From Gemmatimonadales bacterium (lineage in GTDB: Bacteria > Gemmatimonadota > Gemmatimonadetes > Gemmatimonadales > GWC2-71-9): a DNA stretch of 64,000 bases. Shown in pieces: positions 1 through 64,000 of the stretch (positions within the stretch are counted from its first letter, which is position 1; the number at the start of each line of letters is the position of its first letter). The position numbers and the translations under genes were made by a program. The DNA lies in the NCBI GenBank assembly GCA_033764135.1, contig JANRJE010000006.1, forward strand, positions 54,675 to 118,674. The letters run 5' to 3'. The notes beneath the pieces were generated by a model. That model saw only the letters and a list, made by a program, of their open reading frames with translations. It made no database searches and had not been told where the DNA came from.

Positions 1-1
1 C

Positions 2-496
2 GAGGACCTCAACGACGTCTCGGGATCCATGATGTACATGAAGGGCGCCTGGACGCTCCACATGCTGCGCGAAATGCTGGGCCATGATGCCTTCGACCGC
101 GGCATCCGCTCATACTACGCCGAGCACATGAACCGCAACGCGCAGACGGCGGACCTCCGGCGTCATCTGGAAGCAGCCAGCGGTCGCGATCTCGACTGGT
201 ATTTCAATCAGTGGCACTTCCAGGGCGGCATTCCCGTGCTGGCAGGCGCCTGGAAACCGGTCGATGGCGGCATCGAGATCGCCATCAGGCAGGTGCAGGA
301 CAGCAGGTATCGGTTCCAACTCGCCATCGAGGCAGACCTCGTCCACTCCGACGGAACGACCCGGCGCGTCACACTCGACATGCCCGCATCCGGCACAGTG
401 AAGCAGGTCATTGCCGTGGATGCGTCGGTCACCAATGTCGTTCTGGACCCTGAGACCCGGTTGCTCGCCGACTGGAAGTTCGAGCGGCAGCTGTAG
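2..496 (+). CDS. M1-family aminopeptidase (aminopeptidase N-like), C-terminal part; 5' end lies outside the window
   Basis: The frame is open from nt 2 with no stop. 'KGAWTLHMLREMLG...DWYFNQW' resembles the region downstream of the catalytic domain of M1 peptidases. Confidence 0.7.
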   Translation, partial: EDLNDVSGSMMYMKGAWTLHMLREMLGHDAFDRGIRSYYAEHMNRNAQTADLRRHLEAASGRDLDWYFNQWHFQGGIPVLAGAWKPVDGGIEIAIRQVQDSRYRFQLAIEADLVHSDGTTRRVTLDMPASGTVKQVIAVDASVTNVVLDPETRLLADWKFERQL

Positions 497-504
497 GGAG
501 GTTG
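461..504. repeat. 44-bp direct repeat, copy 1 (last 9 codons, stop and GGGAGG of the M1 peptidase gene)
   Basis: ttgcTcgccgactggaagttcgagcggcagcTgtagggaggttg matches 3436-3479 with 2 mismatches. Confidence 0.9.
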
Positions 505-758
505 CGATGGGAGGTTGCTTGTGTCAGTTCAGCTCATGTCCAGATCAGCTGGCTTCCTTGTCGAGAACGCAGTTCGTAATCAGGATCTCCAGCACCGTTG
601 GTGCTTGGCCAGAAGGTGCAGGGCGGCACATCGCGAAGACGGTCAGGTGGTCGCAACGCGTGCCCCCATGAAAGCGGGCGCCCAGTAGCCGCGATGATCG
701 TCAGTCTGGATGAGGAGAATCACCTCCGCTTCCCATTCCCCATGGAGCGTGAATCCGG

Positions 759-2849
759 TCAGGGAGAGCGACGCTGAAACAGCGGCCAGGTGCGGTGCAG
801 CCCGACGCTCAGCGCCGAGCGATGATCAAGCAGACCGCGACCCACATCGATGCGCAGAACCCCCAGATCTCCATCGGCGATGCCGATACGGATCCCCCCC
901 CCACCATCCAGATATAGCCGGTCGTCCCGCAATCCATCCGCCGCCCTGCTCACCCGGGCAGCATCGAGGAAGAGGCCCACGGCCACCCGGAACGGTCCGA
1001 CGCGATGGACGGGGTGGTCGCCCGCGAGTCCCGCGTGGAGGATGGTCCGACCTGCCGTCCGACCCCTGAGTTCACCGTTGCCGATCCCCGGTTCCGCCCG
1101 CAGCGGAATGGCCCAGGCGATGTCGTTGCCGGTCACCGGCCAGATGCCGAGCGGCGTCCGCCCGCTCACCCAGTCGGCTCCGAGCCGGGTCGACCAGGTT
1201 GCCCGGCTCAAGCCGGGCGAAGAGGCCCACATCGCCAGAATGCGGCCTCGCGTGTACGAGGAGGGAGCGGAGAGCGGTGCCGCCTGCTCCGCCAAGGCCG
1301 TCATCATGAATCGCTCGCGCCAGCCGTGCAACTCGGCCCCCGTTGATACCACCAGGAAATCCCGATCGCCGGACCATCGTTCAACCCGGACTCCCAGCGA
1401 TGGCCGTACCGCGGGGCTGATCCACCCGCCGAATTCCACCGCGGCCACTCGCCGCGAGTCCACGACCACCCCGGTTGCCGTGTCGAGGGCAAAGCGAACC
1501 CGCTCCCAGGCGCTCTCCATCCCAATCACCCCCGGAACCAACAGTCCGATTGGCAGGTCGGCCCGGAGCGCGACTCGTGGTCGGGCAGTCTCCCAGCGAT
1601 AAAGCGCGCTCCAGAGCTCCCCATTGCCGGTGGGACTGGCCACCTTGAGGTCCACTCTGCTGCGGGCCAATGCTCCGATCAGGCTGGCACCGGCCAAACG
1701 CCACGCCGGAGCCAGCAGCGGGCGTTCCACCACGGCGGCCCGAAGTTCCACCAGACCGCCACCCACCGGCTGATAGTGCACCGACGACGACAGCAGCGCC
1801 GGGATCTCGGCGACCCGGCGGCGAGCCAACGCCAGGTCTGATGGAGTGAGGATTGAAGCGTGGGGCACCGCCACAGCATCGGCGATCTTGCGATGCCGGA
1901 TATCGCGGGTCCCGTCTATCCGGAGCAGATCGACGATCGGTCGCCCGACCTGGTTCCAGGCGGAGAGGGCGCCATCTTGATCGTTGGTGAGGTACCGGCT
2001 GGTGGCCAGGATCTGCCACGCCAGTTCATCGTCGGGAACGATCGCCAGGTACCGCATGATGAGCGGGATGGCATCGGCGTGGCGTCCCTCCGTGAATCGG
2101 AGAGCGGCCATCTCCCGGAGGATCACCGGTTCCGCTGGGCAGGCCAGTCGGGCCTGCGCAAACAGGCTGTCGGCGGCATCCGGTCGGCCGGCAGCCACGG
2201 CGTCGAGCGCCGCATCGATCCAGGGGGCGCATGGCATCGGCTGAGGGGGGGGCACTGAGTCAACTTGCCCGGCTGCTGCATCATGCGACGGAGTCGGCAG
2301 CGGCATCGGCCGTATTGCCATGGTCCACCGCCGGGTCACGTCCCATCGCTTCAGGAAGGTGGCCTCATCGATCGTCATGAAGGGCGCGATGGCGGGATCA
2401 TGAACCACCACGTTACCACCGCCCCAGGCAAGCACGACGACATAGTGGTACTCGTCGCGTCCGGATTCGATCAGCGCCACAACCGGAGTGCTGTCGCGCA
2501 AGGACTGCCGGATCAGGTCGGGGGTGCCCTGGAACACCTCGGTGGCCCAGCCTCTGGCCCGGGTGGCCGAGTCGAGTTCCGTGGTGAGAATGCCACCCCG
2601 GTCATGCCGCACCAGCGCAGTGAAGTCCTCGGCGTAAACGCCCCGGCGACCCCACCATCGCTCGATCATCGCGACCGCAGCCCCGCCACAGAGCAGCACG
2701 GACTGCGGCAGGTACGGAACATCCAGGACCACAGGCAGAGCGGTGGACAACGGCGGAGAGGGTGATTGAGCCACCCCCACGCCGTTGCCCACCGCGATCA
2801 TGACTCCAGTTGCCGCCGCCGTGACCAGGCGCGCCAGAGGCATCATCAC
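759..2849 (-). CDS. Secreted C39-like cysteine peptidase domain + TPR-like region + POTRA-like/Omp85 (bacterial surface antigen) beta-barrel fusion
   Basis: N-terminal signal-like segment. The C39 signature is 'PQSVLLCGGAAVAMIERWWG' (Gln/Cys) and 'HYVVVLAWGGGNVVVHDP' (His/Asp). The C-terminus 'LYLDGGGGIRIG...LRIDVGRGL...SVGL' is typical of the last strands of Omp85 barrels. Confidence 0.6.
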   Translation of the reverse strand: MMMPLARLVTAAATGVMIAVGNGVGVAQSPSPPLSTALPVVLDVPYLPQSVLLCGGAAVAMIERWWGRRGVYAEDFTALVRHDRGGILTTELDSATRARGWATEVFQGTPDLIRQSLRDSTPVVALIESGRDEYHYVVVLAWGGGNVVVHDPAIAPFMTIDEATFLKRWDVTRRWTMAIRPMPLPTPSHDAAAGQVDSVPPPQPMPCAPWIDAALDAVAAGRPDAADSLFAQARLACPAEPVILREMAALRFTEGRHADAIPLIMRYLAIVPDDELAWQILATSRYLTNDQDGALSAWNQVGRPIVDLLRIDGTRDIRHRKIADAVAVPHASILTPSDLALARRRVAEIPALLSSSVHYQPVGGGLVELRAAVVERPLLAPAWRLAGASLIGALARSRVDLKVASPTGNGELWSALYRWETARPRVALRADLPIGLLVPGVIGMESAWERVRFALDTATGVVVDSRRVAAVEFGGWISPAVRPSLGVRVERWSGDRDFLVVSTGAELHGWRERFMMTALAEQAAPLSAPSSYTRGRILAMWASSPGLSRATWSTRLGADWVSGRTPLGIWPVTGNDIAWAIPLRAEPGIGNGELRGRTAGRTILHAGLAGDHPVHRVGPFRVAVGLFLDAARVSRAADGLRDDRLYLDGGGGIRIGIADGDLGVLRIDVGRGLLDHRSALSVGLHRTWPLFQRRSP

Positions 2850-2867
2850 TGCGTCAGCGCAGCAGGC

Positions 2868-3245
2868 CTACACTGACAGCAGAATGATGATCAGCAGGCC
2901 GATGATGATGGCGGTGGTGCTGATCACCACCTTGTCGGAACCACCAGCCAGGATCTGGTCATCGACCCCGGCCTGCTGGGCCAAACGATCCAATGACGCT
3001 CCGTCCAGGGCCGCCACCCGCGCGGACAGATCGGCCGAGCTCACTCCCATCCGGCCGGCCAACTGCCGGGCATCGTCGCTGGAAAGAAGCGACCGGACGG
3101 CCTCGCGATGGGCAGCCGGACGGGCGGCAACAGCGGCATCCAGATCGGCACCACGAACGGCGCTGCGGCTCTGAGCCACCACGGGAGAGGCAACGCCGAG
3201 CATGGCGAGTGCGGTGAGCAGGGAGAGCGAGCGACATGTGAACAT
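2868..3245 (-). CDS. Small Ala-rich secreted protein with C-terminal hydrophobic anchor (hypothetical)
   Basis: Signal peptide 'MFTCRSLSLLTALAMLGVASPVVAQ'. The C-terminus is '...LAGGSDKVVISTTAIIIGLLIIILLSV'. It lies 18 nt upstream of the C39/Omp85 gene on the same strand. Confidence 0.5.
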   Translation of the reverse strand: MFTCRSLSLLTALAMLGVASPVVAQSRSAVRGADLDAAVAARPAAHREAVRSLLSSDDARQLAGRMGVSSADLSARVAALDGASLDRLAQQAGVDDQILAGGSDKVVISTTAIIIGLLIIILLSV

Positions 3246-3435
3246 ACTGACTCCTCAAGGAAATGGCGGGTTGATACCCACCCGGTATCGAACACTGAAC
3301 ACTACCAGAGTGGGCCGCACCCGCCAATCGCTCTTTGGGTCTGGTCAGGACTACCTCGAAGGGATGAGTCGATCACAGCGGAGCCGGTGTGGCTGTAGCA
3401 GCTCGGGATCCGGCAAGAGCAGCTAGGCTCCTGTC

Positions 3436-3479
3436 TTGCCCGCCGACTGGAAGTTCGAGCGGCAGCAGTAGGGAGGTTG
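3436..3479. repeat. 44-bp direct repeat, copy 2
   Basis: ttgcCcgccgactggaagttcgagcggcagcAgtagggaggttg. It is intergenic and the flanks are unrelated to those of copy 1. Confidence 0.9.
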
Positions 3480-3640
3480 TGCCGGGCGGCGCACAGCTTC
3501 ATCATCAACAACTCATTGGTGCGGGCGGCGGCACTGGAAGTTCTGTCGTGGTGCGGCCAGCCCCTCAGTTCAGAAGGCAGTGCTTCCGAGCAATCCGGTG
3601 ACAGCCGTGGCAGCCGGATACATCCATATTCTTTATCATG

Positions 3641-4516
3641 TCACGACCCGAACCGTTCCCCACCTTGTTCACCCGCCCCCGGCATCACCACCGCGGACGG
3701 AGTGAATCCGAACTGCTTCCGGAAGGCGGCGGTAAAGTGGCTGTGACTCGAGAAGCCGCACTCGTGCGCAAGTCGCGACACCTGTCCCGCCGCGCCTTCG
3801 AGTCTCTCGAGCGCCACCCGAAGGCGCAGGTCACGACGGTAGCCATGGATCGTCGTACCGGTCTCCTCGCGGAACAGCCGGCAGAGATGCCATGGCGACA
3901 CCTCAAGCTCGGCGGCCAGGGTCGAGAGGTCAGGCGACTCGAAGAGCCGCCGGGCAATTGCCGCACGTGCCTGCATTGCCAGATCACGTCGGGCCAACGC
4001 CCCCCGCCGCCCGACCGGATGTCCAGACGCTGGCCGCTCGGGGGTGCGGATCGCCGCGGCAACAACGGCGAGCGCGCGCTCCTCTATTTCAAGCGAATCT
4101 GCGCGGTATTGAACCAGACCGAAGACCTCGCGCTGTGCGGCATAGAGGCGTGGGGACACCGGCCGGAACTCGGCTTGAAACGGCCGATCCGGATCCTCCC
4201 TCATGGAACCGCCAACCTCCCGCGCCATCGCCATGGCTATGGCCGGACTGATGCCGAACCAGTCGCTACGGTCACCATCCTGACTCAAATGCGCCCGCTT
4301 GTATGGTTGACCTCGGTTGTAGATGGTGGCCACATGCGGATCGGCCACGAATGGTCGCGACCCTTCATGACAAATCCACACGCTGGTGCGGGGAAAGACC
4401 ACGAGGTGATTATCGGCTGGGCCGCTGTCAGCGAAGCGGTGATCATCACGGGAACACCGGAAGATGCCGACCTTCAACAACGGGGATGAAAAAATGACGC
4501 GATCAACAAATGACAC
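3641..4516 (-). CDS. AraC-family transcriptional regulator
   Basis: C-terminal double HTH: 'LAAELEVSPWHLCRLFREETGTTIHGYRRDLRLRVAL...LAHECGFSSHSHFTAAFRKQFGFTPS'. Confidence 0.85.
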   Translation of the reverse strand: MSFVDRVIFSSPLLKVGIFRCSRDDHRFADSGPADNHLVVFPRTSVWICHEGSRPFVADPHVATIYNRGQPYKRAHLSQDGDRSDWFGISPAIAMAMAREVGGSMREDPDRPFQAEFRPVSPRLYAAQREVFGLVQYRADSLEIEERALAVVAAAIRTPERPASGHPVGRRGALARRDLAMQARAAIARRLFESPDLSTLAAELEVSPWHLCRLFREETGTTIHGYRRDLRLRVALERLEGAAGQVSRLAHECGFSSHSHFTAAFRKQFGFTPSAVVMPGAGEQGGERFGS

Positions 4517-4595
4517 GGTGACGCCCCGGTGCGAGACATGCTGCGCTGGACTCCGTCCTCAACTACGATGGAGCCTACTGCACTATACCCGGGAG

Positions 4596-5516
4596 ATGAT
4601 CCGGAGGGAAAGCGGGTCGCTGAAGTTCAGCGCACTCGGTCTCGCCGCGCTGGCCATCATCGGCTGCGGCAATTCACCGACTCTGGCAACCTATGAGGGA
4701 GATGATCGGGTCGAGAGCTTCATGCAGGCGGATTTCACGCGCCTCTACCGGGTCCACGTCCCGACCCGGGCCGAAGCGGGGCCCGTGGCACCGCTGGTCC
4801 TGGCATTCCACGGCAGTGGCCAGACCGGCGAACAACTGCGGGCGCAGTCCGGACTCGACCAGGCCGCCGATGCCGCCGGATTCATCGTGGTATATCTCCA
4901 GGCCGCCATGGGCGGCTGGGATGTCTTCGGCAGCTTCCAGTTCCTCGGCCTCGACGAGGTCGCCTACGTGCGCGAGGTGATCAGGCGCGTGGATCAGGCG
5001 CACGTCATCGATCAGGGCAGGATCATCGCCGTGGGACTCTCCAACGGAGGGGTGCTGGCTCAGCAACTCGGCTGCACCATGACCGATCGACTCGCCGGTT
5101 TCGTGGCCGTGGCTGCATCGATGCCCCGGCTGCTGGCCGAGAATTGCCGACCCAGCCGCCCGATCAGCGCACACTACATCCTCGGCACAGCCGACCCATT
5201 TTTTCCAATCGCGGGCAACGGTGCCCTGCTCCCCGTCGACAGCGTGATGCAGTTCTGGAGGAGGTCAAACGGTTGCTCCAGACAACGATTCCGCTGGACG
5301 CTGCCTGATCTCGACGGCGACAGCACGACGGTGTACCGGATCTGGGGCCTCCCATGCAGCGATGGCACGCGCACTGAACTGGACAGCATCATCGGGGGCG
5401 GTCACGCCTGGCCCGGTGGTGTCGTCCCCGCACCGGCATCGTTCGGACCCACCAGCCGCGACATCTCGGTCAACGAGGAGATTGCCAACTTCCTTGAACG
5501 GATCCCGCGCCGGTAA
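4596..5516 (+). CDS. PHB-depolymerase-family esterase (LpqC-like alpha/beta hydrolase), lipoprotein-type signal
   Basis: ATG at 4596 is preceded by GGGAG. Signal 'LAALAIIGCG', 'LVLAFHGSGQTGEQ' and nucleophile elbow 'GLSNGG'. Confidence 0.7.
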   Translation: MIRRESGSLKFSALGLAALAIIGCGNSPTLATYEGDDRVESFMQADFTRLYRVHVPTRAEAGPVAPLVLAFHGSGQTGEQLRAQSGLDQAADAAGFIVVYLQAAMGGWDVFGSFQFLGLDEVAYVREVIRRVDQAHVIDQGRIIAVGLSNGGVLAQQLGCTMTDRLAGFVAVAASMPRLLAENCRPSRPISAHYILGTADPFFPIAGNGALLPVDSVMQFWRRSNGCSRQRFRWTLPDLDGDSTTVYRIWGLPCSDGTRTELDSIIGGGHAWPGGVVPAPASFGPTSRDISVNEEIANFLERIPRR

Positions 5517-6450
5517 ACGCCGTCGCCATCCCCTCGATCAGCAACTGCGCGGCCATGTGCTGCGTCAGCTCGGCGTGGTCGAGATAGGGATTGACCTCGA
5601 CGAGGTCGAGTCCGACCATCCTGCCCCGGGAGGCCAGCCCCTGCATGATGCGCTTGATGTGGGTATAGCTGAGTCCCTCCGCCTCCGGACTCTCCGTGCC
5701 CGGCGCAATGGAGGGATCCAGCGCGTCGATGTCGATGCTCACGTAGTAATTCCCGAGTTCCGCGGGAAGCCGGTCGAGGATCCCCTGATGACCCAGGTCG
5801 AACACCTCGTAGTTGCTGAAGACCAGGTTGCCGCGCTCCAGTGTCTCCCGAAGCTCCCGGTCGGTCGACTTCACGCCGCGCACGCCGATGGTGATGATCC
5901 GCTCGACGAACGGCAGTTCCTGCGCTCTCCGGAACGGGCTGTTGTTGGTGAGCTTGAGCCCGAGCACTTCGTCGCGGTAGTCAAGGTGCGCGTCGAAGAG
6001 CACGATGGTGAGCGGATTGAAGCGGTCGAACGCCCGGATTGACGGATAGGAAATCGAATGATCCCCACCGATTACCACCGGCAGCGCTCCCCTGTTCAGG
6101 ATCGCCCTCACGCTGCTCTCGATGGCCGCCACATTCCGCTCGACATCATAGAATATCACGTCGGCGTCACCACAGTCGGCGATCCGGACTCCCTCGAGCA
6201 GCCGTCGATCCTGGTTGATGTCGAAATACCCCCGGGCCCCGCCACGCCCGATGAAGCCGAACCGCGTCGAGGCATCGCGAATCGAGCGCGGTGCCTGCCG
6301 GCAGCCGGGGCGCATGCCGGCAGCAGAGTCGGTGGGAACACCAAGAATGCCGACATCGGCGTCGAGTGTGTCGAGATCCTCGACAAAGGGCGCCTTGGCA
6401 AAGGTGGCGATCCCGGTGTGGGGCATTGATGACTGTCGTTCGCTGCTCAT
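5470..6450 (-). CDS. Ureohydrolase (agmatinase/guanidinobutyrase/arginase family)
   Basis: Mn-binding motifs 'GGDHSISYP', 'DAHLD' and 'SIDIDALDP'. ATG at 6450 has an AGGAAG RBS. It lies downstream of the reductase gene. Confidence 0.8.
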   Translation of the reverse strand: MSSERQSSMPHTGIATFAKAPFVEDLDTLDADVGILGVPTDSAAGMRPGCRQAPRSIRDASTRFGFIGRGGARGYFDINQDRRLLEGVRIADCGDADVIFYDVERNVAAIESSVRAILNRGALPVVIGGDHSISYPSIRAFDRFNPLTIVLFDAHLDYRDEVLGLKLTNNSPFRRAQELPFVERIITIGVRGVKSTDRELRETLERGNLVFSNYEVFDLGHQGILDRLPAELGNYYVSIDIDALDPSIAPGTESPEAEGLSYTHIKRIMQGLASRGRMVGLDLVEVNPYLDHAELTQHMAAQLLIEGMATAFTGAGSVQGSWQSPR

Positions 6451-6460
6451 GGCGCTTCCT

Positions 6461-7444
6461 TCAGAGATCCAGGGTGAGGTGACCGGAACGGGCACGCGAT
6501 ACGCACGTGCAGAGGTAAGATGACCGCATTTCCTGCGACAGACAGACGTCGCGATGATCGGGCTCGCCGTCGATCAGACGCGTCATGCACGAGCCGCATT
6601 CACCGCGGCCGCACTCCGATGGCGCCCACACTCCGGCCTTGAGGAGCGCCTCGAGTATCGTTTCACCCGGAGCAACCCGGACGGTGATGCCTGTGAGTGC
6701 CAGGTGGACATCAATGGCGCGATCGTCCGGCAGCTGTTTCGCTCCGAAGCTCTCGAAGTGCAGTTGACCCCTCGGCCACCCGAATTCCCCGGAGAGCTCG
6801 AGCACGCTCCGTATCATCCCCCGCGGCCCGCAGACGTAGAGGTGTACTCCGGGTTTCGGGTTCGCGAGCAGCGAGCGCAGATCCAGCGTCTTATGACCGG
6901 CGACTCGACTGTAGTAGAGATGGCCCGCCCCGCCATCGAGGGACCCGATGGTTTCGCGGAAAGCCATCTCCATTGGCGTCCGGGCCGTGTAATGCACCTC
7001 GAAGCTCTGTCCCTGCCGTTCAAGTGTCCTGATCATGCTCAGGATAGGCGTGATGCCGATACCTCCGGCGAGCATGACGCTGTGCTCCGCCCCCGGCGCC
7101 ATGGCGAAGGCGTTTTCCGGTGGAACGGCGCGCAGGACCGTGCCCTGCCCCACCTGCTGGTGCAGGTAGCGTGATCCACCTCGACCATCCGCCTCCAGGA
7201 GGACGGCGATCCTGTAACGATGCCTGTCCACCGGGTCACCGATGAGTGAATACGGCCGGAGCGCTCGCTGACCGTCGGGCAGCTCGACCTCTACTTCAAG
7301 GTGAGCACCGGCCTCGTATGCCGGGAGCATGCCGCTGTCGGCGGGGCGAAACTCGAAGGATCGAATCGAGCCGGTCTCGTCGTGAATGTCGGTGACGCGG
7401 AGGGCCAGCGTGGCACCATCGGCCGATGCTTCATGACTGTTCAT
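6461..7444 (-). CDS. PDR/VanB-type oxidoreductase (flavin + NAD-binding + plant-type 2Fe-2S domains)
   Basis: 'RPYSL' flavin motif, 'GGIGITP' NAD motif and C-terminal 'CGRGECGSC...C' cluster. ATGA overlap with the upstream gene at 7441-7444. Confidence 0.8.
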   Translation of the reverse strand: MNSHEASADGATLALRVTDIHDETGSIRSFEFRPADSGMLPAYEAGAHLEVEVELPDGQRALRPYSLIGDPVDRHRYRIAVLLEADGRGGSRYLHQQVGQGTVLRAVPPENAFAMAPGAEHSVMLAGGIGITPILSMIRTLERQGQSFEVHYTARTPMEMAFRETIGSLDGGAGHLYYSRVAGHKTLDLRSLLANPKPGVHLYVCGPRGMIRSVLELSGEFGWPRGQLHFESFGAKQLPDDRAIDVHLALTGITVRVAPGETILEALLKAGVWAPSECGRGECGSCMTRLIDGEPDHRDVCLSQEMRSSYLCTCVSRARSGHLTLDL

Positions 7445-8361
7445 GGGTTGAATGGCGAGGCGTCCAGAAACTCCCACGCTGCCTCGATCGGCAACGGCAG
7501 CTCAAGCGTCTCGACAATGTTGAAGTCCCAAAAGCGCCTGGTCCCTCCGGTGACCTGATCGGGATCATCGAGATCCCAGCGCAACTCCACCTCTCCTGCG
7601 AGCTGCAGTGTCCGCTGTCCTGCAAAGTCCGGAATCAGTATCCCGCCGCTTGGATGCACGGCGAAATTGCCGAGCGTATTGAACATGCTGTTGCCGGCGT
7701 AGTCGGGAATCCTGATGGTCGTGGGACTGGTCACCTGCACAAATCCTGGTCGCCCGCCACGATGTGATGCATCCGCGCCGTGTTCCGGGTGCAGACTAGC
7801 CACGAACAGCGTGTCCGCCATTTCGATCATCATCTGTTGCTCGGGCGCAAGGGCCTTGCCATGAATCGGTTCAGCCAGCGGTTCGATTCGCGCCTTCGAC
7901 CGTTTGGTGAGGTGACGGCGCTGGATGTACTTCGGGCAATTGGGATACGCCCGTTCCACCGCCAGACTCAATGACTCGGCGCCGATCGACACTCTGCCGC
8001 TGATCCGCAACCGACGGCGGGTGGCGAGTTCGATCAGCAACAAACCGATCCGGTCGTCCGCGGCGATATTCTGCCAGAACGGATCGTCTTTGTGACGGGA
8101 TGCCTCAACCAGATCGATGTCGATCTGTTGCGTGGTCTTCGCTGCGATGAACCCGGGATCGCCGAAGCTCAACGAGGCCCACGGCCGCGAATCGCGGTCG
8201 ATGCTGGTCATCACCGCCATCTGCTGCTGGCCGATGAAACCAAGCGCCGGAACGGGAATGGCCGACCCGATCACCCGGCCGTTGATGTCCGCCCTGCCGC
8301 GTTCACCGGCTCGCTCCTGGACCAGCCGCTCTCCCTCATGATATGGACTCTCGATTCGCAT
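7441..8361 (-). CDS. Pyridoxamine 5'-phosphate oxidase-like FMN-binding split-barrel protein
   Basis: N-terminus 'SPYHEGERLVQERAGERG' is typical of the PNPOx-like family that pairs with PDR-type reductases. Translationally coupled to the next gene. Confidence 0.7.
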   Translation of the reverse strand: MRIESPYHEGERLVQERAGERGRADINGRVIGSAIPVPALGFIGQQQMAVMTSIDRDSRPWASLSFGDPGFIAAKTTQQIDIDLVEASRHKDDPFWQNIAADDRIGLLLIELATRRRLRISGRVSIGAESLSLAVERAYPNCPKYIQRRHLTKRSKARIEPLAEPIHGKALAPEQQMMIEMADTLFVASLHPEHGADASHRGGRPGFVQVTSPTTIRIPDYAGNSMFNTLGNFAVHPSGGILIPDFAGQRTLQLAGEVELRWDLDDPDQVTGGTRRFWDFNIVETLELPLPIEAAWEFLDASPFNP

Positions 8362-8463
8362 GGCTCCGTCCGTTGGGAATGGACCGGCAGCGGTGGATTG
8401 CTCACCAGGCTGCCGACCCTTCCCGTGGCGACCGGCCCCGGCACTCGTCGAGGCGCGGTCAGG

Positions 8464-8841
8464 TCAGAACGTCAGGATGGCATAACCCTGATCTACCAGA
8501 TTCCTGAGACTCGGCAACCCTGGTGTACCGGGAATCGGGTTGTCGGTGATCAAGTCGAAGCCGTTTTTCTCCGCCGCTTCGGTGGCACCAAACACCTCCG
8601 CGCAGCCACACGACACCCCTGCGACCTTGTCAGCGACGGCGTTGAAGAGGACGTGGCAGGGGTGCTCGGGACTCGTCAAGTACCCGGTCCAGCGAGTGCC
8701 GGCGCCCTGGAAGAGCACGGTCACTTCGTCGCCCCGCGCCTTGAAGTCGTAGGCCGCAGCGAGGCCGTTGAAGAGTCGACCGAGCGCCTCTTCAGTCTGT
8801 TGGGCCGGATCGGCCATGATGATGATTGCAGCTTTGTGCAT
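8464..8841 (-). CDS. DsrE/DsrF-like family protein
   Basis: 'MHKAAIIIMADP...VTVLFQGAGTRW' layout with conserved Cys ('GVSCGC'). About 125 aa, the size typical of DsrE-like proteins. Confidence 0.55.
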   Translation of the reverse strand: MHKAAIIIMADPAQQTEEALGRLFNGLAAAYDFKARGDEVTVLFQGAGTRWTGYLTSPEHPCHVLFNAVADKVAGVSCGCAEVFGATEAAEKNGFDLITDNPIPGTPGLPSLRNLVDQGYAILTF

Positions 8842-8875
8842 CCTGATCCTCGTTGGTTGATGAAACAATCGTTCG

Positions 8876-8895
8876 CTATACCGAACGTTCGGTAA
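8876..8895. promoter_or_regulatory. Palindromic operator (putative TetR site) upstream of the DsrE-like gene
   Basis: ctaTACCGAACGTTCGGTAa. The core at 8879-8894 is a perfect 16-bp palindrome. A near-identical copy is at 9528-9547. Confidence 0.6.
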
Positions 8896-8925
8896 CAGCC
8901 GCGCCCAAGAAAAAGTTCCCGGCGC

Positions 8926-9480
8926 TTATCCCCCGAGCAACTGCTCGGGCAGCTCCGCCAGCACCCGCCGAAATGGTGCTGGGTCCCCCTTGATTCGCGA
9001 CACGATCAGCGCCCCCTGGATCAAGGTGATCGCCCGCTCCGCCCGCCTGGCCGCGACCTCCTCGTCGTACCCTGCCGCGGCGACCGCGGCAGCCAGCTCC
9101 CCCGCCCACAGATCGAGAGCGTCTCTAGTCATCCGCCTGAGCGCGCTCCCGGCCTCCCCGATCGACAACGCGTCGAGCAAACACGACTTCTCACCAGATT
9201 GGTAGAAGGCATCCAACTGCCTGGTCATCGCCAGCACCCGATCGCGTATCGGCAGCGATTGGTCCCTCAAAGGAACCAGCGCCACTGTGTCCAGCCAGAC
9301 CCGGGCCCGGTCCATCACCGCCTCGGCCATCTGGGCCTTCCCACCCGGAAAACGGTGATAAAGACTGGCCTTGGCAAGCCCTGTCGCCTCAGCGATAGCA
9401 GCCAGACTCGCCCCCTCGTACCCGTATTGCCGGAATACATCGGTGAGTGTCACCAGGATCTGCTCTTCGGAGAGCACCAT
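8926..9480 (-). CDS. TetR-family transcriptional regulator
   Basis: N-terminal HTH 'FRQYGYEGASLAAIAEATGLAKASLYHRFPGGKAQM'. ATG at 9480. Confidence 0.85.
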   Translation of the reverse strand: MVLSEEQILVTLTDVFRQYGYEGASLAAIAEATGLAKASLYHRFPGGKAQMAEAVMDRARVWLDTVALVPLRDQSLPIRDRVLAMTRQLDAFYQSGEKSCLLDALSIGEAGSALRRMTRDALDLWAGELAAAVAAAGYDEEVAARRAERAITLIQGALIVSRIKGDPAPFRRVLAELPEQLLGG

Positions 9481-9527
9481 GCTTGGGCCTGCCGCCTTTC
9501 GTGGGTCAGTTAGGATCACAAATCAAA

Positions 9528-9547
9528 CTATACCGATCGTTCGGTAA
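9528..9547. promoter_or_regulatory. Second copy of the operator, in the TetR/HIT divergent intergenic region
   Basis: ctaTACCGATCGTTCGGTAa has 1 mismatch to 8876-8895. It lies 48 nt upstream of the TetR start. Confidence 0.6.
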
Positions 9548-9689
9548 TGTCAAGTGGGTGGTCGCCAAAACCCTCAGACCCTGAGATCACCGCGCCCCTG
9601 AGCCCGGCGAGCCGGGGGTTATTATCCGCCAAACGCTTGCGGAGACTCACCCGCCGAGCCGACCGAGCCTGATTCTACAGGAGAGCACC

Positions 9690-10127
9690 ATGGCAATCAT
9701 CACCGACCGCGTGGCAGCCGCCCGCGCGGGCAGCAGCAACACCGTCATCGCCAGAGTCACCTCGGGTTGGGCGGTGATGGGCGATCCCCAGATCATGCCG
9801 GGCTATTGCCTGCTCTTGCCCGACCCGGTGGTGCCGAGTCTCAATCACCTTGGGGCCGAGGCGCGGGCGGCGTTCTTGTCGGACATGGCGAGAATCGGTG
9901 ACGCGATCCTGGCCACGACCGGCGCGGCGCGCATCAACTACGAGATTCTCGGCAACGCCGATCCCGAGCTGCACGCCCACATAGTGCCGCGCTACAGCGA
10001 CGAGCCCGCGGACCTTCGCACCAAGCCAGTCTGGTTTTACGATTGGCAGAACGGCCCGAAATTCTCCGTCGAACAACACGGCGACCTTCAGGCGCGCATT
10101 CGCGATGCCCTCGCCAATGTGAGCTGA
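9690..10127 (+). CDS. HIT-family (histidine triad) hydrolase
   Basis: 'ELHAHIVPRY' histidine-triad-like motif near the C-terminal third. Size about 145 aa. Confidence 0.65.
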   Translation: MAIITDRVAAARAGSSNTVIARVTSGWAVMGDPQIMPGYCLLLPDPVVPSLNHLGAEARAAFLSDMARIGDAILATTGAARINYEILGNADPELHAHIVPRYSDEPADLRTKPVWFYDWQNGPKFSVEQHGDLQARIRDALANVS

Positions 10128-10172
10128 TCGTCAATGCCGGGTGGCCAACTTGCTGTCGCCTGCGAGTTGCTG

Positions 10173-11108
10173 CTATCCGGACCGCGAGGCACCAATTCCC
10201 GGGGTGCGTGACAATCGATCCCGGAGTTTGCTGAGATCAAAGAACACCACATAGAGCAGCGGGGTGAGGTAGAAGTTCACCCCCAGCAGCACGCCGTTGG
10301 CTATGTGGAAGCCGGCCATCGCCATCAGGTAGAGAGCGCGCGGCACAGTCCCCAGGAACAGCAACGCGGGAAAGGCCAACTCGGCCACGATCGTGAAGAT
10401 CACCAGCCCCCACGCCACCGTTGGGAATTGGGCCAGGTCATAGCCGATGGTCAGGGTCTCGAAGCCCCAGCGGGCGCTCTTGTCGAGCAGGATTTTCTGC
10501 ACGGCGGTGCCGTCGAAAAGCCATGATCCGCCGGCCACCCGCAACTTGGCCAGAGCGCTGCCGCAGTAGAAGATGACGACATAGGCCTGCATCGCCCGGA
10601 TCGGCCAGGATGTCTCCCACCCTTCGATCGGCCGCAGTCGCCCGGTCCGCGCCAGTCGCCGCCGGTCGAGCGAGAGGACATCGCCGGCCCGGGATGCCAT
10701 CAGGAACGCCAGCGCGTGCACCCACATCAGGTAGCGGTGGTGGACATCGCCGGCGGCACTGTCGCGCACGCCCTTGAGGTAGAAGATGCAGAGGATGGTG
10801 ATCGCGATTGCGGTGCGGGTCCGGTAACCGAAGATGATTGCGACTGTCGCCACCATCAGCAACGTGAACGTGACCAGCGACAGGAGCGGGTGCACCTGCT
10901 CGATTCCCAACAGGCGGAAATACCAGATCGGTTCGAGGTAGTGAAAGGCGGGTCCCGCCCGATCAATCGACAGCAGGGTGAAGAAATTGCTGACGTGCAG
11001 CGCGAGCAGGCCGCTGCCGATCGCCATACGGATCAGTCCGAGGTTTTCGGGCGAGGTGGTCCGCTCGAACCAGAAGCGATGCCATGCGGCGACGATTCCG
11101 CCCTTCAC
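10173..11108 (-). CDS. HTTM-domain (vitamin K-dependent gamma-carboxylase-like) polytopic membrane protein
   Basis: 'WHRFWFERTTSPENLGLIRMAIGSGLL' N-terminus followed by multiple TM helices, typical of HTTM proteins. Confidence 0.6.
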   Translation of the reverse strand: MKGGIVAAWHRFWFERTTSPENLGLIRMAIGSGLLALHVSNFFTLLSIDRAGPAFHYLEPIWYFRLLGIEQVHPLLSLVTFTLLMVATVAIIFGYRTRTAIAITILCIFYLKGVRDSAAGDVHHRYLMWVHALAFLMASRAGDVLSLDRRRLARTGRLRPIEGWETSWPIRAMQAYVVIFYCGSALAKLRVAGGSWLFDGTAVQKILLDKSARWGFETLTIGYDLAQFPTVAWGLVIFTIVAELAFPALLFLGTVPRALYLMAMAGFHIANGVLLGVNFYLTPLLYVVFFDLSKLRDRLSRTPGIGASRSG

Positions 11109-11719
11109 TGTTGCGGTGCTCCCGACCGGTCCACGGGCAGCATCCGGCGCTCGGCCCTGACACCTGACGGTGTCCAGCTCAGAATCACCGAGTCGAGCGT
11201 TTCAGCCACAATCCTGGGGCCGGTATGCACATCGGCAATTTCGAGACGACGCCGGGCAGCGCGCAATTCGACGATGAACCGGGGGTCGTCGGGAGTGAGC
11301 CCCAGCGTCCGGTTCACGGTCTCAAAGAGCCGGGCGTGCCAATCCACCTCGACAGTGTTGTAGGCTCCGCTGTCGGTCACGGCGCGGCGATGCTTGGGAG
11401 GCCCCTCCCCGAAGGCACGCTCGGCGAACAGCGGCCAAAAGTTGCGGAACGGCGTGTTGAGGTCGGCAGCCGTGAGCTCCCCCCGGCTGCCGTCGCGCCT
11501 GGTCACCCCGAATCCGTGGTCCCGCACTGTGGCCCGATCCAGCGTCGTCACCGTATAACTGTCGGAGCTGTAGTGGGCGGTGTACATCGGTGCCCATGTC
11601 AGCGGGAAGTCGTCGCATTGCAAAGCGAACCCGCTCAGCACGACAGCGAAGTAGATGGCCAGGCCGCGACTCACGCCGCGGCGGCCGACTGTTGGGGTTG
11701 GGGAGGCGGGCACGCTCAA
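11105..11719 (-). CDS. Hypothetical N-terminally anchored protein, translationally coupled to the HTTM gene
   Basis: One N-terminal TM ('GLAIYFAVVLSGFAL'). ATGA overlap with the HTTM gene at 11105-11108. Confidence 0.5.
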   Translation of the reverse strand: MSVPASPTPTVGRRGVSRGLAIYFAVVLSGFALQCDDFPLTWAPMYTAHYSSDSYTVTTLDRATVRDHGFGVTRRDGSRGELTAADLNTPFRNFWPLFAERAFGEGPPKHRRAVTDSGAYNTVEVDWHARLFETVNRTLGLTPDDPRFIVELRAARRRLEIADVHTGPRIVAETLDSVILSWTPSGVRAERRMLPVDRSGAPQQ

Positions 11720-11980
11720 GATTGAACTCGATGACCGGAGCAGGTGCAGTTGCCGGGGGATCCCCGGAGTATGGCAGGGATCATAATCGGCCTCAACTCG
11801 GGCACAAGCGGCGCCCCGGCATGAAATGAGGATAGCTCTGCGCAGGGCAGTCTACTCGCTACTCGTCGGAATCCGGTCTCCCGGAGCCGTCGCACTCCCA
11901 TCAGGGCGGTACTGCGGGGTTGTGTTGCCGATCCGGGCTGGAGCGTCTATTGTCGGACCACCGCACAACCAACCGGGACC

Positions 11981-12910
11981 ATGACGATGAGCTTCACGCC
12001 AGTTCTCAAGCATTTGGATCCCTCTTTCCAGATCGTCCTGGCGGACATCGGATCAGCCGGAGGTGTTCACAAGCGCTGGCGCAAACTCCGCAATCATGTG
12101 TCCGCCGTACTCTTCGATCCCCTTGACCAGTCGGTCGGTGGGCCGCGCGACCACTATTTCCCGGTAGCGGTGGCCGAGGGACCCGGTCGAACCACCATCC
12201 ACGTCACCAGGCGTGTCAGCATGACGTCAGCGCTGCAGCCAAATTCGGCCCTGCTGGAGCGCTTCTGGGACAAGCCGAAGCACACCGAAATCGTCTCGAG
12301 CTTCGAGGTCCCGACCGACAGTCTTGACAACGTTGTCAGCGATAACGGTATCACGCTGGATGCCATCAAGATCGACATCCAGGGCGGTGAACACGCGGTG
12401 TTGTCAGGAGCGAGCAGGGCGCTCGGCGAGCAGGCCTTTCTCGCGGAGATCGAAGTCTCGTTTCTGGATCGCTACTCCGGCCTGCGGCCCTTCGACGAGG
12501 TCATCGCGAAGATGCGCGAACATGATTTCGAGTTGATCGACATCGGCCGCATCAAGCGCTACCGCCACCACAACAGCTTCGGCGTCGTCAACCCGGGACT
12601 CGGACTCGGCGACCGGGCCGGACGACTCGCCTTCTGTGATGCCCTCTTCCTGAAAAAGGACGAGCCTTTGTTCGACCGGATCTCGTCCGGTGGCGGCGCC
12701 AACGGAGCCGACCTGACACTGAAGGTTGTGCTCACCCTGCTGGCGCACGGCAAGGCAGACCTCGCCGCCTGGATCTTCGACCGGCAGGGCGACCGGATCG
12801 AGCAACCCGCGCGGGATGCCCTCAGTCGCTGCTTCAAGCGGCTCTCCGGCCGCCGCTTCGGAATCAGCGGCCTCCACCTGGTGCTCGACTATTGCGCGTC
12901 GAAGTGTTGA
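11981..12910 (+). CDS. FkbM-family methyltransferase
   Basis: 'LADIGSAGG' and 'LDAIKIDIQGGEHAVLSGA' motifs. Confidence 0.7.
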   Translation: MTMSFTPVLKHLDPSFQIVLADIGSAGGVHKRWRKLRNHVSAVLFDPLDQSVGGPRDHYFPVAVAEGPGRTTIHVTRRVSMTSALQPNSALLERFWDKPKHTEIVSSFEVPTDSLDNVVSDNGITLDAIKIDIQGGEHAVLSGASRALGEQAFLAEIEVSFLDRYSGLRPFDEVIAKMREHDFELIDIGRIKRYRHHNSFGVVNPGLGLGDRAGRLAFCDALFLKKDEPLFDRISSGGGANGADLTLKVVLTLLAHGKADLAAWIFDRQGDRIEQPARDALSRCFKRLSGRRFGISGLHLVLDYCASKC

Positions 12911-13140
12911 CGGCTCTCCCGGCGCCGACACCTCTTCGGGCTGGTCTGCTGCCGCAGCGCCAGAGCCGGACTGCGCCCCCTTCTGCGGTCCGTTCCCACT
13001 AGATTTCGAACGGTACCCGCCCTCCCCGATACCGCGCTCAAGTGGCAGATGCACGTCGGTTTCGCGCTGATCGTCATGTTGGGGATGACAGTCCCCTCGA
13101 TTCCCCGGCGGGGGTCAACACCGACACCGGGAAAGATTCC

Positions 13141-13518
13141 ATGCCAGTGACTGAAGCCATCTCACCCGCACGAATCGCTGCCTCGCTCACCGAACTCTGG
13201 TCGCCGCGAGTGATCGCCGAGCTGGATGACTCCTACCTCAAGGTTGCCAAGGTGCAGGGCTCGCTCGCGTGGCACAGTCACGACAACGAGGACGAGCTCT
13301 TCTACATCCTCAAGGGATCGCTCACCATCGAGATGGAGGACCGCACCGTGGTTTTGCATGAGGGCGAGGCGTTCGTCGTTCCCCGGGGGGTGCGTCACAA
13401 CCCGCGCGCCGAGGCGGAGTGCCATCTGATGCTGGTCGAGCGGAAGACCACGCAGCACACCGGGAGCGAGGTCACCGGGCAGACCCGCTCCTTGGCGGAG
13501 CAGTTGCGGCCGGTGTGA
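13141..13518 (+). CDS. Cupin-domain protein
   Basis: 'WHSHDNEDELFYILKG' and 'VVPRGVRHN' cupin motifs 1 and 2. ATG at 13141. Confidence 0.8.
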   Translation: MPVTEAISPARIAASLTELWSPRVIAELDDSYLKVAKVQGSLAWHSHDNEDELFYILKGSLTIEMEDRTVVLHEGEAFVVPRGVRHNPRAEAECHLMLVERKTTQHTGSEVTGQTRSLAEQLRPV

Positions 13519-13554
13519 GCCAGACGGCACAGGCGTGCACGGACGGATCGAGGG

Positions 13555-14055
13555 ATGCAGATTTCAAGAGACCCACACCCGGGCACAACCATCCCCGGCG
13601 GGGAGGATTCCCTGCCGTCCCACCAACTCCCCGCGAGCCGTCACATGCTGAACGGATCCTGGTACTCCCGATTCGCCAAGACCACCGCGCACTTCTGTGG
13701 TCGGCCCCGGGTCTTCACGCTGGCCGTCCTTGTGATCATTGTCTGGATCGTCACCGGGCCGGCGTTCCACTTCAGCGACACCTGGCAACTGGTCATCAAC
13801 ACCGGCACGACCATCATCACCTTCCTGATGGTGTTCCTCATCCAGAACACCCAGAACCGAGACACCCAGGCGATCCAGATCAAGCTCGACGAGCTGATCC
13901 GGGCGACTCAGGGCGCCCACAACGCTCTGCTAGATCTGGAGGAAATCGAGGAAAAGACACTGGCCACCTTCCGGGCGCGCTATCAGGCCCTCGCGGTGGC
14001 GGCACGGCACGAACTCGCCATCGGCAATCAGGATACCGGAACCCCGGAAGCATGA
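13555..14055 (+). CDS. Low-affinity iron permease family protein (Fet4-like)
   Basis: Two TM helices, then 'FLIQNTQNRDTQAIQIKLDELIRA', the family hallmark. Confidence 0.7.
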   Translation: MQISRDPHPGTTIPGGEDSLPSHQLPASRHMLNGSWYSRFAKTTAHFCGRPRVFTLAVLVIIVWIVTGPAFHFSDTWQLVINTGTTIITFLMVFLIQNTQNRDTQAIQIKLDELIRATQGAHNALLDLEEIEEKTLATFRARYQALAVAARHELAIGNQDTGTPEA

Positions 14056-14110
14056 TGCGTCCTTCCGCCGCGGCAGCCGATCCGGAAATCGCATCTCAAG
14101 GGAGTGCCCC

Positions 14111-14467
14111 ATGTCGATTTTCCTGAAAACCAGCGGGTTGTTGATCATCTCGAACATCTTCATGACCTTCGCCTGGTACGCCCATCTCCGGACCCTCAAC
14201 GCCAAGCCATGGTACATCGCAGCTCTGGCAAGCTGGGGCGTTGCCCTCTTCGAGTACCTGTTCCAGGTGCCTGCCAACCGCCTGGGACATACGGTCTTCA
14301 CGGTACCGCAATTGAAGATCATGCAGGAAGTGATCACCCTGTCGGTATTCGTGCCGTTTTCGCTGCTTTATCTGCGGGAGCCGCTCAAGCTTGACTATCT
14401 ATGGGCAGGACTATGCCTCTGTGGCGCGGCATATTTCCTCTTTCGCGGCTGGACCGTGGCCACCTGA
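14111..14467 (+). CDS. DMT-superfamily small membrane protein (DUF486-like)
   Basis: 'MSIFLKTSGLLIISNIFMTFAWYAHLR' with 4 predicted TM helices, about 118 aa. Confidence 0.6.
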   Translation: MSIFLKTSGLLIISNIFMTFAWYAHLRTLNAKPWYIAALASWGVALFEYLFQVPANRLGHTVFTVPQLKIMQEVITLSVFVPFSLLYLREPLKLDYLWAGLCLCGAAYFLFRGWTVAT

Positions 14468-14529
14468 CTCCGAAGCCGCCCATGCCCCACCACGATCCGG
14501 TTGACGGTTCTCCCACCGAGCGAGGCCTC

Positions 14530-15756
14530 ATGCAGCGCCACCCGACTACCACGTTGATGATCGCCGCAGCTCTGCTGATGTCCGTCACCGCATCGGCAAG
14601 CGCCCAATCCCGGCCCAGCGACTATCTCTACCTCTGGGCCTCGTCAGCCGACAGCTCCGGGCCGGACTTTCTGGCTGTCTATGACGTTCGCGATCGGCCC
14701 TCCGCCGCCGTCTACGGCTCTCTGGTGACCACGCTTCCGGTGCCGGGGCGCGGCAACCGCACCCACCACACCGAACACACGATGCCGGCCGACGGACAGC
14801 TCTTTGCCAATGGCTTCGGATCAGGACAGTCATTCATCTTCGATCTCCGGGTACCCACTGCTCCGCGTCTGGCCGGGCAGTTCGGTGCGGCGGGGGCGCT
14901 GATGCATCCGCATTCCTTCTGGCGGCTGCCTGGTGGCAACATCCTGGCGACCTTCCAGATGCAGCACGATTCGCTGGGGCTCGCACCTGGTGGTCTGGTT
15001 GAGCTTGACCTCAACGGCGGCATCGTTCGTTCGGCCACAGCCAATCTGCCCGGGGTGGACCGCCGCATTCGTCCCTACTCCGCCGCGATTCTGGCTGACC
15101 ATGACCGGATCGTGGTGACCACCACCGACATGGACAACCGTGACACCACCAGTGCGCTCCAGTTCTGGCGCCTGTCGGATTTCTCTCTGCTGCAGACCAT
15201 CTCGCTTCCGGCCGGACCACGCGGTGATGAGGGCTACCGCCCTGCAGAGCCGCGGCTGCTGGCCGACGGCAGGACATTGCTCATTTCCACCTTCAATTGC
15301 GGTCTGTACCTGGTCGACGGGATCACCGAGGCCACCCCTAATGCGCGACTGGTCGCCTCGTTCCCGCGCAAGGCGGGGACCTCCTGCGCCGTCCCAGAAG
15401 TGGTCGGCAATTACTACCTGATCACCGTCCCCGCCTGGAGCGCCGTGGTCAGTCTGGACATATCCGATCCGGCCAACCCGCGCGAAGTGTCGCGGATCAC
15501 GCTTGGCCCCGATGACGTGCCGCACTGGATCGGCATCGAGCCCGGCCACACCCGGCTGGTTGTGACCGGCTATCGGGCGATGAGAACCCGAGTGCTGTTG
15601 GCGCACTTCAATGAACAAGACGGCACGCTTGAGTGGGATGCCAGATTCCGCGCCGCGGACAGCAGTGAATTGGGACTCCGGATGGACGGCATCGACTGGC
15701 CGCATGGCGGTCACGGCCCTGCCGTTCCGCACGGGGCAGTCTTCAGCCGCCCGTAG
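14530..15756 (+). CDS. Secreted beta-propeller protein, selenium-binding protein (SBP56)/methanethiol oxidase-like
   Basis: Signal peptide. 'DYLYLWASSAD...DFLAVYDV' and '...THHTEH' loosely match SBP56 motifs. Weak call. Confidence 0.45.
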   Translation: MQRHPTTTLMIAAALLMSVTASASAQSRPSDYLYLWASSADSSGPDFLAVYDVRDRPSAAVYGSLVTTLPVPGRGNRTHHTEHTMPADGQLFANGFGSGQSFIFDLRVPTAPRLAGQFGAAGALMHPHSFWRLPGGNILATFQMQHDSLGLAPGGLVELDLNGGIVRSATANLPGVDRRIRPYSAAILADHDRIVVTTTDMDNRDTTSALQFWRLSDFSLLQTISLPAGPRGDEGYRPAEPRLLADGRTLLISTFNCGLYLVDGITEATPNARLVASFPRKAGTSCAVPEVVGNYYLITVPAWSAVVSLDISDPANPREVSRITLGPDDVPHWIGIEPGHTRLVVTGYRAMRTRVLLAHFNEQDGTLEWDARFRAADSSELGLRMDGIDWPHGGHGPAVPHGAVFSRP

Positions 15757-15788
15757 CTGAACAACCAACCACCAGAAGGGAGTCCGTG

Positions 15789-16592
15789 ATGCTCGACCTA
15801 CGGCTGTCACTCCTGCTCGCCGCCCTCACCATCGGCTGCCAGTCACCCGCGCCTGCACCAACCTCGTCATTTCCGGCTGGACGATTGGTCGACATGTCGT
15901 ATCCCTACAACGACCAGACCATCTACTGGCCCACCGCTCCGGGATTCGCCAAGAGCACCGATTTCGAGGGGATCACGCCGGCCGGCTTCTACTACACTGC
16001 CAATTCCGTCAGCACCGCCGAGCACGGTGGCACCCACCTCGACGCGCCGGTGCACTTCGCGGCGGGAGCGCACTCCGTGGAGCAGATCCCGCTGGAGCAG
16101 TTGATGGGAATCGTGGTTGTCATCGGGGTCGAGCAGCAGGCAGCGGTCGATCGCGACTACTTGATCACCACCGCTGACATCCTCGCCTGGGAGGCCGAAC
16201 ATGGCGCCATTCCCGACGGCGCGATTGTCCTCTTCCGGACCGGTTTCGGAAAGTTCTGGCCCGACCGCGAGGCCTACATGGGCACCGCCGAGCGGGGCGC
16301 CGACGCAGTGGCGCTGCTCCACTTCCCGGGGATCGATCCGGCCACAGCGGAGTGGCTTGTCGGCGAACGCACCATCAAGGCGGTCGGTATCGACACGCCG
16401 AGCATCGACTTCGGCCAGTCGACACTGTTCGAAACTCACCGCCGACTGTTCGAGGCCAACATTCCGGCATTCGAGAATGTCGCCAACCTCGATCAACTGC
16501 CGCCGACCGGTGCACACGTGATTGCGCTGCCGATGAAGATCGAGGGCGGCAGCGGTGGCCCGCTCCGCATGGTGGGGATCGTGCCGGAGTGA
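15789..16592 (+). CDS. Cyclase-family protein (kynurenine formamidase-like)
   Basis: 'EHGGTHLDAPVHF' metal-binding motif. Signal/lipobox-like N-terminus 'LAALTIGC'. Confidence 0.8.
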   Translation: MLDLRLSLLLAALTIGCQSPAPAPTSSFPAGRLVDMSYPYNDQTIYWPTAPGFAKSTDFEGITPAGFYYTANSVSTAEHGGTHLDAPVHFAAGAHSVEQIPLEQLMGIVVVIGVEQQAAVDRDYLITTADILAWEAEHGAIPDGAIVLFRTGFGKFWPDREAYMGTAERGADAVALLHFPGIDPATAEWLVGERTIKAVGIDTPSIDFGQSTLFETHRRLFEANIPAFENVANLDQLPPTGAHVIALPMKIEGGSGGPLRMVGIVPE

Positions 16593-16617
16593 CCCAGCCG
16601 GGGAGTCGGCCGCCCGG

Positions 16618-19398
16618 CTACGGCTCCCCGGCGACCCCGCGCCGTGCCGCACTCACCAGCGCCTCGGCGCGTTCATCGGCCTCACGCTCGATCTGGGTTG
16701 CTCGCGTGTCCGCCTCCCGCCGCAACCGCTTCGCGGCGACCTCGGCACCGGCTTTGGCGATCGGACCAGAGGCCTTCGCCACCAACGAGTCGGCGGCCTG
16801 AGCCCCCTCGGCCCTCACCCGCTCCGCCACTTGCCGTGCCTCCGCCCGAATTGCTTCGGCTCGCCGTTCGGCATCAGCCACCAGACTGTCGGCCTCGGCC
16901 CGGGCACGCTGCCGCGCCGCCTCGGCTCCCGCGTCGGCCTGCCGTTCCAGTGATTGGACTTGCCCCGCCGCCGCCTGACCGATCGCGTCGCGTGCCCCCC
17001 CCACCGGCCCACCAGTGCCGATTCCGATCGTCGGCTTGGCGACGGTACCGCCGAGCGCCAGTCCCACCTGCATGAGGTCGGCAGCACCGAGGTTGAGACC
17101 GACCTTGCCGGCCTGGGTCAACATCCCCGAAATCGCCTGCCCGGCCTCCGCACCGATCAGCCCGGACGGTGCCTGCAATCGCAACGCGTATTCCAGCGAC
17201 TGGTCGATGCCGTTGGAGCCCGAGACGTTGAGTTTGAACTCGCCAAGCTCCACGTCGAACGGCTGCAGATGCAGGCGGCCATCGCGGATCGCGAAGGTGG
17301 ACTGGATGGCCCGGAAGGTCGGATTGGTGAACTGCGGCAGCTTGAGCTTGCCCGCCAATGCGTCGAGTGCCGGAAAGCCCTCGACCGCCACCTGCGAGGT
17401 CTGCAGGGCGCCCTGTCCGCTTAGTGCGCTCAGAATCGGCATCATCTGCTCGCCGAGAGCGCCCTGAATTCCGAGTTGCGCGGAGAAGGTTCCGCGGGCG
17501 AATTCGGCAATCGGGGCGAAGCGCTGGATGGTGGTCAGTGCCTGGAATGCCGCCGGTATCTGCAACTCCGTCAACTGCATGGTGGCGTCAAAGGTCGGTC
17601 GCGCCGGATTGACGGTTTCGTAATAGCCGGTCATGGCGAGCGTGCCGCCGAGCCCCTTCATCCGCAAGCCGTCCATGGTGACCCGCTGATCCTTGACCCG
17701 GATCGTTCCGGCAACGTCGGTCAGGTTGAGGCGTTCCCATACCAGAGTGGCGATCTCGGCATCGAGCACCAAGTCGAGATTCGCCGGCACCGGAATGATG
17801 CTGAGCGTGTCGTCGGACGATTGCCACTCGTTCAGATCGAACTTGACGCTCTGGAAGGTGGCCCGGCCGTGCAACGGTTCACCGCGCATCACGAAGCGCA
17901 GCAGGTTGTCGAGCGTGCCGGTCATCGCCATGTCGCTGCCGCCGATCCGGCCGCGGAAGGTGGCCAGTTCCGTCAATCGCGGAGTGAGGCGGAGCAGGGT
18001 CTCGTCGATCACGATGGCGTGGGGAAAATCGGCCGACGCCAGGGTGAAGTTGCGGATATCGATCGTGCCCCGCGCGTTGACCTGATCGAACTGGCCCCGA
18101 TCGAGTGACGACAACCTGGTCGCGATGGCAGCATCGGCGCTGATCACTCCGGCGAGGTCTTCGACACCATCAAGCTTCATGGTGCGGCGTACCTCCGCCA
18201 GGTCCACCTTGCCGGCGAGGGTGAGGGCAACATCCGGGTCCGACACCGGAGTGCTCAACCGCAGTGTGGCGTCGATCGGGTTGCTGCCGATCAGGGCATG
18301 GAACCGGCTCAGATCCAGAACAGTCCGGTCGAGCGAACCGCCAGCGTTGTCGAGTGACAGGTCGAGACCGATGTCGCGGGCCGCCAGCGGCAGGTCGGGA
18401 TACTTGAACGAGCCGTCGCTGACCGTGGCCCGGAGCGCAAAGGCCGGAAACTCGGTCTCGCTGTATACCCCGTTGAGCCGACCGCCCAGCGCCATCGTGC
18501 CGCTGGTCTCGATCGCCGCGAAGTCCTGGGCGTAGATCGCCGGAATCAACGAGATGATGTGACGGAAATCGGTGCTGGGCGCCTCGAAGGTCAGGTCGAG
18601 CATGGTACGGCTGGTGTCGAGCCCGATCGACCCCGCGAAGGCCACCTCCAGATCGTTGAGGCGCAGCTTGTTGTCGCGAAAGGTGAAGCGTCGCTCGGCC
18701 ATGTCGGCATCGAGATCGGCCTCGATGGCCATACCGACTCGGGACAGATACGGGATTCCCGCAAAACGGACCGATACCGCCTCGGCACTCGCCGAGGTCT
18801 TGAGCAGGAAGCGCTCGGAGCCGAAATCGCCGCTCAACGTCTGGTCATACCCCGTCACCGATGACGTCAGCCCGGCTGCCCGATCGTCGATCGTGACCGA
18901 TCCGTTCTCGATCCTGAACTGACGCAGACTCACCGCGAGCGCACTCGCCGTGTCGGTCGCGGCGGCCGGTTCGCTCGCGCGCATGATATCCCAGTTGGCC
19001 ACCCCGTCCTCCTGCACCAGCAGCCGGAGTGCGGGCTCCCGAAGCACCAGCTCCCGGACCAGCAGCGGCGCCCCGCGGCGCCAGTTCGCCACCACGCTGG
19101 GCAGATCGAGGACCAACCGCAGCTGATCGATCGAGGCGAGGGTGTCACCGGCAAACGTACCGGTACCGACAACGGTCAACTCGTCGATGCTGAGCGTGAG
19201 ATTGGGGAAGTTCCGGAACACCGTGAGTCCGATGTCCTGCCAAGCCACCTCGGCATTGACTGCATCGTTGATCGCGCCGCGGGCGGCGGTTTCGATCCGG
19301 CCCTTGAACAGCAGCGGGACCAGCGCCAGGACGAGCAGCAGGACAACAACCGTACCGCCGAGGCCGATGGCGATTTTGCGAAGGCGTGGTGTGGTCAT
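16618..19398 (-). CDS. AsmA-family outer-membrane biogenesis protein with Ala/Arg/Glu-rich C-terminal coiled-coil tail
   Basis: N-terminal TM 'IAIGLGGTVVVLLLVLALVPLL' followed by a long beta-rich repetitive body. ATG at 19398. Confidence 0.65.
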   Translation of the reverse strand: MTTPRLRKIAIGLGGTVVVLLLVLALVPLLFKGRIETAARGAINDAVNAEVAWQDIGLTVFRNFPNLTLSIDELTVVGTGTFAGDTLASIDQLRLVLDLPSVVANWRRGAPLLVRELVLREPALRLLVQEDGVANWDIMRASEPAAATDTASALAVSLRQFRIENGSVTIDDRAAGLTSSVTGYDQTLSGDFGSERFLLKTSASAEAVSVRFAGIPYLSRVGMAIEADLDADMAERRFTFRDNKLRLNDLEVAFAGSIGLDTSRTMLDLTFEAPSTDFRHIISLIPAIYAQDFAAIETSGTMALGGRLNGVYSETEFPAFALRATVSDGSFKYPDLPLAARDIGLDLSLDNAGGSLDRTVLDLSRFHALIGSNPIDATLRLSTPVSDPDVALTLAGKVDLAEVRRTMKLDGVEDLAGVISADAAIATRLSSLDRGQFDQVNARGTIDIRNFTLASADFPHAIVIDETLLRLTPRLTELATFRGRIGGSDMAMTGTLDNLLRFVMRGEPLHGRATFQSVKFDLNEWQSSDDTLSIIPVPANLDLVLDAEIATLVWERLNLTDVAGTIRVKDQRVTMDGLRMKGLGGTLAMTGYYETVNPARPTFDATMQLTELQIPAAFQALTTIQRFAPIAEFARGTFSAQLGIQGALGEQMMPILSALSGQGALQTSQVAVEGFPALDALAGKLKLPQFTNPTFRAIQSTFAIRDGRLHLQPFDVELGEFKLNVSGSNGIDQSLEYALRLQAPSGLIGAEAGQAISGMLTQAGKVGLNLGAADLMQVGLALGGTVAKPTIGIGTGGPVGGARDAIGQAAAGQVQSLERQADAGAEAARQRARAEADSLVADAERRAEAIRAEARQVAERVRAEGAQAADSLVAKASGPIAKAGAEVAAKRLRREADTRATQIEREADERAEALVSAARRGVAGEP

Positions 19399-19612
19399 GT
19401 TGGCATCCTTGCGGGAGTCGTTGTGGATCCGTACGGGTGGAAGTCCGTGGCGTCCCGGTGACGCCGGGACGGCACATTTCACCACGTCGTGAGTCAAACT
19501 GCAAGCTAACTCGTCTGGAGAAAGACGCTCATACCCACACGTGACCGGCGCCGCGACTCGAGAATTCGAGCCGCGGCGCCGATCGATGGACTACCTGGGA
19601 ACTGCCCGGGTG

Positions 19613-20506
19613 CTAGCGCCCGGTCGGATTGGGGCAGATCCGCCCATCCACATCCTCGAGGGCCGCGAACTCGTTGCTGAGCGCCCCGTAATCACCACCC
19701 GGGAACGCGGCGTTGAACTTGGCGACGACCTCCGCCGGCGTCAGTTCATAGTCGCTGCCCAAGGCTACCGCGTTGAAATAGGCCGAAACGGTGTGGCGAC
19801 CGAGCGCCGTCAACCCGCCACCCCTCCCCGACAACACCTCCTGGAACGACTTCCCGGGGAAGGCGTTCTCGAAGTCGTTACCCGGAATGTCGGAGTTGAA
19901 CAATTGGCCCTTGCTGAAGCCGGCCGGGAAATTGTGGTTCTTCCAGTACCCCGGCGAGCATCCTTGGCCACCGACGGGCGGCGGGGGAGGCGGCGGCGGC
20001 TCGACGAAGTTCTCGAAGGTGATCGTGAAGCCGTGGAAGATGTTCAGCGGCCGGTTGTCGCCATTGGTGAACGGCGAGGCGCTGATGATGTCCGGGCCCC
20101 CCTGGAGATCGGCGTCGATCCGCTGCCCGGCGATGCTGACCAGCCCGGACGAGGTCTCCGTGATGGTGACGGTCGACCCCTCGTTGGCGCCGCTGTTGTC
20201 CTCGGCAACCACGATGCAGTTACCGGGATCGATGGTCGGGTTGGCCAGTACGGTGCCCACGTTGGCGGCCCCGATCGGCACCCGCGACACGGTGAACGTG
20301 CCGGAGACGTTGCTCCCTGCAGACTTGCAAACCTTGATTTTGCCGAACTCCGGGGTGGCGTCGGTGGCGTCGCCGACGGCGAGGCTGGGGGTCGGGGCGA
20401 ACGGCGAGTCGCCGGTCGGGGAGGTCTCACCAGCGCAGGCCGCCAAAGCGACCACGCCGACAATCGCGACCACAGACCCGACACTCCGAGGAAGGTGATG
20501 GTGCAT
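19613..20506 (-). CDS. Lipoprotein with poly-proline linker and 'GYWKNH' C-terminal domain (hypothetical)
   Basis: Lipobox 'VVALAACAG', a run of 8 Pro, and 'GQGCSPGYWKNHNFP'. Confidence 0.5.
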   Translation of the reverse strand: MHHHLPRSVGSVVAIVGVVALAACAGETSPTGDSPFAPTPSLAVGDATDATPEFGKIKVCKSAGSNVSGTFTVSRVPIGAANVGTVLANPTIDPGNCIVVAEDNSGANEGSTVTITETSSGLVSIAGQRIDADLQGGPDIISASPFTNGDNRPLNIFHGFTITFENFVEPPPPPPPPVGGQGCSPGYWKNHNFPAGFSKGQLFNSDIPGNDFENAFPGKSFQEVLSGRGGGLTALGRHTVSAYFNAVALGSDYELTPAEVVAKFNAAFPGGDYGALSNEFAALEDVDGRICPNPTGR

Positions 20507-20958
20507 ACGTCTGCTCCTGTGAGGGTGGAGATGTACCAGTGACGCAGCGCGTGGGTGGTGTCTACCCAAGTTCCCAACCTCCCGAAGGAGCAAGAAAAGG
20601 GGCTCCACGTAATGCGAGTGGCTGGGCATTTGGGCAATTCCCAGGCCAGCAATCGGAAATGCCAACTCGTTGCAAGACAAATGTTTACGCGACCCAGCAA
20701 CAGGAATATCTGTGGCAACAAATCATCGCACGTTGCGTTGATGCAACACTTTTTCATTGGGGATCCTCCTGCCCTTGTGTCGAGTGAGAACCACATATCA
20801 CTCGCCACTGCTTCGGCATCCTACGGCGCCTCAGCATCGACTCGCCAGCGGGACCGCCGATCGATCGGCCTGTGATGCCGACGATCCCGCGACGACTGGC
20901 GCGAGCCGCCGGACCTGATCAACTTGTCCGGCTATCAGTCTACTTCCCCGGAGATCCG

Positions 20959-21318
20959 ATGAGCGAGCATGTATCCTGGCTACTGGAACTCGATGTCCAC
21001 CCCGGCAAGGCCGGCGAACTGCGCACCCTGATGACCGAAATGGTCGCCGCCACGGAGGCCAACGAACCGGGCACTCTCGATTACGAGTGGAGCGTGAGCG
21101 GCGACGATTCCAGTTGCCACATCTTCGAGCGCTATGTCGATTCGGCAGCTGCGATGATCCACGCCACGACGTTCGGGGCGCGCTTCGCCGAACGCTTCCT
21201 CCAAGTTGTTTCGCCGACCCGGTTGGTGCTCTACGGTTCGCCGAGCCCCGAACTGGCGGCCGCTCTGGAAGGATTCTCGCCGGTCCGGATGAAATCAATC
21301 GGTGGCTTCAGCCGATAG
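20959..21318 (+). CDS. Antibiotic-biosynthesis-monooxygenase (ABM)-like small protein
   Basis: About 119 aa. 'EPGTLDYEW...CHIFERYVDSAAAMIH' fits the ferredoxin-like ABM pattern. Confidence 0.5.
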   Translation: MSEHVSWLLELDVHPGKAGELRTLMTEMVAATEANEPGTLDYEWSVSGDDSSCHIFERYVDSAAAMIHATTFGARFAERFLQVVSPTRLVLYGSPSPELAAALEGFSPVRMKSIGGFSR

Positions 21319-21352
21319 CAGGAATGCAGGGGCGGTGGCTTACCTTCCCGGA

Positions 21353-21997
21353 ATGGCCATCGCCCCTCAACCACCATCCCACGACAACTTGCCCGCCGAC
21401 CGGATCTCCGATCAGGAGATGAGGGCGCGGGTAGCTGCGCTCTGTCGCGAGGGTTGGGATATCTGGGAGCGATTCGCCGAACGCAGCATGGAGCGGCCGT
21501 TTCACCCGTTCGTCGCGGCCGACTACGATGCGGTGGGTCGAGCGCTCTGGCCATATCGAGGCACCGGCCTGCGCTTCCTGGAGTGGGGGTCGGCCACCGG
21601 CGTGATCACCGTGATGGCCGATTTGCTCGGCATGGAGGCCTCGGGCATCGAGCTCGACTCAGGGCTGATGGCCACTGCCCACTCCCTGGCCGAGCAGTTT
21701 GATTCGGGAGCGAAGTTCGCGCTGGGCAGCTTCCTGCCGACCGGCTACCAATGGCGAGGGAGCGATGGCGACCAGCGCACCGGCACCCTCGGCAGCGGTC
21801 CGTCGGGCTACCTGCAACTCGGCCGAGCCCTCGACGAGTTCGACATCATCTTCGGCTTTCCCTGGGACGGCGAAATCTCCACCATGCTCGATGTGATGCA
21901 GAGTTACGGTCGCCCGGATGCCCTGCTGGTCATCTACAGCGCCAGCGACGGCATCAGCAGCTACCGCGGGGGCCGGATGGTTGCCAACGGCAGTTGA
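21353..21997 (+). CDS. Class I SAM-methyltransferase-like protein (start uncertain)
   Basis: 'LRFLEWGSATGVITVMADLLGMEASGIELD' resembles motif I plus the post-I acidic residue. Confidence 0.4.
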   Translation: MAIAPQPPSHDNLPADRISDQEMRARVAALCREGWDIWERFAERSMERPFHPFVAADYDAVGRALWPYRGTGLRFLEWGSATGVITVMADLLGMEASGIELDSGLMATAHSLAEQFDSGAKFALGSFLPTGYQWRGSDGDQRTGTLGSGPSGYLQLGRALDEFDIIFGFPWDGEISTMLDVMQSYGRPDALLVIYSASDGISSYRGGRMVANGS

Positions 21998-22057
21998 ATT
22001 GAACGGCAGCCAAGACCAATCGACAGTTGCGGCGCCATGAACTCAAGCCGGACCAGT

Positions 22058-24103
22058 TCAGCTGCGACTACCATTCGGTGTGAGGCACAGCAGCCACCCT
22101 CGCAACAGCTCCGCCACGCTCCACGCCTGGGCAATCGCGCCCCGGGGATGATGCGGCGGCTCGGCGTCGAATATTTCAGAGATTGACCCGACACCGGCCT
22201 CGGCAAGCTGCGTCATCATCTGCTCGATCAACGCCCGTCCCTGGCTTCGGCCGCGCACACCACGTTCCCGCACCAACGCCGTCACGAACGGCCCCAGCAG
22301 CCAAGGCCACACCGTTCCCTGATGGTAGGCACCATCGCGCGCCACCACATCGCCCTGATAGCGCGGCTGGTACCGCGGATCACTCGGCGCGAGAGTGCGC
22401 AATCCTGCCGGCGTCAACAACGCCTCCTCCACCACCCGGAGGATGCTCCGCCGCCGCACCGCCGACAGCAGCGGGAACGGCAGCGAGAGCGCCAGCAACT
22501 GGTTGGGCCTCAGTGTACTGTCCCGCAAGTCGCCGTCGACGACATCATGGAGATAGCCACCCTCTTCATACCAGAAGACTCTGGCGAACTGACGCCGGGC
22601 ACGCACCATCGCGGTATTGAAGTGGTCCGCCGCATCCGCGTCTCCGAGAGCGCACTCGGCTTCTGCCAGAATGCCCAAGGCGTTGACCCACAGCGCGTTG
22701 ATCTCGACCGGCTTGCCGATGCGCGGGGTGACGACCCAGTCACCGACCTTGGCGTCCATCCAGGTGAGTTGCACCCCCGGTTCACCAGCCCGGAGCAGGC
22801 CGTCCGCGTCAACCCTGATGCCATGACGGGTGCCGTCGCGATGCCACTGCACAGCGCGACGCATGGTCGGCAGCAGCTCGCGAACCAGTTCATCGTCACC
22901 GGTGGCGCGCCAGTACGCGTGGAGCGCCACAAAGAACCAGAGCGCCGCATCCACCGAGTTGTACTCGGGCTCGTCGCCGCTGTCGGGAAAGCGGTTGGGC
23001 AGCATTCCCTGATCGAAATGACGGGCGAAGGTCGCCAGGATTTCACGCGCCAACTCCGGGCGACCGGTGACCAGAGTCAGGCCGGGCAGCGCGATCAGGG
23101 TGTCGCGCCCCCAGTCACCGAACCAGTGATAGCCGGCGATGACGGTGCGCTGATCGTCCTCGCGCCGGACCAGAAATTGATCGGCTGCCAACGCCAGCGG
23201 CACCGTCACCTGATCGCGATGCGGCAGCCGCCCGAGCAAGTCCGTGCGCCGAGTCCGTTCGGTGGCGATCAGTACGGCGGGATCGCGACCGGTCGGGTCA
23301 TTGGTGCTTGCTGTCAGATGCACCGACTCTCCCGGCGCCAGCGGCACCCGGAGCACACCCGGCGTCCAGAGATCCTCGTGAAAATCGAAGCCGCGCTCGC
23401 GCTCCCTCGGATATTCAAAGCGATGCCACCACTGCGGCATCGACACCAGATCGGCGCCACGCACCGAAAGGAAGAGCTGCGCCCCTGCTGCCAGCGGCCC
23501 GGTGACGAACGCGCCATTGCCAAAGCGCCAGACTGGTCCCGGACCATCTTCGTGAAGCAATCCGTGATGATCGCGACCGGCAATGAAGGGGCGCAATCCG
23601 AGGATCACCGGCGCCGAACCGCCGATCAGCCGATACTCGACTACCGTGCTGTTCTCACCGTGGATTGCCACTACGGTCTTCTCCAGGATGGCATCACCGA
23701 TACTGAACCGCCACACAGGGAAGAGGTCGCGCGCAAAGGCCGTCAACCGCTCATGACCGGCAGGATTGAGCGCGTCCGGGAAGATGTTGCAGCCGAGTTC
23801 GATCTGCTCGCCACCGAGCTGAATCGTCTCGTCAACCTTGGAGAGCAGCACCACTCGCCCGAGGGGAGGCCGGGTCGCTGCCACCAGCAATCCGTGATAG
23901 CGGCGGGTGTTGGCGCCCGAGACGCTGGAACTGGCCCAGCCGCCCAGGCCGTTGGTCTCCAGCCATTCGCGCCCGGACAACTCGGCAAAGGTGCCGACTG
24001 ATGTTGTCGACTGGTTCACGCTGTTTCCCCGTATTGTCACCCCTGCACCTGCTCCACCAAGGAGGTGGCTATCGTCCTCCATCGAACCGATCGGACCGGG
24101 CAT
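22058..24103 (-). CDS. Glycogen debranching enzyme (archaeal-type GDE N-domain + amylo-alpha-1,6-glucosidase)
   Basis: 'REWLETNGLGGWASSSVSGANTRRYHGLLVAA' and the (alpha/alpha)6 C-domain 'GDWGRDTLIALPGL'. Confidence 0.8.
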   Translation of the reverse strand: MPGPIGSMEDDSHLLGGAGAGVTIRGNSVNQSTTSVGTFAELSGREWLETNGLGGWASSSVSGANTRRYHGLLVAATRPPLGRVVLLSKVDETIQLGGEQIELGCNIFPDALNPAGHERLTAFARDLFPVWRFSIGDAILEKTVVAIHGENSTVVEYRLIGGSAPVILGLRPFIAGRDHHGLLHEDGPGPVWRFGNGAFVTGPLAAGAQLFLSVRGADLVSMPQWWHRFEYPRERERGFDFHEDLWTPGVLRVPLAPGESVHLTASTNDPTGRDPAVLIATERTRRTDLLGRLPHRDQVTVPLALAADQFLVRREDDQRTVIAGYHWFGDWGRDTLIALPGLTLVTGRPELAREILATFARHFDQGMLPNRFPDSGDEPEYNSVDAALWFFVALHAYWRATGDDELVRELLPTMRRAVQWHRDGTRHGIRVDADGLLRAGEPGVQLTWMDAKVGDWVVTPRIGKPVEINALWVNALGILAEAECALGDADAADHFNTAMVRARRQFARVFWYEEGGYLHDVVDGDLRDSTLRPNQLLALSLPFPLLSAVRRRSILRVVEEALLTPAGLRTLAPSDPRYQPRYQGDVVARDGAYHQGTVWPWLLGPFVTALVRERGVRGRSQGRALIEQMMTQLAEAGVGSISEIFDAEPPHHPRGAIAQAWSVAELLRGWLLCLTPNGSRS

Positions 24104-24269
24104 TTGTTCCAGCGGCAGGACCGGCCCCGGGCCCTCGCCTTCCGTTCCGGGCTTGCCACCTCGAGCCGGGTGCGCTGCCCGGGGTATCTTCGAATGGATC
24201 GCTGCCCGGATGAGGATCGACCCTCATCCTGCCGCCACTCCGTGAGCTGTCACTCCGCAGGAGACACAA

Positions 24270-26933
24270 TTGCCCGAAGGAAACAACGCCGCCCGGACAG
24301 CCGAAGCCAACCGGATCGCCGAAAACGACGACGGCCGCTGGTGGCGATGGGGTCCCTATCTGAGCGAACGGCAATGGGGCACCGTGCGGGAAGATTACAG
24401 CGCCGACGGCTCCGCGTGGGACTATTTCCCCCACGACCATGCCCGCAGCCGGGCCTATCGCTGGGGCGAGGACGGTCTGGCCGGCTTCAGCGACGTGAAT
24501 CAGGAGGTTTGCCTCTCGCTGGCGCTCTGGAACGGGCAGGACCCGATCCTCAAGGAGCGGCTCTTCGGCTTGACCAACGGCGAGGGCAATCACGGCGAGG
24601 ACGTCAAGGAACTCTACTACTACCTCGATGCCACGCCGTCGCATTCCTATCTCCGGATGCTCTACAAATATCCGCACGCCGCTTTTCCATACAATGCCAT
24701 CATCGAGGCCAACGCCAATCGCGGCGTTGCAGACCGCGAGTTCGAGCTGCTCGACACCGGTGTGTTCGACGGGCAGCGCTATTTCGACGTCGAAGTGGAA
24801 TACGCCAAGGCCGCCCCCGACGACATCCTGATGCGGGTTACCGTCCACAACCGCGGACCGGAGACCGCCACCTGCCATGTCATGCCGCAGGTGGTGTTCC
24901 GCAACACCTGGTCGTGGGATCACGAGGCCCCGCGCCCGGCGCTGATGCGCACCGGCCCGGCATCGGTCACCCTGATCCACACCGATCACTCCAGGCAGCG
25001 ACTGCACTCCGACGGCACCCCGACGCTGATCTTCACCGAGAACGAATCCAACGCCGAACGACTCTGGGGCGTCACTGCCGAGCAGTCACAGTACGTCAAG
25101 GACGCCTTTCACGCCTGGGTCATCGACGGCAATCACGCGGCTGTGAATCCGGCCCAGGAAGGAACCAAGGCGGGCTTCCTGCGCGAGCTGACGATTCCAC
25201 CCGGCGAGTCGCGGCAACTGCGCCTGCGCCTGACGGAGCTGGACCATCAGGAAGCGTTGGCAGATTTCGACACCGTGCTCGCGACCCGTCGCGCCGAGGC
25301 CGACGCCTTTTATGATCAAATGCACGGCACCCTGAACGCCGATGCCCGCAACGTGCAGCGACAGGCCTATGCCGGCCTGATCTGGAGCAAGCAGGTCTTC
25401 CGGTTCGACGTGCGCCGCTGGCTGGCTGGCGACCCGACCCAACCTCCCCCCCCCGCCGTTCGTCGCCGCGGCCGCAACAGCGGCTGGCAGCACCTCGACG
25501 CCTTCGAGGTGCTCTCGATGCCCGACGCCTGGGAGTATCCGTGGTTCGCGGCCTGGGACCTGGCCTTTCACACCATCCCGCTGGCGCGGCTCGACCCAGC
25601 CTTCGCCAAGCAGCAACTCGACGTCCTCACCCGCGAGTGGTATCTGCACCCCAACGGGCAGTTGCCCGCCTATGAATGGGCGTTCGGCGACGTCAACCCG
25701 CCGGTTCATGCCTGGGCCACCTGGCGGGTGTTCCAGATCGACCGCGAGCAGCGCGGCGACGCTGGCGACCTGGTCTTCCTGGAGCGGGTCTTCCACAAGC
25801 TGCTGCTCAACTTCACCTGGTGGGTCAACCGCAAGGACTCCGACGGCCGCAACATCTTTCAGGGCGGCTTCCTCGGCCTCGACAACATCGGCCTCTTCGA
25901 CCGCAGTGCGCCGCTGCCGACCGGCGGCCACATGCACCAGTCCGACGGCACCAGCTGGATGGCGATGTATTCGCTCAATCTGCTGCAGATCTCGCTCGAG
26001 CTGGCACTCCACAACCCGGTCTACCAGGACATCGCCACCAAGTTCTTCGAGCACTTCCTGGCAATTGCCCACGCCATGACCGACATGGGTGGCGACGGCG
26101 TGGGGCTCTGGGACGAGGAGGACGAGTTCTTCTACGATGAGCTCCACCTCCCCGACGGCAAGCACGTGCCGCTCAAGGTTCGCTCGATGGTGGGGTTGAT
26201 TCCGCTCTTCGCGGTCGAGGTGATGGAGCACTCCTGCCTCGATGAGTTGCCGGAATTTGCCAGGCGGCTCAACTGGTTCCTCGAGCAGCGTCCCGATCTC
26301 GCCACTCTGGTCTCGCGCTGGTACGAACCCGGCACCGGGGAGCGTCACCTGCTGTCACTGCTCCGGGGCCACCGCATGAAGCGGCTGCTGACCCGGCTGC
26401 TGGATGAGACCGAGTTTCTCGCTCCGCACGGTGTACGCGCCCTGTCGCGCTATCACCTCGACCACCCCTATTCGCTGACGATCAACGGAGGAGCCACTCA
26501 TACCGTGCAGTATGAACCGGGTGAGTCGAGTTCCCGTCTCTTCGGTGGCAACTCCAACTGGCGCGGACCGATCTGGTTTCCGGTCAACTACCTGCTGATC
26601 GAGTCGTTGCTGAAATTTCACCGCTATTACGGCGACGATTTCCGGATCGAGTGCCCGACCGGTTCGGGCGAGTACACCACCATTCGCGGCGTGGCGGAGG
26701 AGTTGACCCGGCGGCTGACCTCGCTCTTCATGCCCGACGCAGCCGGCCGCAGGCCGATATTCGGCAACGACGAACTGTTCCGGTCCGACCCGCATTTCCA
26801 CGATCACCTGCTGTTCCACGAGTATTTCCACGGTGACGACGGTCACGGACTCGGCGCTTCGCATCAGACCGGCTGGACCGCACTCGTCGCCGAACTGCTG
26901 CACATCTCCTCGACGGCGGAGCAGCGGTCATGA
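24270..26933 (+). CDS. GH63/MGH1-like glycoside hydrolase (glucosidase)
   Basis: 'RWWRWGPYLSERQWGTVREDYS...AWDYFPHDHARSRAYRWGEDG' N-terminus. TTG start at 24270 behind AGGAG. Confidence 0.6.
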   Translation: MPEGNNAARTAEANRIAENDDGRWWRWGPYLSERQWGTVREDYSADGSAWDYFPHDHARSRAYRWGEDGLAGFSDVNQEVCLSLALWNGQDPILKERLFGLTNGEGNHGEDVKELYYYLDATPSHSYLRMLYKYPHAAFPYNAIIEANANRGVADREFELLDTGVFDGQRYFDVEVEYAKAAPDDILMRVTVHNRGPETATCHVMPQVVFRNTWSWDHEAPRPALMRTGPASVTLIHTDHSRQRLHSDGTPTLIFTENESNAERLWGVTAEQSQYVKDAFHAWVIDGNHAAVNPAQEGTKAGFLRELTIPPGESRQLRLRLTELDHQEALADFDTVLATRRAEADAFYDQMHGTLNADARNVQRQAYAGLIWSKQVFRFDVRRWLAGDPTQPPPPAVRRRGRNSGWQHLDAFEVLSMPDAWEYPWFAAWDLAFHTIPLARLDPAFAKQQLDVLTREWYLHPNGQLPAYEWAFGDVNPPVHAWATWRVFQIDREQRGDAGDLVFLERVFHKLLLNFTWWVNRKDSDGRNIFQGGFLGLDNIGLFDRSAPLPTGGHMHQSDGTSWMAMYSLNLLQISLELALHNPVYQDIATKFFEHFLAIAHAMTDMGGDGVGLWDEEDEFFYDELHLPDGKHVPLKVRSMVGLIPLFAVEVMEHSCLDELPEFARRLNWFLEQRPDLATLVSRWYEPGTGERHLLSLLRGHRMKRLLTRLLDETEFLAPHGVRALSRYHLDHPYSLTINGGATHTVQYEPGESSSRLFGGNSNWRGPIWFPVNYLLIESLLKFHRYYGDDFRIECPTGSGEYTTIRGVAEELTRRLTSLFMPDAAGRRPIFGNDELFRSDPHFHDHLLFHEYFHGDDGHGLGASHQTGWTALVAELLHISSTAEQRS

Positions 26934-27658
26934 TGCTGCCGCCGGGGATGGTGGCGCTGACCACGGCACAGATGATCGAGGTCGACCGGGCGATGGTCGA
27001 TGACTTTCACATCGAGCTGATCCAGATGATGGAGAATGCCGGCCGTCATCTGGCCGACCTGGCACGATCACGCTTTCTCGATGGCGACCCGCGCGGCAGG
27101 GAGGTTGTGGTCCTGGCCGGGACCGGTGGCAATGGCGGTGGCGCTCTCGTCGCCGCGCGGCGACTGCATTGCTGGGGTGCCAATGTCCGCGTGGTGGTCA
27201 CCGCCAGTGACCAGAAGTTCACGCCGGTCCCCGCCCAACAGCTCGATATCGTCAACCGGATGGGGATCCCGGTGGCTCGCCACCACTCGCTCGCCGGGAT
27301 GACTGCCGACCTGATCCTCGATGGAGTGATCGGCTACAGCATCAACGGCGCTCCCCGCGGCGAGGCGGCGGAGTTGATCCGCTGGAGCCGCGAACAGTCG
27401 GCGCCGGTCTTGTCGCTCGATGTCCCCTCCGGCTTCGAGCCGGACAGCGGAGTGAGCCATGATCCTGCTGTTCGTGCGACGGCCACCCTGACGCTGGCCC
27501 TCCCCAAGGTCGGACTGCTGGCGCCGGAGGCAGCCGATCATGTCGGCGAGCTGTATCTGGCGGATATCGGCGTACCGGCGTCGCTGTATGCGGGACCCGG
27601 ACTCAACCTTGCGATTGAGCCGATCTTCGCCCGGTCGGAGATCATCCGGATTGCCTGA
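26930..27658 (+). CDS. NAD(P)H-hydrate epimerase (YjeF N-terminal domain)
   Basis: 'LIQMMENAGR...VVVLAGTGGNGGGALVAARRL'. ATGA overlap with the upstream gene. Confidence 0.8.
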   Translation: MMLPPGMVALTTAQMIEVDRAMVDDFHIELIQMMENAGRHLADLARSRFLDGDPRGREVVVLAGTGGNGGGALVAARRLHCWGANVRVVVTASDQKFTPVPAQQLDIVNRMGIPVARHHSLAGMTADLILDGVIGYSINGAPRGEAAELIRWSREQSAPVLSLDVPSGFEPDSGVSHDPAVRATATLTLALPKVGLLAPEAADHVGELYLADIGVPASLYAGPGLNLAIEPIFARSEIIRIA

Positions 27659-27834
27659 GATGGTGGCCCCTTGTTGGCCGGGAACTTCCCGTCATCCGCG
27701 GGAGTTTGGTGAGCGTGTGGTCGGTCGTCCCAGGACAAGATGTGTCAGCAACAGGTGGGAACCACCGCAGCACCGGCAGTAGCGGCCGAGCCGTCGCGAG
27801 CGATTCGCGATTGCCCGACCGGTTCATTACTCAA

Positions 27835-30603
27835 ATGGAGCACTCGATGTCACGTCTGCACGAATTGTCCCGCCTTGGCCAGAGCGTCTGGTTCGACAAC
27901 ATCCGCCGCGCCCTGCTCACCTCGGGCGAGCTGGAGGAGTTGCTCGATGCCGGTGTCATGGGCGTCACCTCCAACCCGTCGATTTTCGAGAAGGCAATCG
28001 CCGGCAGCGCCGACTACGACTCCTCCATCAAATCGCTGAGTGCTCGCGGACTCACGGCCCCGGCCATAGCGGAGGCGCTCGCGGTCGAGGACATCCAGCG
28101 GGCGGCCGACCTGCTGAGACCGATCTTCGACCGGACCGGTGGCGTCGATGGCCATGTCAGTCTCGAGGTCGACCCGACCCTGGCGCACGATGCCGACGGC
28201 ACCATCGCCGCGGCACTCCGCCTCCGCGAGGCCGTGGCGCGCGCAAACGTCATGATCAAGGTGCCGGGCACTCCGGCAGGGATCACCGCCATCGAGGCGC
28301 TGACGGCCAAAGGGGTGAGCATCAACGTCACCCTGATCTTCGACCTCGCCTGCTACGAGGCGGTGGGAGGCGCCTATCTCCGTGGCCTGGAACAGTTCGT
28401 TGTCGGGGGGGGGGATCCCTCCACCGTCGCCTCGGTGGCATCGTACTTCATCAGCCGGATCGACACCGCTGTCGATGCCGCGCTTGCCGACCGCGGCGAC
28501 ACCACCCTGCAGGGCACCATCGCGGTCGCCAGTGCCAAGCTGGCCTACCGCCGCTATCGGCAACTCTTTGCCGGCGAGCGCTGGACCGCCCTCGCGGCCA
28601 AGGGCGCCCGGCCGCAGCGGCTGTTGTGGGCGAGCACCGGCACCAAGAACCCCGCCTACGCCGACACCAAGTACGTCGACGAGCTGATCGGCCCGGACAC
28701 CGTCAACACCGTCCCGCCCGCCACCCTGACTGCTGTCCTCGATCACGCCAAGCCGGCCATTACCCTGACAGAGGGAGTGGCAGACGCCGACACTGCCGTC
28801 GACCGGCTGGCCGACCTGGGAATTGATTTCGGTGCAATCACCAGGCAGTTGCAGGTCGACGCGGTGGCCGGTTTCACCGCATCGTTCGAGGCGCTCAACG
28901 CCAGCATTGCCGACAAGCTGAAGCGACTCGCCTCCACCAACGCCCGGGCCACCTTCATTCTGGGCAGTCACGCTGCCCCGGTGGAAGCCGCCGTCCACGA
29001 GCTCCGCAGTCAGCAGATCATGAAGCGGATATGGCGCCATGACTATACCGTATGGCGCTCCACTCCGACCGAGATCGTCAACCGGCTTGGCTGGCTTCAC
29101 TCATCCGAAGCGATGATCGGCCAGGTCAACGCCATCCAGTCTCTCGTGACCGATGTCTGGGAGGCCGGCTATCGGCAGGTGGTGCTCTTCGGGATGGGTG
29201 GCTCCAGCATGGCAGCGGAGGTGTTCGAGAAGAGCTTCGGACCGCTGGCCGATCCTGGCAGGCCAAGGTTGCCGCTCACCATCATCGACACCACCGACCC
29301 CGACGCGATGCGCGAGCGCACTCAGGACCTCGATCTCGCCGCCACCCTGGTGATCGTGGCGACCAAATCGGGCAACACCGTCGAGACGCTGTCGGGCTTC
29401 AAGTACCTCCATGCCCGCATTGCCGCGGCGGTCGGAGCCGACGCCGCTGGCCAGCACTTCATCGCCATCACCGATCCGGGCAGCAGCCTGGCGGCACTGG
29501 CGACAACGCATCGCTTCCGGCGCACCTTCCTCAACGACCCCAACATCGGCGGGCGCTACGCCGCGCTGTCGTACTTCGGTCTGGTGCCGGCGGCACTCGC
29601 CGGCGTCGATATCTCCCGGCTGCTGCATCAATCACTCACCGTTTCCTGCAACTCCGAGAGCGCCAACTGTCCCGCCGAGGGCGACAATCTCGCCGCGCGA
29701 CTCGGGGTGACCATCGGCGAGCTCGCCAAGACCGGTCGCGACAAGCTGACCTTCGTGATCTCTCCGGCAATCGCGAGCTTCGGCGACTGGGTCGAGCAGC
29801 TCATCGCCGAGAGCACCGGCAAGGAAGGTCACGGCATCGTCCCCGTTGTGGGCGAGCAACTCGGTGCACCGACGGTGTACGGCAAGGATCGCGTCTTTGT
29901 CCACCTGGCCCTCCGCGATGATCACGCCGACGTGGCGGCGCTCGATCAGCTGCGCGATGCCGGTCACCCGGTCATCACCATCCGGGTCAATGACGCCTAT
30001 GACCTCGGCGGCCAGTTCTTCCTCTGGGAGATGGCCACCGCGGTGGCCGCGTCCCGCATGCAGATCCACCCGTTCGATCAACCCGACGTCGAGGCCGCCA
30101 AGACGCTGGCGCGCACCATGGTCTCGGCCTATTTCCTGACCGGCTCGCTCCCCAGCGGTACCACGGCGCAGCCGTCGGCGGCGGCGCTCGATCAATTCCT
30201 GAGCAAGGCGGGGCCCGGTTCCTATATTGCCATCCAGGCCTACATCAATCCGACCGCGGAGAGTGACCGGGTGCTGGACCGGTTGCGGCTCCACATCCGG
30301 AACGCCACCGGCTGTGCGACCACCCTCGGCTACGGCCCGCGCTACCTTCACTCTACCGGGCAGTTGCACAAGGGTGACGGTGGCCGCGGATTGTTCATCC
30401 AGTTGCTCTCCGAGCCTGAGGCCGATTTGGCGATTCCCGACGAGGCCTCCGGCAGCAGCTCGACCATGACCTTCGGCATCCTCAAGGCGGCCCAGGCGCT
30501 GGGCGACGCGCAGGCACTTGAGGCAGTCGGTCGCAAGGTGGTGCGCTTTGACCTGGGTCGCGACGCGATTGCCGGAATAACGGCGCTGACCGGCCAAGGT
30601 TGA
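27835..30603 (+). CDS. tal-pgi: Bifunctional transaldolase / glucose-6-phosphate isomerase
   Basis: N-terminal transaldolase ('GQSVWFDNIRR', 'GVTSNPSIFEKA', 'MIKVPGT') is fused to a PGI domain ('GMGGSS', 'TKSGNTVET'). Start is 27835 or 27847. Confidence 0.9.
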   Translation: MEHSMSRLHELSRLGQSVWFDNIRRALLTSGELEELLDAGVMGVTSNPSIFEKAIAGSADYDSSIKSLSARGLTAPAIAEALAVEDIQRAADLLRPIFDRTGGVDGHVSLEVDPTLAHDADGTIAAALRLREAVARANVMIKVPGTPAGITAIEALTAKGVSINVTLIFDLACYEAVGGAYLRGLEQFVVGGGDPSTVASVASYFISRIDTAVDAALADRGDTTLQGTIAVASAKLAYRRYRQLFAGERWTALAAKGARPQRLLWASTGTKNPAYADTKYVDELIGPDTVNTVPPATLTAVLDHAKPAITLTEGVADADTAVDRLADLGIDFGAITRQLQVDAVAGFTASFEALNASIADKLKRLASTNARATFILGSHAAPVEAAVHELRSQQIMKRIWRHDYTVWRSTPTEIVNRLGWLHSSEAMIGQVNAIQSLVTDVWEAGYRQVVLFGMGGSSMAAEVFEKSFGPLADPGRPRLPLTIIDTTDPDAMRERTQDLDLAATLVIVATKSGNTVETLSGFKYLHARIAAAVGADAAGQHFIAITDPGSSLAALATTHRFRRTFLNDPNIGGRYAALSYFGLVPAALAGVDISRLLHQSLTVSCNSESANCPAEGDNLAARLGVTIGELAKTGRDKLTFVISPAIASFGDWVEQLIAESTGKEGHGIVPVVGEQLGAPTVYGKDRVFVHLALRDDHADVAALDQLRDAGHPVITIRVNDAYDLGGQFFLWEMATAVAASRMQIHPFDQPDVEAAKTLARTMVSAYFLTGSLPSGTTAQPSAAALDQFLSKAGPGSYIAIQAYINPTAESDRVLDRLRLHIRNATGCATTLGYGPRYLHSTGQLHKGDGGRGLFIQLLSEPEADLAIPDEASGSSSTMTFGILKAAQALGDAQALEAVGRKVVRFDLGRDAIAGITALTGQG

Positions 30604-30685
30604 TGGCCGGAAGCGGCAACGATGACGATATTTCAAATTGCGGCCTGAATGGTCGCCTGATGCAGCAACTCAAAGGAGCGGCACG

Positions 30686-31608
<923 letters not shown>

Positions 31609-31609
<1 letters not shown>

Positions 31610-33066
31610 TGACTGCCGCGTCCACCGCCACGACCCTGGTGATCTTCGGCGCGTCCGGAGATCTCACCAAGCGCAAGCTGGGTCCGTCGCTGTACCGGTT
31701 GCACGTCAAGGGACTGCTGCCGCCGGACACCCGCATCATGGGGTTCGCCCGCACCGAATGGGACGATGCCGCCTTCCGGCGCCAAGTCCGCGAGGGGGTC
31801 GAGCAATTCGGCCATGACTTCCAGGAGGAGGCATGGGACGGCTTCGCGGCGCGGCTCTTCTACCGTGCTGGTGATCTGACCTCCGCCGACGATTTCGTGG
31901 CGTTGCGATCCGCCCTCGATGCTCTCGATGGCGGCACCACCAACCGGCTGCACTACCTGGCGATCTCCCCGGCCTTTTTCAGCACCACCATCGCCAACCT
32001 CGGCAGCTCCGGAATGGCCGACACTGCTGGAGAGGCGACCGGCCGGCGTGACGTGGTGATCGAGAAGCCGTTCGGGCGCGACGCCGCCTCGGCCGAGGCG
32101 CTCAATGCCGTGGTGCACTCGGTCTTCGCGGAGCATCAGGTGTTCCGCATCGACCACTACCTCGGCAAGGAGACGGCGCAGAACATTCTCTATTTCCGTT
32201 TCGCCAACGCCATCTTCGATCCGCTGCTCAACCGCAATTTCGTCGACAATGTCCAGATTTCGGTGGCCGAGAATGTCGACGTGGGCCATCGGGGGGACTA
32301 CTACGATCAGGCCGGTGTCTGGCGCGACATGTTCCAGAACCACCTGATGCAGTTGATGACGCTGATCGCCATGGAGGCACCGGCGCCGTTCGATGCCACC
32401 CAGTTGCGCAACGAGAAGGTCAAGGTCCTCGCGGCCGCCAAGCCGATCGCCATCGAGGATACCGCCTGCGGACAGTACGATGGCTTCTGTTCCGCCCCCG
32501 GCGTAGCCAAGGGATCGCGCACCCCGACCTACGCGGCGATGCGCGTCTTCATCGACAACTGGCGCTGGGCGGGTGTGCCGTTCTATCTCCGCTCGGGGAA
32601 GGCGCTCGCCGCCAAGTCCTCCGAGATCAGCATCGAGTTCAAGCGGCCGCCGTTCCAGATGTTCGGCGCCTTTCAGACGCCGACTCCCAACGTGCTGTCG
32701 ATCTGCGTCCAGCCCGACGAGGGGATGCACCTGAGCTTCGACGCCAAGGTCCCAGACCAGCTCGCCGAGGTTGCCTCGGTGGATCTGGAGTTCCACTACC
32801 GCACCTCATTTCCCGGTGTGGTCGTGGGCGATGCTTATGAGCGGCTGTTGCTCGACGCGATGAACGGCGATGCCTCCCTCTTTGCCCGGAGCGACGAAAT
32901 TGCCGGTGCCTGGAAGTTGCTCGATCCGGTCATCGATGCCTGGGAAGGGAAGGCCGGCCCGCGCCTGGGGCACTACGCGCCGGGATCGTGGGGACCGGCC
33001 GAGGGAACGGAACTGTTGTCACGTGATGGCCGGGCGTGGCGGATCGGATGTGGCAAGCATGAATGA
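31609..33066 (+). CDS. zwf: Glucose-6-phosphate 1-dehydrogenase
   Basis: '[15 protein letters not shown]' and 'RIDHYLGKE' signatures. Start overlaps the gnd stop. Confidence 0.95.
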
Positions 33067-33781
33067 CAGCTCCGGAACCCCGGCCGCCGAGTCGGTACTG
33101 GTGGTCGATATCGGTGGCACCCGGCTCAAGATGCTGGTGACCGGCGAGACCGAACGCCGAGTGGTGGAATCCGGCCCCGAGATGACCGCTACCCAGGCGG
33201 TGCAGGCGATTCGCGACCTCGCCGAGGGGTGGCACTACGACTCGATGGTGATCGGCTATCCCGGACCGGTGGCCGACAACATACCGACCGGCAACCCCCG
33301 CAATCTCGGCCCGGGGTGGCAGGGATTCGACTTTGCGGCCGCCTTTCCCTGTCCGGTTACCGTGGTCAACGATGCCTTGCTTCAGGCCATCGGCAGCTAC
33401 GACGGCGGCCGGATGCTCTTCATGGGGCTCGGCACCGGTCTCGGCACGGCGCTGGTGATCGACGATCTGGCGCATCCGCTCGAACTGGCCCACCTCCCCT
33501 ACCGCAAGGGACGCACCTTCGAGGAATACCTCGGCGTTGAGGGACTCGAAAGAATGGGCGAGGAAAAGTGGCGCCGCCGGGTGGACGACGTGGTGCAGCG
33601 ATTCCGCGCCGCTCTGCTGGTGGATTATGTCGTGATTGGGGGGGGGAACGTCAAGAAGCTCGAAGAGCTCCCCGAGGGCGCCCGGCGAGGCGGCAACGAT
33701 CGGGCCTTCCTGGGCGGCTTCCGCCTGGCTGCCCCCGGCGGGATTCATCTCTGTTCGTCGCGCGACACCGGCTGCGCGTAA
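33059..33781 (+). CDS. ROK-family sugar kinase (glucokinase/polyphosphate glucokinase-like)
   Basis: '[12 protein letters not shown]' ATPase motif and '[11 protein letters not shown]'. Overlaps the zwf end by 8 nt. Confidence 0.7.
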
Positions 33782-33788
33782 CCCGCTG

Positions 33789-34535
33789 TCAGCCGTTGGT
33801 CGCGCCGCCGGCCGCAGCTGCATCGAGAAACCACACCACGCTCCCCGTTGGTCGCACCCGACCGGCGGGGAGTTCGTGTTTTGGCGACGGCGAGGTCAGC
33901 GCACTCCTTACCGTTGCACGCTTCCCTGCCCCGGTCACCAGAAAGAATACAGTCCGGGCCAACGCAATCACTGGCAGAGTGAGGGTGATCCGCTCGGACG
34001 GATCGTATCCGGCCGGTGCCGTGACCGGCACCACCCAGCGGGTCGCTTCATCGAGCGCGCCCGACCCCGCGAAGAGCGACGCTGTATGGCCATCGCTGCC
34101 CATCCCCAGCAGCACCAAATCAAAGGTGGCCTCGGCGCTCCCGAACTGCTGACGCAGGCGCGCCTCATACGCCTCGGCCGCGGCAGCGATCGGGCGGCGC
34201 TCTCCCTCCATCCGGTCGACTGCCGTGCTGGCAATGCCGAGTGGCTCGAGCAACTCGCGATGGGCGATCAGAAAGTTGCTGTGCGGCGAGTCGGGGGCGA
34301 CGCACCGTTCGTCGCCGAAAAAAAAATGGACCCGGTCCCAGGGCGCTGCGGTCGCTCCCAGGGCTGCGAGTCGCTGATACAACAGCGCCGGCGTGGTGCC
34401 ACCAGACAGCGCGATGGTGGCGTGACCTCGCTCCGCCACCGCGTCACGGATGGTCGCCAGCACCGCGTCGGCCGCTATCTGTGCGACTGCCTCGGGATTC
34501 TCCGCGACGCGCACTGCCGGTGCCGCACCTCTCAT
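33789..34535 (-). CDS. pgl: 6-phosphogluconolactonase
   Basis: 'IALSGGTTP', 'FFFGDERCVAPDSPHSNF' and 'DLVLLGMGSDGHTASLF'. Confidence 0.85.
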   Translation of the reverse strand: MRGAAPAVRVAENPEAVAQIAADAVLATIRDAVAERGHATIALSGGTTPALLYQRLAALGATAAPWDRVHFFFGDERCVAPDSPHSNFLIAHRELLEPLGIASTAVDRMEGERRPIAAAAEAYEARLRQQFGSAEATFDLVLLGMGSDGHTASLFAGSGALDEATRWVVPVTAPAGYDPSERITLTLPVIALARTVFFLVTGAGKRATVRSALTSPSPKHELPAGRVRPTGSVVWFLDAAAAGGATNG

Positions 34536-34678
34536 GGCCAAGTTGTCCGCGTCGCGGTGCTCAGAATCTGACCAACCTGCATGCTCCACCTCATCGTCGT
34601 CGAACTCCCCGATTCCTTCACGACTCCAGTGGAGTGTACCATCCAGGACCGCGCCTGAACAGTCCGGGCATCAATGTG

Positions 34679-36342
<1,664 letters not shown>

Positions 36343-36432
36343 TGCGGAGAGCTCCGGTCAGAGTGAGTGGTCGGGACACCGCCAGCGCCATCGGGTCAGG
36401 CGTTCACTTTCCCGAGGCGTGGCGCACGACTA

Positions 36433-36463
36433 ACCTTAGTCCTGTACCTTGGTACGGAGTCAA
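36433..36463 (-). promoter_or_regulatory. mer promoter/operator (PmerT-type): -35 TTGACT, 19-bp spacer containing the MerR dyad, -10 TAAGGT
   Basis: The minus strand reads TTGACTccgtaccaaggtacaggacTAAGGT. The Tn21 merOP, recalled from memory, is TTGACTccgtacatgagtacggaagTAAGGT. Confidence 0.75.
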
Positions 36464-36466
36464 GAG

Positions 36467-36889
36467 ATGAGTTCAGCATCACCGGACGGCCTCACCATCG
36501 GGGCATTGGCCTCGACTGCCGGGGTGGGGGTCGAGACGGTCCGCTTTTATCAGCGGCGCGGCTTGTTGCGCCAACCTGACCGGGCTTGGGGGCGGGTTCG
36601 GCGGTACAGCGGGGCCGACGCGGCGCGGATCCGCTTCATCAAGTCGGCGCAGCGGATGGGGTTCAGTCTGGTCGAGGTGGCGGGACTGCTGGAGCTGGAC
36701 AATGGCCGGCATTGTGATGAGGCGCGGGTGGCTGCCGAGCGGAAGCTGTCGTTGGTGCGGGCCAAGCTGGCCGATCTGGAGCGGGTCGAGGCCGCCCTGG
36801 TCACCCTGGTGGAAGCCTGCGACGCCGCGTCGGGCGAGGTCCGCTGTCCTTTGATCGATGCCTTGCAGCACGACGACGTAGTCCAATGA
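36467..36889 (+). CDS. merR: Hg(II)-responsive transcriptional regulator MerR
   Basis: 'LTIGALASTAGVGVETVRFYQRRGLL' HTH. Three metal-binding Cys are in canonical positions ('GRHCDEA', 'EACDAASGEVRCPLI'). Confidence 0.9.
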   Translation: MSSASPDGLTIGALASTAGVGVETVRFYQRRGLLRQPDRAWGRVRRYSGADAARIRFIKSAQRMGFSLVEVAGLLELDNGRHCDEARVAAERKLSLVRAKLADLERVEAALVTLVEACDAASGEVRCPLIDALQHDDVVQ

Positions 36890-36928
36890 GTACCGCATCT
36901 GACACCAATCATGCCGAGGAGGCCTACG

Positions 36929-37450
36929 ATGTCCGCCAGTGAAACCGAGCCGTGGTTGCGCGGACCGATTGAGGGGATTCCCGCTCTGCTCCTTCCGGCC
37001 GCGCACGCCTTCCAGATGGCGTGGGAGGATGTCGAGCGGGCGGTGATCGGGCTCACCCACAAACAGGTATGGCACCGCGTCGAGGGTATCCCACCGCTCG
37101 GCTTCCACTTGGCGCACCTCTCCGGCAGCACCGACCGGTTGCTGAGTTATGCGCGGGGCGAGGCGCTCACCCCGGCGCAGCGCGAGGTGCTGCTCAGCGA
37201 GCGCACGTTGATGGACACTCGACCGGCGTTGAGCGTGATGCTTGAGCGGTGGCGGTCGACGGTTCAAGTGGCCCAGGTACAGCTCGCCGCGACTGATGAG
37301 GCGACGCTGTTGGAGCCGCGTCTGGTTGGTCGGCGCGAGCTGCCATCGACGGTTTTGGGGTTGATCTTCCACGCGGCCGAACACGCAGCCCGGCACACGG
37401 GCCAGGTGGTGACGACGGCGGCGGTGGTGAGGGGGGTGGGGGGGAGGTAG
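36929..37450 (+). CDS. DinB-family (DinB/YfiT-like four-helix-bundle) protein
   Basis: 'WHRVEGIPPLGFHLAHLSGSTDRLL...HAAEHAARHTGQVV' His triad pattern. Confidence 0.7.
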   Translation: MSASETEPWLRGPIEGIPALLLPAAHAFQMAWEDVERAVIGLTHKQVWHRVEGIPPLGFHLAHLSGSTDRLLSYARGEALTPAQREVLLSERTLMDTRPALSVMLERWRSTVQVAQVQLAATDEATLLEPRLVGRRELPSTVLGLIFHAAEHAARHTGQVVTTAAVVRGVGGR

Positions 37451-37489
37451 GGGTGGGGGGGTAGAGTCGTGGGGATGGTTCGGGGGGGG
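37431..37489 (+). repeat. G-run tract (G6, G7, G4, G7, G4, G8 within about 60 nt), G-quadruplex-prone
   Basis: ggggggtgggggggaggtaggggtgggggggtagagtcgtggggatggttcgggggggg. It overlaps the DinB stop codon and sits at the GC-content drop. Confidence 0.8.
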
Positions 37490-37603
37490 TCCGGGTTTGC
37501 CGTGCTCCGGGATTAGGTTGCGGGTGGATGGTTTTGGTGCAGTATAATTGAAACGAAAAGTAGTTAGGTAGCGAGCACCGAAGCCTGAAAGGACCCGAGC
37601 GAG

Positions 37604-38476
37604 ATGCAAATTTTGGACGAGACAGTAAAGACCGCCGTCACAGACCGTCTTCAAAAGGTCGAGGAACACTTCGAAGGAGATGTGGCGTTTTTCTATGGGT
37701 CGATCGATATCTCAGTCATGCGCGTCTTTCGAGACTTCGTTGAACGAATGGCGGCTTCCAAGTCCCCGGATCGAAACAGACTCATCTTCTTTCTCAACAC
37801 CCCTGGTGGTAGCGCTGAGATCGCCGAGAAGATGGTCGAAATCGTGCGGCATCACTACGCCGAGATATACTTCGTCATCCCGGATGTCGCGTTCTCTGCT
37901 GGCACGATCCTTTGCATGGCTGGGGACCGGATCTACATGGACTATTCCTCGGCTTTGGGGCCGATCGACCCTCAGGTCTGGAACGGGAAGGAGTGGGTTC
38001 CGGCACTCGGCTACCTTGACAAAGTAGAAGGACTGCTGAAGAAGGCTTCCGACGGGACCCTCACGAATGCAGAGTTTCTGATCCTTCAGAATCAGGATCT
38101 CGCTCTGCTCGCGCGCTATGAGCAGGCACGCGATCTAACGGTTACGCTGCTGAAGAAATGGCTGGTAGAATTCAAGTTCAGAAACTGGGAGACGCACCGG
38201 AGCGATCCTGTGAAGATGGGGCACACTGTGACCGATGACGAGAAGCAGGAGCGCGCGGAACAGATCGCACGCATGCTTGGGGACAACAAGCTATGGCACT
38301 CGCACGGCAGGATGATCGGTCCTAGAACGCTGACCCAAATTCTCCGACTGGAGATCAACGACTACTCTACCGATCAGGCGCTACGGCCGTTGATTCGGTC
38401 CTACAACGATCTCTTAACCGATTACATCGCGCGCGGCGGTTTCAACTTATTCATGCATAATCGCGACTTTTTCTGA
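37604..38476 (+). CDS. Clp-fold serine protease of the SDH ('serine dehydrogenase proteinase', SppA/ClpP-like) family
   Basis: 'FFLNTPGGSAEIAEKMV', 'VIPDVAFSAGTILCMAGD' (nucleophile Ser) and 'LGPIDPQV'. Lower-GC codon usage. Confidence 0.7.
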   Translation: MQILDETVKTAVTDRLQKVEEHFEGDVAFFYGSIDISVMRVFRDFVERMAASKSPDRNRLIFFLNTPGGSAEIAEKMVEIVRHHYAEIYFVIPDVAFSAGTILCMAGDRIYMDYSSALGPIDPQVWNGKEWVPALGYLDKVEGLLKKASDGTLTNAEFLILQNQDLALLARYEQARDLTVTLLKKWLVEFKFRNWETHRSDPVKMGHTVTDDEKQERAEQIARMLGDNKLWHSHGRMIGPRTLTQILRLEINDYSTDQALRPLIRSYNDLLTDYIARGGFNLFMHNRDFF

Positions 38477-38488
38477 GAAGGAGGAGTG

Positions 38489-38698
38489 ATGCCAGTTGTT
38501 GAGGATCTGAAGAAAGCGTTCGGCACGTTTCCTGCGGTTACGCCAGATCCAGCAGAGTTGGCGCGCCTGCAGCAGTTTTTCGCCGCGATGAAGACGGCAG
38601 GCATCGCGAAGACGCGCGAGTACGATCTTCCCCAGCCGGATACCATCGGGCGCGCTGCGGTGAACCTGCCCCTCCGCGGCCACCTAACTCGCCGATGA
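38489..38698 (+). CDS. Small hypothetical protein (69 aa) coupled to the protease gene
   Basis: Strong SD GAAGGAGGAG, with the ATG 12 nt after the protease stop. No recognisable domain. Confidence 0.5.
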   Translation: MPVVEDLKKAFGTFPAVTPDPAELARLQQFFAAMKTAGIAKTREYDLPQPDTIGRAAVNLPLRGHLTRR

Positions 38699-39080
38699 TG
38701 CTGGCGGTATCCTTTCACGGCCGCAGCTCATCGGCGCGCCGTTGGGTGGCGATAGACCGGGAGAGCCTATATGGTCCAGATAAACGCAGAGTGGACGTTG
38801 AGGAGTGCAAAGTTTTTGAGTCCGCCTTGTTGGTCCGGCCAGGGCGGTGGACTTATCCAAACGCCAACCCATTCGTACAACCCAGCGAGCAATCAACTTC
38901 GCAACCGGAGGACGGGGGTCGTGGCCGTAGTGGTTGTGGCTCCCACCACCATGAATGCCACTTCCCTCCAAACCGGAGCAGACGTCGATGCCCTGGTTGC
39001 GGCGGTAAATGCTACCGGTCTAAGTATTTGACGAGCAATGGCATCGATTTGGTTGCTCGGAGCTGATCAAAGGAGATTCT

Positions 39081-39269
39081 ATGACTGTGTCAACTGGTTC
39101 GTGCGCACCTACTGGAATACCCCGCAAGAAGCATGGGGAGTCGTTCTCGGACTATTGGCGTCGGCTGACTGACGATGAAATCGCGGGTATTATTCGCGTA
39201 TCGAGATTCATCAACATCACGCCACAGTCACTGTTCAAGGACTTTGCGAGGTTTGTAGACGAAACATAA
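39081..39269 (+). CDS. Small hypothetical protein (62 aa)
   Basis: AAAGGAG RBS 6 nt upstream of the ATG. No recognisable domain. Confidence 0.35.
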   Translation: MTVSTGSCAPTGIPRKKHGESFSDYWRRLTDDEIAGIIRVSRFINITPQSLFKDFARFVDET

Positions 39270-39742
39270 GAACCACTTCCATTGGCGGAAGAATGACAGT
39301 CACGCGGCGCATTGACTAGAGCCATTTCAGCTACCGGGTAGAGTAGATACAAAGCACATTAGACCGCGTGCATAGGTCACACTTGCTCGGGTTTCCCCGT
39401 CAGTTCCGAAGAACGTACTCGCATCATCGAATCTGGCCATCATGACGTTACGGAGGTAGTTCGACCAGATGCGGTCCTCCGCTTCGTAGAGTCCCACGTC
39501 GTAGCCCTCGAGCTGGGTGGCAGACGTCCCTCACAATTGTAGGAGCAGTCCAGATCGGCTCGTTGTTCTCACCACCCAATGAGGGGCGATACATGAATCG
39601 TTCACATTGTACCAGGAGACTCCCACAACGGCATGGCCACCCACGGTTCGTAAACCAGGGTAGTCGTGTCCCCCATTTCCCCCGTATATTCTGTTACCTG
39701 TATACCCGGCTTATACCGAAAGTCCTCTGACAGGGGGTTGCC

Positions 39743-40447
39743 ATGCGGGGCATCTGCTCTCTTATACTTGCGTGTGCTGGCGGACTCACCGCGTGCGCCG
39801 CGTCAGTGCAATATGTTGTCTCTGTCAGTACGCTGACTGACCCTGACTCGTCACCGCGCGAAACCTTCGTGATCCTGCCCAGCGCCCAGGCGTCCGACAC
39901 CAACGATTTACAGTTCCGAGAGGTCCGCAACTATCTAAAGCGAGCGCTCATCTCCAGGGGGCTAGTACCTACCGATGGCCGAGCGACGCCTCAACTTGCC
40001 ATATTTGTCGCCTATGGAATCGGTGAGCCAAGAACGCAAACGTATTCCTATTCGTTCCCAGTCTGGGGCAGGCTTCCTGGATCAACCACAATTGTTACTG
40101 CGACGACAACGGGGAATTCAGGTTCTTCGACAACCACCGGCACCGCGACGACTCAGCCCACCTCTGGCATCGTTGGTAACGCATCTGGTACGTCTTCGGT
40201 TACCACCTACACTCGTTACATGCTGATCCAGGCCGTGGACATCGGTTTGTACCAGCAGACACAGGTCTTTCGAGAGGCATGGCGCACCAATATCATCAGT
40301 ACGGGAACTTCCGGCGACCTTCGGGTTATTCTGCCAGTTCTTGTCGCGGCCGCTGTGCCGTACCTCGGGACCCAGACTACTCATGCCATCGAGGTTAAGT
40401 TGAAGGATTCCGATTCACGGTTAACCGCGATTCGCGGACACAAGTAA
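39743..40447 (+). CDS. Lipoprotein, DUF4136-like, with Thr/Ser/Gly-rich insert
   Basis: Lipobox 'LILACAGGLTAC'. 'ETFVILPS...' and 'YTRYMLIQAVD...EAWR' resemble the DUF4136 layout. Confidence 0.55.
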   Translation: MRGICSLILACAGGLTACAASVQYVVSVSTLTDPDSSPRETFVILPSAQASDTNDLQFREVRNYLKRALISRGLVPTDGRATPQLAIFVAYGIGEPRTQTYSYSFPVWGRLPGSTTIVTATTTGNSGSSTTTGTATTQPTSGIVGNASGTSSVTTYTRYMLIQAVDIGLYQQTQVFREAWRTNIISTGTSGDLRVILPVLVAAAVPYLGTQTTHAIEVKLKDSDSRLTAIRGHK

Positions 40448-40480
40448 TGGTAAGCGCGCTAATGCCCATCAATATGTTTG

Positions 40481-41182
40481 ATGTTGGCCAACGGCACCGG
40501 ACAATCATGCATGACCCAACGTGATCCTCGTGACGAAGGTCGCCCAGGCGAGAAAGAGTGGCAGGAGTTCCGCACTAGCTTTGCCGGGGCTTTGCTCCAC
40601 TCTTGGCTCATCCGCGACCTGGAGGAGATGCGGCCAGACTATCACTCTGAACTTAAGCAGCGGATTGGGGATGCCATTTGCACGATCTACGTCATGCGAG
40701 AGGAAGATCCTGACGCAATTGAAGGACCAATCCAGGGACCCGAGGGGAGTGGCGCCGACTTCTGGGACCTGCCGAGCTTGGAACTCCTCGAGAACCAACT
40801 TTTCCCACGTGGAACGAGCACCGAAGACATTTTGTTCGCTGCAAGAGGGCTCATAGTTGTTGGACTTCACGCCGCCCTAGAGTCCTATTTCTTGTCACGG
40901 TTTCAAGCGTCTGGTCGCAAGCCATTGTATCGTTTTGTTGAGGATGTCATCACTCGCAGTGGCGTCACGTTTCCCGCCGCACTCTTCCGCGATCTTGTTG
41001 ACTGCGATGAGACCCGTCACCTTTTCGCTCATTCGCGGGGCGTAGTCACGAATCGGTATATCCACAACGTCGCCGGCACTCAATTATCCGAGGGACAGTT
41101 TCGGCCCCTGCATACGACTGATCTTCATCGATTCGCTTCGGCTATCTGGCAAACTGCCGTCATGCTTCGCCATGTAGCTTGA
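40481..41182 (+). CDS. Hypothetical protein with HEPN-like Rx4H motif
   Basis: 'DCDETRHLFAHSRGVV' (R-H-L-F-A-H encoded at 41015-41032) in a predicted helical C-terminal half. Start is 40481 or 40511. Confidence 0.45.
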   Translation: MLANGTGQSCMTQRDPRDEGRPGEKEWQEFRTSFAGALLHSWLIRDLEEMRPDYHSELKQRIGDAICTIYVMREEDPDAIEGPIQGPEGSGADFWDLPSLELLENQLFPRGTSTEDILFAARGLIVVGLHAALESYFLSRFQASGRKPLYRFVEDVITRSGVTFPAALFRDLVDCDETRHLFAHSRGVVTNRYIHNVAGTQLSEGQFRPLHTTDLHRFASAIWQTAVMLRHVA

Positions 41183-41323
41183 GGCTCGGTCTATGTGGTT
41201 GAAAGGAGGTGTGGAGCCGTCGGCCGCGAAGCTCCGTGCAGCAGGCGGCGTCTTTAACACGACTGCGAATGATACGCAACGCGTTAGGTGGCACTCTGGT
41301 CCTTCCATTTGGACGGAGTCTTG

Positions 41324-41983
41324 ATGACTCAGTCGCGTTTCTACTTCGTGCCTACGTCCGTCGCCATAGAATGCCCGGCGTGCGGTGAGGTCGTCGCTGC
41401 TACCGTGGTCAGCCACTACGCCTATTTCGCAGAAGAACCAGGAATCCCGATCAGGTACCTATTCGCGCGGTGCCCCTCCTGCAACGACCCGATGGTAGCG
41501 CGTCAGGACAACGATGGCAATTGGGAAGACGATCGTGACTTCAGCCAGCCAGTTCGAGTCCTACCTGCCCCATTTCAAGCTGGTCACGCAGTTCCCTCAT
41601 CCGTTGCGTCCGCATATGAAGAGGCAGCAAGGTGTCTCACGGTTCGCGCATACGCAGCCACCGCATTGTTGTGCAGGAAGGCTCTCGAGGCTCTAGTCGC
41701 CGAGCATGAGATCACTAGCCGCAACCTTGCTGACGCTCTCAAAATCATGCGCGACCAGGGACTTATCGACCCACGAATCTTCGAGTGGGGAGATGCGCTT
41801 CGGCTCACAGGCAATCAGGCCGCTCACGACGTGGCTGACAATATTTCACGCGAAGACGCTCGTGATGTTCTCGACTTTACGAGCGCATTGATTGCCTATA
41901 TGTATACTTTTCGCGATCGCTTTGAGACTTTCAAAGCACGACGCACCGGACACAAGCGCGCTGCCACCGAACCAGACCCATGA
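41324..41983 (+). CDS. Zinc-ribbon + DUF4145 (HEPN-related) domain protein
   Basis: N-terminal 'CPACG...CPSCN'. C-terminal 'WGDALRLTGNQAAHD...DARDVLDFTSALIAYMY' is typical of DUF4145. Confidence 0.65.
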   Translation: MTQSRFYFVPTSVAIECPACGEVVAATVVSHYAYFAEEPGIPIRYLFARCPSCNDPMVARQDNDGNWEDDRDFSQPVRVLPAPFQAGHAVPSSVASAYEEAARCLTVRAYAATALLCRKALEALVAEHEITSRNLADALKIMRDQGLIDPRIFEWGDALRLTGNQAAHDVADNISREDARDVLDFTSALIAYMYTFRDRFETFKARRTGHKRAATEPDP

Positions 41984-42144
41984 AATCGGGCGACGGCGCA
42001 GTGGTCCTTGTGGCGTCTCGTCCCGGGCAACACCTTACGACCGGTCTTCTCAACGATGCCAACGGAATGGCTCCAGAGCACCGGCGGCTGCCGACCGACG
42101 CCACTTCGCTGGTGAGCTGCTGGCTGTCAGACCCGGGAGGGTGA
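41980..42144 (+). CDS. Possible 54-aa ORF (below the ORF-track cutoff)
   Basis: Its ATG overlaps the DUF4145 gene stop (ATGA at 41980-41983). I count about 70% G/C at third codon positions by hand. Confidence 0.3.
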   Translation: MKSGDGAVVLVASRPGQHLTTGLLNDANGMAPEHRRLPTDATSLVSCWLSDPGG

Positions 42145-42380
42145 CGGTGGCCATTGGAGGCGACGTGGTACTGGGCGCGGCTGCAAGGCCCGTTGGGCAC
42201 AACATGGATTCCGGCCGGGACGGCCCATCCCTACCGGGTCAAGTTGATCTGCCCGACCCGGGCCAGCATCGACGCGCGCTGTCATGGACGGTCCCTGGAT
42301 TGATTATCCAGGCCGCTGGACTCGCACAAGGGCAGATGGTGACCTCGGGGGTGCCCAACTCCACCACGCTCCGGGATTAG
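42141..42380 (+). CDS. Possible 79-aa ORF
   Basis: Its GTG overlaps the previous stop (GTGA at 41141+1000, i.e. 42141-42144). The C-terminus 'WTVPGLIIQAAGLAQGQMV' is faintly AbrB/SpoVT-like. Confidence 0.3.
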   Translation: MTVAIGGDVVLGAAARPVGHNMDSGRDGPSLPGQVDLPDPGQHRRALSWTVPGLIIQAAGLAQGQMVTSGVPNSTTLRD

Positions 42381-42463
42381 CTTGCATCGCGGATGGTTAG
42401 GGCGCGGTGTACTTGAAAGTATGGAGTTAGGAAGCCAGACCGAATTACAACGGAGGCCGACCC

Positions 42464-42973
42464 GTGGAAAGTGGTATGCTGCTCATCATTATTGGGGCTA
42501 GCCTACTTGTCGCAGCCCTAGTTGGGTCCTTTGTTGCAGGTGCCAAAGGTCGCAGCGGTACCGAGGGATTCTTCCTCGGCTTGATCCTAGGCCCATTCGG
42601 CCTCCTCATCGAAGCCCTTCTCCCCACCCTTCGATCACAAGGTTCGCCCTCACTAACGCCAAGTTGCTCAACGTTCGAAGACGAGCCCTTCGACCCCGGG
42701 CAGCTATCGAAGAAGTGCCCGGATTGCGCTGAGACCATCAAGCTTGAAGCCCGCGTCTGCCGCTTCTGTCAAGCGCGGTTCGATGACCAGGCCGTCGCGC
42801 TTGCGGTCGAGGCTGCCAGAGGTACGCACGGAGCCACTACAGCCCGGTCACCAACTGCTGGTCCGATTGTAGCCAAATGCGCAGTTTGCGGCGTTCCGTT
42901 GACAGAAGAGGAGGTACACTCACTGATAGGCAAGTCCTATTGCGACCGCCACTTCACGGAGAAGATCAATTAG
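42464..42973 (+). CDS. Membrane protein (2 TM) with two cytoplasmic zinc-ribbon motifs
   Basis: TM 'LLIIIGASLLVAALVGSFVAG' and 'FFLGLILGPFGLLIEALL'. 'CPDCAETI...CRFCQARF' and 'CAVCGVPL...YCDRHF'. GTG start behind ACGGAGG. Confidence 0.6.
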   Translation: MESGMLLIIIGASLLVAALVGSFVAGAKGRSGTEGFFLGLILGPFGLLIEALLPTLRSQGSPSLTPSCSTFEDEPFDPGQLSKKCPDCAETIKLEARVCRFCQARFDDQAVALAVEAARGTHGATTARSPTAGPIVAKCAVCGVPLTEEEVHSLIGKSYCDRHFTEKIN

Positions 42974-43068
42974 GGCTTCCTAACCAGCGCTTGGACGCTG
43001 CCGGGGCCGCCAGGGATCTTCGATCGGCTTGGCGTCGCAGGTCAAGCGCAGGTCGTTAGGCCGCCAAT

Positions 43069-43545
43069 TCATTCGGGATAGACCTGAGTGCCGTGTTCAG
43101 TTACGAACTTGACCGGGATTTTGGGGTTATTGATGTCGCCATCGACCTCCCACTTCGCCTCCCACTTCGCGAAATAGTGCTCCAGCGCACCAGGGGTCAC
43201 TCTATAGATCGCTTCGATTTCGATCCCTGCGTAGACCGCGAACACCCACTCCACCTTGCGGTATTTTTCAATGATCCCGGGGTTCAGATGGTGGTGTGTC
43301 GAGAAGCTCTTGGTCAGCAACCGATTTACACTCTTCAACTCAAATTCGTTCCCGGCCGCATCAACGGCATCGTTGCCCTCTCGACCAGGAATGATCACGA
43401 GCCCTGTGATCAAGAGGACCTGAAGCAGTTTGCCGCCGTTATCTTGAAAGATGTCTGCGATCCCATGCTTCGTGGCGAGATCTTGGTACAGGCGCACGGC
43501 GGGAAGCAGCTTCCACAGCTCTGGCAGATCTTCGTGTGGCTTCAC
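43069..43545 (-). CDS. Type II restriction endonuclease, PvuII family (predicted CAGCTG specificity)
   Basis: '[19 protein letters not shown]', '[10 protein letters not shown]', 'ELKS', 'FSTHHH' and 'INNPKIPVK' are collinear with my recollection of R.PvuII. Confidence 0.9.
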
Positions 43546-43772
43546 AGTCCCAGACCGCCGAGAAGTTCAGTCACTCGGATTCCCAGGGCGCCGGCTAGCC
43601 GTTCTATGTTGTCGATCGATATATTTCGTTCACCACGCTCGACTGAGCCCACATAGGTACGGTGGAGTCCCGCTCTCGCTGCCAACTCCTCCTGTGAAAT
43701 CCGCGCAGCTTGCCTCGTAGCTCGAAGATTTTGAGCCAAGACCAGCCGGGCATTCTGCGTTTTTTTCGTCAT
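43542..43772 (-). CDS. Controller (C) protein, XRE-type HTH
   Basis: '[39 protein letters not shown]'. ATGA overlap with the R gene, as in pvuIIC-pvuIIR. Confidence 0.85.
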
Positions 43773-43791
43773 GGTTTAAATTTGGTGGGGC

Positions 43792-43809
43792 GATTACTAT
43801 ACGTCTACA
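43792..43809 (-). promoter_or_regulatory. Candidate C-box operator upstream of the C gene
   Basis: The minus strand reads TGTAGACGTATAGTAATC, which resembles the GACT-N3-AGTC-type C-boxes as I remember them. Imperfect match. Confidence 0.35.
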
Positions 43810-43829
43810 GCTTTTAAGTAGCATTTGTT

Positions 43830-44861
43830 ATGGGAGGAACCATGCTGAGCGCTGAACCGGCTTACTCGACAAGACTAGGGAAATGCATCTGCGGCGATTC
43901 CCTCGACCTCATCCCTCAGCTGACTGACGAGTCGGTAGATTTGGCACTGACCAGCCCCCCATTCGCTCTGCAGCGAAAAAAGGAGTACGGAAACCCGGAT
44001 CAAGGCGACTACGTCGAATGGCTCGCCACTTTTGCACTGGCCCTGCTTCCGAAACTCAAGGAAACTGGAAGCTTCGTAATCGACATTGGTGGTGCCTATC
44101 AAAAGGGCATTCCCTCTCGCAGCCTCTACCCCTTCAAGACTCTGATCAAGTTCTGCGACGAGCTTGGGTATCATCTTGCCGAGGACTTCTACTGGTTCAA
44201 TCCCTCAAAGCTCCCAAGCCCGATCGAATGGGTAAACAAGCGCAAGCTTCGCGCGAAGGATTCGGTCAATACAGTCTGGTGGCTGAGTAAGACTCCTTGG
44301 CCAAAAGCTGATATTTCGACTGTACTGACAGAATACAGTCCGCGCATGAAGCAGCTTTTGCAGGACCCGACTGGGTTTTATTCGCCAAAGCTTCGACCCT
44401 CCGGTCACGACATCGGGGCTGCCTTCGCGCAGAACAACGGCGGCGCAATTCCGTCGAATTTGTTGAGCATTCCCAACTCCGAATCGAACGGCGCGTATTT
44501 GGGAACGTGCAAAGCCCTAGGGTTGGTAGGTCATCCTGCGAGGTTTCCTGGGAAGCTACCAGAATTTTTCATTCGTATGCTGACTTCCCCGGGAGATCTT
44601 GTCCTCGATTTCTTTTCCGGATCGAACACGACGGGCATGGTTGCCGAGGCCGAAGGCCGCCGTTGGCTCAGCTTCGAACTTGATCGCGAATACACTGCAA
44701 CTTCTGTTTTTCGCTTTCTCGGCGACAAGCCTGTCTCAGAGATCGCGAAGGAAATGCACGCTCGCGTTCTGGCCGGCGAACATCTTGACCTCAGCGCATT
44801 TCGACCACAGTCAGAATTGTTTGAAGGCGAAGCGACTGGCCCACGCGCAGTGAATGCATAA
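43830..44861 (+). CDS. N4-cytosine DNA methyltransferase, M.PvuII family
   Basis: 'LALTSPPFALQRKKEYGN' (SPPF motif), 'EDFYWFNPSKLPSPIEWVNKRKLR' and 'HPARFPGKLPEFFIRMLT'. Divergent from C-R. Confidence 0.9.
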   Translation: MGGTMLSAEPAYSTRLGKCICGDSLDLIPQLTDESVDLALTSPPFALQRKKEYGNPDQGDYVEWLATFALALLPKLKETGSFVIDIGGAYQKGIPSRSLYPFKTLIKFCDELGYHLAEDFYWFNPSKLPSPIEWVNKRKLRAKDSVNTVWWLSKTPWPKADISTVLTEYSPRMKQLLQDPTGFYSPKLRPSGHDIGAAFAQNNGGAIPSNLLSIPNSESNGAYLGTCKALGLVGHPARFPGKLPEFFIRMLTSPGDLVLDFFSGSNTTGMVAEAEGRRWLSFELDREYTATSVFRFLGDKPVSEIAKEMHARVLAGEHLDLSAFRPQSELFEGEATGPRAVNA

Positions 44862-45064
44862 AGGAAGTCCAAGCGTCACCACATAGCCCTTCACTGCCTG
44901 ATTCTGCAATTGCGCAGTTGCGGCATCACATGCGTTTGCTGCTGACGGCTGCGCTACCCACGAGGCGCCTGCGGCGCGAGCGCGCTCGCGGCTGATTGCC
45001 ACCTCGCGATGTCTTTCTCGAACCGTCAGTCCGCAACCCTCGCTGGAGAAAACAGGTACCTGAT

Positions 45065-45382
45065 ATGACGCCGAAGATTTCTGGAGGGCTGGTTCACGAC
45101 TTGCCCGGCGACTTGGCCAAGGCCATGACGGACGATGGCCTGATCGGTACTTGGGAAGCCTTGTCGGCGATCGGCCGCAACGAGTATATCTGTTGGGTTG
45201 AAGACGCCAAACAGGAGAAGACCAGAGCAAAACGGATCGCGCGAGCTGTCGAGGAGCTTCTGGAAGGGAAAAAGCGACCTTGCTGCTGGGTCGGGTGCAT
45301 ACACCGCACCGACAAGAAGCCCAGCAAGTGGCAACAGGATGTCCTGATAGACAAGAAACCGAAAAAGGCCGCGACGCAATGA
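45065..45382 (+). CDS. YdeI/OmpD-associated family protein
   Basis: 'TWEALSAIGRNEYICWVEDAKQEKTRAKRIARAVEEL'. Confidence 0.6.
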   Translation: MTPKISGGLVHDLPGDLAKAMTDDGLIGTWEALSAIGRNEYICWVEDAKQEKTRAKRIARAVEELLEGKKRPCCWVGCIHRTDKKPSKWQQDVLIDKKPKKAATQ

Positions 45383-45455
45383 GATGGCACCAACGCATGA
45401 CAATCGGCTCCGCACGGAGCCAGGCGTTGGGACGACCTGCCACAGGAGGATTGCC

Positions 45456-45932
45456 ATGAGTGTGATGAAGAAACTTCGTGCGGCCCTGGTCGTCGGCGCA
45501 ACCCGGGCGGTCGCGTGGGGTGTGCTGGCCATGGTCGGCCTCTACGCCATGGTTCTCGCCACCCGCTCCCCGGCAGAGCTGGCCGACTTGGCAACTCGAA
45601 TGAGTATCGCGCACAGTATCCCCGCCACCGCATTCGTCCTCGGTGCGTTGCTTGGCTTCATCGCAGGGCTGCTGTTCTCGCTTCTTCTCGCGGTCGGCGA
45701 AGCGCAGGCCGCCTCGCGGCGATTCACCATCTCGCGTGCATTGATGTGGGGCACGGTCGCCGGCGTGGGCATGGGAGCGACAATCTCGCTCGTCACCGGC
45801 TGGGCGGTCTCCAGTGAACTTGCGGCTGTGTTCCTTCTCTCGGGCGGGACGGCAGCTGCAGCCACCTTGGTCACAGCGCGGCGCGCACCGCGCCTTGATT
45901 CCTCGCTGCACAGAGACCGACTGGCGCCCTGA
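45456..45932 (+). CDS. Hypothetical 4-TM membrane protein
   Basis: CAGGAGGA RBS. Hydrophobic segments 'AWGVLAMVGLYAMVL', 'FVLGALLGFIAGLLFSLLLAV' and others. Confidence 0.5.
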   Translation: MSVMKKLRAALVVGATRAVAWGVLAMVGLYAMVLATRSPAELADLATRMSIAHSIPATAFVLGALLGFIAGLLFSLLLAVGEAQAASRRFTISRALMWGTVAGVGMGATISLVTGWAVSSELAAVFLLSGGTAAAATLVTARRAPRLDSSLHRDRLAP

Positions 45933-46307
45933 CATGGCGCCATCTCTCCCAACGGGGCCGATCTGATCCGATAAACCTTCCTCGCGCTGGACACGCACGG
46001 ATCGATCCGGCGAAGATCCAGCAGTATCTGCTGTCGTCGTCGCATCCTATCGGCCGTTCGAAAGCAAGGTTCTTTCGTCGGCTTGGCTTCGCCGCTTCAC
46101 GCTGGCAGGAACTCCGCGACGCATTACTCCTTCACGCGCGACACGGTGCAGCGACCACCGCCCAAGCCGGTCCGTTTGGACAAAAGTACTTGGTCCGGTA
46201 TGCTTCAGGGATCGGGCGACCGCGCCGCAGTCGTGAGCGTCTGGATTGTGCGGACCGGCACTGCCGATCCGGTATTCGTCACCGCTTATCCCGAGGACGG
46301 CCCATGA
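45933..46307 (+). pseudogene. DUF6883-like gene relic (no start codon, internal frameshift near 46195-46210)
   Basis: Frame A reads '...IDPAKIQQYLLSSSHPIGRSKARFFRRLGF...PFGQKYLVRY'. Frame B continues 'LQGSGDRAAVVSVWIVRTGTADPVFVTAYPEDGP*'. Confidence 0.5.
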
Positions 46308-46543
46308 CCTTCCGTGAACTCGACACCGTCGTACTTACCCGCGACCGGCCCGAAGCTGGCCTCAAGGCCGGCGACTTGGGAGCGGTCGTGCATGTCCACG
46401 CGCCTGCCGATGTTGAAGTCGAGTTCGTCGCTGCATCAGGACGGACGCAGGCCCTCATCACGTTGCACGCCGACGAGCTCCGCGCCGTGGACGACAATGA
46501 CCTGCTTGCGGTCCGTGCCGTTCCTGCGACAGGGGCAGCCTGA
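46304..46543 (+). CDS. DUF4926-domain protein (usual partner of DUF6883)
   Basis: 'FRELDTVVLTRDRPEAGLKAGDLGAVVHVH...VEVEF'. ATGA overlap with the relic upstream. Confidence 0.6.
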   Translation: MTFRELDTVVLTRDRPEAGLKAGDLGAVVHVHAPADVEVEFVAASGRTQALITLHADELRAVDDNDLLAVRAVPATGAA

Positions 46544-46730
46544 CGAAGTGGTGGAACGGCCGAACCCGGATCCGTCGGTAATGCGCGATTGGCGAGCACG
46601 ATTCATTGGCGCCTTCGCTGCTTGACACTCCCGCGTCACCCCGTGAACCTCCCGATATGGCCGCACCTCCAGACTGTGAGCTCTGGTTCTTGAAGAGATA
46701 TTGTTCACGTACGGCTTCGCGAATCGCATT

Positions 46731-47240
46731 ATGCCCACGCCTTGCTGCCAGGTAACTCCTCATGATCCGGTCCGCCCGGCGACTCATGCTGATCACGCCG
46801 AGATCGTGCGGGTGGTGAACCTCGCGTATCGGGTGGAGGACTTCTTTGTGCGGGGAGACCGGCTCACGCCGACGTTGTTGACGACGTATGCATCGCGCCC
46901 GGCCGGTGCCTTTCTGGTTGTCGACGGTGAGACGCCTGGCACGCTTGCCGCATCGGTCTACTTCGAACAGCGCGCCTATCGCGGTTGGTTCGGGATGCTG
47001 GCGGTGGATCCGGCCGCACAGGGTCGCGGCCTTGCGCACGCGCTCATCGTGGCCGTCGAAGAGCGGTGTCGTCGGTCCGGATTGGAGTCGCTCGAGCTCG
47101 AAATGGTTGACCTGCGCACGGAATTGCCGGCGTTCTATGAGCGGTTCGGTTTTGAGATCACCGGGCGGCGACCGTTCCCGGATCCGGAAAAGCTCAAGCG
47201 TCCTGCGGAGATGATCGTGATGGGAAAGCATGTGAGGTAG
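46731..47240 (+). CDS. GNAT-family N-acetyltransferase
   Basis: '[32 protein letters not shown]' (motif A) and 'FYERFGF'. Confidence 0.8.
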
Positions 47241-47262
47241 GGGGCGCGTTGCTGCAGCGCGC

Positions 47263-47560
47263 GTGGTCAACCGGAAACGGTTAACGGGCGAGCCAGTTTA
47301 CCCAGGGTCAGGTACTGGCGGCGTTGCTGTTTCTCTGTTGTCACGGCTTGTTGCGCGGTCAAGCGCCGACGCGAGTTGTCACACACTGCGGCATTTGTTC
47401 GCCACGCACCTGCTGGGTGCTGGCCATGACATCCGGACAGCGCAATAGCTGTGTCGCCCATGATCCTCGCTTCGCAATTGATGTGCAGATCTATGCCCCC
47501 GGTGTGTTGCATCCTCCCGGGCGGCAGACACCAACCGCGTTGCCGATCCAACTAGGCGGG
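47263..47560 (+). pseudogene. Tyrosine recombinase (integron-integrase/XerD-like) 3' relic
   Basis: '[24 protein letters not shown]', then after a frameshift 'VAHDPRFAIDVQIYAPGVL', a decayed 'LGH...T..IYTHVL' box II. The N-terminal two thirds are absent. Confidence 0.65.
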
Positions 47561-47609
47561 GTTTGCGGACCTGCCCTGGTATGTTGATTCGTCATGCAAC
47601 GGAGAAACC

Positions 47610-48170
47610 ATGACCAAGGTCAAGACCGCCGTCACGCTCGCCCCCCCCGTCCTGAAGCACCGTGAGGCTCTCCAGAAAAGGCTCGCGCGCGTTGCCGTTC
47701 TGGCTGTCGTGCTCGCAGTCTCGTCACTCACTGCGGGCGCACAGTCAATTCCATCCTCAACGAAACTCATCGCCATGACTGAAATCGCCAGAGGCGACTT
47801 TGTCGTCACGTTGCAACCACTGCCGTTTGAAGGCCAGCCGGAAGGGTCCAGGCTGGGGCGAATGTCCATCGACAAGACGATCACCGGAGATCTCGTCGCA
47901 ACAACCAGGGGGCAGATGCTCAGTGCCATGACGGAAGTCAAGGGTTCCGCCGGGTATGTCGCGATCGAGAAGGTCGAAGGTGTGCTCAATGGCAAAACCG
48001 GAACCTTTGTTCTCCAGCACACCGGCACCATGAACCGGGGCAGCGGGAGCCTGGTCGTGACTGTGGTCCCGAACTCCGGAACCGGTGCGCTCACCGGGCT
48101 GACCGGGGAGTTCAACATCATCATCGAGGGTGGCAGGCACAGCTATGAGTTCAAGTACACGCTGCCGTGA
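47610..48170 (+). CDS. DUF3224-domain protein
   Basis: 'GSAGYVAIEKVEGVLNGKTGTFVLQHTGTMNRG...GLTGEFNIIIEGGRHSYEF'. Confidence 0.6.
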   Translation: MTKVKTAVTLAPPVLKHREALQKRLARVAVLAVVLAVSSLTAGAQSIPSSTKLIAMTEIARGDFVVTLQPLPFEGQPEGSRLGRMSIDKTITGDLVATTRGQMLSAMTEVKGSAGYVAIEKVEGVLNGKTGTFVLQHTGTMNRGSGSLVVTVVPNSGTGALTGLTGEFNIIIEGGRHSYEFKYTLP

Positions 48171-48227
48171 TCCGGTGCAAAGGTGCAGCGGAATCGGGGG
48201 CACCATCGCCAAGTCAGCCAGGAGAGC

Positions 48228-48584
48228 ATGATGCACGTGTCGAAACTGTTCCCGGTCTTTGCGGTCCAGAATCTGGATGACGCGCTTGCGTACTACCGGG
48301 ACAAACTCGGCTTCACCATCGCGTGGACCTGGGGCGATCCGGTCTCGCGAGCGGGCGTCGTGCTCGATGACATCGAGATTCAACTTGAGGGAGCGGGCCT
48401 CGGCGCCCCAGCTGCCCCGTCGGTGATTTACTGCCACATGGACGGGGTCAACGAATACTACGAGGCCTGCCTGGCTCGCGGTGCGGCGATCGCCATGGAG
48501 CTCGGCGACCGCCCCTGGGGGATGCGGGACTTCAGGGTGTCCGACCCGAACGGCAACAGGATCGGCTTCGCATCGTTGTTGTAG
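48228..48584 (+). CDS. VOC-family (glyoxalase/bleomycin-resistance-like) protein
   Basis: 'PVFAVQNLDDALAYYRDKLGF' and 'DRPWGMRDFRVSDPNGNRIGF'. Confidence 0.8.
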   Translation: MMHVSKLFPVFAVQNLDDALAYYRDKLGFTIAWTWGDPVSRAGVVLDDIEIQLEGAGLGAPAAPSVIYCHMDGVNEYYEACLARGAAIAMELGDRPWGMRDFRVSDPNGNRIGFASLL

Positions 48585-48955
48585 CGGTTGGCCAAAGCGG
48601 CGGCGCAGCGAACCGACTGCCGGTTTGAGGCGGGAGCAGGTTGGAAAACGTCAATTGGGGTGCACAGACAGGAAGGGGGCTCGCTCTGGTGCGAAGGTCG
48701 ATTGCGGAAGCACGCAGGTTCGGCCGGTGAACCCCTCGCAGCGCTGAAGGGCCGCAAGCTCTTCGTGGTGACCGAACTCGACGCCAATGCCGCCGGGCCC
48801 AGACTTCCCCGGATTCGCCGGCAGTTCGAGGCCGTAGGTAACCCGAAGGAGTTGGTGGTGCTCGAAGGCTACCCCAGGGAAACTTGGCGCAGCTCGATTC
48901 AAGCGATTGAACGTCTCCCTTTCCCTCCCGTTGCACCCGAGTACTTGCCCGGCAC

Positions 48956-48979
48956 GATGATATCACCTATGATATCATC
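48956..48979. promoter_or_regulatory. Perfect 10-bp inverted repeat abutting the PIN start codon (putative TA operator)
   Basis: GATGATATCAcctaTGATATCATC, immediately followed by ATG at 48980. Confidence 0.5.
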
Positions 48980-49408
48980 ATGATCCGGCGGGTCGTGCTC
49001 GACACGAATGTGCTCGTGGCCGCCCTGCGGTCGCAGCAGGGCGCCTCCCACGCCGTGCTGCGCCGAGTGGGGTTGGGGCAGTTCGAGTTCTGCCTGTCCG
49101 TTGCCCTGATGTTGGAGTACGAAGGGGTCTTGAAACGCCCGAGTAGCGGGATCGCGCTGTCGTCGGCCGCCATGGATGACATCCTGGACTACCTCGCGAA
49201 GGTCGGGCGTGCCTAGGAGATTTATTTCCTCTGGCGCCCCACCCTGCCGGATCCTGCCGACGATCATGTGATGGAGTTGGCTGTCGCGGGCGGCTGTGAC
49301 ACGATCATCACGTTCCACCGACGCCATTTTCAGGGTGCCGAGCGATTCGGCCTCGGAATCGCGTCCCCGGCGGAGTTTCTCCGGGATCTACCGAGTGAGG
49401 AATCATGA
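48980..49408 (+). pseudogene. PIN-domain toxin with in-frame TAG at 49214-49216
   Basis: 'VVLDTNVLVAALRS' (N-terminal acidic D) ... TAG ... 'FLWRPTLPDPADDHVMELAVAGGCDTIITFHRRHF', all in one frame. Confidence 0.7.
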
Positions 49409-49719
49409 GTGCCATGAGCTTGCGGCTCCCCCTGTCGCTGCACGAAGCCGCCAAGGAGCTTGCTGAGCGTGAGGGGGTCTCCGTGAACCAACTGGTGGCG
49501 ACTGCCTTGGCCGAAAAGCTCTCCGCACTGATGACGGTGGAGCACCTGCTCGCCCGCGGCGAGCGGGGCACGCGGCGGAAGTTTCTTGCTGCCATGGCTC
49601 GGGTGCCTGACATTGAGCCCCCTCCCGAGGACCGCCGGTCCGAGCGCAAGGGGGCGTTCAAGCGGTCCCAGCCGGCCAAGCCGCGGCCCAAAGCGCGTGG
49701 CCGGGCCCAGACCAAGTAG
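49405..49719 (+). CDS. Ribbon-helix-helix/HicB-type antitoxin
   Basis: 'LRLPLSLHEAAKELAEREGVSVNQLVATALAEKL'. ATGA overlap with the PIN reading frame. Confidence 0.7.
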   Translation: MSAMSLRLPLSLHEAAKELAEREGVSVNQLVATALAEKLSALMTVEHLLARGERGTRRKFLAAMARVPDIEPPPEDRRSERKGAFKRSQPAKPRPKARGRAQTK

Positions 49720-49782
49720 CGGCTGTGCCTCGCGGTTGAGGCGCTGAGTCAGACACTCCCCACTCTCCAATCGGAGGCCAGC

Positions 49783-50199
49783 ATGAAGCGAATCGGCAAT
49801 GGCTTGGTGATGAGTCTCATCGGGATCGGGCTCGCCGCCAGTTCCGCCCGGTGGCTGATCACCCCGATCGATCATCCCGATGCATCGGATCAGCGGACAA
49901 CAGCCGTCATGATCCAGTTTGTCGTCGGTGTGGCGATTCTCGCCTGGGGCTGGCGCCAGGACCGTGAGGAGCGCCGCAGCCGCGGACCCGAGTACCAGAT
50001 CTTTGCCTCCGGTGTGGTCAACCTGGTGATCGGCGCCGTGTTGGCGGGAACCGCTATCCGCTGGCTCGTCACCCCGATATTGCACCCCGATGCTTCGGAT
50101 CTCCGCACCACCATGGTGGGAGTGCAGGCCCTGGCCGGCATCGGGCTGATGATGCTGAGTCGCCGGCAGTTGCGGGTGCCGGAAGTAGTGGCCGCCTGA
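49783..50199 (+). CDS. Hypothetical 4-TM membrane protein built from an internal duplication
   Basis: 'RWLITPIDHPDASDQRTT' and 'RWLVTPILHPDASDLRTT' repeat units. GGAGG RBS. Confidence 0.5.
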   Translation: MKRIGNGLVMSLIGIGLAASSARWLITPIDHPDASDQRTTAVMIQFVVGVAILAWGWRQDREERRSRGPEYQIFASGVVNLVIGAVLAGTAIRWLVTPILHPDASDLRTTMVGVQALAGIGLMMLSRRQLRVPEVVAA

Positions 50200-50292
50200 C
50201 TGGCGGCCGGAGCGGGGAAGATGGCTTATGTGTGACACAGGCGGACCTTCCAGTCCCGGGATTCGACACTCCATCTGTCTGAGGATTCCAGA

Positions 50293-50958
50293 GTGATCGC
50301 CATCCACCCACGAACACTGTTCGCCCTTCTTCTCGCCGCGACAACACCGGGCGTCGCGCAATCGTCCGCCGGGCACCGATTGGGCCAACGGGCCGCGCTG
50401 CCTGATTCGGTGCGCGAGGTTCTTGGAGGAGGGCGCTTCCAGGTCACCATCGAACGGCAGGTGACCGATTCTTTCCAGCGCCAGCTGATCGAGCTGGCCG
50501 AGCGGATCCTTCCGGACACGGTCGCAATAAACGTCGCTGCTCTGAAGGAATCGTTGCCGCGCGTCAAGGAAAGACTCGCGGCAGCAGAACGGATGGTCGG
50601 TGAGCGCTGGTGGTGGGACGAGGCTGATGGGATCCTCACACCCTATGCGCTCACGGGGGCGGCAGTGAGGTACTTTCTTGAACGCATCCATGAGCGGGCA
50701 GCAGGTGACAACACGTTGGCACGAGATCGGTGGGCGACGCATCGGGGCGAGCTGACGTATGCCGCCGCAGTCGATCGTATAGCACCGGGAGACGCTGATG
50801 GAGCAACATTCGTTGTGCGGATGCGACTGACGTGGAGCTATTCCTGTGGCATGCTCTGCGGGATGTCCTTCCACGCCACCCGGGCCGTATTCTTTGATGC
50901 CGACGGCGCGCTGATCCGGATCGAGGGTGACGGGAAGCCGCTGGTCATCATGTCCTGA
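50293..50958 (+). CDS. Hypothetical secreted protein
   Basis: Signal 'LFALLLAATTPGVAQS'. GTG start. No recognisable domain. Confidence 0.4.
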   Translation: MIAIHPRTLFALLLAATTPGVAQSSAGHRLGQRAALPDSVREVLGGGRFQVTIERQVTDSFQRQLIELAERILPDTVAINVAALKESLPRVKERLAAAERMVGERWWWDEADGILTPYALTGAAVRYFLERIHERAAGDNTLARDRWATHRGELTYAAAVDRIAPGDADGATFVVRMRLTWSYSCGMLCGMSFHATRAVFFDADGALIRIEGDGKPLVIMS

Positions 50959-51242
50959 TCCCAGCGGATAGCATGGCGTTGGTATCATGCAGGGGAATGC
51001 CTCCCTATCGGAAACCTATCCAGAACCAACGGCCTCCCCCGCCCCTCTCCTCGCCACATCGTGAAATCGAAATCCTGCTCGTCGCTGAAGCGACGGTCGT
51101 TTCCCGACGAGGCGAGCTGTGCGGCGGACCTGCTCCACCACACGGCCGCGATCCCGGCGCCGTTGGAGGCGCGAGGAACAACGCCTGTATTGACTGGGGA
51201 GCCGTTCTCCCGATCTCACCGGCAGGTCGCATTGAGCCCCTG

Positions 51243-51262
51243 TTGACAATAATAATTGTCAA
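51243..51262. promoter_or_regulatory. AT-rich palindrome upstream of the ArsR-family gene (putative operator)
   Basis: TTGACAATaataATTGTCAA lies 16 nt upstream of the ATG at 51278, in otherwise GC-rich DNA. Confidence 0.5.
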
Positions 51263-51277
51263 AGGTATTGTTTCCCC

Positions 51278-51880
51278 ATGCTCGACATCCAAGTCATCGA
51301 CGACCCGGCCGCTGCGACCGTCGCCCTGGAGCCGGTCCGGAGCCGCCTCCTCTCCGAACTGGCGACCCCAGCCTCCGCCGCCACCCTGGCCACCCGGGTC
51401 GGCCTGGCTCGGCAAAAGGTCAGCTACCACCTGAACACCCTCGAGGCCCACGGCTTGGTGCGCCTGGCCGAGGAACGCAAGTGGGGCGGGCTCACGGAAC
51501 GGCTGCTGGTGGCGACGGCTGCAGCGTATGTCGTGAGTCCCAGCGCCATGGGCCCCGCGGCGATTGATCCAGACGGACAGGTTGATCGGCTCTCCGCCAG
51601 CTACCTCATCGCGCTCGGCGCTCGGGTGGTCCGCGAAGTGGCCGATCTGGTGCGTCGGGCGACGGCATCCGGCAAGCGGCTGGCGACCCTGAGCGTGGAT
51701 GCGGAGGTCCGCTTCCGGTCGTCGACCGATCGCGCCGCTTTCAGTCGGGAACTCACCGCAGCCGTCATGACCCTCGTTGCGAAGTATCACGATGCATCCT
51801 GCCCCGGCGGCCGAGCCCATCGCTTGGTGATCGTGGCGCACCCACTACCCCAGCAGTCCGAACTCCAGGAGAGATCATGA
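51278..51880 (+). CDS. ArsR/SmtB-family winged-helix regulator with C-terminal extension
   Basis: 'LEPVRSRLLSELATPASAATLATRVGLARQKVSYHLNTLEAHGLV'. Confidence 0.8.
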   Translation: MLDIQVIDDPAAATVALEPVRSRLLSELATPASAATLATRVGLARQKVSYHLNTLEAHGLVRLAEERKWGGLTERLLVATAAAYVVSPSAMGPAAIDPDGQVDRLSASYLIALGARVVREVADLVRRATASGKRLATLSVDAEVRFRSSTDRAAFSRELTAAVMTLVAKYHDASCPGGRAHRLVIVAHPLPQQSELQERS

Positions 51881-52695
51881 GCGTGACAAGGGAAGCCGAT
51901 GGCCGCCGTTCCGTCGAGGTCGAGTTCCACGTCCCCGGCACCCCCGAGGAAGTCTGGCAGGCGCTCGCTACCGGTCCGGGGATATCGTCCTGGTTCGTGC
52001 CGACCGAAGTCGAGGAACACGACGGGAAAGCTGTCGCCGTGAACTACCACTTCGGCCCGGGGATGGAGATCCGCTCCGTGGTGACTGCCTCCGACCAGCC
52101 GCGGCGCTTCGTCCAGGAGGGCGACGGCATGACCCCGTGCTCGCCGCCGATGGCCACCGAGTGGACCATCGCAGCACGCGACGGCGGGAGCTGCATCGTC
52201 CGCGTGGTTCATTCCATGTTCGCCAGCACCGACGAGTGGGACGATCAGCTCGAATCCGCCAAGGGCGGCTGGGCCGGTTTCCTGAGCATCCTGCGCCTCT
52301 ATCTCACCCACTTCCGCGGACAACACTCGGCGATCATGCAGGTCTCGATGCCCGTCGCGACAACGGAGGCGGCGACCTGGGAAACGCTCACCACTGCGCT
52401 CGGAGTGAAAGGACTCCTGGTCGGGCAACGCTGGACGACACCCGCAGGTGTCTCGCCGCTCGGCGGTGTGGTGGAACTGCTCACCGAAGATCCCTGGGAT
52501 GCCCTGCTCCGCCTCGACACTCCGGGGCCGGGAATCGCAGCACTCGGCGCCGTTACCTACCCCGGCGGCCAGGGGATGGTGGCGATGAACCTCTACCTGT
52601 ACGGCGATCAGGCAGACGCAGCAGTTGCGAGAGAGACACCGCTCTGGCAGGCATGGTTCGAGCAACGATTCGCCGCTCCACCTGAATCCCCATGA
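51877..52695 (+). CDS. SRPBCC/AHSA1-like domain protein (tandem)
   Basis: 'VEVEFHVPGTPEEVWQALATGPGISSWF'. ATGA-coupled to the ArsR gene, a common pairing. Confidence 0.65.
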   Translation: MSVTREADGRRSVEVEFHVPGTPEEVWQALATGPGISSWFVPTEVEEHDGKAVAVNYHFGPGMEIRSVVTASDQPRRFVQEGDGMTPCSPPMATEWTIAARDGGSCIVRVVHSMFASTDEWDDQLESAKGGWAGFLSILRLYLTHFRGQHSAIMQVSMPVATTEAATWETLTTALGVKGLLVGQRWTTPAGVSPLGGVVELLTEDPWDALLRLDTPGPGIAALGAVTYPGGQGMVAMNLYLYGDQADAAVARETPLWQAWFEQRFAAPPESP

Positions 52696-52743
52696 ATACC
52701 TGAATCCCCATGAATACAGTCGGAATCAGCAATTGCATCATGA

Positions 52744-55092
<2,349 letters not shown>

Positions 55093-55167
55093 GTTTGGCA
55101 GTACATCCCGCCACCGGATGACGCGGTGACGGTACCGCGCGGGCTGGGAGGAGGCGCCGACCTCTTC

Positions 55168-55686
55168 TCAGCCCAGCGGCGGCAGGGCGATCACGGTGAC
55201 GATGGCGATCCCCTGGCCGGTGACTACATCCCCCGGATAGTGCACGCCGAGCACCACCCTGCTCCACCCCACTACCAGAGCGGAACCGACCAGTGGCAAC
55301 GCCAGTGACGGGAACGCCGACCCGTAACTCATCGCCACCGCGAGTGCCGCGGTGGCATGTCCGGACGGAAACGAGAAGCGGTCGGGACAGGCGAGATGGG
55401 AGGTGAGGGATGGTCGTTCGCGGCTGACACCGCGCTTGATGATCTGCACCACGGCGTGCGAGAGCGCCAGCGCCAGCGCCGCATGCACGCTCGCGGCCCG
55501 CGACCAGATACCGGTAAGCATCGGCACCACCACCACGGCGACCGTGACAATCCCCCCCCCAGCATGCGTCACGACGGTCCAGGCGACTCGTCGCCAGCGG
55601 GGGCGGGAGGCAGGCAGCACGGCGCGGGCCAGCAGCCCGCGATCGTGTCCGTCAATCGCCCGCACGATCCGGACGGCGGAGATCAT
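55168..55686 (-). CDS. PAP2-family phosphatase (membrane)
   Basis: 'KRGVSRERP', 'PSGHA' and 'SRVVLGVHYPGDV' acid-phosphatase motifs. Confidence 0.8.
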   Translation of the reverse strand: MISAVRIVRAIDGHDRGLLARAVLPASRPRWRRVAWTVVTHAGGGIVTVAVVVVPMLTGIWSRAASVHAALALALSHAVVQIIKRGVSRERPSLTSHLACPDRFSFPSGHATAALAVAMSYGSAFPSLALPLVGSALVVGWSRVVLGVHYPGDVVTGQGIAIVTVIALPPLG

Positions 55687-56549
55687 GCCGCGACCTCGAC
55701 CTGCCGGATCTCACGCCGACCTGCCGGATGAAACGCCGATCGGAGCGGACTCCCCTGCCAGTCGGGCGGCGGAACGATGCCGAACAGCCAGGGAATGGTG
55801 GCACAAACATCGAGCGGCGAACTCCCGGTCGGCAGCAGGTTGGGCTCGACCTGCCCACCACCGATCACGATCGGAATGGTGACGTCATCGGGATGATCGC
55901 TTTCGTGGTCATCGGCGACTGTCCCGCCACCACCATGATCGGCCATGAACATGATCACCGTCTCGGGATCGTGAAGGACACCGGTGGCGTCGAGCACTCG
56001 GCCCACCGACTCATCGAGACGGCGAACCGCCTGGGCATATCCCTCCGACATCCATCCGTGGGCATGACCGGCGTCATCGGCGTCGGGCCAGTGCAGGTAG
56101 ATCACGCCGCGGCGTGTCCGGTCCAGGCCCGGTCGCGCGGCCGCCAGAATGCTCTCGGCATCGTGTCCCTCGAACCGGGCCCGAACTCCGAGCCGGGCAG
56201 CGAGGGTGGTGCCGATGGTGCGGAAGCCGAACGGCAGGGCGCGCATGTAGCCGAACATCGGTTGTCGATACCGGCCGAGCAGTCGAGGCAGCGGCGTCAG
56301 GCGCTTGACCAGACTCGGCAGCATGCCATGCTCGTTCCGGATGCCGTGGACCGCTGGCCGGACCCCGGTGAACAGCGACGCGAGCACCGACGCGGTGGTG
56401 CTCGGCTCCACTGTCCGCCCCGTCAGAGTGTGCGCCGTGGTGTCGAGCAGGGCGCCCAATCGCGGCAACCCGAAGCGAACGATGGCGTCGGGTCGCAAGC
56501 CGTCCAGGACGACCACAATGACGCGGGAGATTCCGGATGGTGAAGGCAC
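55683..56549 (-). CDS. Alkaline-phosphatase-superfamily enzyme (nucleotide pyrophosphatase/phosphodiesterase-like)
   Basis: 'VIVVVLDGLRPD' and 'ADDAGHAHG...MADHGG'. ATGA-coupled to the PAP2 gene. Confidence 0.7.
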   Translation of the reverse strand: MPSPSGISRVIVVVLDGLRPDAIVRFGLPRLGALLDTTAHTLTGRTVEPSTTASVLASLFTGVRPAVHGIRNEHGMLPSLVKRLTPLPRLLGRYRQPMFGYMRALPFGFRTIGTTLAARLGVRARFEGHDAESILAAARPGLDRTRRGVIYLHWPDADDAGHAHGWMSEGYAQAVRRLDESVGRVLDATGVLHDPETVIMFMADHGGGGTVADDHESDHPDDVTIPIVIGGGQVEPNLLPTGSSPLDVCATIPWLFGIVPPPDWQGSPLRSAFHPAGRREIRQVEVAA

Positions 56550-56721
56550 TTCAGCCCTCCGAGGCGTGCGGGTGTCTTTTCACGTTTGCAAGATCACAAC
56601 GCCATGCCACAGCCGGGCGACGATCCGGTCGGAAATCTGTCGCAATCCCCCCCCCGCCACGATACATCTCGTGACATGCGCGTCACTCAATTGTGATCAT
56701 GACCGGCGTTTCTCTTCCGGC

Positions 56722-57951
56722 ATGATGACACCACTGCGAGTGCTCTACTGCACCGACACCTATCCTCCCCAGATCAACGGCGTGTCAGTTGTGACCGCCC
56801 TCTCCGTGGCGGGACTGCTTGCCCGGGGGTGGCAGGTGACGGTGATCTCACCGCGCTATCCAGCGAGTGAGGTCAACCTCTTCGAAAACGGGGGGGGTAT
56901 GCCGTCGGCTCTCCATCACGCAGTGGTACCGAGTGTCTCTTTGCCGGGCTACTCCGACATCCGCCTGGCGGCACCCTGCACGAGCAAGGTGCGTCGGCTC
57001 ATCCAGAACTTTCAGCCACACCTGGTTCACTCGGCCACCGAGTTCATGATCGGCTGGACCGGTCAACGAGAGGCGATCCGGCAGGGCATCCCGGTCGTCT
57101 CGTCATATCACACCGACTTCTCGCGCTATACCGAGGCGTACGGAATGCCCTGGCTGCGTGGGACGGTACAGCGATACCTCGCGCGCTTTCACCGCCGCAG
57201 CAACCGGGTCTACACGCCGGGCCTGCTGGCCGGGAACGACCTCGCCACCCTGGGCGTGTCGAATGTCGAGATCTGGGGCCGTGGGGTGGACACCAACCTG
57301 TTCCATCCGCTGCACCGTGATCGCCGCAGCATTCCGGACATGACGGCCGGTGATGATCCCTTCGTCTTCCTTCATGTGGGACGACTGGCAGCGGAGAAGA
57401 ACGTCGCCCTGATCGTGCAGGCCTACGCACTGGCACGCGAGCGTCTGTCGACCACCCATGCCACCCGGCTGATCATTGCCGGAGACGGTCCGGAACGCTC
57501 GGCGCTCCGACGGATCGCCGGACCGGGAGTCACCCTGCTCGGCAACCTCGACCGGCAGACCGACCTGCCGCGACTCTACGCCAGCGCCGACGCCTTTCTG
57601 TTCGCCTCCTGCACGGAGACCCTCGGTCTGGTGATCCTGGAGGCGATGGCCAGCGGACTCCCGGTGATCGCGGCGCCCGTCGGCGGTGTGGCCGATCATC
57701 TCCGCCATGGCGAGAATGGGCTCGCCTTCATGCCGGACGATATCGAGGGAATGGCGGCCGCAATGGTCGAGATGGTGAACAATTCAGACGAACGACGGAG
57801 ATTGGCGACCGGAGCGCGCCGCACGGCCGAGCAGCTTGGCTGGGACGCAGAGCTTGATCGACTCGACGAGAGCTACCGCGAGCGTGTCATCGGTTCGGCA
57901 GTGGAGGGGTCCCGACTCGAACATGCCGAGCCGGTTGTGGTGGAGTCATGA
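56722..57951 (+). CDS. GT4-family glycosyltransferase
   Basis: 'RVLYCTDTYPPQINGVS', 'VGRLAAEKN' and 'ETLGLVILEAMASGLPVIA' (EX7E). Confidence 0.85.
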   Translation: MMTPLRVLYCTDTYPPQINGVSVVTALSVAGLLARGWQVTVISPRYPASEVNLFENGGGMPSALHHAVVPSVSLPGYSDIRLAAPCTSKVRRLIQNFQPHLVHSATEFMIGWTGQREAIRQGIPVVSSYHTDFSRYTEAYGMPWLRGTVQRYLARFHRRSNRVYTPGLLAGNDLATLGVSNVEIWGRGVDTNLFHPLHRDRRSIPDMTAGDDPFVFLHVGRLAAEKNVALIVQAYALARERLSTTHATRLIIAGDGPERSALRRIAGPGVTLLGNLDRQTDLPRLYASADAFLFASCTETLGLVILEAMASGLPVIAAPVGGVADHLRHGENGLAFMPDDIEGMAAAMVEMVNNSDERRRLATGARRTAEQLGWDAELDRLDESYRERVIGSAVEGSRLEHAEPVVVES

Positions 57952-57981
57952 TCCTGCCCGGGCAGCGACCACGCTCCACCC

Positions 57982-59001
57982 TCACCGCCCCAACACCCGC
58001 ACCACCACGTCCGGGAAGTCGGAAAAAATCCCGTCCACTCCTGCTGCCAGGAACCCCCGCAACTCGGCCTCGAAGTCTCCGGCAAAGCGCTCGCCAATGA
58101 ACTCCGGTTCGGCCCGGAGCGTCCAGACATGCACCTTGAGCGACGCCGCGTGCGCGTCCCTCACCAGCGAAGTCTCCCCCCCCCCAGGAGGAAGCACCAG
58201 CCCCTTCTCCACCCCGATGCCGTACGCGTACTCCGCCACCTGCCGCAATCCGGCAGGCGAGAGCATTTCGGCATAGGTGGGAACGGCACCGCCCGGCTCG
58301 TGATCGGCCGGCGCCCCGCTGGCGGCGAGCTGAATCAGCCGCACCGACGTCCGGGTCGCGAGTTCCCGCAAATTGCCAACCTCGAACGACTGGATCAGTA
58401 CCGGTGCCTCACGACTGTCCAGGCCAGCAGCGCCGAGTGCGGCGAGCAACGGCTCTTCCAGCGGCAGACCGATGCTCCGGAAATAGCCGGGATGCTTGGT
58501 TTCGGGGTAGACGCCGACCGCACGCCCCCGCGCCCTCCCCAGCGAATCGGCGAGCGCGAGCACTTCGGCAAAACTGGGAATCAGATAATGGCCGTCATGT
58601 GCATGCGAGCGGATCTCCAATCGCTCCCGGGCACGCAGCGTCCGCAACTCATCGAAGGTGAAGTCCTCCGTGAACCATCCTGTGATGGTGTCGCCGTCGA
58701 TGATCCTGGTCGCCCGGCGATCGGGAAAGCGCTCGGCCACATCGGTGGTCCCTCCGATCTCGTTCTCGTGCCGAGCGACCAGAACGCCGTCGCTGGTGCT
58801 CACCAGGTCGGGCTCGATGTAGTCCGCTCCCATCTCGACCGCGAGGGTGTAGCTCTCCAGGGTGTGTTCCGGGCGATACCCCGAGGCACCGCGGTGGGCG
58901 ATGATCAGGGGCTCCAGGTCGGCAGTGGTGGTCATCACAATCGGTTCCGGGGTGCGGGAATCGGACGGAGCACAGGCAAAGAGTGCCGGGACAAGCAGCA
59001 T
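57982..59001 (-). CDS. glpQ: Glycerophosphodiester phosphodiesterase, lipoprotein
   Basis: 'IIAHRGASGYRPEHTLESY...GADYIEPDLV'. Lipobox 'LFACA'. Confidence 0.85.
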   Translation of the reverse strand: MLLVPALFACAPSDSRTPEPIVMTTTADLEPLIIAHRGASGYRPEHTLESYTLAVEMGADYIEPDLVSTSDGVLVARHENEIGGTTDVAERFPDRRATRIIDGDTITGWFTEDFTFDELRTLRARERLEIRSHAHDGHYLIPSFAEVLALADSLGRARGRAVGVYPETKHPGYFRSIGLPLEEPLLAALGAAGLDSREAPVLIQSFEVGNLRELATRTSVRLIQLAASGAPADHEPGGAVPTYAEMLSPAGLRQVAEYAYGIGVEKGLVLPPGGGETSLVRDAHAASLKVHVWTLRAEPEFIGERFAGDFEAELRGFLAAGVDGIFSDFPDVVVRVLGR

Positions 59002-59213
59002 GAAAATGGGACGTGACTTGGCGATCTGACAACCAGAACTCAAGAGATACCCCACGACTGATCGGTGAAGGTGGATCGGCATCAAAGCAAGGTCAATCGC
59101 TGCCCACGTTGCCGACGCGGTACGTTTAATGGTGCAAAGGTGGCCCGGTCATTCGTTCCCATCAATGCGCCGCCGATACTCTTGCGGCACTACACTCACC
59201 AAGGATCACCACC

Positions 59214-59597
59214 ATGCCGCGCAGCTTGCCATCGTTCATCGGATGCAGTGCCCTACTCGCGCTCGCGCTGCCCCTTTCTGCGCAGAGCACGGCCCCGGTC
59301 GAGGCCTCAGGAATCGCGACTGTCGCCCCGGCTCCGGCAGCCGCAAACCGGTTCGCCGTGACTCCCACTGCGGCCCTGCTCTCCGCCCCGATCGAGGTGG
59401 CGCCGGAGCAATCGGCCTCCCGTTCGATCGAGTCGATCGGCAAGGCGATGATGGTCCGCCGGTCACGGACGGAAAGTACCACCCTGATGATCGTCGGTGG
59501 CGCCGGGATACTGACCGGCATCCTGATCGATGAGGGGCTGATCTCCTTCGCCGGTGCGGCGGTCGGCCTCTACGGATTGTACCTCCACCTGCGCTGA
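59214..59597 (+). CDS. Hypothetical secreted protein with C-terminal TM segments
   Basis: Signal 'ALLALALPLSAQS'. C-terminal 'LMIVGGAGILTGILI'. Confidence 0.4.
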   Translation: MPRSLPSFIGCSALLALALPLSAQSTAPVEASGIATVAPAPAAANRFAVTPTAALLSAPIEVAPEQSASRSIESIGKAMMVRRSRTESTTLMIVGGAGILTGILIDEGLISFAGAAVGLYGLYLHLR

Positions 59598-59702
59598 CTC
59601 CCGGCAGCGACCCTCGACCGGGGGCTGGTGCTGGCATCCGGCGGGGATCTTGGATACCCTTGAGGGCGGCGTGCTCCCACGTCGCCTTCAAGGAGTCGGA
59701 CG

Positions 59703-60431
59703 ATGCTGACAGAGAAGTTGCGCAGTGCAGGGTGGGTCCCGCTGGCCATTGCCGGATTGGGGGTGTTCCTCCTCCTGATTTCCGGCACCGGCAGCAAGCT
59801 CGGGGTGTGGAGTTTCTCGACCGGATTCACCCTGCTGCGATACGCCGCATACGTAGGCGTCGCGGCACTGACCACCGCCATCCTGTTCTATCTGATCCTG
59901 CGTCCCGCGGGCAACACCCGCTGGATGCTGCTGGCGGCCCTCGTGCTCGGCGTGATGACCTTCACGATGCCATGGCAGCAGCGGCGCCTGGCTCGGAGCG
60001 TCCCGCCCATTCACGACATCACCACCGACCTCGGCGATCCGCCGGCCTTCGAGGCGATACTCCCGCTCAGGGCCGATGCTCCCAACCCGGCCGAGTATGG
60101 CGGCGAGGAGATCGCGGCGCAGCAGCGTGCGGCGTATCCTGACATTGTCCCGCTCCGTCTCGAGGGTCCGACTGCCGCCGCCTTCACGCGCGCCTTGGAA
60201 GCCGCTCGCGAGATGGGTTGGGAGATCATCGCTGCCGATTCCGCTCGGGGCCGCATCGAGGCGGTGGCCACCACCCGCTGGTTCGGTTTCATCGATGACG
60301 TGGTGGTGCGAATCAGCGAGGACGGTTCCCGCTCCCGCATCGACGTGCGCTCGGTCTCGCGCGTTGGACGCAGCGATGTCGGTGCCAATGCCCGGCGGAT
60401 CCGCGCCTACCTCGACCGGCTCGAGCCGTAA
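59703..60431 (+). CDS. DUF1499-domain membrane protein
   Basis: 'RIEAVATTRWFGFIDDVVVRI...IDVRSVSRVGRSDVGANARRIRAYL'. Confidence 0.65.
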   Translation: MLTEKLRSAGWVPLAIAGLGVFLLLISGTGSKLGVWSFSTGFTLLRYAAYVGVAALTTAILFYLILRPAGNTRWMLLAALVLGVMTFTMPWQQRRLARSVPPIHDITTDLGDPPAFEAILPLRADAPNPAEYGGEEIAAQQRAAYPDIVPLRLEGPTAAAFTRALEAAREMGWEIIAADSARGRIEAVATTRWFGFIDDVVVRISEDGSRSRIDVRSVSRVGRSDVGANARRIRAYLDRLEP

Positions 60432-60436
60432 CCGCT

Positions 60437-60859
60437 GTGCCGTCTCTGCCTCAGGGTGAACAGCCTCGGGTTGGCGTCGGCGTGTTGGTGATTCGTGACG
60501 GCCGGGTGCTGCTGGGCGAGCGGCGCGGCGCGCACGGTGCCGGGAGTTGGGCGCTGCCTGGCGGGCACTTGGAGTTCGGCGAAACGGTTGAGGGGTGTGC
60601 CGCGCGTGAGCTGCGGGAGGAAACCGGCATGACGTTGGGGGGGTGGCACCGGGGACCGTGGACCAGCGACATCTTTCCGGACGAGGGGCGTCACTACGTG
60701 ACGCTGTTCGTGATTGCCCGCGGGACCAGCGGCGAGCCGGTGGTGCTGGAGCCGGAGAAGTGTACGGAGTGGCGCTGGTGCGACTGGGAAGATTTACCGG
60801 TGCCGCTCTTTCCGCCACTGGCATCGCTCAAGCGTTCGGGGTTCGTGCCGGAAGGGTGA
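60437..60859 (+). CDS. NUDIX hydrolase
   Basis: Nudix box 'GGHLEFGETVEGCAARELREETG'. GTG start. Confidence 0.85.
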   Translation: MPSLPQGEQPRVGVGVLVIRDGRVLLGERRGAHGAGSWALPGGHLEFGETVEGCAARELREETGMTLGGWHRGPWTSDIFPDEGRHYVTLFVIARGTSGEPVVLEPEKCTEWRWCDWEDLPVPLFPPLASLKRSGFVPEG

Positions 60860-60962
60860 ATGGGCACTTGGGGCGGCCAGAATACCGAGCTGGATCTCTG
60901 CTTCGTTATCGGCTGATTGCGCCGGGAAGGCATGCAAGTGCCGCAGCCAAGCGAATTGAGTC

Positions 60963-61832
60963 GTGCCTTCCCCAAACCGGAGTCCTGCCGTGATCGAATC
61001 GCTGCCCAGATCGCTTCCCGATGCGCACCGGAGGTTCCTGACATCGTCGGTCGCCACCCTCGAGCGTGATGCCCGTATTGTCGGGGTTGCCGCTGGAGGG
61101 TCCTTTCTCACCGATTCGATGGACGAGTTCAGCGACCTCGATCTCGTGATTGCGACCGAACCGCTCGAACACTCCCGGATCATGGCCGATCGTCCCGGGA
61201 TAGCCGCATCGCTCGGTGTCCTGCTCGCGGCGTTCACCGGGGAGCATGTCGGTGAACCGCGCCTGCTCATCTGCCTGTATGAGGGTACCCCACCGCTGCA
61301 TGTCGACCTCAAGTTCGTGGCGCTTCCTGACCTGATATCGCGAGTTGAGGACCCTGCCGTGCTGTGGGAGCGCGACGGACGCCTGACGGAAGCGCTCAGT
61401 GGCTCGAGCGCTTTATATCCGATTCCCTGCCGCCAGTGGATCGAGGATCGGTTCTGGGTGTGGGTGCACTACGCGGCAAGCAAACTCGGGCGTGGTGAGA
61501 ACTTCGAGGTGCTCGACTTTCTCTCTTTTCTGCGGACCACGGTTCTCGGACCGCTCGCCCTTGTGGGTGCGGGTGTCCGGCCGGCGGGCGTTCGCAGACT
61601 GGAACGATTGGCGCCGGCGCATCTTTCTCGCCTGCAAGCCACCGTGGCGATACACGACGCCGGTGACTGCCGACGAGCTCTGCTCGCCTGCATCGACCTG
61701 TACCGCGTGCTGCGCTCCGAGGGTGCCCCGATCAACCGTCGCGAAGCCGCGGAGGCAGCGGCCATGAACTACCTGCTGACCTCCCACCAGGCCAGCGGCC
61801 GGAAGCAGGACGCCCCGGGACCGGCGAGGTAA
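60963..61832 (+). CDS. Nucleotidyltransferase (Pol-beta superfamily) domain protein
   Basis: 'GVAAGGSFLTDSMDEFSDLDLVIA' (GS...DxD). Start uncertain. Confidence 0.5.
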   Translation: MPSPNRSPAVIESLPRSLPDAHRRFLTSSVATLERDARIVGVAAGGSFLTDSMDEFSDLDLVIATEPLEHSRIMADRPGIAASLGVLLAAFTGEHVGEPRLLICLYEGTPPLHVDLKFVALPDLISRVEDPAVLWERDGRLTEALSGSSALYPIPCRQWIEDRFWVWVHYAASKLGRGENFEVLDFLSFLRTTVLGPLALVGAGVRPAGVRRLERLAPAHLSRLQATVAIHDAGDCRRALLACIDLYRVLRSEGAPINRREAAEAAAMNYLLTSHQASGRKQDAPGPAR

Positions 61833-61890
61833 CCGGATCCGGGGCGTCTTGTTTGCACGGCGGGTCATCCCGTGCGGTGAGCCGCCAACC

Positions 61891-64000
61891 CTAGAAGATG
61901 TACCGCAGCCCTACCTGCGCCTGGCGGGGCTCGCCCAACCCGCTCCGCACGGTGCCGTCAAAGTTGAGGAACAGACCCTGGGATGACGGATCCTTGAAGT
62001 TGTCGGCATTGGTGATGTTGAACACCTCGAACACCGCCTCGACCATGCCGCCGGCTGTGCGGAACGGGCGTGACACGCGGATGTCCCACGCAAACTGCGC
62101 GTTGTCCTTGCGCAGTGTGTTGCGCTTCAGGATGCTCCCGTCGGTGCAGATGCGATCCTGGGGCACGGTGGCCCGCTCGCCGCTGGGCTGGTTGTTCAGG
62201 CACTTCTCGGATGTTGGCTGGGCGGACGACAGCGACATCCGGTTGTTCAGGAAGATGTCGCCGGGGACCCGGGCCAGCAGCCAGGCATTGAGCCGGTGCC
62301 GTTGGTCGCGGTCGCTCCAGTTGTATTCCGGCTTCAGGTTGTCGGCCCGGGCGTACCGGAAGCTGAAGGGATCCCGTTCGTTGTCATCGTCCGACTTGTC
62401 GAAGGACACGGTGTAATTCACCTGGAACTGGAAGTCGCGGTTGCGCATCTGCTTCACTCCCGCGGTGATTCCGTTGTAGCGTGACCGGGCACTGCTCTCG
62501 ACCACGGTGAGCACCCCGACACCGTTGCCGCCCGGCAGGCCTGTGGCCCATGGCGAACCGAACACCGGATCGTTGCGATCGATGAATCGGGTCAGATTGT
62601 CGGTCCGGGCATGGGTGTAGCTCAGACTCGCAGCCACGCCACCCCCCACCTCCTTCTCGTACGCCACGGTCGCACTGAATGTGCGGGGATTCTCGAAGTC
62701 CTCGTCGAACACGAAGACCCCCGGTTGAAACGGTGCCCCGGTCGGCGTTGGCAGCAGCTCTCCGAAGTTGGGCGGCGCGCCGAGGATCCCGGTCAAGGCA
62801 CTGTTCCGGAAGATCGTCTGCCCGATCGATCCATTGGTGCTTCTGGTGCTGGCCAGGTTGAGCCCGGGCGTCCGCGCGTAGTAGAGTCCTGCGCTGGCCC
62901 GGAGCACCTGACGGGAATCGCCGTTGATGTCCCAGGCAACGCCCAACCGGGGCTGAAGCATCGAGTAGTCCGACGGAATGTCGCCATCGGAGGGGAAGGC
63001 AAAGGTGCCCTGCTGATTGGTGACCGACTGGCCGATGAAGGGCGCAAAGAAGACGTCCTCCGCCGGGGTGATCGGATCGGGCTGGATCTGGGCCTCCCAG
63101 CGCACTCCATAGTCGATGGTCAGATTCGGGCGCGGATTCCAGCTGTCCTGCAGGAAGAAGGCAAGTTCGTTCTGGGTGATCGACTGGGTGCCGGCTTGCT
63201 CAACCGTCAGGCCCCCGACCCCCGCCTGCTGCAGATAGAGCACCACCGGTCCGGTAATCTCCGTCCCGACCGGGCACGATCCCGTCGTCGACGAGGATCC
63301 ATCGGAGCACTCGACATATCCGTTGCCCTGGCGCACGAAGTTCAGGAACCCGTCCACCGAACTGAAGGCCATCCGTCCGTTGCCGAAGCCGACGAATGTC
63401 TGCTTGACATTGGTCCGGTTCCATTCCGCGCCGAACTTGAAAAGGTGGTTCCCCTCGACCACGGAAATATTGTTCAGGACTTGAAACCGGGTGTCATGGG
63501 CCTGTACCGGAAGGAAGAACGGCATCCCGATCCGGAATCCGGTGAAGGAAATATCGGTGTCGGGAAAGGGCCGACCGGTGTTCGGATTCACCGGGCCATC
63601 ATATGGACGAGGACGCTCCTCCCGGGCCCACTGGAAACGGAACTCGTTGAAGACAGTCGAGGAGAGCATCGAATTGAGGCTGCCGTTGACGGCGTGAGAA
63701 AAATCCCGCTCGAGTCCGTTGGCGCTGCGACCCCAGATATCGACGTCGAACGTGCCGTTTTCCTGGCGGGAGTTGGTGTAGTTGTATTTCAGACTCGCGG
63801 TGTTCCTGTCGTTGAGCCGGACGTCCACCTTGGTCATCAGCGCGTTCGCATCGTTGGTGCGCTTGATCGGTCCGAAGTCTCCCTGCAGGGCTCCGCCAAA
63901 GGCCGTGTCGGTGAAGGCCCGGAGCGCGGGATCGATCAGGGAGAGGCGGTCCTGCTGCTTGGTGGAGTTGAATTCCTGCTGGTCGTAGGCGACGAAGAAG
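61891..64000 (-). CDS. TonB-dependent receptor, C-terminal about 700 aa; 5' end lies outside the window
   Basis: Terminal '...QVGLRYIF'. Beta-barrel repeat character. The frame stays open upstream of the first Met through nt 64000. Confidence 0.8.
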   Translation of the reverse strand, partial: FFVAYDQQEFNSTKQQDRLSLIDPALRAFTDTAFGGALQGDFGPIKRTNDANALMTKVDVRLNDRNTASLKYNYTNSRQENGTFDVDIWGRSANGLERDFSHAVNGSLNSMLSSTVFNEFRFQWAREERPRPYDGPVNPNTGRPFPDTDISFTGFRIGMPFFLPVQAHDTRFQVLNNISVVEGNHLFKFGAEWNRTNVKQTFVGFGNGRMAFSSVDGFLNFVRQGNGYVECSDGSSSTTGSCPVGTEITGPVVLYLQQAGVGGLTVEQAGTQSITQNELAFFLQDSWNPRPNLTIDYGVRWEAQIQPDPITPAEDVFFAPFIGQSVTNQQGTFAFPSDGDIPSDYSMLQPRLGVAWDINGDSRQVLRASAGLYYARTPGLNLASTRSTNGSIGQTIFRNSALTGILGAPPNFGELLPTPTGAPFQPGVFVFDEDFENPRTFSATVAYEKEVGGGVAASLSYTHARTDNLTRFIDRNDPVFGSPWATGLPGGNGVGVLTVVESSARSRYNGITAGVKQMRNRDFQFQVNYTVSFDKSDDDNERDPFSFRYARADNLKPEYNWSDRDQRHRLNAWLLARVPGDIFLNNRMSLSSAQPTSEKCLNNQPSGERATVPQDRICTDGSILKRNTLRKDNAQFAWDIRVSRPFRTAGGMVEAVFEVFNITNADNFKDPSSQGLFLNFDGTVRSGLGEPRQAQVGLRYIF

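Follow-up and report, generated by a model that had tools for sequence, protein, structure and literature searches.

How can two genes be added directly behind a resident gene while that gene stays intact, and what kind of event leaves the end of the resident gene on both sides of the newcomers? This question is raised by a locus of an uncultured Gemmatimonadales bacterium, in which a two-gene module lies between 44-bp direct repeats at the 3' end of the gene for an M1-family metallopeptidase. The initial annotation of the 64-kb stretch of DNA that we analysed, here called the window, had taken the repeats for the footprint of a site-specific insertion by which the module arrived as a cassette. 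Our comparison with related loci supports the gain of the module as a cassette, and it leads to a more open view of the mechanism.

Results

The two repeats, copy 1 at 461–504 and copy 2 at 3436–3479 (both read on the plus strand), are identical at 42 of 44 positions, as the initial annotation had stated, with mismatches at 465/3440 (T/C) and 492/3467 (T/A). The similarity extends weakly over 54 nt at 89%, the two copies have an identical 25-nt core, and their longest exact run is 26 nt in the window, against 27 nt in haplotypes of the L051 type. Copy 1 is the 3' end of the M1 peptidase gene, of which the window holds the 3' part, cut by the window edge (2–496, plus strand; Pfam Peptidase_M1, 1.2e-13), and it reads TTG CTC GCC GAC TGG AAG TTC GAG CGG CAG CTG TAG followed by GGAGGTTG. 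It thus supplies the final sense codons of the ORF, which ends at 496, the stop codon, and 8 further nt; the assignment of these 3' codons and the stop to the repeat was correct, but the codons number 11 and not 9. The ORF terminates inside copy 1 with the same C-terminus, save the last residue, as its full-length orthologues (576 aa) in the loci L001, L047 and L049, and the ancestral C-terminus ...ERQR* is found in L001, L047 and the outgroups L006 and L007, which indicates that the target gene has been preserved. Copy 2 can be read in the same frame (LPADWKFERQQ*), with no gene body upstream and with a left flank that is unrelated to the peptidase gene, in agreement with its initial description as lying outside a gene. 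Copy 2 is therefore a dead duplicate, a pseudo-3'-end of the peptidase gene, and the peptidase reading frame is kept intact by copy 1.

When up to three mismatches were permitted, the 44-mer matched exactly two places in the window and none in 100 dinucleotide-preserving shuffles. The initial annotation had recommended a search for further copies, as the 44-mer might have been a dispersed intergenic repeat, and neither the 62 loci nor the metagenome and viral scans contained any beyond the 3' ends of the peptidase gene and its orthologues; the sole return of the metagenome pattern scan was an outgroup peptidase gene. A dispersed repeat or a chance match was thus rejected in view of the two copies in 64 kb and their absence from the shuffles, and copy 2 moreover retains the peptidase frame and stop. 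No tRNA, tmRNA or known RNA was found at the target, and the two att-like regions showed no unusual secondary structure (z 0.03 and 0.23 relative to shuffles).

It had also been proposed beforehand that relatives might carry an uninterrupted peptidase–AraC junction with one repeat copy, and exactly this arrangement is present in two contigs of 22 kb and 26 kb from independent runs, L047 (SRR22388273) and L048 (SRR19759252), which are 97–98% identical to the window. In both, the AraC gene directly adjoins the peptidase gene, the order M1 peptidase, AraC, esterase, arginase is uninterrupted, and there is exactly one 44-mer. By blastn, window positions 1–504 correspond to 8904–9407 of L047 and positions 3436–9000 to 9364–14928, so that the two matches overlap by exactly 44 bp, and the 2,931 bp from 505 to 3435, present once in the window, are missing from the empty allele (blastn against L047 and L048). 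The same insert is common to at least five other lineages: L001, L049 (100% identical to the window), L051–L055 and L057 are filled with identical junctions, and L056 and L062 are also filled, their contigs ending within the module with the left junction alone visible. These comparisons show that a segment of 2,931 bp was inserted directly after the M1 peptidase gene, its target, and that each of the 44-bp repeats marks one of the junctions. We are highly confident that the insertion is genuine, that it duplicated 44 bp of the target, and that some conspecifics have it and others do not.

As the empty contigs are short-read assemblies, a collapse of the assembly across the repeat had to be considered. 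Logan assemblies are understood to use 31-mers, which are longer than the longest exact run of the repeat (26 or 27 nt, as given above). The empty junction was moreover seen in two independent runs, L047 and L048 have private SNPs in the flanks near the junction, and they carry a TonB-dependent receptor where others have a Tricorn-like protease and are devoid of Phd-ParE. We therefore attach only negligible probability to an explanation of the locus by assembly collapse, a dispersed repeat or a chance match.

The alleles differ at two informative positions of the 44-mer. The empty site has T5/G17, copy 1 always has T5/A17 in the filled haplotypes, and copy 2 always has C5, combined with G17 in L051–L055 and L057 and with A17 in the window and in L001. 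The single 44-mer of the empty allele is thus a chimera whose left part matches copy 1 and whose right part matches copy 2, which fits a crossover within the repeat, either by integration or by precise loss. The empty allele could have arisen by precise secondary loss. Its proximal flanks contain many private differences at positions where L049, L051 and L057 agree, so that it was not recently derived from the haplotypes of these three loci. The flanking SNPs around the insert form a mosaic pattern. Among the filled lineages, the junctions are identical and the module has diverged like its flanks, which indicates that the event and the sampled population are of the same age.

Between the repeats we found only two credible genes, at 759–2849 and 2868–3245, both on the minus strand, as had been annotated. 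The remaining insert DNA, about 250 bp on the left and about 190 bp on the right, is non-coding. At the left junction, there is a 10-nt stutter with two copies of GGGAGGTTGC that lie 13 nt apart, the second at 509–518. In the left end (505–758), the first ~115 nt are hypervariable with a 4-nt indel, and positions 620–750 are conserved in the haplotype alignment. No homologue of this tail was found in any locus or in the flank of a paralogous module described below; a gene remnant in the tail was rejected, as there was no similarity to the neighbours of the paralogue or to the loci and the tail evolves fast with a frame-breaking indel. In the region upstream of the module genes (3246–3435), homology to the paralogous module ends at 3391 and is followed by 45 nt that are specific to the insert, and in L001, there are 128 bp extra at 3402/3403. 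TTGC can be read at both boundaries of the duplicated segment.

The direct duplication of the target around the insert might also stem from a transposon or an insertion sequence, the 44-mer being the target-site duplication. Transposase target-site duplications, however, typically comprise 2–15 bp, so that 44 bp are far outside this range, terminal inverted repeats are absent (57 of 500 shuffles score equally well), there is no transposase, and the insert is single in the window. We regard this explanation as effectively refuted and give it very little weight. An integron gene cassette was likewise rejected, as the junctions fold like shuffles without an attC-type structure and no integrase was found. 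As a side observation, GGGAGGTTG occurs 7 times in the window where 0.64 occurrences are expected. Four of these copies are located away from the locus and within ORFs, and we therefore did not take them as sites.

The nearest paralogue of the module (A) is a second module (B), which in one relative (L001/L002, GCA_034377365.1) lies 15 kb away. In the tree, module A is placed beside the B clade, at the end of a long branch. The dS values between A and B are 0.58–0.68, and those among the A haplotypes are 0.06–0.12. As the repeat copies differ at only 2–4 of 44 positions, a fresh duplication of the paralogue is not tenable with a dS of about 0.6. We infer that the module came from a diverged source, either through horizontal transfer or because an old paralogue was moved to this site. 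Phage cargo was rejected, as the 44-mer and relatives of the 696-aa protein of the module were both absent from the viral contigs scanned.

The larger gene (759–2849, minus strand) codes for this 696-aa protein, for which the structure model suggests a signal peptide, a C39-like cysteine peptidase, TPR, a POTRA domain and an Omp85-type beta-barrel. The label of a C39/Omp85 fusion given to it initially is upheld by Pfam matches to C39 and TPR and by an AlphaFold2 model (pLDDT 84.9) with a POTRA-like domain at residues 305–375 and strands at 398–685, whose top Foldseek matches are TamA and BamA (E from 8e-15 for TamA 4c00 to 1e-10). Pfam Omp85 families gave no match to the protein at E 0.01 or better. 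On the basis of the predicted structure, in which a POTRA domain is followed by a closed 16-strand beta-barrel, the protein would belong to the Omp85 superfamily. The predicted part superposes on TamA and BamA but appears to have a single POTRA domain, with the N-terminal C39 peptidase and TPR replacing the POTRA array. The smaller gene (2868–3245, minus strand) codes for a 125-aa protein with a signal peptide, an invariant Gly-Gly and a hydrophobic C-terminal tail, which matches NCBIfam PA2779_fam and Pfam DUF6627 and is 98–99% identical among haplotypes and 78–81% identical to its paralogue.

The PA2778 and PA2779 models are the best NCBIfam matches of the two proteins, and the C39 peptidase PA2778 of Pseudomonas aeruginosa likewise combines C39 with TPR, and the adjacent gene codes for a protein of only about 120 aa. 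With 46.1 bits for PA2778 (NF033920, cut-off 150) and 38.3 bits for PA2779_fam (NF033919, cut-off 40), the scores are below the curated cut-offs, and the two proteins are related to these families without being members. Unlike PA2778, the peptidase described here is predicted to carry about 390 additional residues with the POTRA domain and the Omp85 barrel. No functional study of a PA2778/PA2779-like pair was found in the literature. The dN/dS values of the module among haplotypes (0.15–0.36) and the strong conservation of the small partner indicate that the module is functional and under purifying selection.

To the right of the insertion, 3 nt after copy 2, an alpha/beta-hydrolase gene (Abhydrolase_6) has left a relic of its 3' end, 79 nt in length (3483–3561, plus strand; 84–88% identical to the real 3' end). 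The relic is part of the downstream flank as it originally was and occurs in the empty allele too, and the intact hydrolase gene is located upstream of the peptidase gene. The next gene codes for an AraC-family regulator (3641–4516, minus strand; Pfam HTH_18, 3.4e-22). Other changes at the locus lack repeats: an AraC and esterase block versus a Trx and HxlR block, with the break exactly after the TAG of copy 2, a 4.9-kb block in L001, and a Phd-ParE indel. The hydrolase relic could be read as the scar left when the peptidase gene itself was inserted, which would make the target duplications nested. This reading is not supported: in L001 and distant relatives, the hydrolase gene adjoins a C92 peptidase gene, so that the relic may have come with the AraC block. 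A hydrolase–AraC junction was not found. We nevertheless mention, with little credence, that the stretch from the hydrolase to the arginase gene might be a recombinase-independent accretion hotspot, in which genes are added at a resident 3' end with duplication of its last 40–80 bp. The peptidase gene would then have entered likewise, leaving the 79-nt relic, and the C39–Omp85 module would be the next layer. If true, Gemmatimonadota would possess an as yet undescribed way of integrating DNA, which spares target genes and involves no linked integrase.

Discussion

The origin of the insertion is best explained by an att-like or Campbell-type reciprocal recombination, which we consider about as probable as not. 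A circular module carrying a 44-bp copy of the peptidase 3' end would recombine reciprocally with the chromosomal copy, mediated by a recombinase that is given in trans or has since been lost, or alternatively by RecA on short homology. Integration would generate copy 1 as an attL-like and copy 2 as an attR-like site, and the same repeats would permit precise loss and re-entry, so that the locus stays polymorphic. A single crossover between repeat positions 5 and 17 is in agreement with the alleles T5/G17, T5/A17 and C5/G17 without any extra mutation. In islands and integrative conjugative elements (ICEs) inserted by tyrosine recombinases at the 3' ends of tRNA or protein genes, the element-proximal copy also restores the gene end, the direct repeats comprise tens of bp, and the chimeric pattern of attB, attL and attR is compatible with one crossover, as here. 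Unlike such islands, the insert has just 2.9 kb, no tRNA, no integrase and no detectable arm-type repeats or structure. A Campbell-type single crossover predicts the same topology, with a duplication of the shared segment on both sides of the insert and precise reversal by the repeats. It demands, however, a circle on which 44 bp of the target are already present, and it gives no account of how the incoming DNA had acquired this piece of the peptidase gene. A homology of 44 bp is also near the lower limit of RecA-mediated exchange.

Further observations speak against reciprocal recombination. As the initial annotation had noted, no recombinase is nearby: integrase or recombinase domains were detected neither in the 36 ORFs of the window that were scanned, which comprised 30 of the largest beyond 11 kb, nor in the flanks of relatives (Pfam annotation, ~10 kb on each side), and none of the relatives examined has an integrase-bearing or cognate element at this site. 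The nearest homologues of the target peptidase are 83% and 78% identical and come from MAGs labelled Bacteroidota/Rhodothermales; the gene is a rare accessory gene, which makes it an odd specialised att site. The att-like regions fold like shuffled sequence (z about 0), and the GGGAGGTTGC stutter and the TTGC at both ends look more like scars of a polymerase or of end joining. The difference between T5/A17 and C5/G17 is also not compelling, as two substitutions suffice under plain target duplication with a background divergence of about 3%. A site-specific insertion is thus only one possibility, since integrase, cognate element and att-like structure are all missing and illegitimate joining gives the same scar.

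Such an illegitimate, non-site-specific integration of a linear foreign fragment, with the 44-bp duplication as a by-product and not an att site, is a possibility that we take seriously, though we tend to doubt it. It might have occurred by homology-facilitated illegitimate recombination anchored in the peptidase gene, by end joining at a staggered break, or by replicative, MMBIR-like template switching; in each case, the strand would have returned or been joined 44 bp upstream of where it had departed. These routes need no dedicated recombinase, which agrees with its absence within the reach of our search, and they leave short repeated or templated sequence at junctions; MMBIR-type events yield duplications with templated junction insertions (PMC2621351). 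The doubled GGGAGGTTGC and the possible TTGC microhomology at both boundaries would fit, and C5 in all copies 2 could be the last donor base of the junction rather than a later mutation. The surroundings are also suggestive, since other non-homologous replacements without repeats have made the locus a mosaic and neighbouring junctions bear gene-end relics, such as the hydrolase relic next to copy 2. On the other hand, illegitimate events usually delete target DNA, and a 44-bp target duplication, as seen here, is unusual. The right junction has no clear microhomology of more than 3–4 nt, A17 in copy 1 versus G17 in copy 2 and the empty site costs an extra substitution, and the homology-anchored version demands a donor that already holds the module beside this peptidase gene, an arrangement that is not known.

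The locus also resembles the cis-mobilizable elements (CIMEs), islets between attL and attR that have no integrase; they keep their att sites and have lost the genes for integration and transfer (ICEberg 2.0, PMC6323972). The insert is small and contains only cargo, direct repeats duplicate the 3' end of the target, the target gene is intact, and a conspecific empty site has a single repeat copy. In contrast to CIMEs, no cognate ICE, IME or integrase is known for the site, neither from the 36 window ORFs nor from the annotated flanks of relatives, and the repeat is a putative recombinase substrate. Other differences are the host, which belongs to an uncultured lineage of the Gemmatimonadales, and the target, a peptidase gene that is accessory and rare. 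A CIME in the strict sense would be what is left, after decay, of a larger ICE, IME or prophage that once integrated into the peptidase 3' end with an integrase of its own. Such an origin would account for the repeats, the empty site and the missing integration and transfer genes, and the 128 extra bp of L001 show that the insert content has changed. We consider such a decay improbable, as every filled lineage has the same 2.9-kb content and junctions, no relative has a larger element or an integrase at the site, the 250-bp and 45-nt ends are free of gene remnants, and there is no link to phages.

In conclusion, the locus is an ordinary but clearly documented scar of gene gain. As both alleles were sampled, it provides a clean natural example of how an outer-membrane module can be gained or lost while the neighbouring gene is spared, in an uncultured phylum, and it shows where this Gemmatimonadales species has a small island of hypervariable DNA. 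From the repeat itself, little is learned about integration mechanisms unless the enzymology proves unusual, and the cargo is probably the more useful lead. The C39–Omp85 protein and its small Gly-Gly partner are a pair that is conserved across Gemmatimonadota, and it may be that an outer-membrane barrel holds a papain-like protease in the periplasm, by which the small partner would be processed or exported at its conserved Gly-Gly.

Results

The 44-bp direct repeats at positions 461–504 (copy 1) and 3436–3479 (copy 2) of the window are identical at 42 of 44 positions, as the initial annotation had stated, with an identical core of 25 nt common to both and weak similarity extending to 54 nt. 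With up to three mismatches allowed, the 44-mer matches exactly twice within the 64-kb window and not once in 100 dinucleotide-preserving shuffles of it, and a dispersed repeat, which the initial annotation had regarded as incompatible with its cassette, is therefore effectively excluded. Copy 1 consists of the last 11 sense codons (LLADWKFERQL; nine had been counted originally), TAG and GGAGGTTG of an ORF identified by Pfam as the 3′ part of an M1 peptidase gene (window 2–496). Copy 2 retains the frame and the stop codon (LPADWKFERQQ before the stop), yet no gene body lies ahead of it. As the peptidase C-terminus reads ...ERQR before the stop in the outgroup orthologues, the CTG of copy 1 and the CAG of copy 2 in the window are later point changes. 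The motif GGGAGGTTG occurs seven times in the window, as compared to 0.64 expected from shuffles; three occurrences are part of the repeat junctions (496–504, 509–517, 3471–3479), and the other four lie within ORFs (4213–4221, 20575–20583 and 25440–25448 on the minus strand, and 27099–27107). Also as described initially, two minus-strand genes lie between the copies, encoding proteins of 696 aa (759–2849) and 125 aa (2868–3245), and the remainder, about 250 bp and 190 bp, is non-coding.

Five lineages of one species-level population with 95–98% nucleotide identity were recovered. The window (100% identical to the Logan contig L049), L051–L056, L057 and L001 (GCA_034377365.1) are filled, with the same insert and the same junctions wherever the contig includes both, and L062 is also filled, its contig stopping within the module. 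The empty lineage is represented by L047 and L048, contigs of two independent runs, with the gene order peptidase, AraC, esterase, arginase, and without any gene in the peptidase–AraC gap. By blastn, window 1–504 aligns to L047 8904–9407 and window 3436–9000 to L047 9364–14928; the empty allele therefore has exactly one 44-mer, and the insert comprises window 505–3435 (2,931 bp). The uninterrupted junction with a single 44-mer that the initial annotation had proposed to look for among relatives thus exists. Mis-assembly is unlikely, as the two copies share at most 26–27 exact bases, and as L047 and L048 differ structurally elsewhere and have private SNPs beside the junction; an assembly artefact is effectively excluded. 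The module is also absent beside the distant peptidase orthologues L006, L007 and L046.

The repeats differ among alleles at positions 5 and 17. Copy 1 has T5 and A17 in all filled haplotypes, copy 2 has C5 and G17 in L051–L055 and L057 but C5 and A17 in window/L049 and L001, and the empty site of L047 and L048 has T5 and G17. With T5 as in copy 1 and G17 as in copy 2 of L051–L055 and L057, the empty 44-mer is a chimera of the left part of copy 1 and the right part of copy 2. This pattern fits a single reciprocal exchange, in either direction, with its crossover point between positions 5 and 17: a circle with a C5/A17 copy could have recombined into a T5/G17 site, or, equally possible, recombination of the two repeats could have deleted the insert precisely. 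A crossover is not thereby proven, as a plain duplication followed by two substitutions in 88 nt would give the same pattern; the background level of divergence around the junction is about 3%. The flanking SNPs are mosaic among haplotypes. Midway along the peptidase gene the empty allele most resembles the window haplotype, but within about 350 nt of the junction on either side it is private, a picture that fits either insertion or secondary loss.

Module identity among the filled lineages is 95.3–97.1%, a divergence about equal to that of the flanks, and the insertion event is therefore older than the split of the sampled lineages. GCA_034377365.1 has a second, paralogous two-gene module (L002 7602–10085) at a distance of 15 kb from the inserted one, located between a Transgly_assoc gene and a PAS histidine kinase gene that is followed by a KaiC-like gene; this context is conserved in L004 (6106–8592), and both paralogues lie outside the window. 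The inserted module forms a long branch adjoining the paralogue clade, with 76% protein and about 79% DNA identity to the paralogue and a dS of 0.58–0.68, as compared to 0.06–0.12 among inserted copies. Since copies 1 and 2 differ at only 2–4 of 44 positions, the insert entered the site long after the paralogue divergence; it comes from a diverged source, and a fresh local duplication of the paralogue is ruled out. DNA homology to the paralogue covers window 750–3391 only, and no homologue of the 250-bp tail or of the last 45 nt of the insert was found in any sequence searched. In L051–L054, a sister lineage of that of the window, a beta-lactamase-family gene occupies the corresponding place of the paralogue, and some lineages may therefore have the inserted copy only.

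The stretch from the hydrolase to the arginase gene is hypervariable. In L001 (6466–7247), thioredoxin-like and HxlR genes replace AraC and esterase (window 3472–5470); the left breakpoint immediately follows the TAG of copy 2, the right one coincides with the arginase stop codon, and the replacement has no flanking repeats. The insert of L001 also has about 128 extra bp (7322–7444) a short way before copy 2, at window 3402/3403, which are absent from every other filled haplotype, and L001 alone has a 4.9-kb four-gene block (C92-HAD-DUF4396-ADH) upstream of the peptidase gene; its hydrolase gene is only 85% identical to those of the other lineages, as compared to 91–95% for the neighboring genes. 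In the left flanks of L047 and L049, outside the window and among lineages of 95–98% identity, L047 lacks a Phd-ParE toxin–antitoxin pair, and its TonB-dependent receptor occupies the place that a Tricorn-like protease has in the others. A 79-nt relic of an Abhydrolase_6 3′ end begins 3 nt past copy 2 (window 3483–3561; L049 2711–2789; L047 7419–7491 / 9411–9483), reads RAAHTFIINNSLVRAA.LEIL..., and is present in the empty allele too. Its identity to the genuine 3′ end of the hydrolase gene, which immediately precedes the peptidase gene, is 84–88%, so that a second and older pair of direct repeats encloses the peptidase gene. One possible reading is that the peptidase gene had itself entered earlier, in the way that the insert later did; but as the hydrolase gene adjoins a C92 peptidase gene in distant relatives and L001, the relic may simply have travelled with the AraC block. 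The nearest M1 peptidase homologues outside the species (L006, L007 and L046, with 83%, 78% and about 70% identity) are from MAGs labelled Bacteroidetes/Rhodothermales, whereas homologues labelled Gemmatimonadota reach at most about 60%, which suggests that the target gene itself was acquired horizontally. Elsewhere in the window, positions 36000–48000 have a GC content of 0.57–0.60, as compared to 0.64–0.66, and a run of ORFs without Pfam match, together with genes for a DUF4145 protein (41288–41983) and an N6/N4 DNA methylase (43830–44861); this may be a defence or restriction island of foreign origin.

Discussion

The empty allele supports the proposed arrival of the two genes as a cassette, whereas the proposed site-specificity is not borne out, as no cognate recombinase or parent element was found. 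In agreement with the initial annotation, there is no recombinase among the 36 window ORFs scanned, nor, by Pfam annotation, in about 10 kb on each side in several relatives. The locus has neither a tRNA nor an Rfam match, no viral link of the 44-mer or the 696-aa protein was found, and the junction regions show no special fold. That the insert is a decayed larger island is possible but improbable. Terminal inverted repeats are absent from the insert, and a transposon is effectively excluded. The reading that we prefer, with close to an even chance of being correct, is an att-like or Campbell-type reciprocal recombination, in which a circular intermediate bearing the 44-mer would recombine with the chromosomal copy, by an enzyme supplied in trans or since lost, or by RecA; the junction of the excised circle would read ...GCTCCTGTC-44-mer-CGATGGGAGG. 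We prefer it because it accounts for the topology, for the allele pattern without extra mutation, and for the persisting polymorphism. The main rival, which we hold to be possible but less probable, is that a linear fragment was integrated illegitimately, whether by an anchored route, by end joining or by template switching. The lack of a recombinase argues for it, as do the stuttered left junction, with two occurrences of GGGAGGTTGC 13 nt apart, a possible TTGC microhomology at each end of the duplicated segment, and the hypervariable surroundings. The locus is a small insertion with duplication of the target 3′ end, a known kind of structure. With its direct repeats, empty site and intact target gene it resembles a CIME, an integrase-less, att-flanked islet (PMC6323972), here at the 3′ end of a protein-coding gene; unlike a CIME, it has no cognate recombinase or parent element that we could find, and we therefore do not assign it to this class.

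The cargo genes are related to the PA2778/PA2779 pair, with scores under the NCBIfam cut-offs: the 696-aa protein, which has C39 peptidase and TPR matches, has PA2778 as its best family, well under the cut-off, and its PA2779-like partner scores 38.3 bits on PA2779 (cut-off 40). We found no functional literature on this pair. The AlphaFold2 model of the 696-aa protein, built from 56 homologues (mean pLDDT 84.9), has a C39 fold, TPR helices, one POTRA-like domain and a beta-barrel, and its C-terminal half superposes on TamA and BamA in Foldseek (4c00 at E 8e-15), so that its initial designation as a C39/Omp85 fusion was right. Homologues with 50–60% identity are widespread among Gemmatimonadales and Longimicrobiales MAGs, dN/dS values of 0.15–0.36 indicate purifying selection on the fusion gene, and the small partner gene is 98–99% conserved. 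The partner has a signal peptide and an invariant Gly-Gly just ahead of a hydrophobic C-terminal tail, and it may be a substrate of the C39 protease. The C39-TPR-POTRA-Omp85 protein and its Gly-Gly partner are a conserved, uncharacterised pair across Gemmatimonadota, and this pair is probably a more rewarding lead than the insertion scar.

Follow-up and report, generated by a model that had tools for sequence, protein, structure and literature searches.

The 64-kb stretch of Gemmatimonadales DNA analysed here, referred to as the window, contains a low-GC segment that begins a short distance downstream of dinB. This gene (36911..37450, + strand; DinB_2 family, Pfam E=4e-9) is predicted to encode a protein 96% identical to one from GCA_034377365.1. 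Relatives with a DinB identity as low as 73% share the gene order merA-merF-merR-dinB, and the order merR-dinB is kept in the comparison loci L042-L048. dinB is a conserved core gene and the left anchor of a variable zone. At its 3' end is a G-run tract (37431..37489, + strand) that appears as a 48-nt insertion in the pairwise alignment with a relative. The tract is 73% G, forms a G-rich expansion on the + strand at and beyond the dinB stop codon, and is the sole + strand G-quadruplex-type (G4-motif) cluster in the window. An earlier sequence-only reading of this DNA had taken the tract as the left boundary of an island of about 10 kb. The tract exists, but it is not a boundary since native dinB-downstream sequence resumes after it and continues to ~37,535. 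Alignments with the relative and with an internal copy described below define a dinB-downstream spacer (37490..37562, + strand) with a native 5' half (GCCGTGCTCCGGGATTAGGTTG...GGATGGT) and a 3' half that differs from the relative. The spacer ends at a core, GTTAGGT (37563-37569). The sister genome has the same spacer with a GTT core (GTTCGGG) immediately before a gene for a 158-aa protein, and the 27 nt before the left core differ between the window and this genome, which makes the left junction something other than a clean G|TT event.

Likelihood segmentation placed the low-GC block at 37,510-45,480, with a GC content of 0.56 versus 0.65 elsewhere. In 1-kb windows, GC was 0.54-0.59 in the block versus 0.647 +/- 0.018 outside it. 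GC3 was 0.53-0.69 in the block and 0.75-0.90 in the flanks, and the tetranucleotide distance of the block was 6-11 sd over background. Thus, the deviation that the sequence-only reading expected from sliding GC, GC3 and tetranucleotide scans is present and strong, and its three hand counts of GC were exact (51.7% at 38041, 56.7% at 40021 and 66.7% at 35041). The shift that it placed right after the G-run starts ~50-100 nt downstream of the tract. The right limit of the block is 45,480 by maximum likelihood and 45,416-45,432 by comparison with relatives. By either criterion, the atypical segment stops at ~45.4 kb rather than at 47,560 as had been proposed, and it measures ~7.9 kb rather than ~10 kb. 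Between 45.5 and 47.6 kb, GC is host-like (0.62-0.65) and the tetranucleotide deviation is just 1.6-2.5 sd.

Alignment with close genomes identified an empty site. A Gemmatimonadales metagenome-assembled genome (MAG) with a flank identity of 96.7% lacks the block, and ~63 nt stand in place of window positions ~37,540-45,415. Both L042 and L043 follow the window collinearly at 96.7% identity as far as 37,439, and their homology to it starts again at 45,416. Nor is the block present in L044-L048, which are less closely related. Every genome used for comparison is a MAG or a metagenome contig, and two are at sister distance. The junctions of the window and the relative were compared base by base. 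The left breakpoint does not coincide with the G|TT core but falls within the conserved spacer, beyond identical stretches of 13 and 9 nt. The att-like direct repeats that had been suggested for the junctions were found at neither the 37.4/47.6 kb nor the 37.5/45.4 kb pair, and there is no tRNA at these positions either. The earlier proposal of horizontal acquisition is upheld by the empty site in a 96.7%-identical relative together with the foreign composition.

The right flank starts with a gene predicted to encode a 158-aa membrane protein (45456..45932, + strand; blastn 92.9% to L042 10575-11092), because this is the first gene again common to the island-free relative; in L042 this gene region directly follows dinB. 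Next is a decayed pair (45950..46543, + strand) comprised of a frameshifted DUF6883 gene (E=1e-25 when stitched) and a DUF4926 gene (E=3e-19), which bears out the decayed pair of the sequence-only reading. This pair occurs in the window but not in L042; it has host-like GC and lies outside the low-GC block. It is followed by a GNAT acetyltransferase gene (46701..47240, + strand; Pfam Acetyltransf_1, E=2e-12), of which L042 retains just the 5' 160 nt, and by a decayed 3' fragment of a tyrosine recombinase gene (47263..47560, + strand). The fragment is real by both Pfam (Phage_integrase, E=1.2e-4) and NCBIfam (integron integrase TIGR02249, E=3.6e-9) matches. It keeps box II (HTLRH...DIRT) and then runs into a stop or frameshift. 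The relative's copy scored 59.8 bits with TIGR02249 versus 47.9 bits with XerC and is 54% identical over 65 aa to the integron integrase (IntI) of L072. The relic is best read as a decayed integron-integrase-like gene, and no intact intI was found within the window. It is not the boundary of the island or its integrase, as had been supposed, because 1.8 kb separate it from the inserted segment and because the relative without the island also has it, at 93.5% DNA identity. The relic is thus either older than the insertion or unconnected with it.

The larger plasticity zone of the sequence-only reading is supported in its rightward part. The plastic zone extends rightward from the block to 52.8 kb, or to 58.0 kb when compared to a more distant relative, and to the right of the block close relatives show mosaic gene-by-gene replacement. 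The mer unit falls outside this zone because it is syntenic in relatives down to the DinB identity given above.

The first unit of the block is an integron-type cassette (37563..38747, + strand). It contains a gene for an SDH-type ClpP-fold serine protease (37604-38476, + strand; Pfam SDH_protease, E=2.7e-14), a gene for a conserved 70-aa partner (38486-38698, + strand; the protease and small ORF are co-conserved at 14 loci) and an attC site (38682-38747, + strand) with R'' ACCTAAC, R' GTTGGGT and a hairpin dG of -45.5. In other genomes, the protease unit shares its 5' end (G/C|TTAGGTGGCCAGAC) and its R'' (GGCCACCTAAC) with the window copy, the units of L053 and L054 have canonical attC sites, and the unit keeps a GC content of 54-58% amid flanks of 61-71%. 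Both strict and structure-aware attC scans picked 38,682-38,747 and 42,978-43,061, the only two canonical sites in the block. These sites are 4.2 kb apart and both fold as R''/R'-paired hairpins. Weak candidates are at 42,353-42,432, 41,245-41,292, 42,048-42,198 and 45,389-45,432; relaxed scans yield ~2-6 chance matches per 64 kb. The motif GTTAGG occurs five times on the + strand of the island versus 1.0 expected, with four of the five at unit boundaries, and once in the remaining 56 kb of the window.

The following units (38748..41282, + strand) have no recognizable attC, and family searches of their ORFs gave no significant match. They include small ORFs (38771-39031 and 39081-39269), a lipoprotein gene with a weak DUF4136 match (39743-40447) and orf234 (40478-41182), with an Rx4H motif, all on the + strand; GC is 0.55-0.56 and GC3 0.58-0.60. 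No cassette boundaries were demonstrated in these ~2.5 kb (38.7-41.3 kb) or in the restriction-modification (R-M) unit described below. A DUF4145 gene unit (41283..41983, + strand; Pfam E=7e-19) comes next, with matches to PADLOC PD-T7-4 (E=3e-11) and phrog_1305 (E=8.5e-30). A consensus core, GTTAGGT, lies at 41283, 5 nt upstream of the first possible start codon of this gene. This unit is probably an integron-type cassette.

The left junction recurs inside the block as a diverged copy at 42268..42432 (+ strand; blastn 75% over 80 nt, E=7e-7). This copy consists of a decayed dinB 3' end (42268-42339) followed by a copy of the spacer with attC-like boxes, R'' GCCCAAC at 42353 and R' GTTAGGA at 42426-42432. 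Local GC is host-like (0.64-0.67). Local-alignment scores were 27 versus 9.6+/-1.5 for controls and 34 versus 7.7+/-1.2 for controls, and an 18-mer, GCTCCGGGATTAGNTTGC, is found solely at the left junction and in this copy. Support for the dinB remnant is at the DNA level; a protein-level HMM search gave none (E=23). The internal copy leads into a second cassette (42426..43061, + strand) with a gene predicted to encode a Zn-ribbon membrane protein (42464-42973, + strand) and an attC (42978-43061, + strand) with R'' TCCTAAC, R' GTTAGGC and a hairpin dG of -45.6. Its DNA is 91.6% identical to L072, with homology beginning at G|TTAGGA and ending at the R' core. L072 has a complete integron with a true intI (TIGR02249, 213 bits) and three attC-bounded cassettes, the second of which is this unit. 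Judged by their boundaries and attC sites, at least two units in the block are true integron cassettes, namely the protease with its partner and the Zn-ribbon gene. Both units also recur in other genomes, delimited there by the same G|TT cores.

The right part of the block contains a type IIP restriction endonuclease gene similar to R.PvuII (43069..43545, - strand; Pfam Endonuc-PvuII, E=3e-60), whose product matches PDB PvuII over its full length (E=2e-69) with the D...ExK motif retained. It is preceded by a controller (C) protein gene (43542..43772, - strand; PADLOC Control_protein, E=5e-26) that overlaps the start of R by 4 nt. The C protein is in the C.AhdI/C.BclI family (PDB C.BclI and C.AhdI, E ~1e-12). 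In the opposite orientation is a gene for an M.PvuII-type N4-cytosine DNA methyltransferase (43830..44861, + strand; PDB 1BOO, full length, E=1e-139; PADLOC MTase_II, E=3e-160). R, C and M are all intact genes and together make up a complete C-controlled PvuII-type R-M system. As in the Proteus PvuII system (pvuIIM, pvuIIC, pvuIIR), M is divergent from C-R, C overlaps R, and R and M match their PvuII counterparts. Unlike the Proteus system, this one has a chromosomal location between an attC and an OmdA gene and comes from an environmental Gemmatimonadales MAG; its CAGCTG specificity and C-box operators are predicted. No CAGCTG-specific avoidance was seen in the window. The last gene of the strain-specific block encodes an OmdA/YdeI-family protein (45065..45382, + strand; Pfam OmdA, E=6.5e-15; GC 0.569) and has a 44-nt hairpin 3' of it (45389-45432) that ends in GTTGGGA. 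The island contents of the sequence-only reading were thus mostly real: the SDH-type protease with its partner, DUF4145, a complete R-M system, GNAT and broken genes were all found, and the R-M and DUF4145 matches support defence-type cargo in the block.

The block is likely a composite built largely from integron-type cassettes, rather than a classical integrase/att island. Its components would be the protease and Zn-ribbon cassettes, probably the DUF4145 unit, the remnant of a foreign dinB with its attC-like spacer, and the R-M operon with the OmdA gene. We suggest that an integron integrase joined units at G|TTRGG cores, with the first cassette attaching at the GTT core that closes the dinB spacer. 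The assembling integrase may have been encoded by the local intI-like gene before it decayed; alternatively, it may have acted in trans or in a donor lineage. The presence of the internal dinB and spacer copy suggests that the right half (Zn-ribbon, R-M and OmdA genes) was formerly behind the dinB of another genome, in which case the block would concatenate two former occupants of one site. Transfer of the block between close strains probably occurs by homologous recombination across the conserved flanks.

A plausible but less probable alternative is that the block arrived as one pre-assembled piece, acquired from a related Gemmatimonadales strain through homologous or homeologous recombination. 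On this reading, the donor's dinB-adjacent site would have held other cargo, no integron integrase would have acted here and the cassette features would be inherited from the donor. This fits the left breakpoint in the spacer away from the G|TT core, the piece of foreign dinB in the block, and the window's lack of an intact intI. Identity also dips on both sides, to ~95% with the sister genome over 34.1-37.4 kb versus ~97.6% further left, and to 92.9% right of the block. However, these dips could reflect locally faster evolution and no donor was found, the next-best cargo matches being 74-92% in unrelated contexts. Moreover, this alternative addresses only how the block was delivered and does not conflict with a cassette origin of its content.

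We consider it unlikely that the block, instead of being a recent insertion in the window's lineage, is ancestral to both strains and was deleted in the sister lineage, for instance by integrase-mediated cassette excision or illegitimate deletion. Integron arrays readily shed blocks of cassettes, the sister retains the spacer and GTTCGGG core before the 158-aa gene, and just two genomes are at sister distance. By contrast, the strongly foreign GC, GC3 and tetranucleotides indicate little amelioration, the more distant L044-L048 lack the block too, and precise excision would leave the 3' half of the spacer unchanged, yet it differs.

It is very improbable that the locus is a ~10-kb island (37.4-47.6 kb) bounded by the G-run and the relic, inserted by its own tyrosine recombinase and now immobilised. 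The recombinase fragment itself, the accessory-type and partly decayed genes at 45.4-47.3 kb, the reduced identity to the relative there (88-93%) and the mild tetranucleotide deviation over 45.5-49 kb (1.4-2.5 sd) would agree with such an island. The empty-site comparison largely refutes it, with the relic and the 5' end of the GNAT gene lying in a relative without the low-GC block and the block ending at 45.4 kb; the junctions also lack direct repeats and a tRNA, and the relic is closest to integron integrases, which do not insert islands in such a manner. A misassembly joining dinB to DNA of a lower-GC organism across the G-run is hardly credible: in both samples the Logan short-read contigs end at the G-run in a poly-C artefact, but the island-side contigs open with native-type spacer, near-identical to that of the sister and linking dinB to the island. 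In addition, a single 13-kb contig at 100% identity runs through the right junction and on into 5 kb of host-type sequence, and the block carries an internal dinB copy, which links it to this type of locus.

Variable hotspots and defence islands flanked by core genes have a fixed core anchor followed by cargo that varies among close relatives. The present locus is similar, with dinB as the anchor, variable cargo and mosaic replacement rightward. It differs in that part of the cargo has integron recombination sites and the anchor spacer recurs inside the island. In our favoured account, which we hold with reasonable confidence, the block (~37,540-45,430) appears to be strain-specific, horizontally acquired accessory DNA at the left edge of a hypervariable zone.

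Clusters of attC sites without an integron integrase are known as CALINs, of which ~5% have an intI pseudogene within 10 kb, and IntegronFinder groups attC sites by a 4-kb rule (Cury et al. 2016, PMC4889954). A single attC without an integron integrase is a SALIN, and isolated cassettes and insertion outside att sites have been reported (Loot et al., 10.1101/2022.09.11.507474). As in these elements, same-strand units of the block end in hairpin-folding attC sites (R'' RYYYAAC, R' GTTRRRY), there is an intI pseudogene within 10 kb and no intact intI nearby, the cassettes are of defence-type or unknown function, and the protease unit is an isolated cassette in other genomes. Unlike these elements, the block has just two to three recognizable sites, large parts without attC, and canonical sites spaced at the edge of the 4-kb rule. 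In addition, its first cassette adjoins the spacer of a core gene, dinB, and not attI by intI, and it holds a duplicated, diverged copy of the dinB junction. Sedentary chromosomal integrons are stores of anti-phage systems, and defence, toxin-antitoxin (TA) and R-M genes are enriched in cassettes (10.1101/2024.07.02.601686). The block resembles these integrons in having R-M and PD-T7-4-like DUF4145 genes amid cassettes, with TA-like pairs nearby, but its array is tiny and has no functional integrase or Pc/attI platform. The 2.4-kb bidirectional R-M operon with its own control circuit is also unlike streamlined promoterless cassettes. The host here is a member of the Gemmatimonadales and not Vibrio or another proteobacterial integron host; integrons have been reported in Gemmatimonadota (PMC8618304).

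A CALIN-like cassette cluster or defence islet is the most fitting label for the block, and accessory islands of this kind are known. Because their attC sites are intact, two of its units could still be moved by an integron integrase acting in trans. The R-M unit should restrict unmodified CAGCTG-type DNA, and the C protein is predicted to delay expression of R until M protects the genome. The protease pair and the PD-T7-4-like DUF4145 gene may be cargo with a defence or accessory role.

We found that a segment of the window just downstream of dinB differs in composition from its surroundings. In 1-kb windows, GC content was 0.647 ± 0.018 outside this region, with a minimum of 0.606, and 0.54-0.59 from about 37.5 to 45.4 kb. 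Two-boundary likelihood segmentation placed the block at 37,510-45,480, with a GC content of 0.561 vs 0.648 outside. GC3 calculated per gene went from 0.80-0.84 in merA, merR and dinB to 0.53-0.69 in the block and 0.70-0.90 from 45.46 kb rightward. Strand-symmetric tetranucleotide usage, compared with the window background, deviated by 6-11 sd over the outside mean at 37.5-45.5 kb and by just 1.4-2.5 sd at 45.5-49 kb. A sequence-only reading of this DNA had proposed a lower-GC island of about 10 kb at 37,431-47,560, bounded by a G-run and a recombinase relic. The sliding GC, GC3 and tetranucleotide scans bear out the composition shift, and the three 60-nt GC hand counts behind it were exact on recount. 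The island starts where that reading placed it, ends about 2.1 kb earlier, and is 7.9 kb long rather than 10 kb.

To the left of the block are pentose-phosphate genes, merA (34,679-36,097, minus strand), a merT/F-like gene listed between merA and merR, merR (36,449-36,889), and dinB (36,911-37,450). The block is predicted to encode an SDH-type ClpP-fold protease (37,604-38,476) followed by a 70-aa ORF (38,486-38,698), two more small ORFs, a lipoprotein (39,743-40,447), orf234 (40,478-41,182), a DUF4145 protein (41,288-41,983), a Zn-ribbon membrane protein (42,464-42,973), the R (43,069-43,545, minus strand), C (43,542-43,772, minus strand) and M (43,830-44,861, plus strand) proteins of a PvuII-type restriction-modification (R-M) system, and OmdA (45,065-45,382). 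To its right are genes for a 158-aa membrane protein, a frameshifted DUF6883 protein with DUF4926, a GNAT protein followed by the recombinase fragment, DUF3224 and VOC proteins, and a PIN_3 protein with HicB. The PIN_3 gene (48,980-49,405) is split by an in-frame TAG stop codon at 49,214-49,216. The decayed toxin-antitoxin (TA) pair that had been assigned to the island is the frameshifted DUF6883 and DUF4926 pair (E=1e-25 once stitched), which lies to the right of the block and not inside it. PADLOC matched the type II R-M components and the DUF4145 protein (PD-T7-4, E=3e-11, partial coverage) in the block, and gave no match for the protease, lipoprotein, orf234, Zn-ribbon or OmdA proteins. 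Paralogy between orf234 and the DUF4145 protein was considered and none was detected. There were no Rfam matches in 36-49 kb, no enrichment in a promoter and terminator scan, no phage similarity, and only weak gene-level plasmid similarity for the R-M, ClpP-like and OmdA genes.

A DinB search of GTDB species representatives gave a best match that was 62% identical and without synteny. Searching a large protein collection identified a 96%-identical DinB in GCA_034377365.1, a Gemmatimonadales MAG with the gene on a 120-kb contig, and a second, independent Logan assembly covers the same region. The DNA of this relative runs collinear with 26,935-37,439 of the window at 96.7% identity and then directly with 45,416-45,933 at 92.9%, with about 63 nt replacing 7,976 nt of the window. 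The empty site that the sequence-only reading had proposed to look for in close relatives is present in this sister genome.

The G-run at 37,431-37,489 exists and is 73% G. Base-level alignment with the 96.7%-identical sister showed it to be an insertion of 48 G-rich nt at the stop codon of dinB, and it is the only G-quadruplex-type (G4-motif) cluster on the plus strand of the 64 kb. The insertion brings an earlier stop codon, so that the end of DinB changes from ...VVRGVAPGSAVLPD to ...VVRGVGGR. Past the G-run the native spacer downstream of dinB resumes (GCCGTGCTCCGGGATTAGGTTG...GGATGGT in the window, GCCGTGCTGCCGGATTAGGTTG...GGATGGT in the relative), which places the true left breakpoint at about 37,536-37,563, in accord with the compositional boundary.

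Logan contigs from DRR729084 and DRR729085 match the window at 100% identity. Because the island-side short-read contigs include the native spacer, the block is tied to dinB independently of the MAG scaffold. Illumina-based Logan assemblies are interrupted at the G-run with poly-C artefacts. We therefore rejected contig ends as a sign of strain variability, since the left break is such a sequencing artefact. Two Logan contigs of DRR729085 overlap by exactly 30 nt at 44,965-44,994, in the island between M and OmdA and adjoining a perfect 16-bp palindrome (CGCGAGCGCGCTCGCG); the DRR729084 contig is uninterrupted there. This break in DRR729085 may stem from a variant in the population that branches the assembly graph, or from a hairpin at which coverage falls. 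No intermediate forms of the island were found in other samples.

An island inserted between att sites by its own integrase is not what these junctions describe: the left and right junctions share no att-like direct repeat or other common repeat, there are no tRNA genes within the window, and the sole junction-like repeat is internal (42.27-42.44 kb, about 72% identical). Nor does the inserted segment contain its own integrase. The recombinase relic (47,263-47,560), with about 75 decayed C-terminal codons left, is 1.8 kb away from this segment. The relative has no low-GC block and keeps the relic (window 47,285-47,452, 93.5% identity) together with the 5'-most 160 nt of the GNAT gene, so the relic is older than, or independent of, the insertion. 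The box II region of the relic scores best with the integron-integrase model (TIGR02249, E=3.6e-9 for the window copy). The relative's copy scores 59.8 bits with this model vs 47.9 bits with XerC, and aligns with a true IntI over 65 residues at 54% identity. We found no intact intI with an IntI-specific domain beside an attI and array, and tblastn with true IntI returned only the relic in the window. The two copies have decayed differently, by a frameshift in the window and by an in-frame stop and loss of the catalytic Tyr in the relative. In the sister, a 423-nt deletion (window 46,862-47,285; sister locus L042 15,996-15,998) has left the GNAT gene with just its 5' end, fused to the relic.

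To the right of the block the two genomes are mosaic. The DUF6883/DUF4926 segment (45,933-46,701) corresponds to 4.7 kb in the relative with genes for an ECF sigma factor, an anti-sigma factor, a dioxygenase, and YceI and BNR proteins. Relative to the sister, the window has 777 nt extra at 48,601-49,378 (orf107 and PIN_3) between the VOC and HicB genes. The genomes are unlike at 50,208-52,757, and collinearity is back at katG (52,757). A more distant relative, L044, with a 73%-identical DinB, is collinear to 37,422 and resumes at 57,979. About 240 nt after its dinB is a homologue of the GDPD gene at 57,982-59,085, and the 20.5 kb between dinB and the GDPD gene, katG included, is absent from or elsewhere in the L044 genome. 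The order merA-merF-merR-dinB is kept in every relative examined, so the plastic zone begins at the 3' end of dinB and leaves the mer unit outside, contrary to the sequence-only reading, which had included it. That reading's view of horizontally acquired accessory DNA in a plastic zone stands; its use of the relic as a boundary does not. Small same-strand genes and single-gene indels relative to the sister led us to consider an integron array over 45.4-58 kb. We rejected this: the interval has no attC-like pairs and no GTTAGG cores, and its indel breakpoints relative to the sister are off G|TT cores. Cassette character is limited to the low-GC block.

We defined attC sites as inverted R'' (RYYYAAC) and R' (GTTRRRY) boxes 50-150 nt apart that form an imperfect hairpin with extrahelical bases. 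Two sites in the block, 38,682-38,747 (ACCTAAC...GTTGGGT) and 42,978-43,061 (TCCTAAC...GTTAGGC), pass both consensus and structure scans. Each folds into a long hairpin in which R'' pairs with R' and the extrahelical bases are single, and the two were the sole full-consensus matches in three different scans, in which shuffles yielded about 2-6 relaxed matches. Folding energy used as an attC detector had no discrimination in 65%-GC DNA. About 8 seed sites, with varying loop lengths and inconsistent bulges, were too weak a basis for an attC covariance model. A borderline third site with attC-like boxes (42,353-42,432, GCCCAAC...GTTAGGA) lies in a second copy of the dinB-downstream spacer, and there are weak candidates at 41,245-41,292, 42,048-42,198, and 45,389-45,432. 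The GTTAGG core occurs six times on the plus strand of the window, with five copies in the island vs 1.0 expected. Four of these five are at unit boundaries (37,563; 41,283, which is 5 nt before the DUF4145 gene; 42,426; and 43,055), and on the minus strand GTTAGG occurs just twice, as the R'' box of each of the two attC sites. The one plus-strand core outside the island, at 9,509-9,515 (GTTAGGA), has unusual AT-rich flanks (tcacaaatcaaactatacc).

The Zn-ribbon protein has an 89%-identical homologue on contig k141_30965 of ENA ERZ27315235 (L072), a complete integron. The intI of this integron matches TIGR02249 with 213 bits over the C-terminal half vs 84 bits for XerC. A first core, GTTAGGC, lies 72 nt past the intI stop and is followed by three cassettes, all with a canonical attC at the end and the Zn-ribbon unit in second place. 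The integron is small (1-2497), its intI is oriented as its cassettes are, and its cargo includes an Unstab_antitox pair. The Zn-ribbon unit of the window matches L072 at 91.6% DNA identity, and the match has precise limits: G|TTAGGA (42,426) on the left and CGTTAGGC (43,055-43,061) on the right, with TCCTAAC about 75 nt before this second core. Such homology limits identify an integron cassette that carries its attC.

A search of metagenomes for the protease gave 23 loci, none with other island genes beside it and 14 with the 70-aa ORF after it. In several loci (ends compared in L050 and L052-L054) the 5' limit of the protease unit is (G/C)|TTAGGTGGCCAGAC and its 3' limit GGCCACCTAAC...GCGTTAGGC; the window copy extends from GTTAGGT (37,563) to ACCTAAC...GTTGGGT (38,682-38,747). 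Both the Zn-ribbon and the protease units therefore behave as mobile cassettes, occurring in unrelated contexts with homology that ends at G|TT cores. The protease unit has a GC content of 54-58% within flanks of 61-71%, so low GC is a property of the cassette pool. The protease with an ORF of about 60-70 aa located 13-15 nt downstream forms a conserved two-gene cassette at metagenome loci numbering at least 14, with GC contents of 0.39-0.65. This cassette is mostly an isolated (SALIN-like) insertion, and it matches phrog_11747 (E=4e-56).

The R-M genes are intact and in the canonical layout, with C and R overlapping by 4 nt and M divergent. R (locus tag SFU57_02325) aligns full length with crystallised PvuII (E=2e-69) and has the D...ExK motif in place; the match of M is to M.PvuII (1BOO, E=1e-139) and that of C to C.BclI and C.AhdI. 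The 57-nt region between M and C carries GTAGACGTATAGTA. In PvuII-type systems, C acts as transcriptional activator of both the C and R genes, and restriction begins only after the genome is protected, a delay that lets these operons establish after transfer. From this established pattern, C-dependent expression of R would confine restriction here to a genome already protected. M presumably methylates CAGCTG. This sequence occurs 15 times in the window vs 25.6 expected, a ratio like that of other palindromes, and the window shows no avoidance specific to CAGCTG. Six-base palindromes are depleted generally (CTCGAG 28 vs 51 expected, GTCGAC 24 vs 43). Tracing a donor through R was not fruitful; its next-best homologues are about 74% identical and scattered over many phyla.

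Between the DUF4145 and Zn-ribbon genes the block contains a second copy of the dinB junction. Repeat finding gave collinear matches between 37,298-37,553 and 42,157-42,418. Within them, an 80-nt spacer match (37,504-37,582 vs 42,368-42,444) is 75% identical (E=7e-7) and includes an 18-mer found in those two places only. Upstream of this match, 71 nt (42,268-42,339) correspond to the 3' codons of dinB in the alignment. Local-alignment scores for the copy were 27 (controls 9.6 ± 1.5, maximum 16) and 34 (controls 7.7 ± 1.2), the controls being random window segments. A DinB protein HMM was not significant on this dinB' remnant (E=23), so the evidence for it is confined to the DNA level. The remnant falls on a spike of host-like GC (0.64-0.67 at 42.0-42.4 kb), and its copy of the junction has no G-run.

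The block is a strain-specific, foreign and composite segment. Integron cassettes account for no fewer than two of its units, and probably for more. It also contains what is left of the dinB of another genome and of the site downstream of that gene, plus OmdA and a PvuII-type R-M operon that is autonomous and under C control. It looks like either a set of SALINs or a CALIN, which the IntegronFinder covariance model defines as at least two attC clustered on the same strand within 4 kb, with an intI pseudogene 4 kb away. The two canonical attC sites are 4.23 kb apart; counting the borderline third site, the gaps are 3.6 kb and 0.55 kb. About 5% of CALINs are near an intI pseudogene (Cury et al., PMC4889954), and integrons in Gemmatimonadota are already known (PMC8618304). 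The block fits reports of cassettes able to insert away from att sites (10.1101/2022.09.11.507474) and of their enrichment in TA, R-M and defence functions (10.1101/2024.07.02.601686).

As to how the block arrived, the 27 nt ahead of the left core are unlike the sister genome, and the left breakpoint comes after brief runs of identical bases within the spacer. The window and the sister are about 95% identical at 34.1-37.4 kb vs about 97.6% further left, and 92.9% identical to the right of the block. Together, the 27-nt difference, the position of the breakpoint and these dips in flank identity lead us to favour the view that homologous recombination brought the array in from a related lineage already assembled, an integron integrase having presumably joined the cassettes earlier. 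Stepwise integrase action in situ is a possible alternative, and the empty site could possibly reflect loss of the block in the sister lineage. Within the 34,100-37,440 stretch, identity to the sister is lowest in merA (92.7%); this dip could be a recombination tract or reflect faster evolution of the mer genes.

In addition to the import that we favour, we considered a role for the spacer itself. The first unit at the G|TT core where the spacer ends differs among three lineages. In the window this unit is the protease cassette and in the sister the 158-aa gene, and after the foreign dinB' copy it is the Zn-ribbon cassette. It is conceivable, if rather unlikely, that the spacer of about 110 nt downstream of dinB is a conserved cassette-capture site, resembling attI or being a fossil attC, that belongs to a core gene and not to intI, where the adjacent G-run could affect recombination or expression.

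None of these results overturns current understanding. They add a Gemmatimonadales example to the CALIN/SALIN phenomenon, identify a widespread two-gene cassette of an SDH-type protease and a small partner, and show that a recombinase fragment near a GC shift need not be an island boundary. The islet was not built by one integrase-driven insertion: integron cassettes were stacked after a core gene, along with an R-M operon that is autonomous. Adjoining a dead integron integrase, it shows how a small islet of accessory or defence genes can form in the little-studied Gemmatimonadota.
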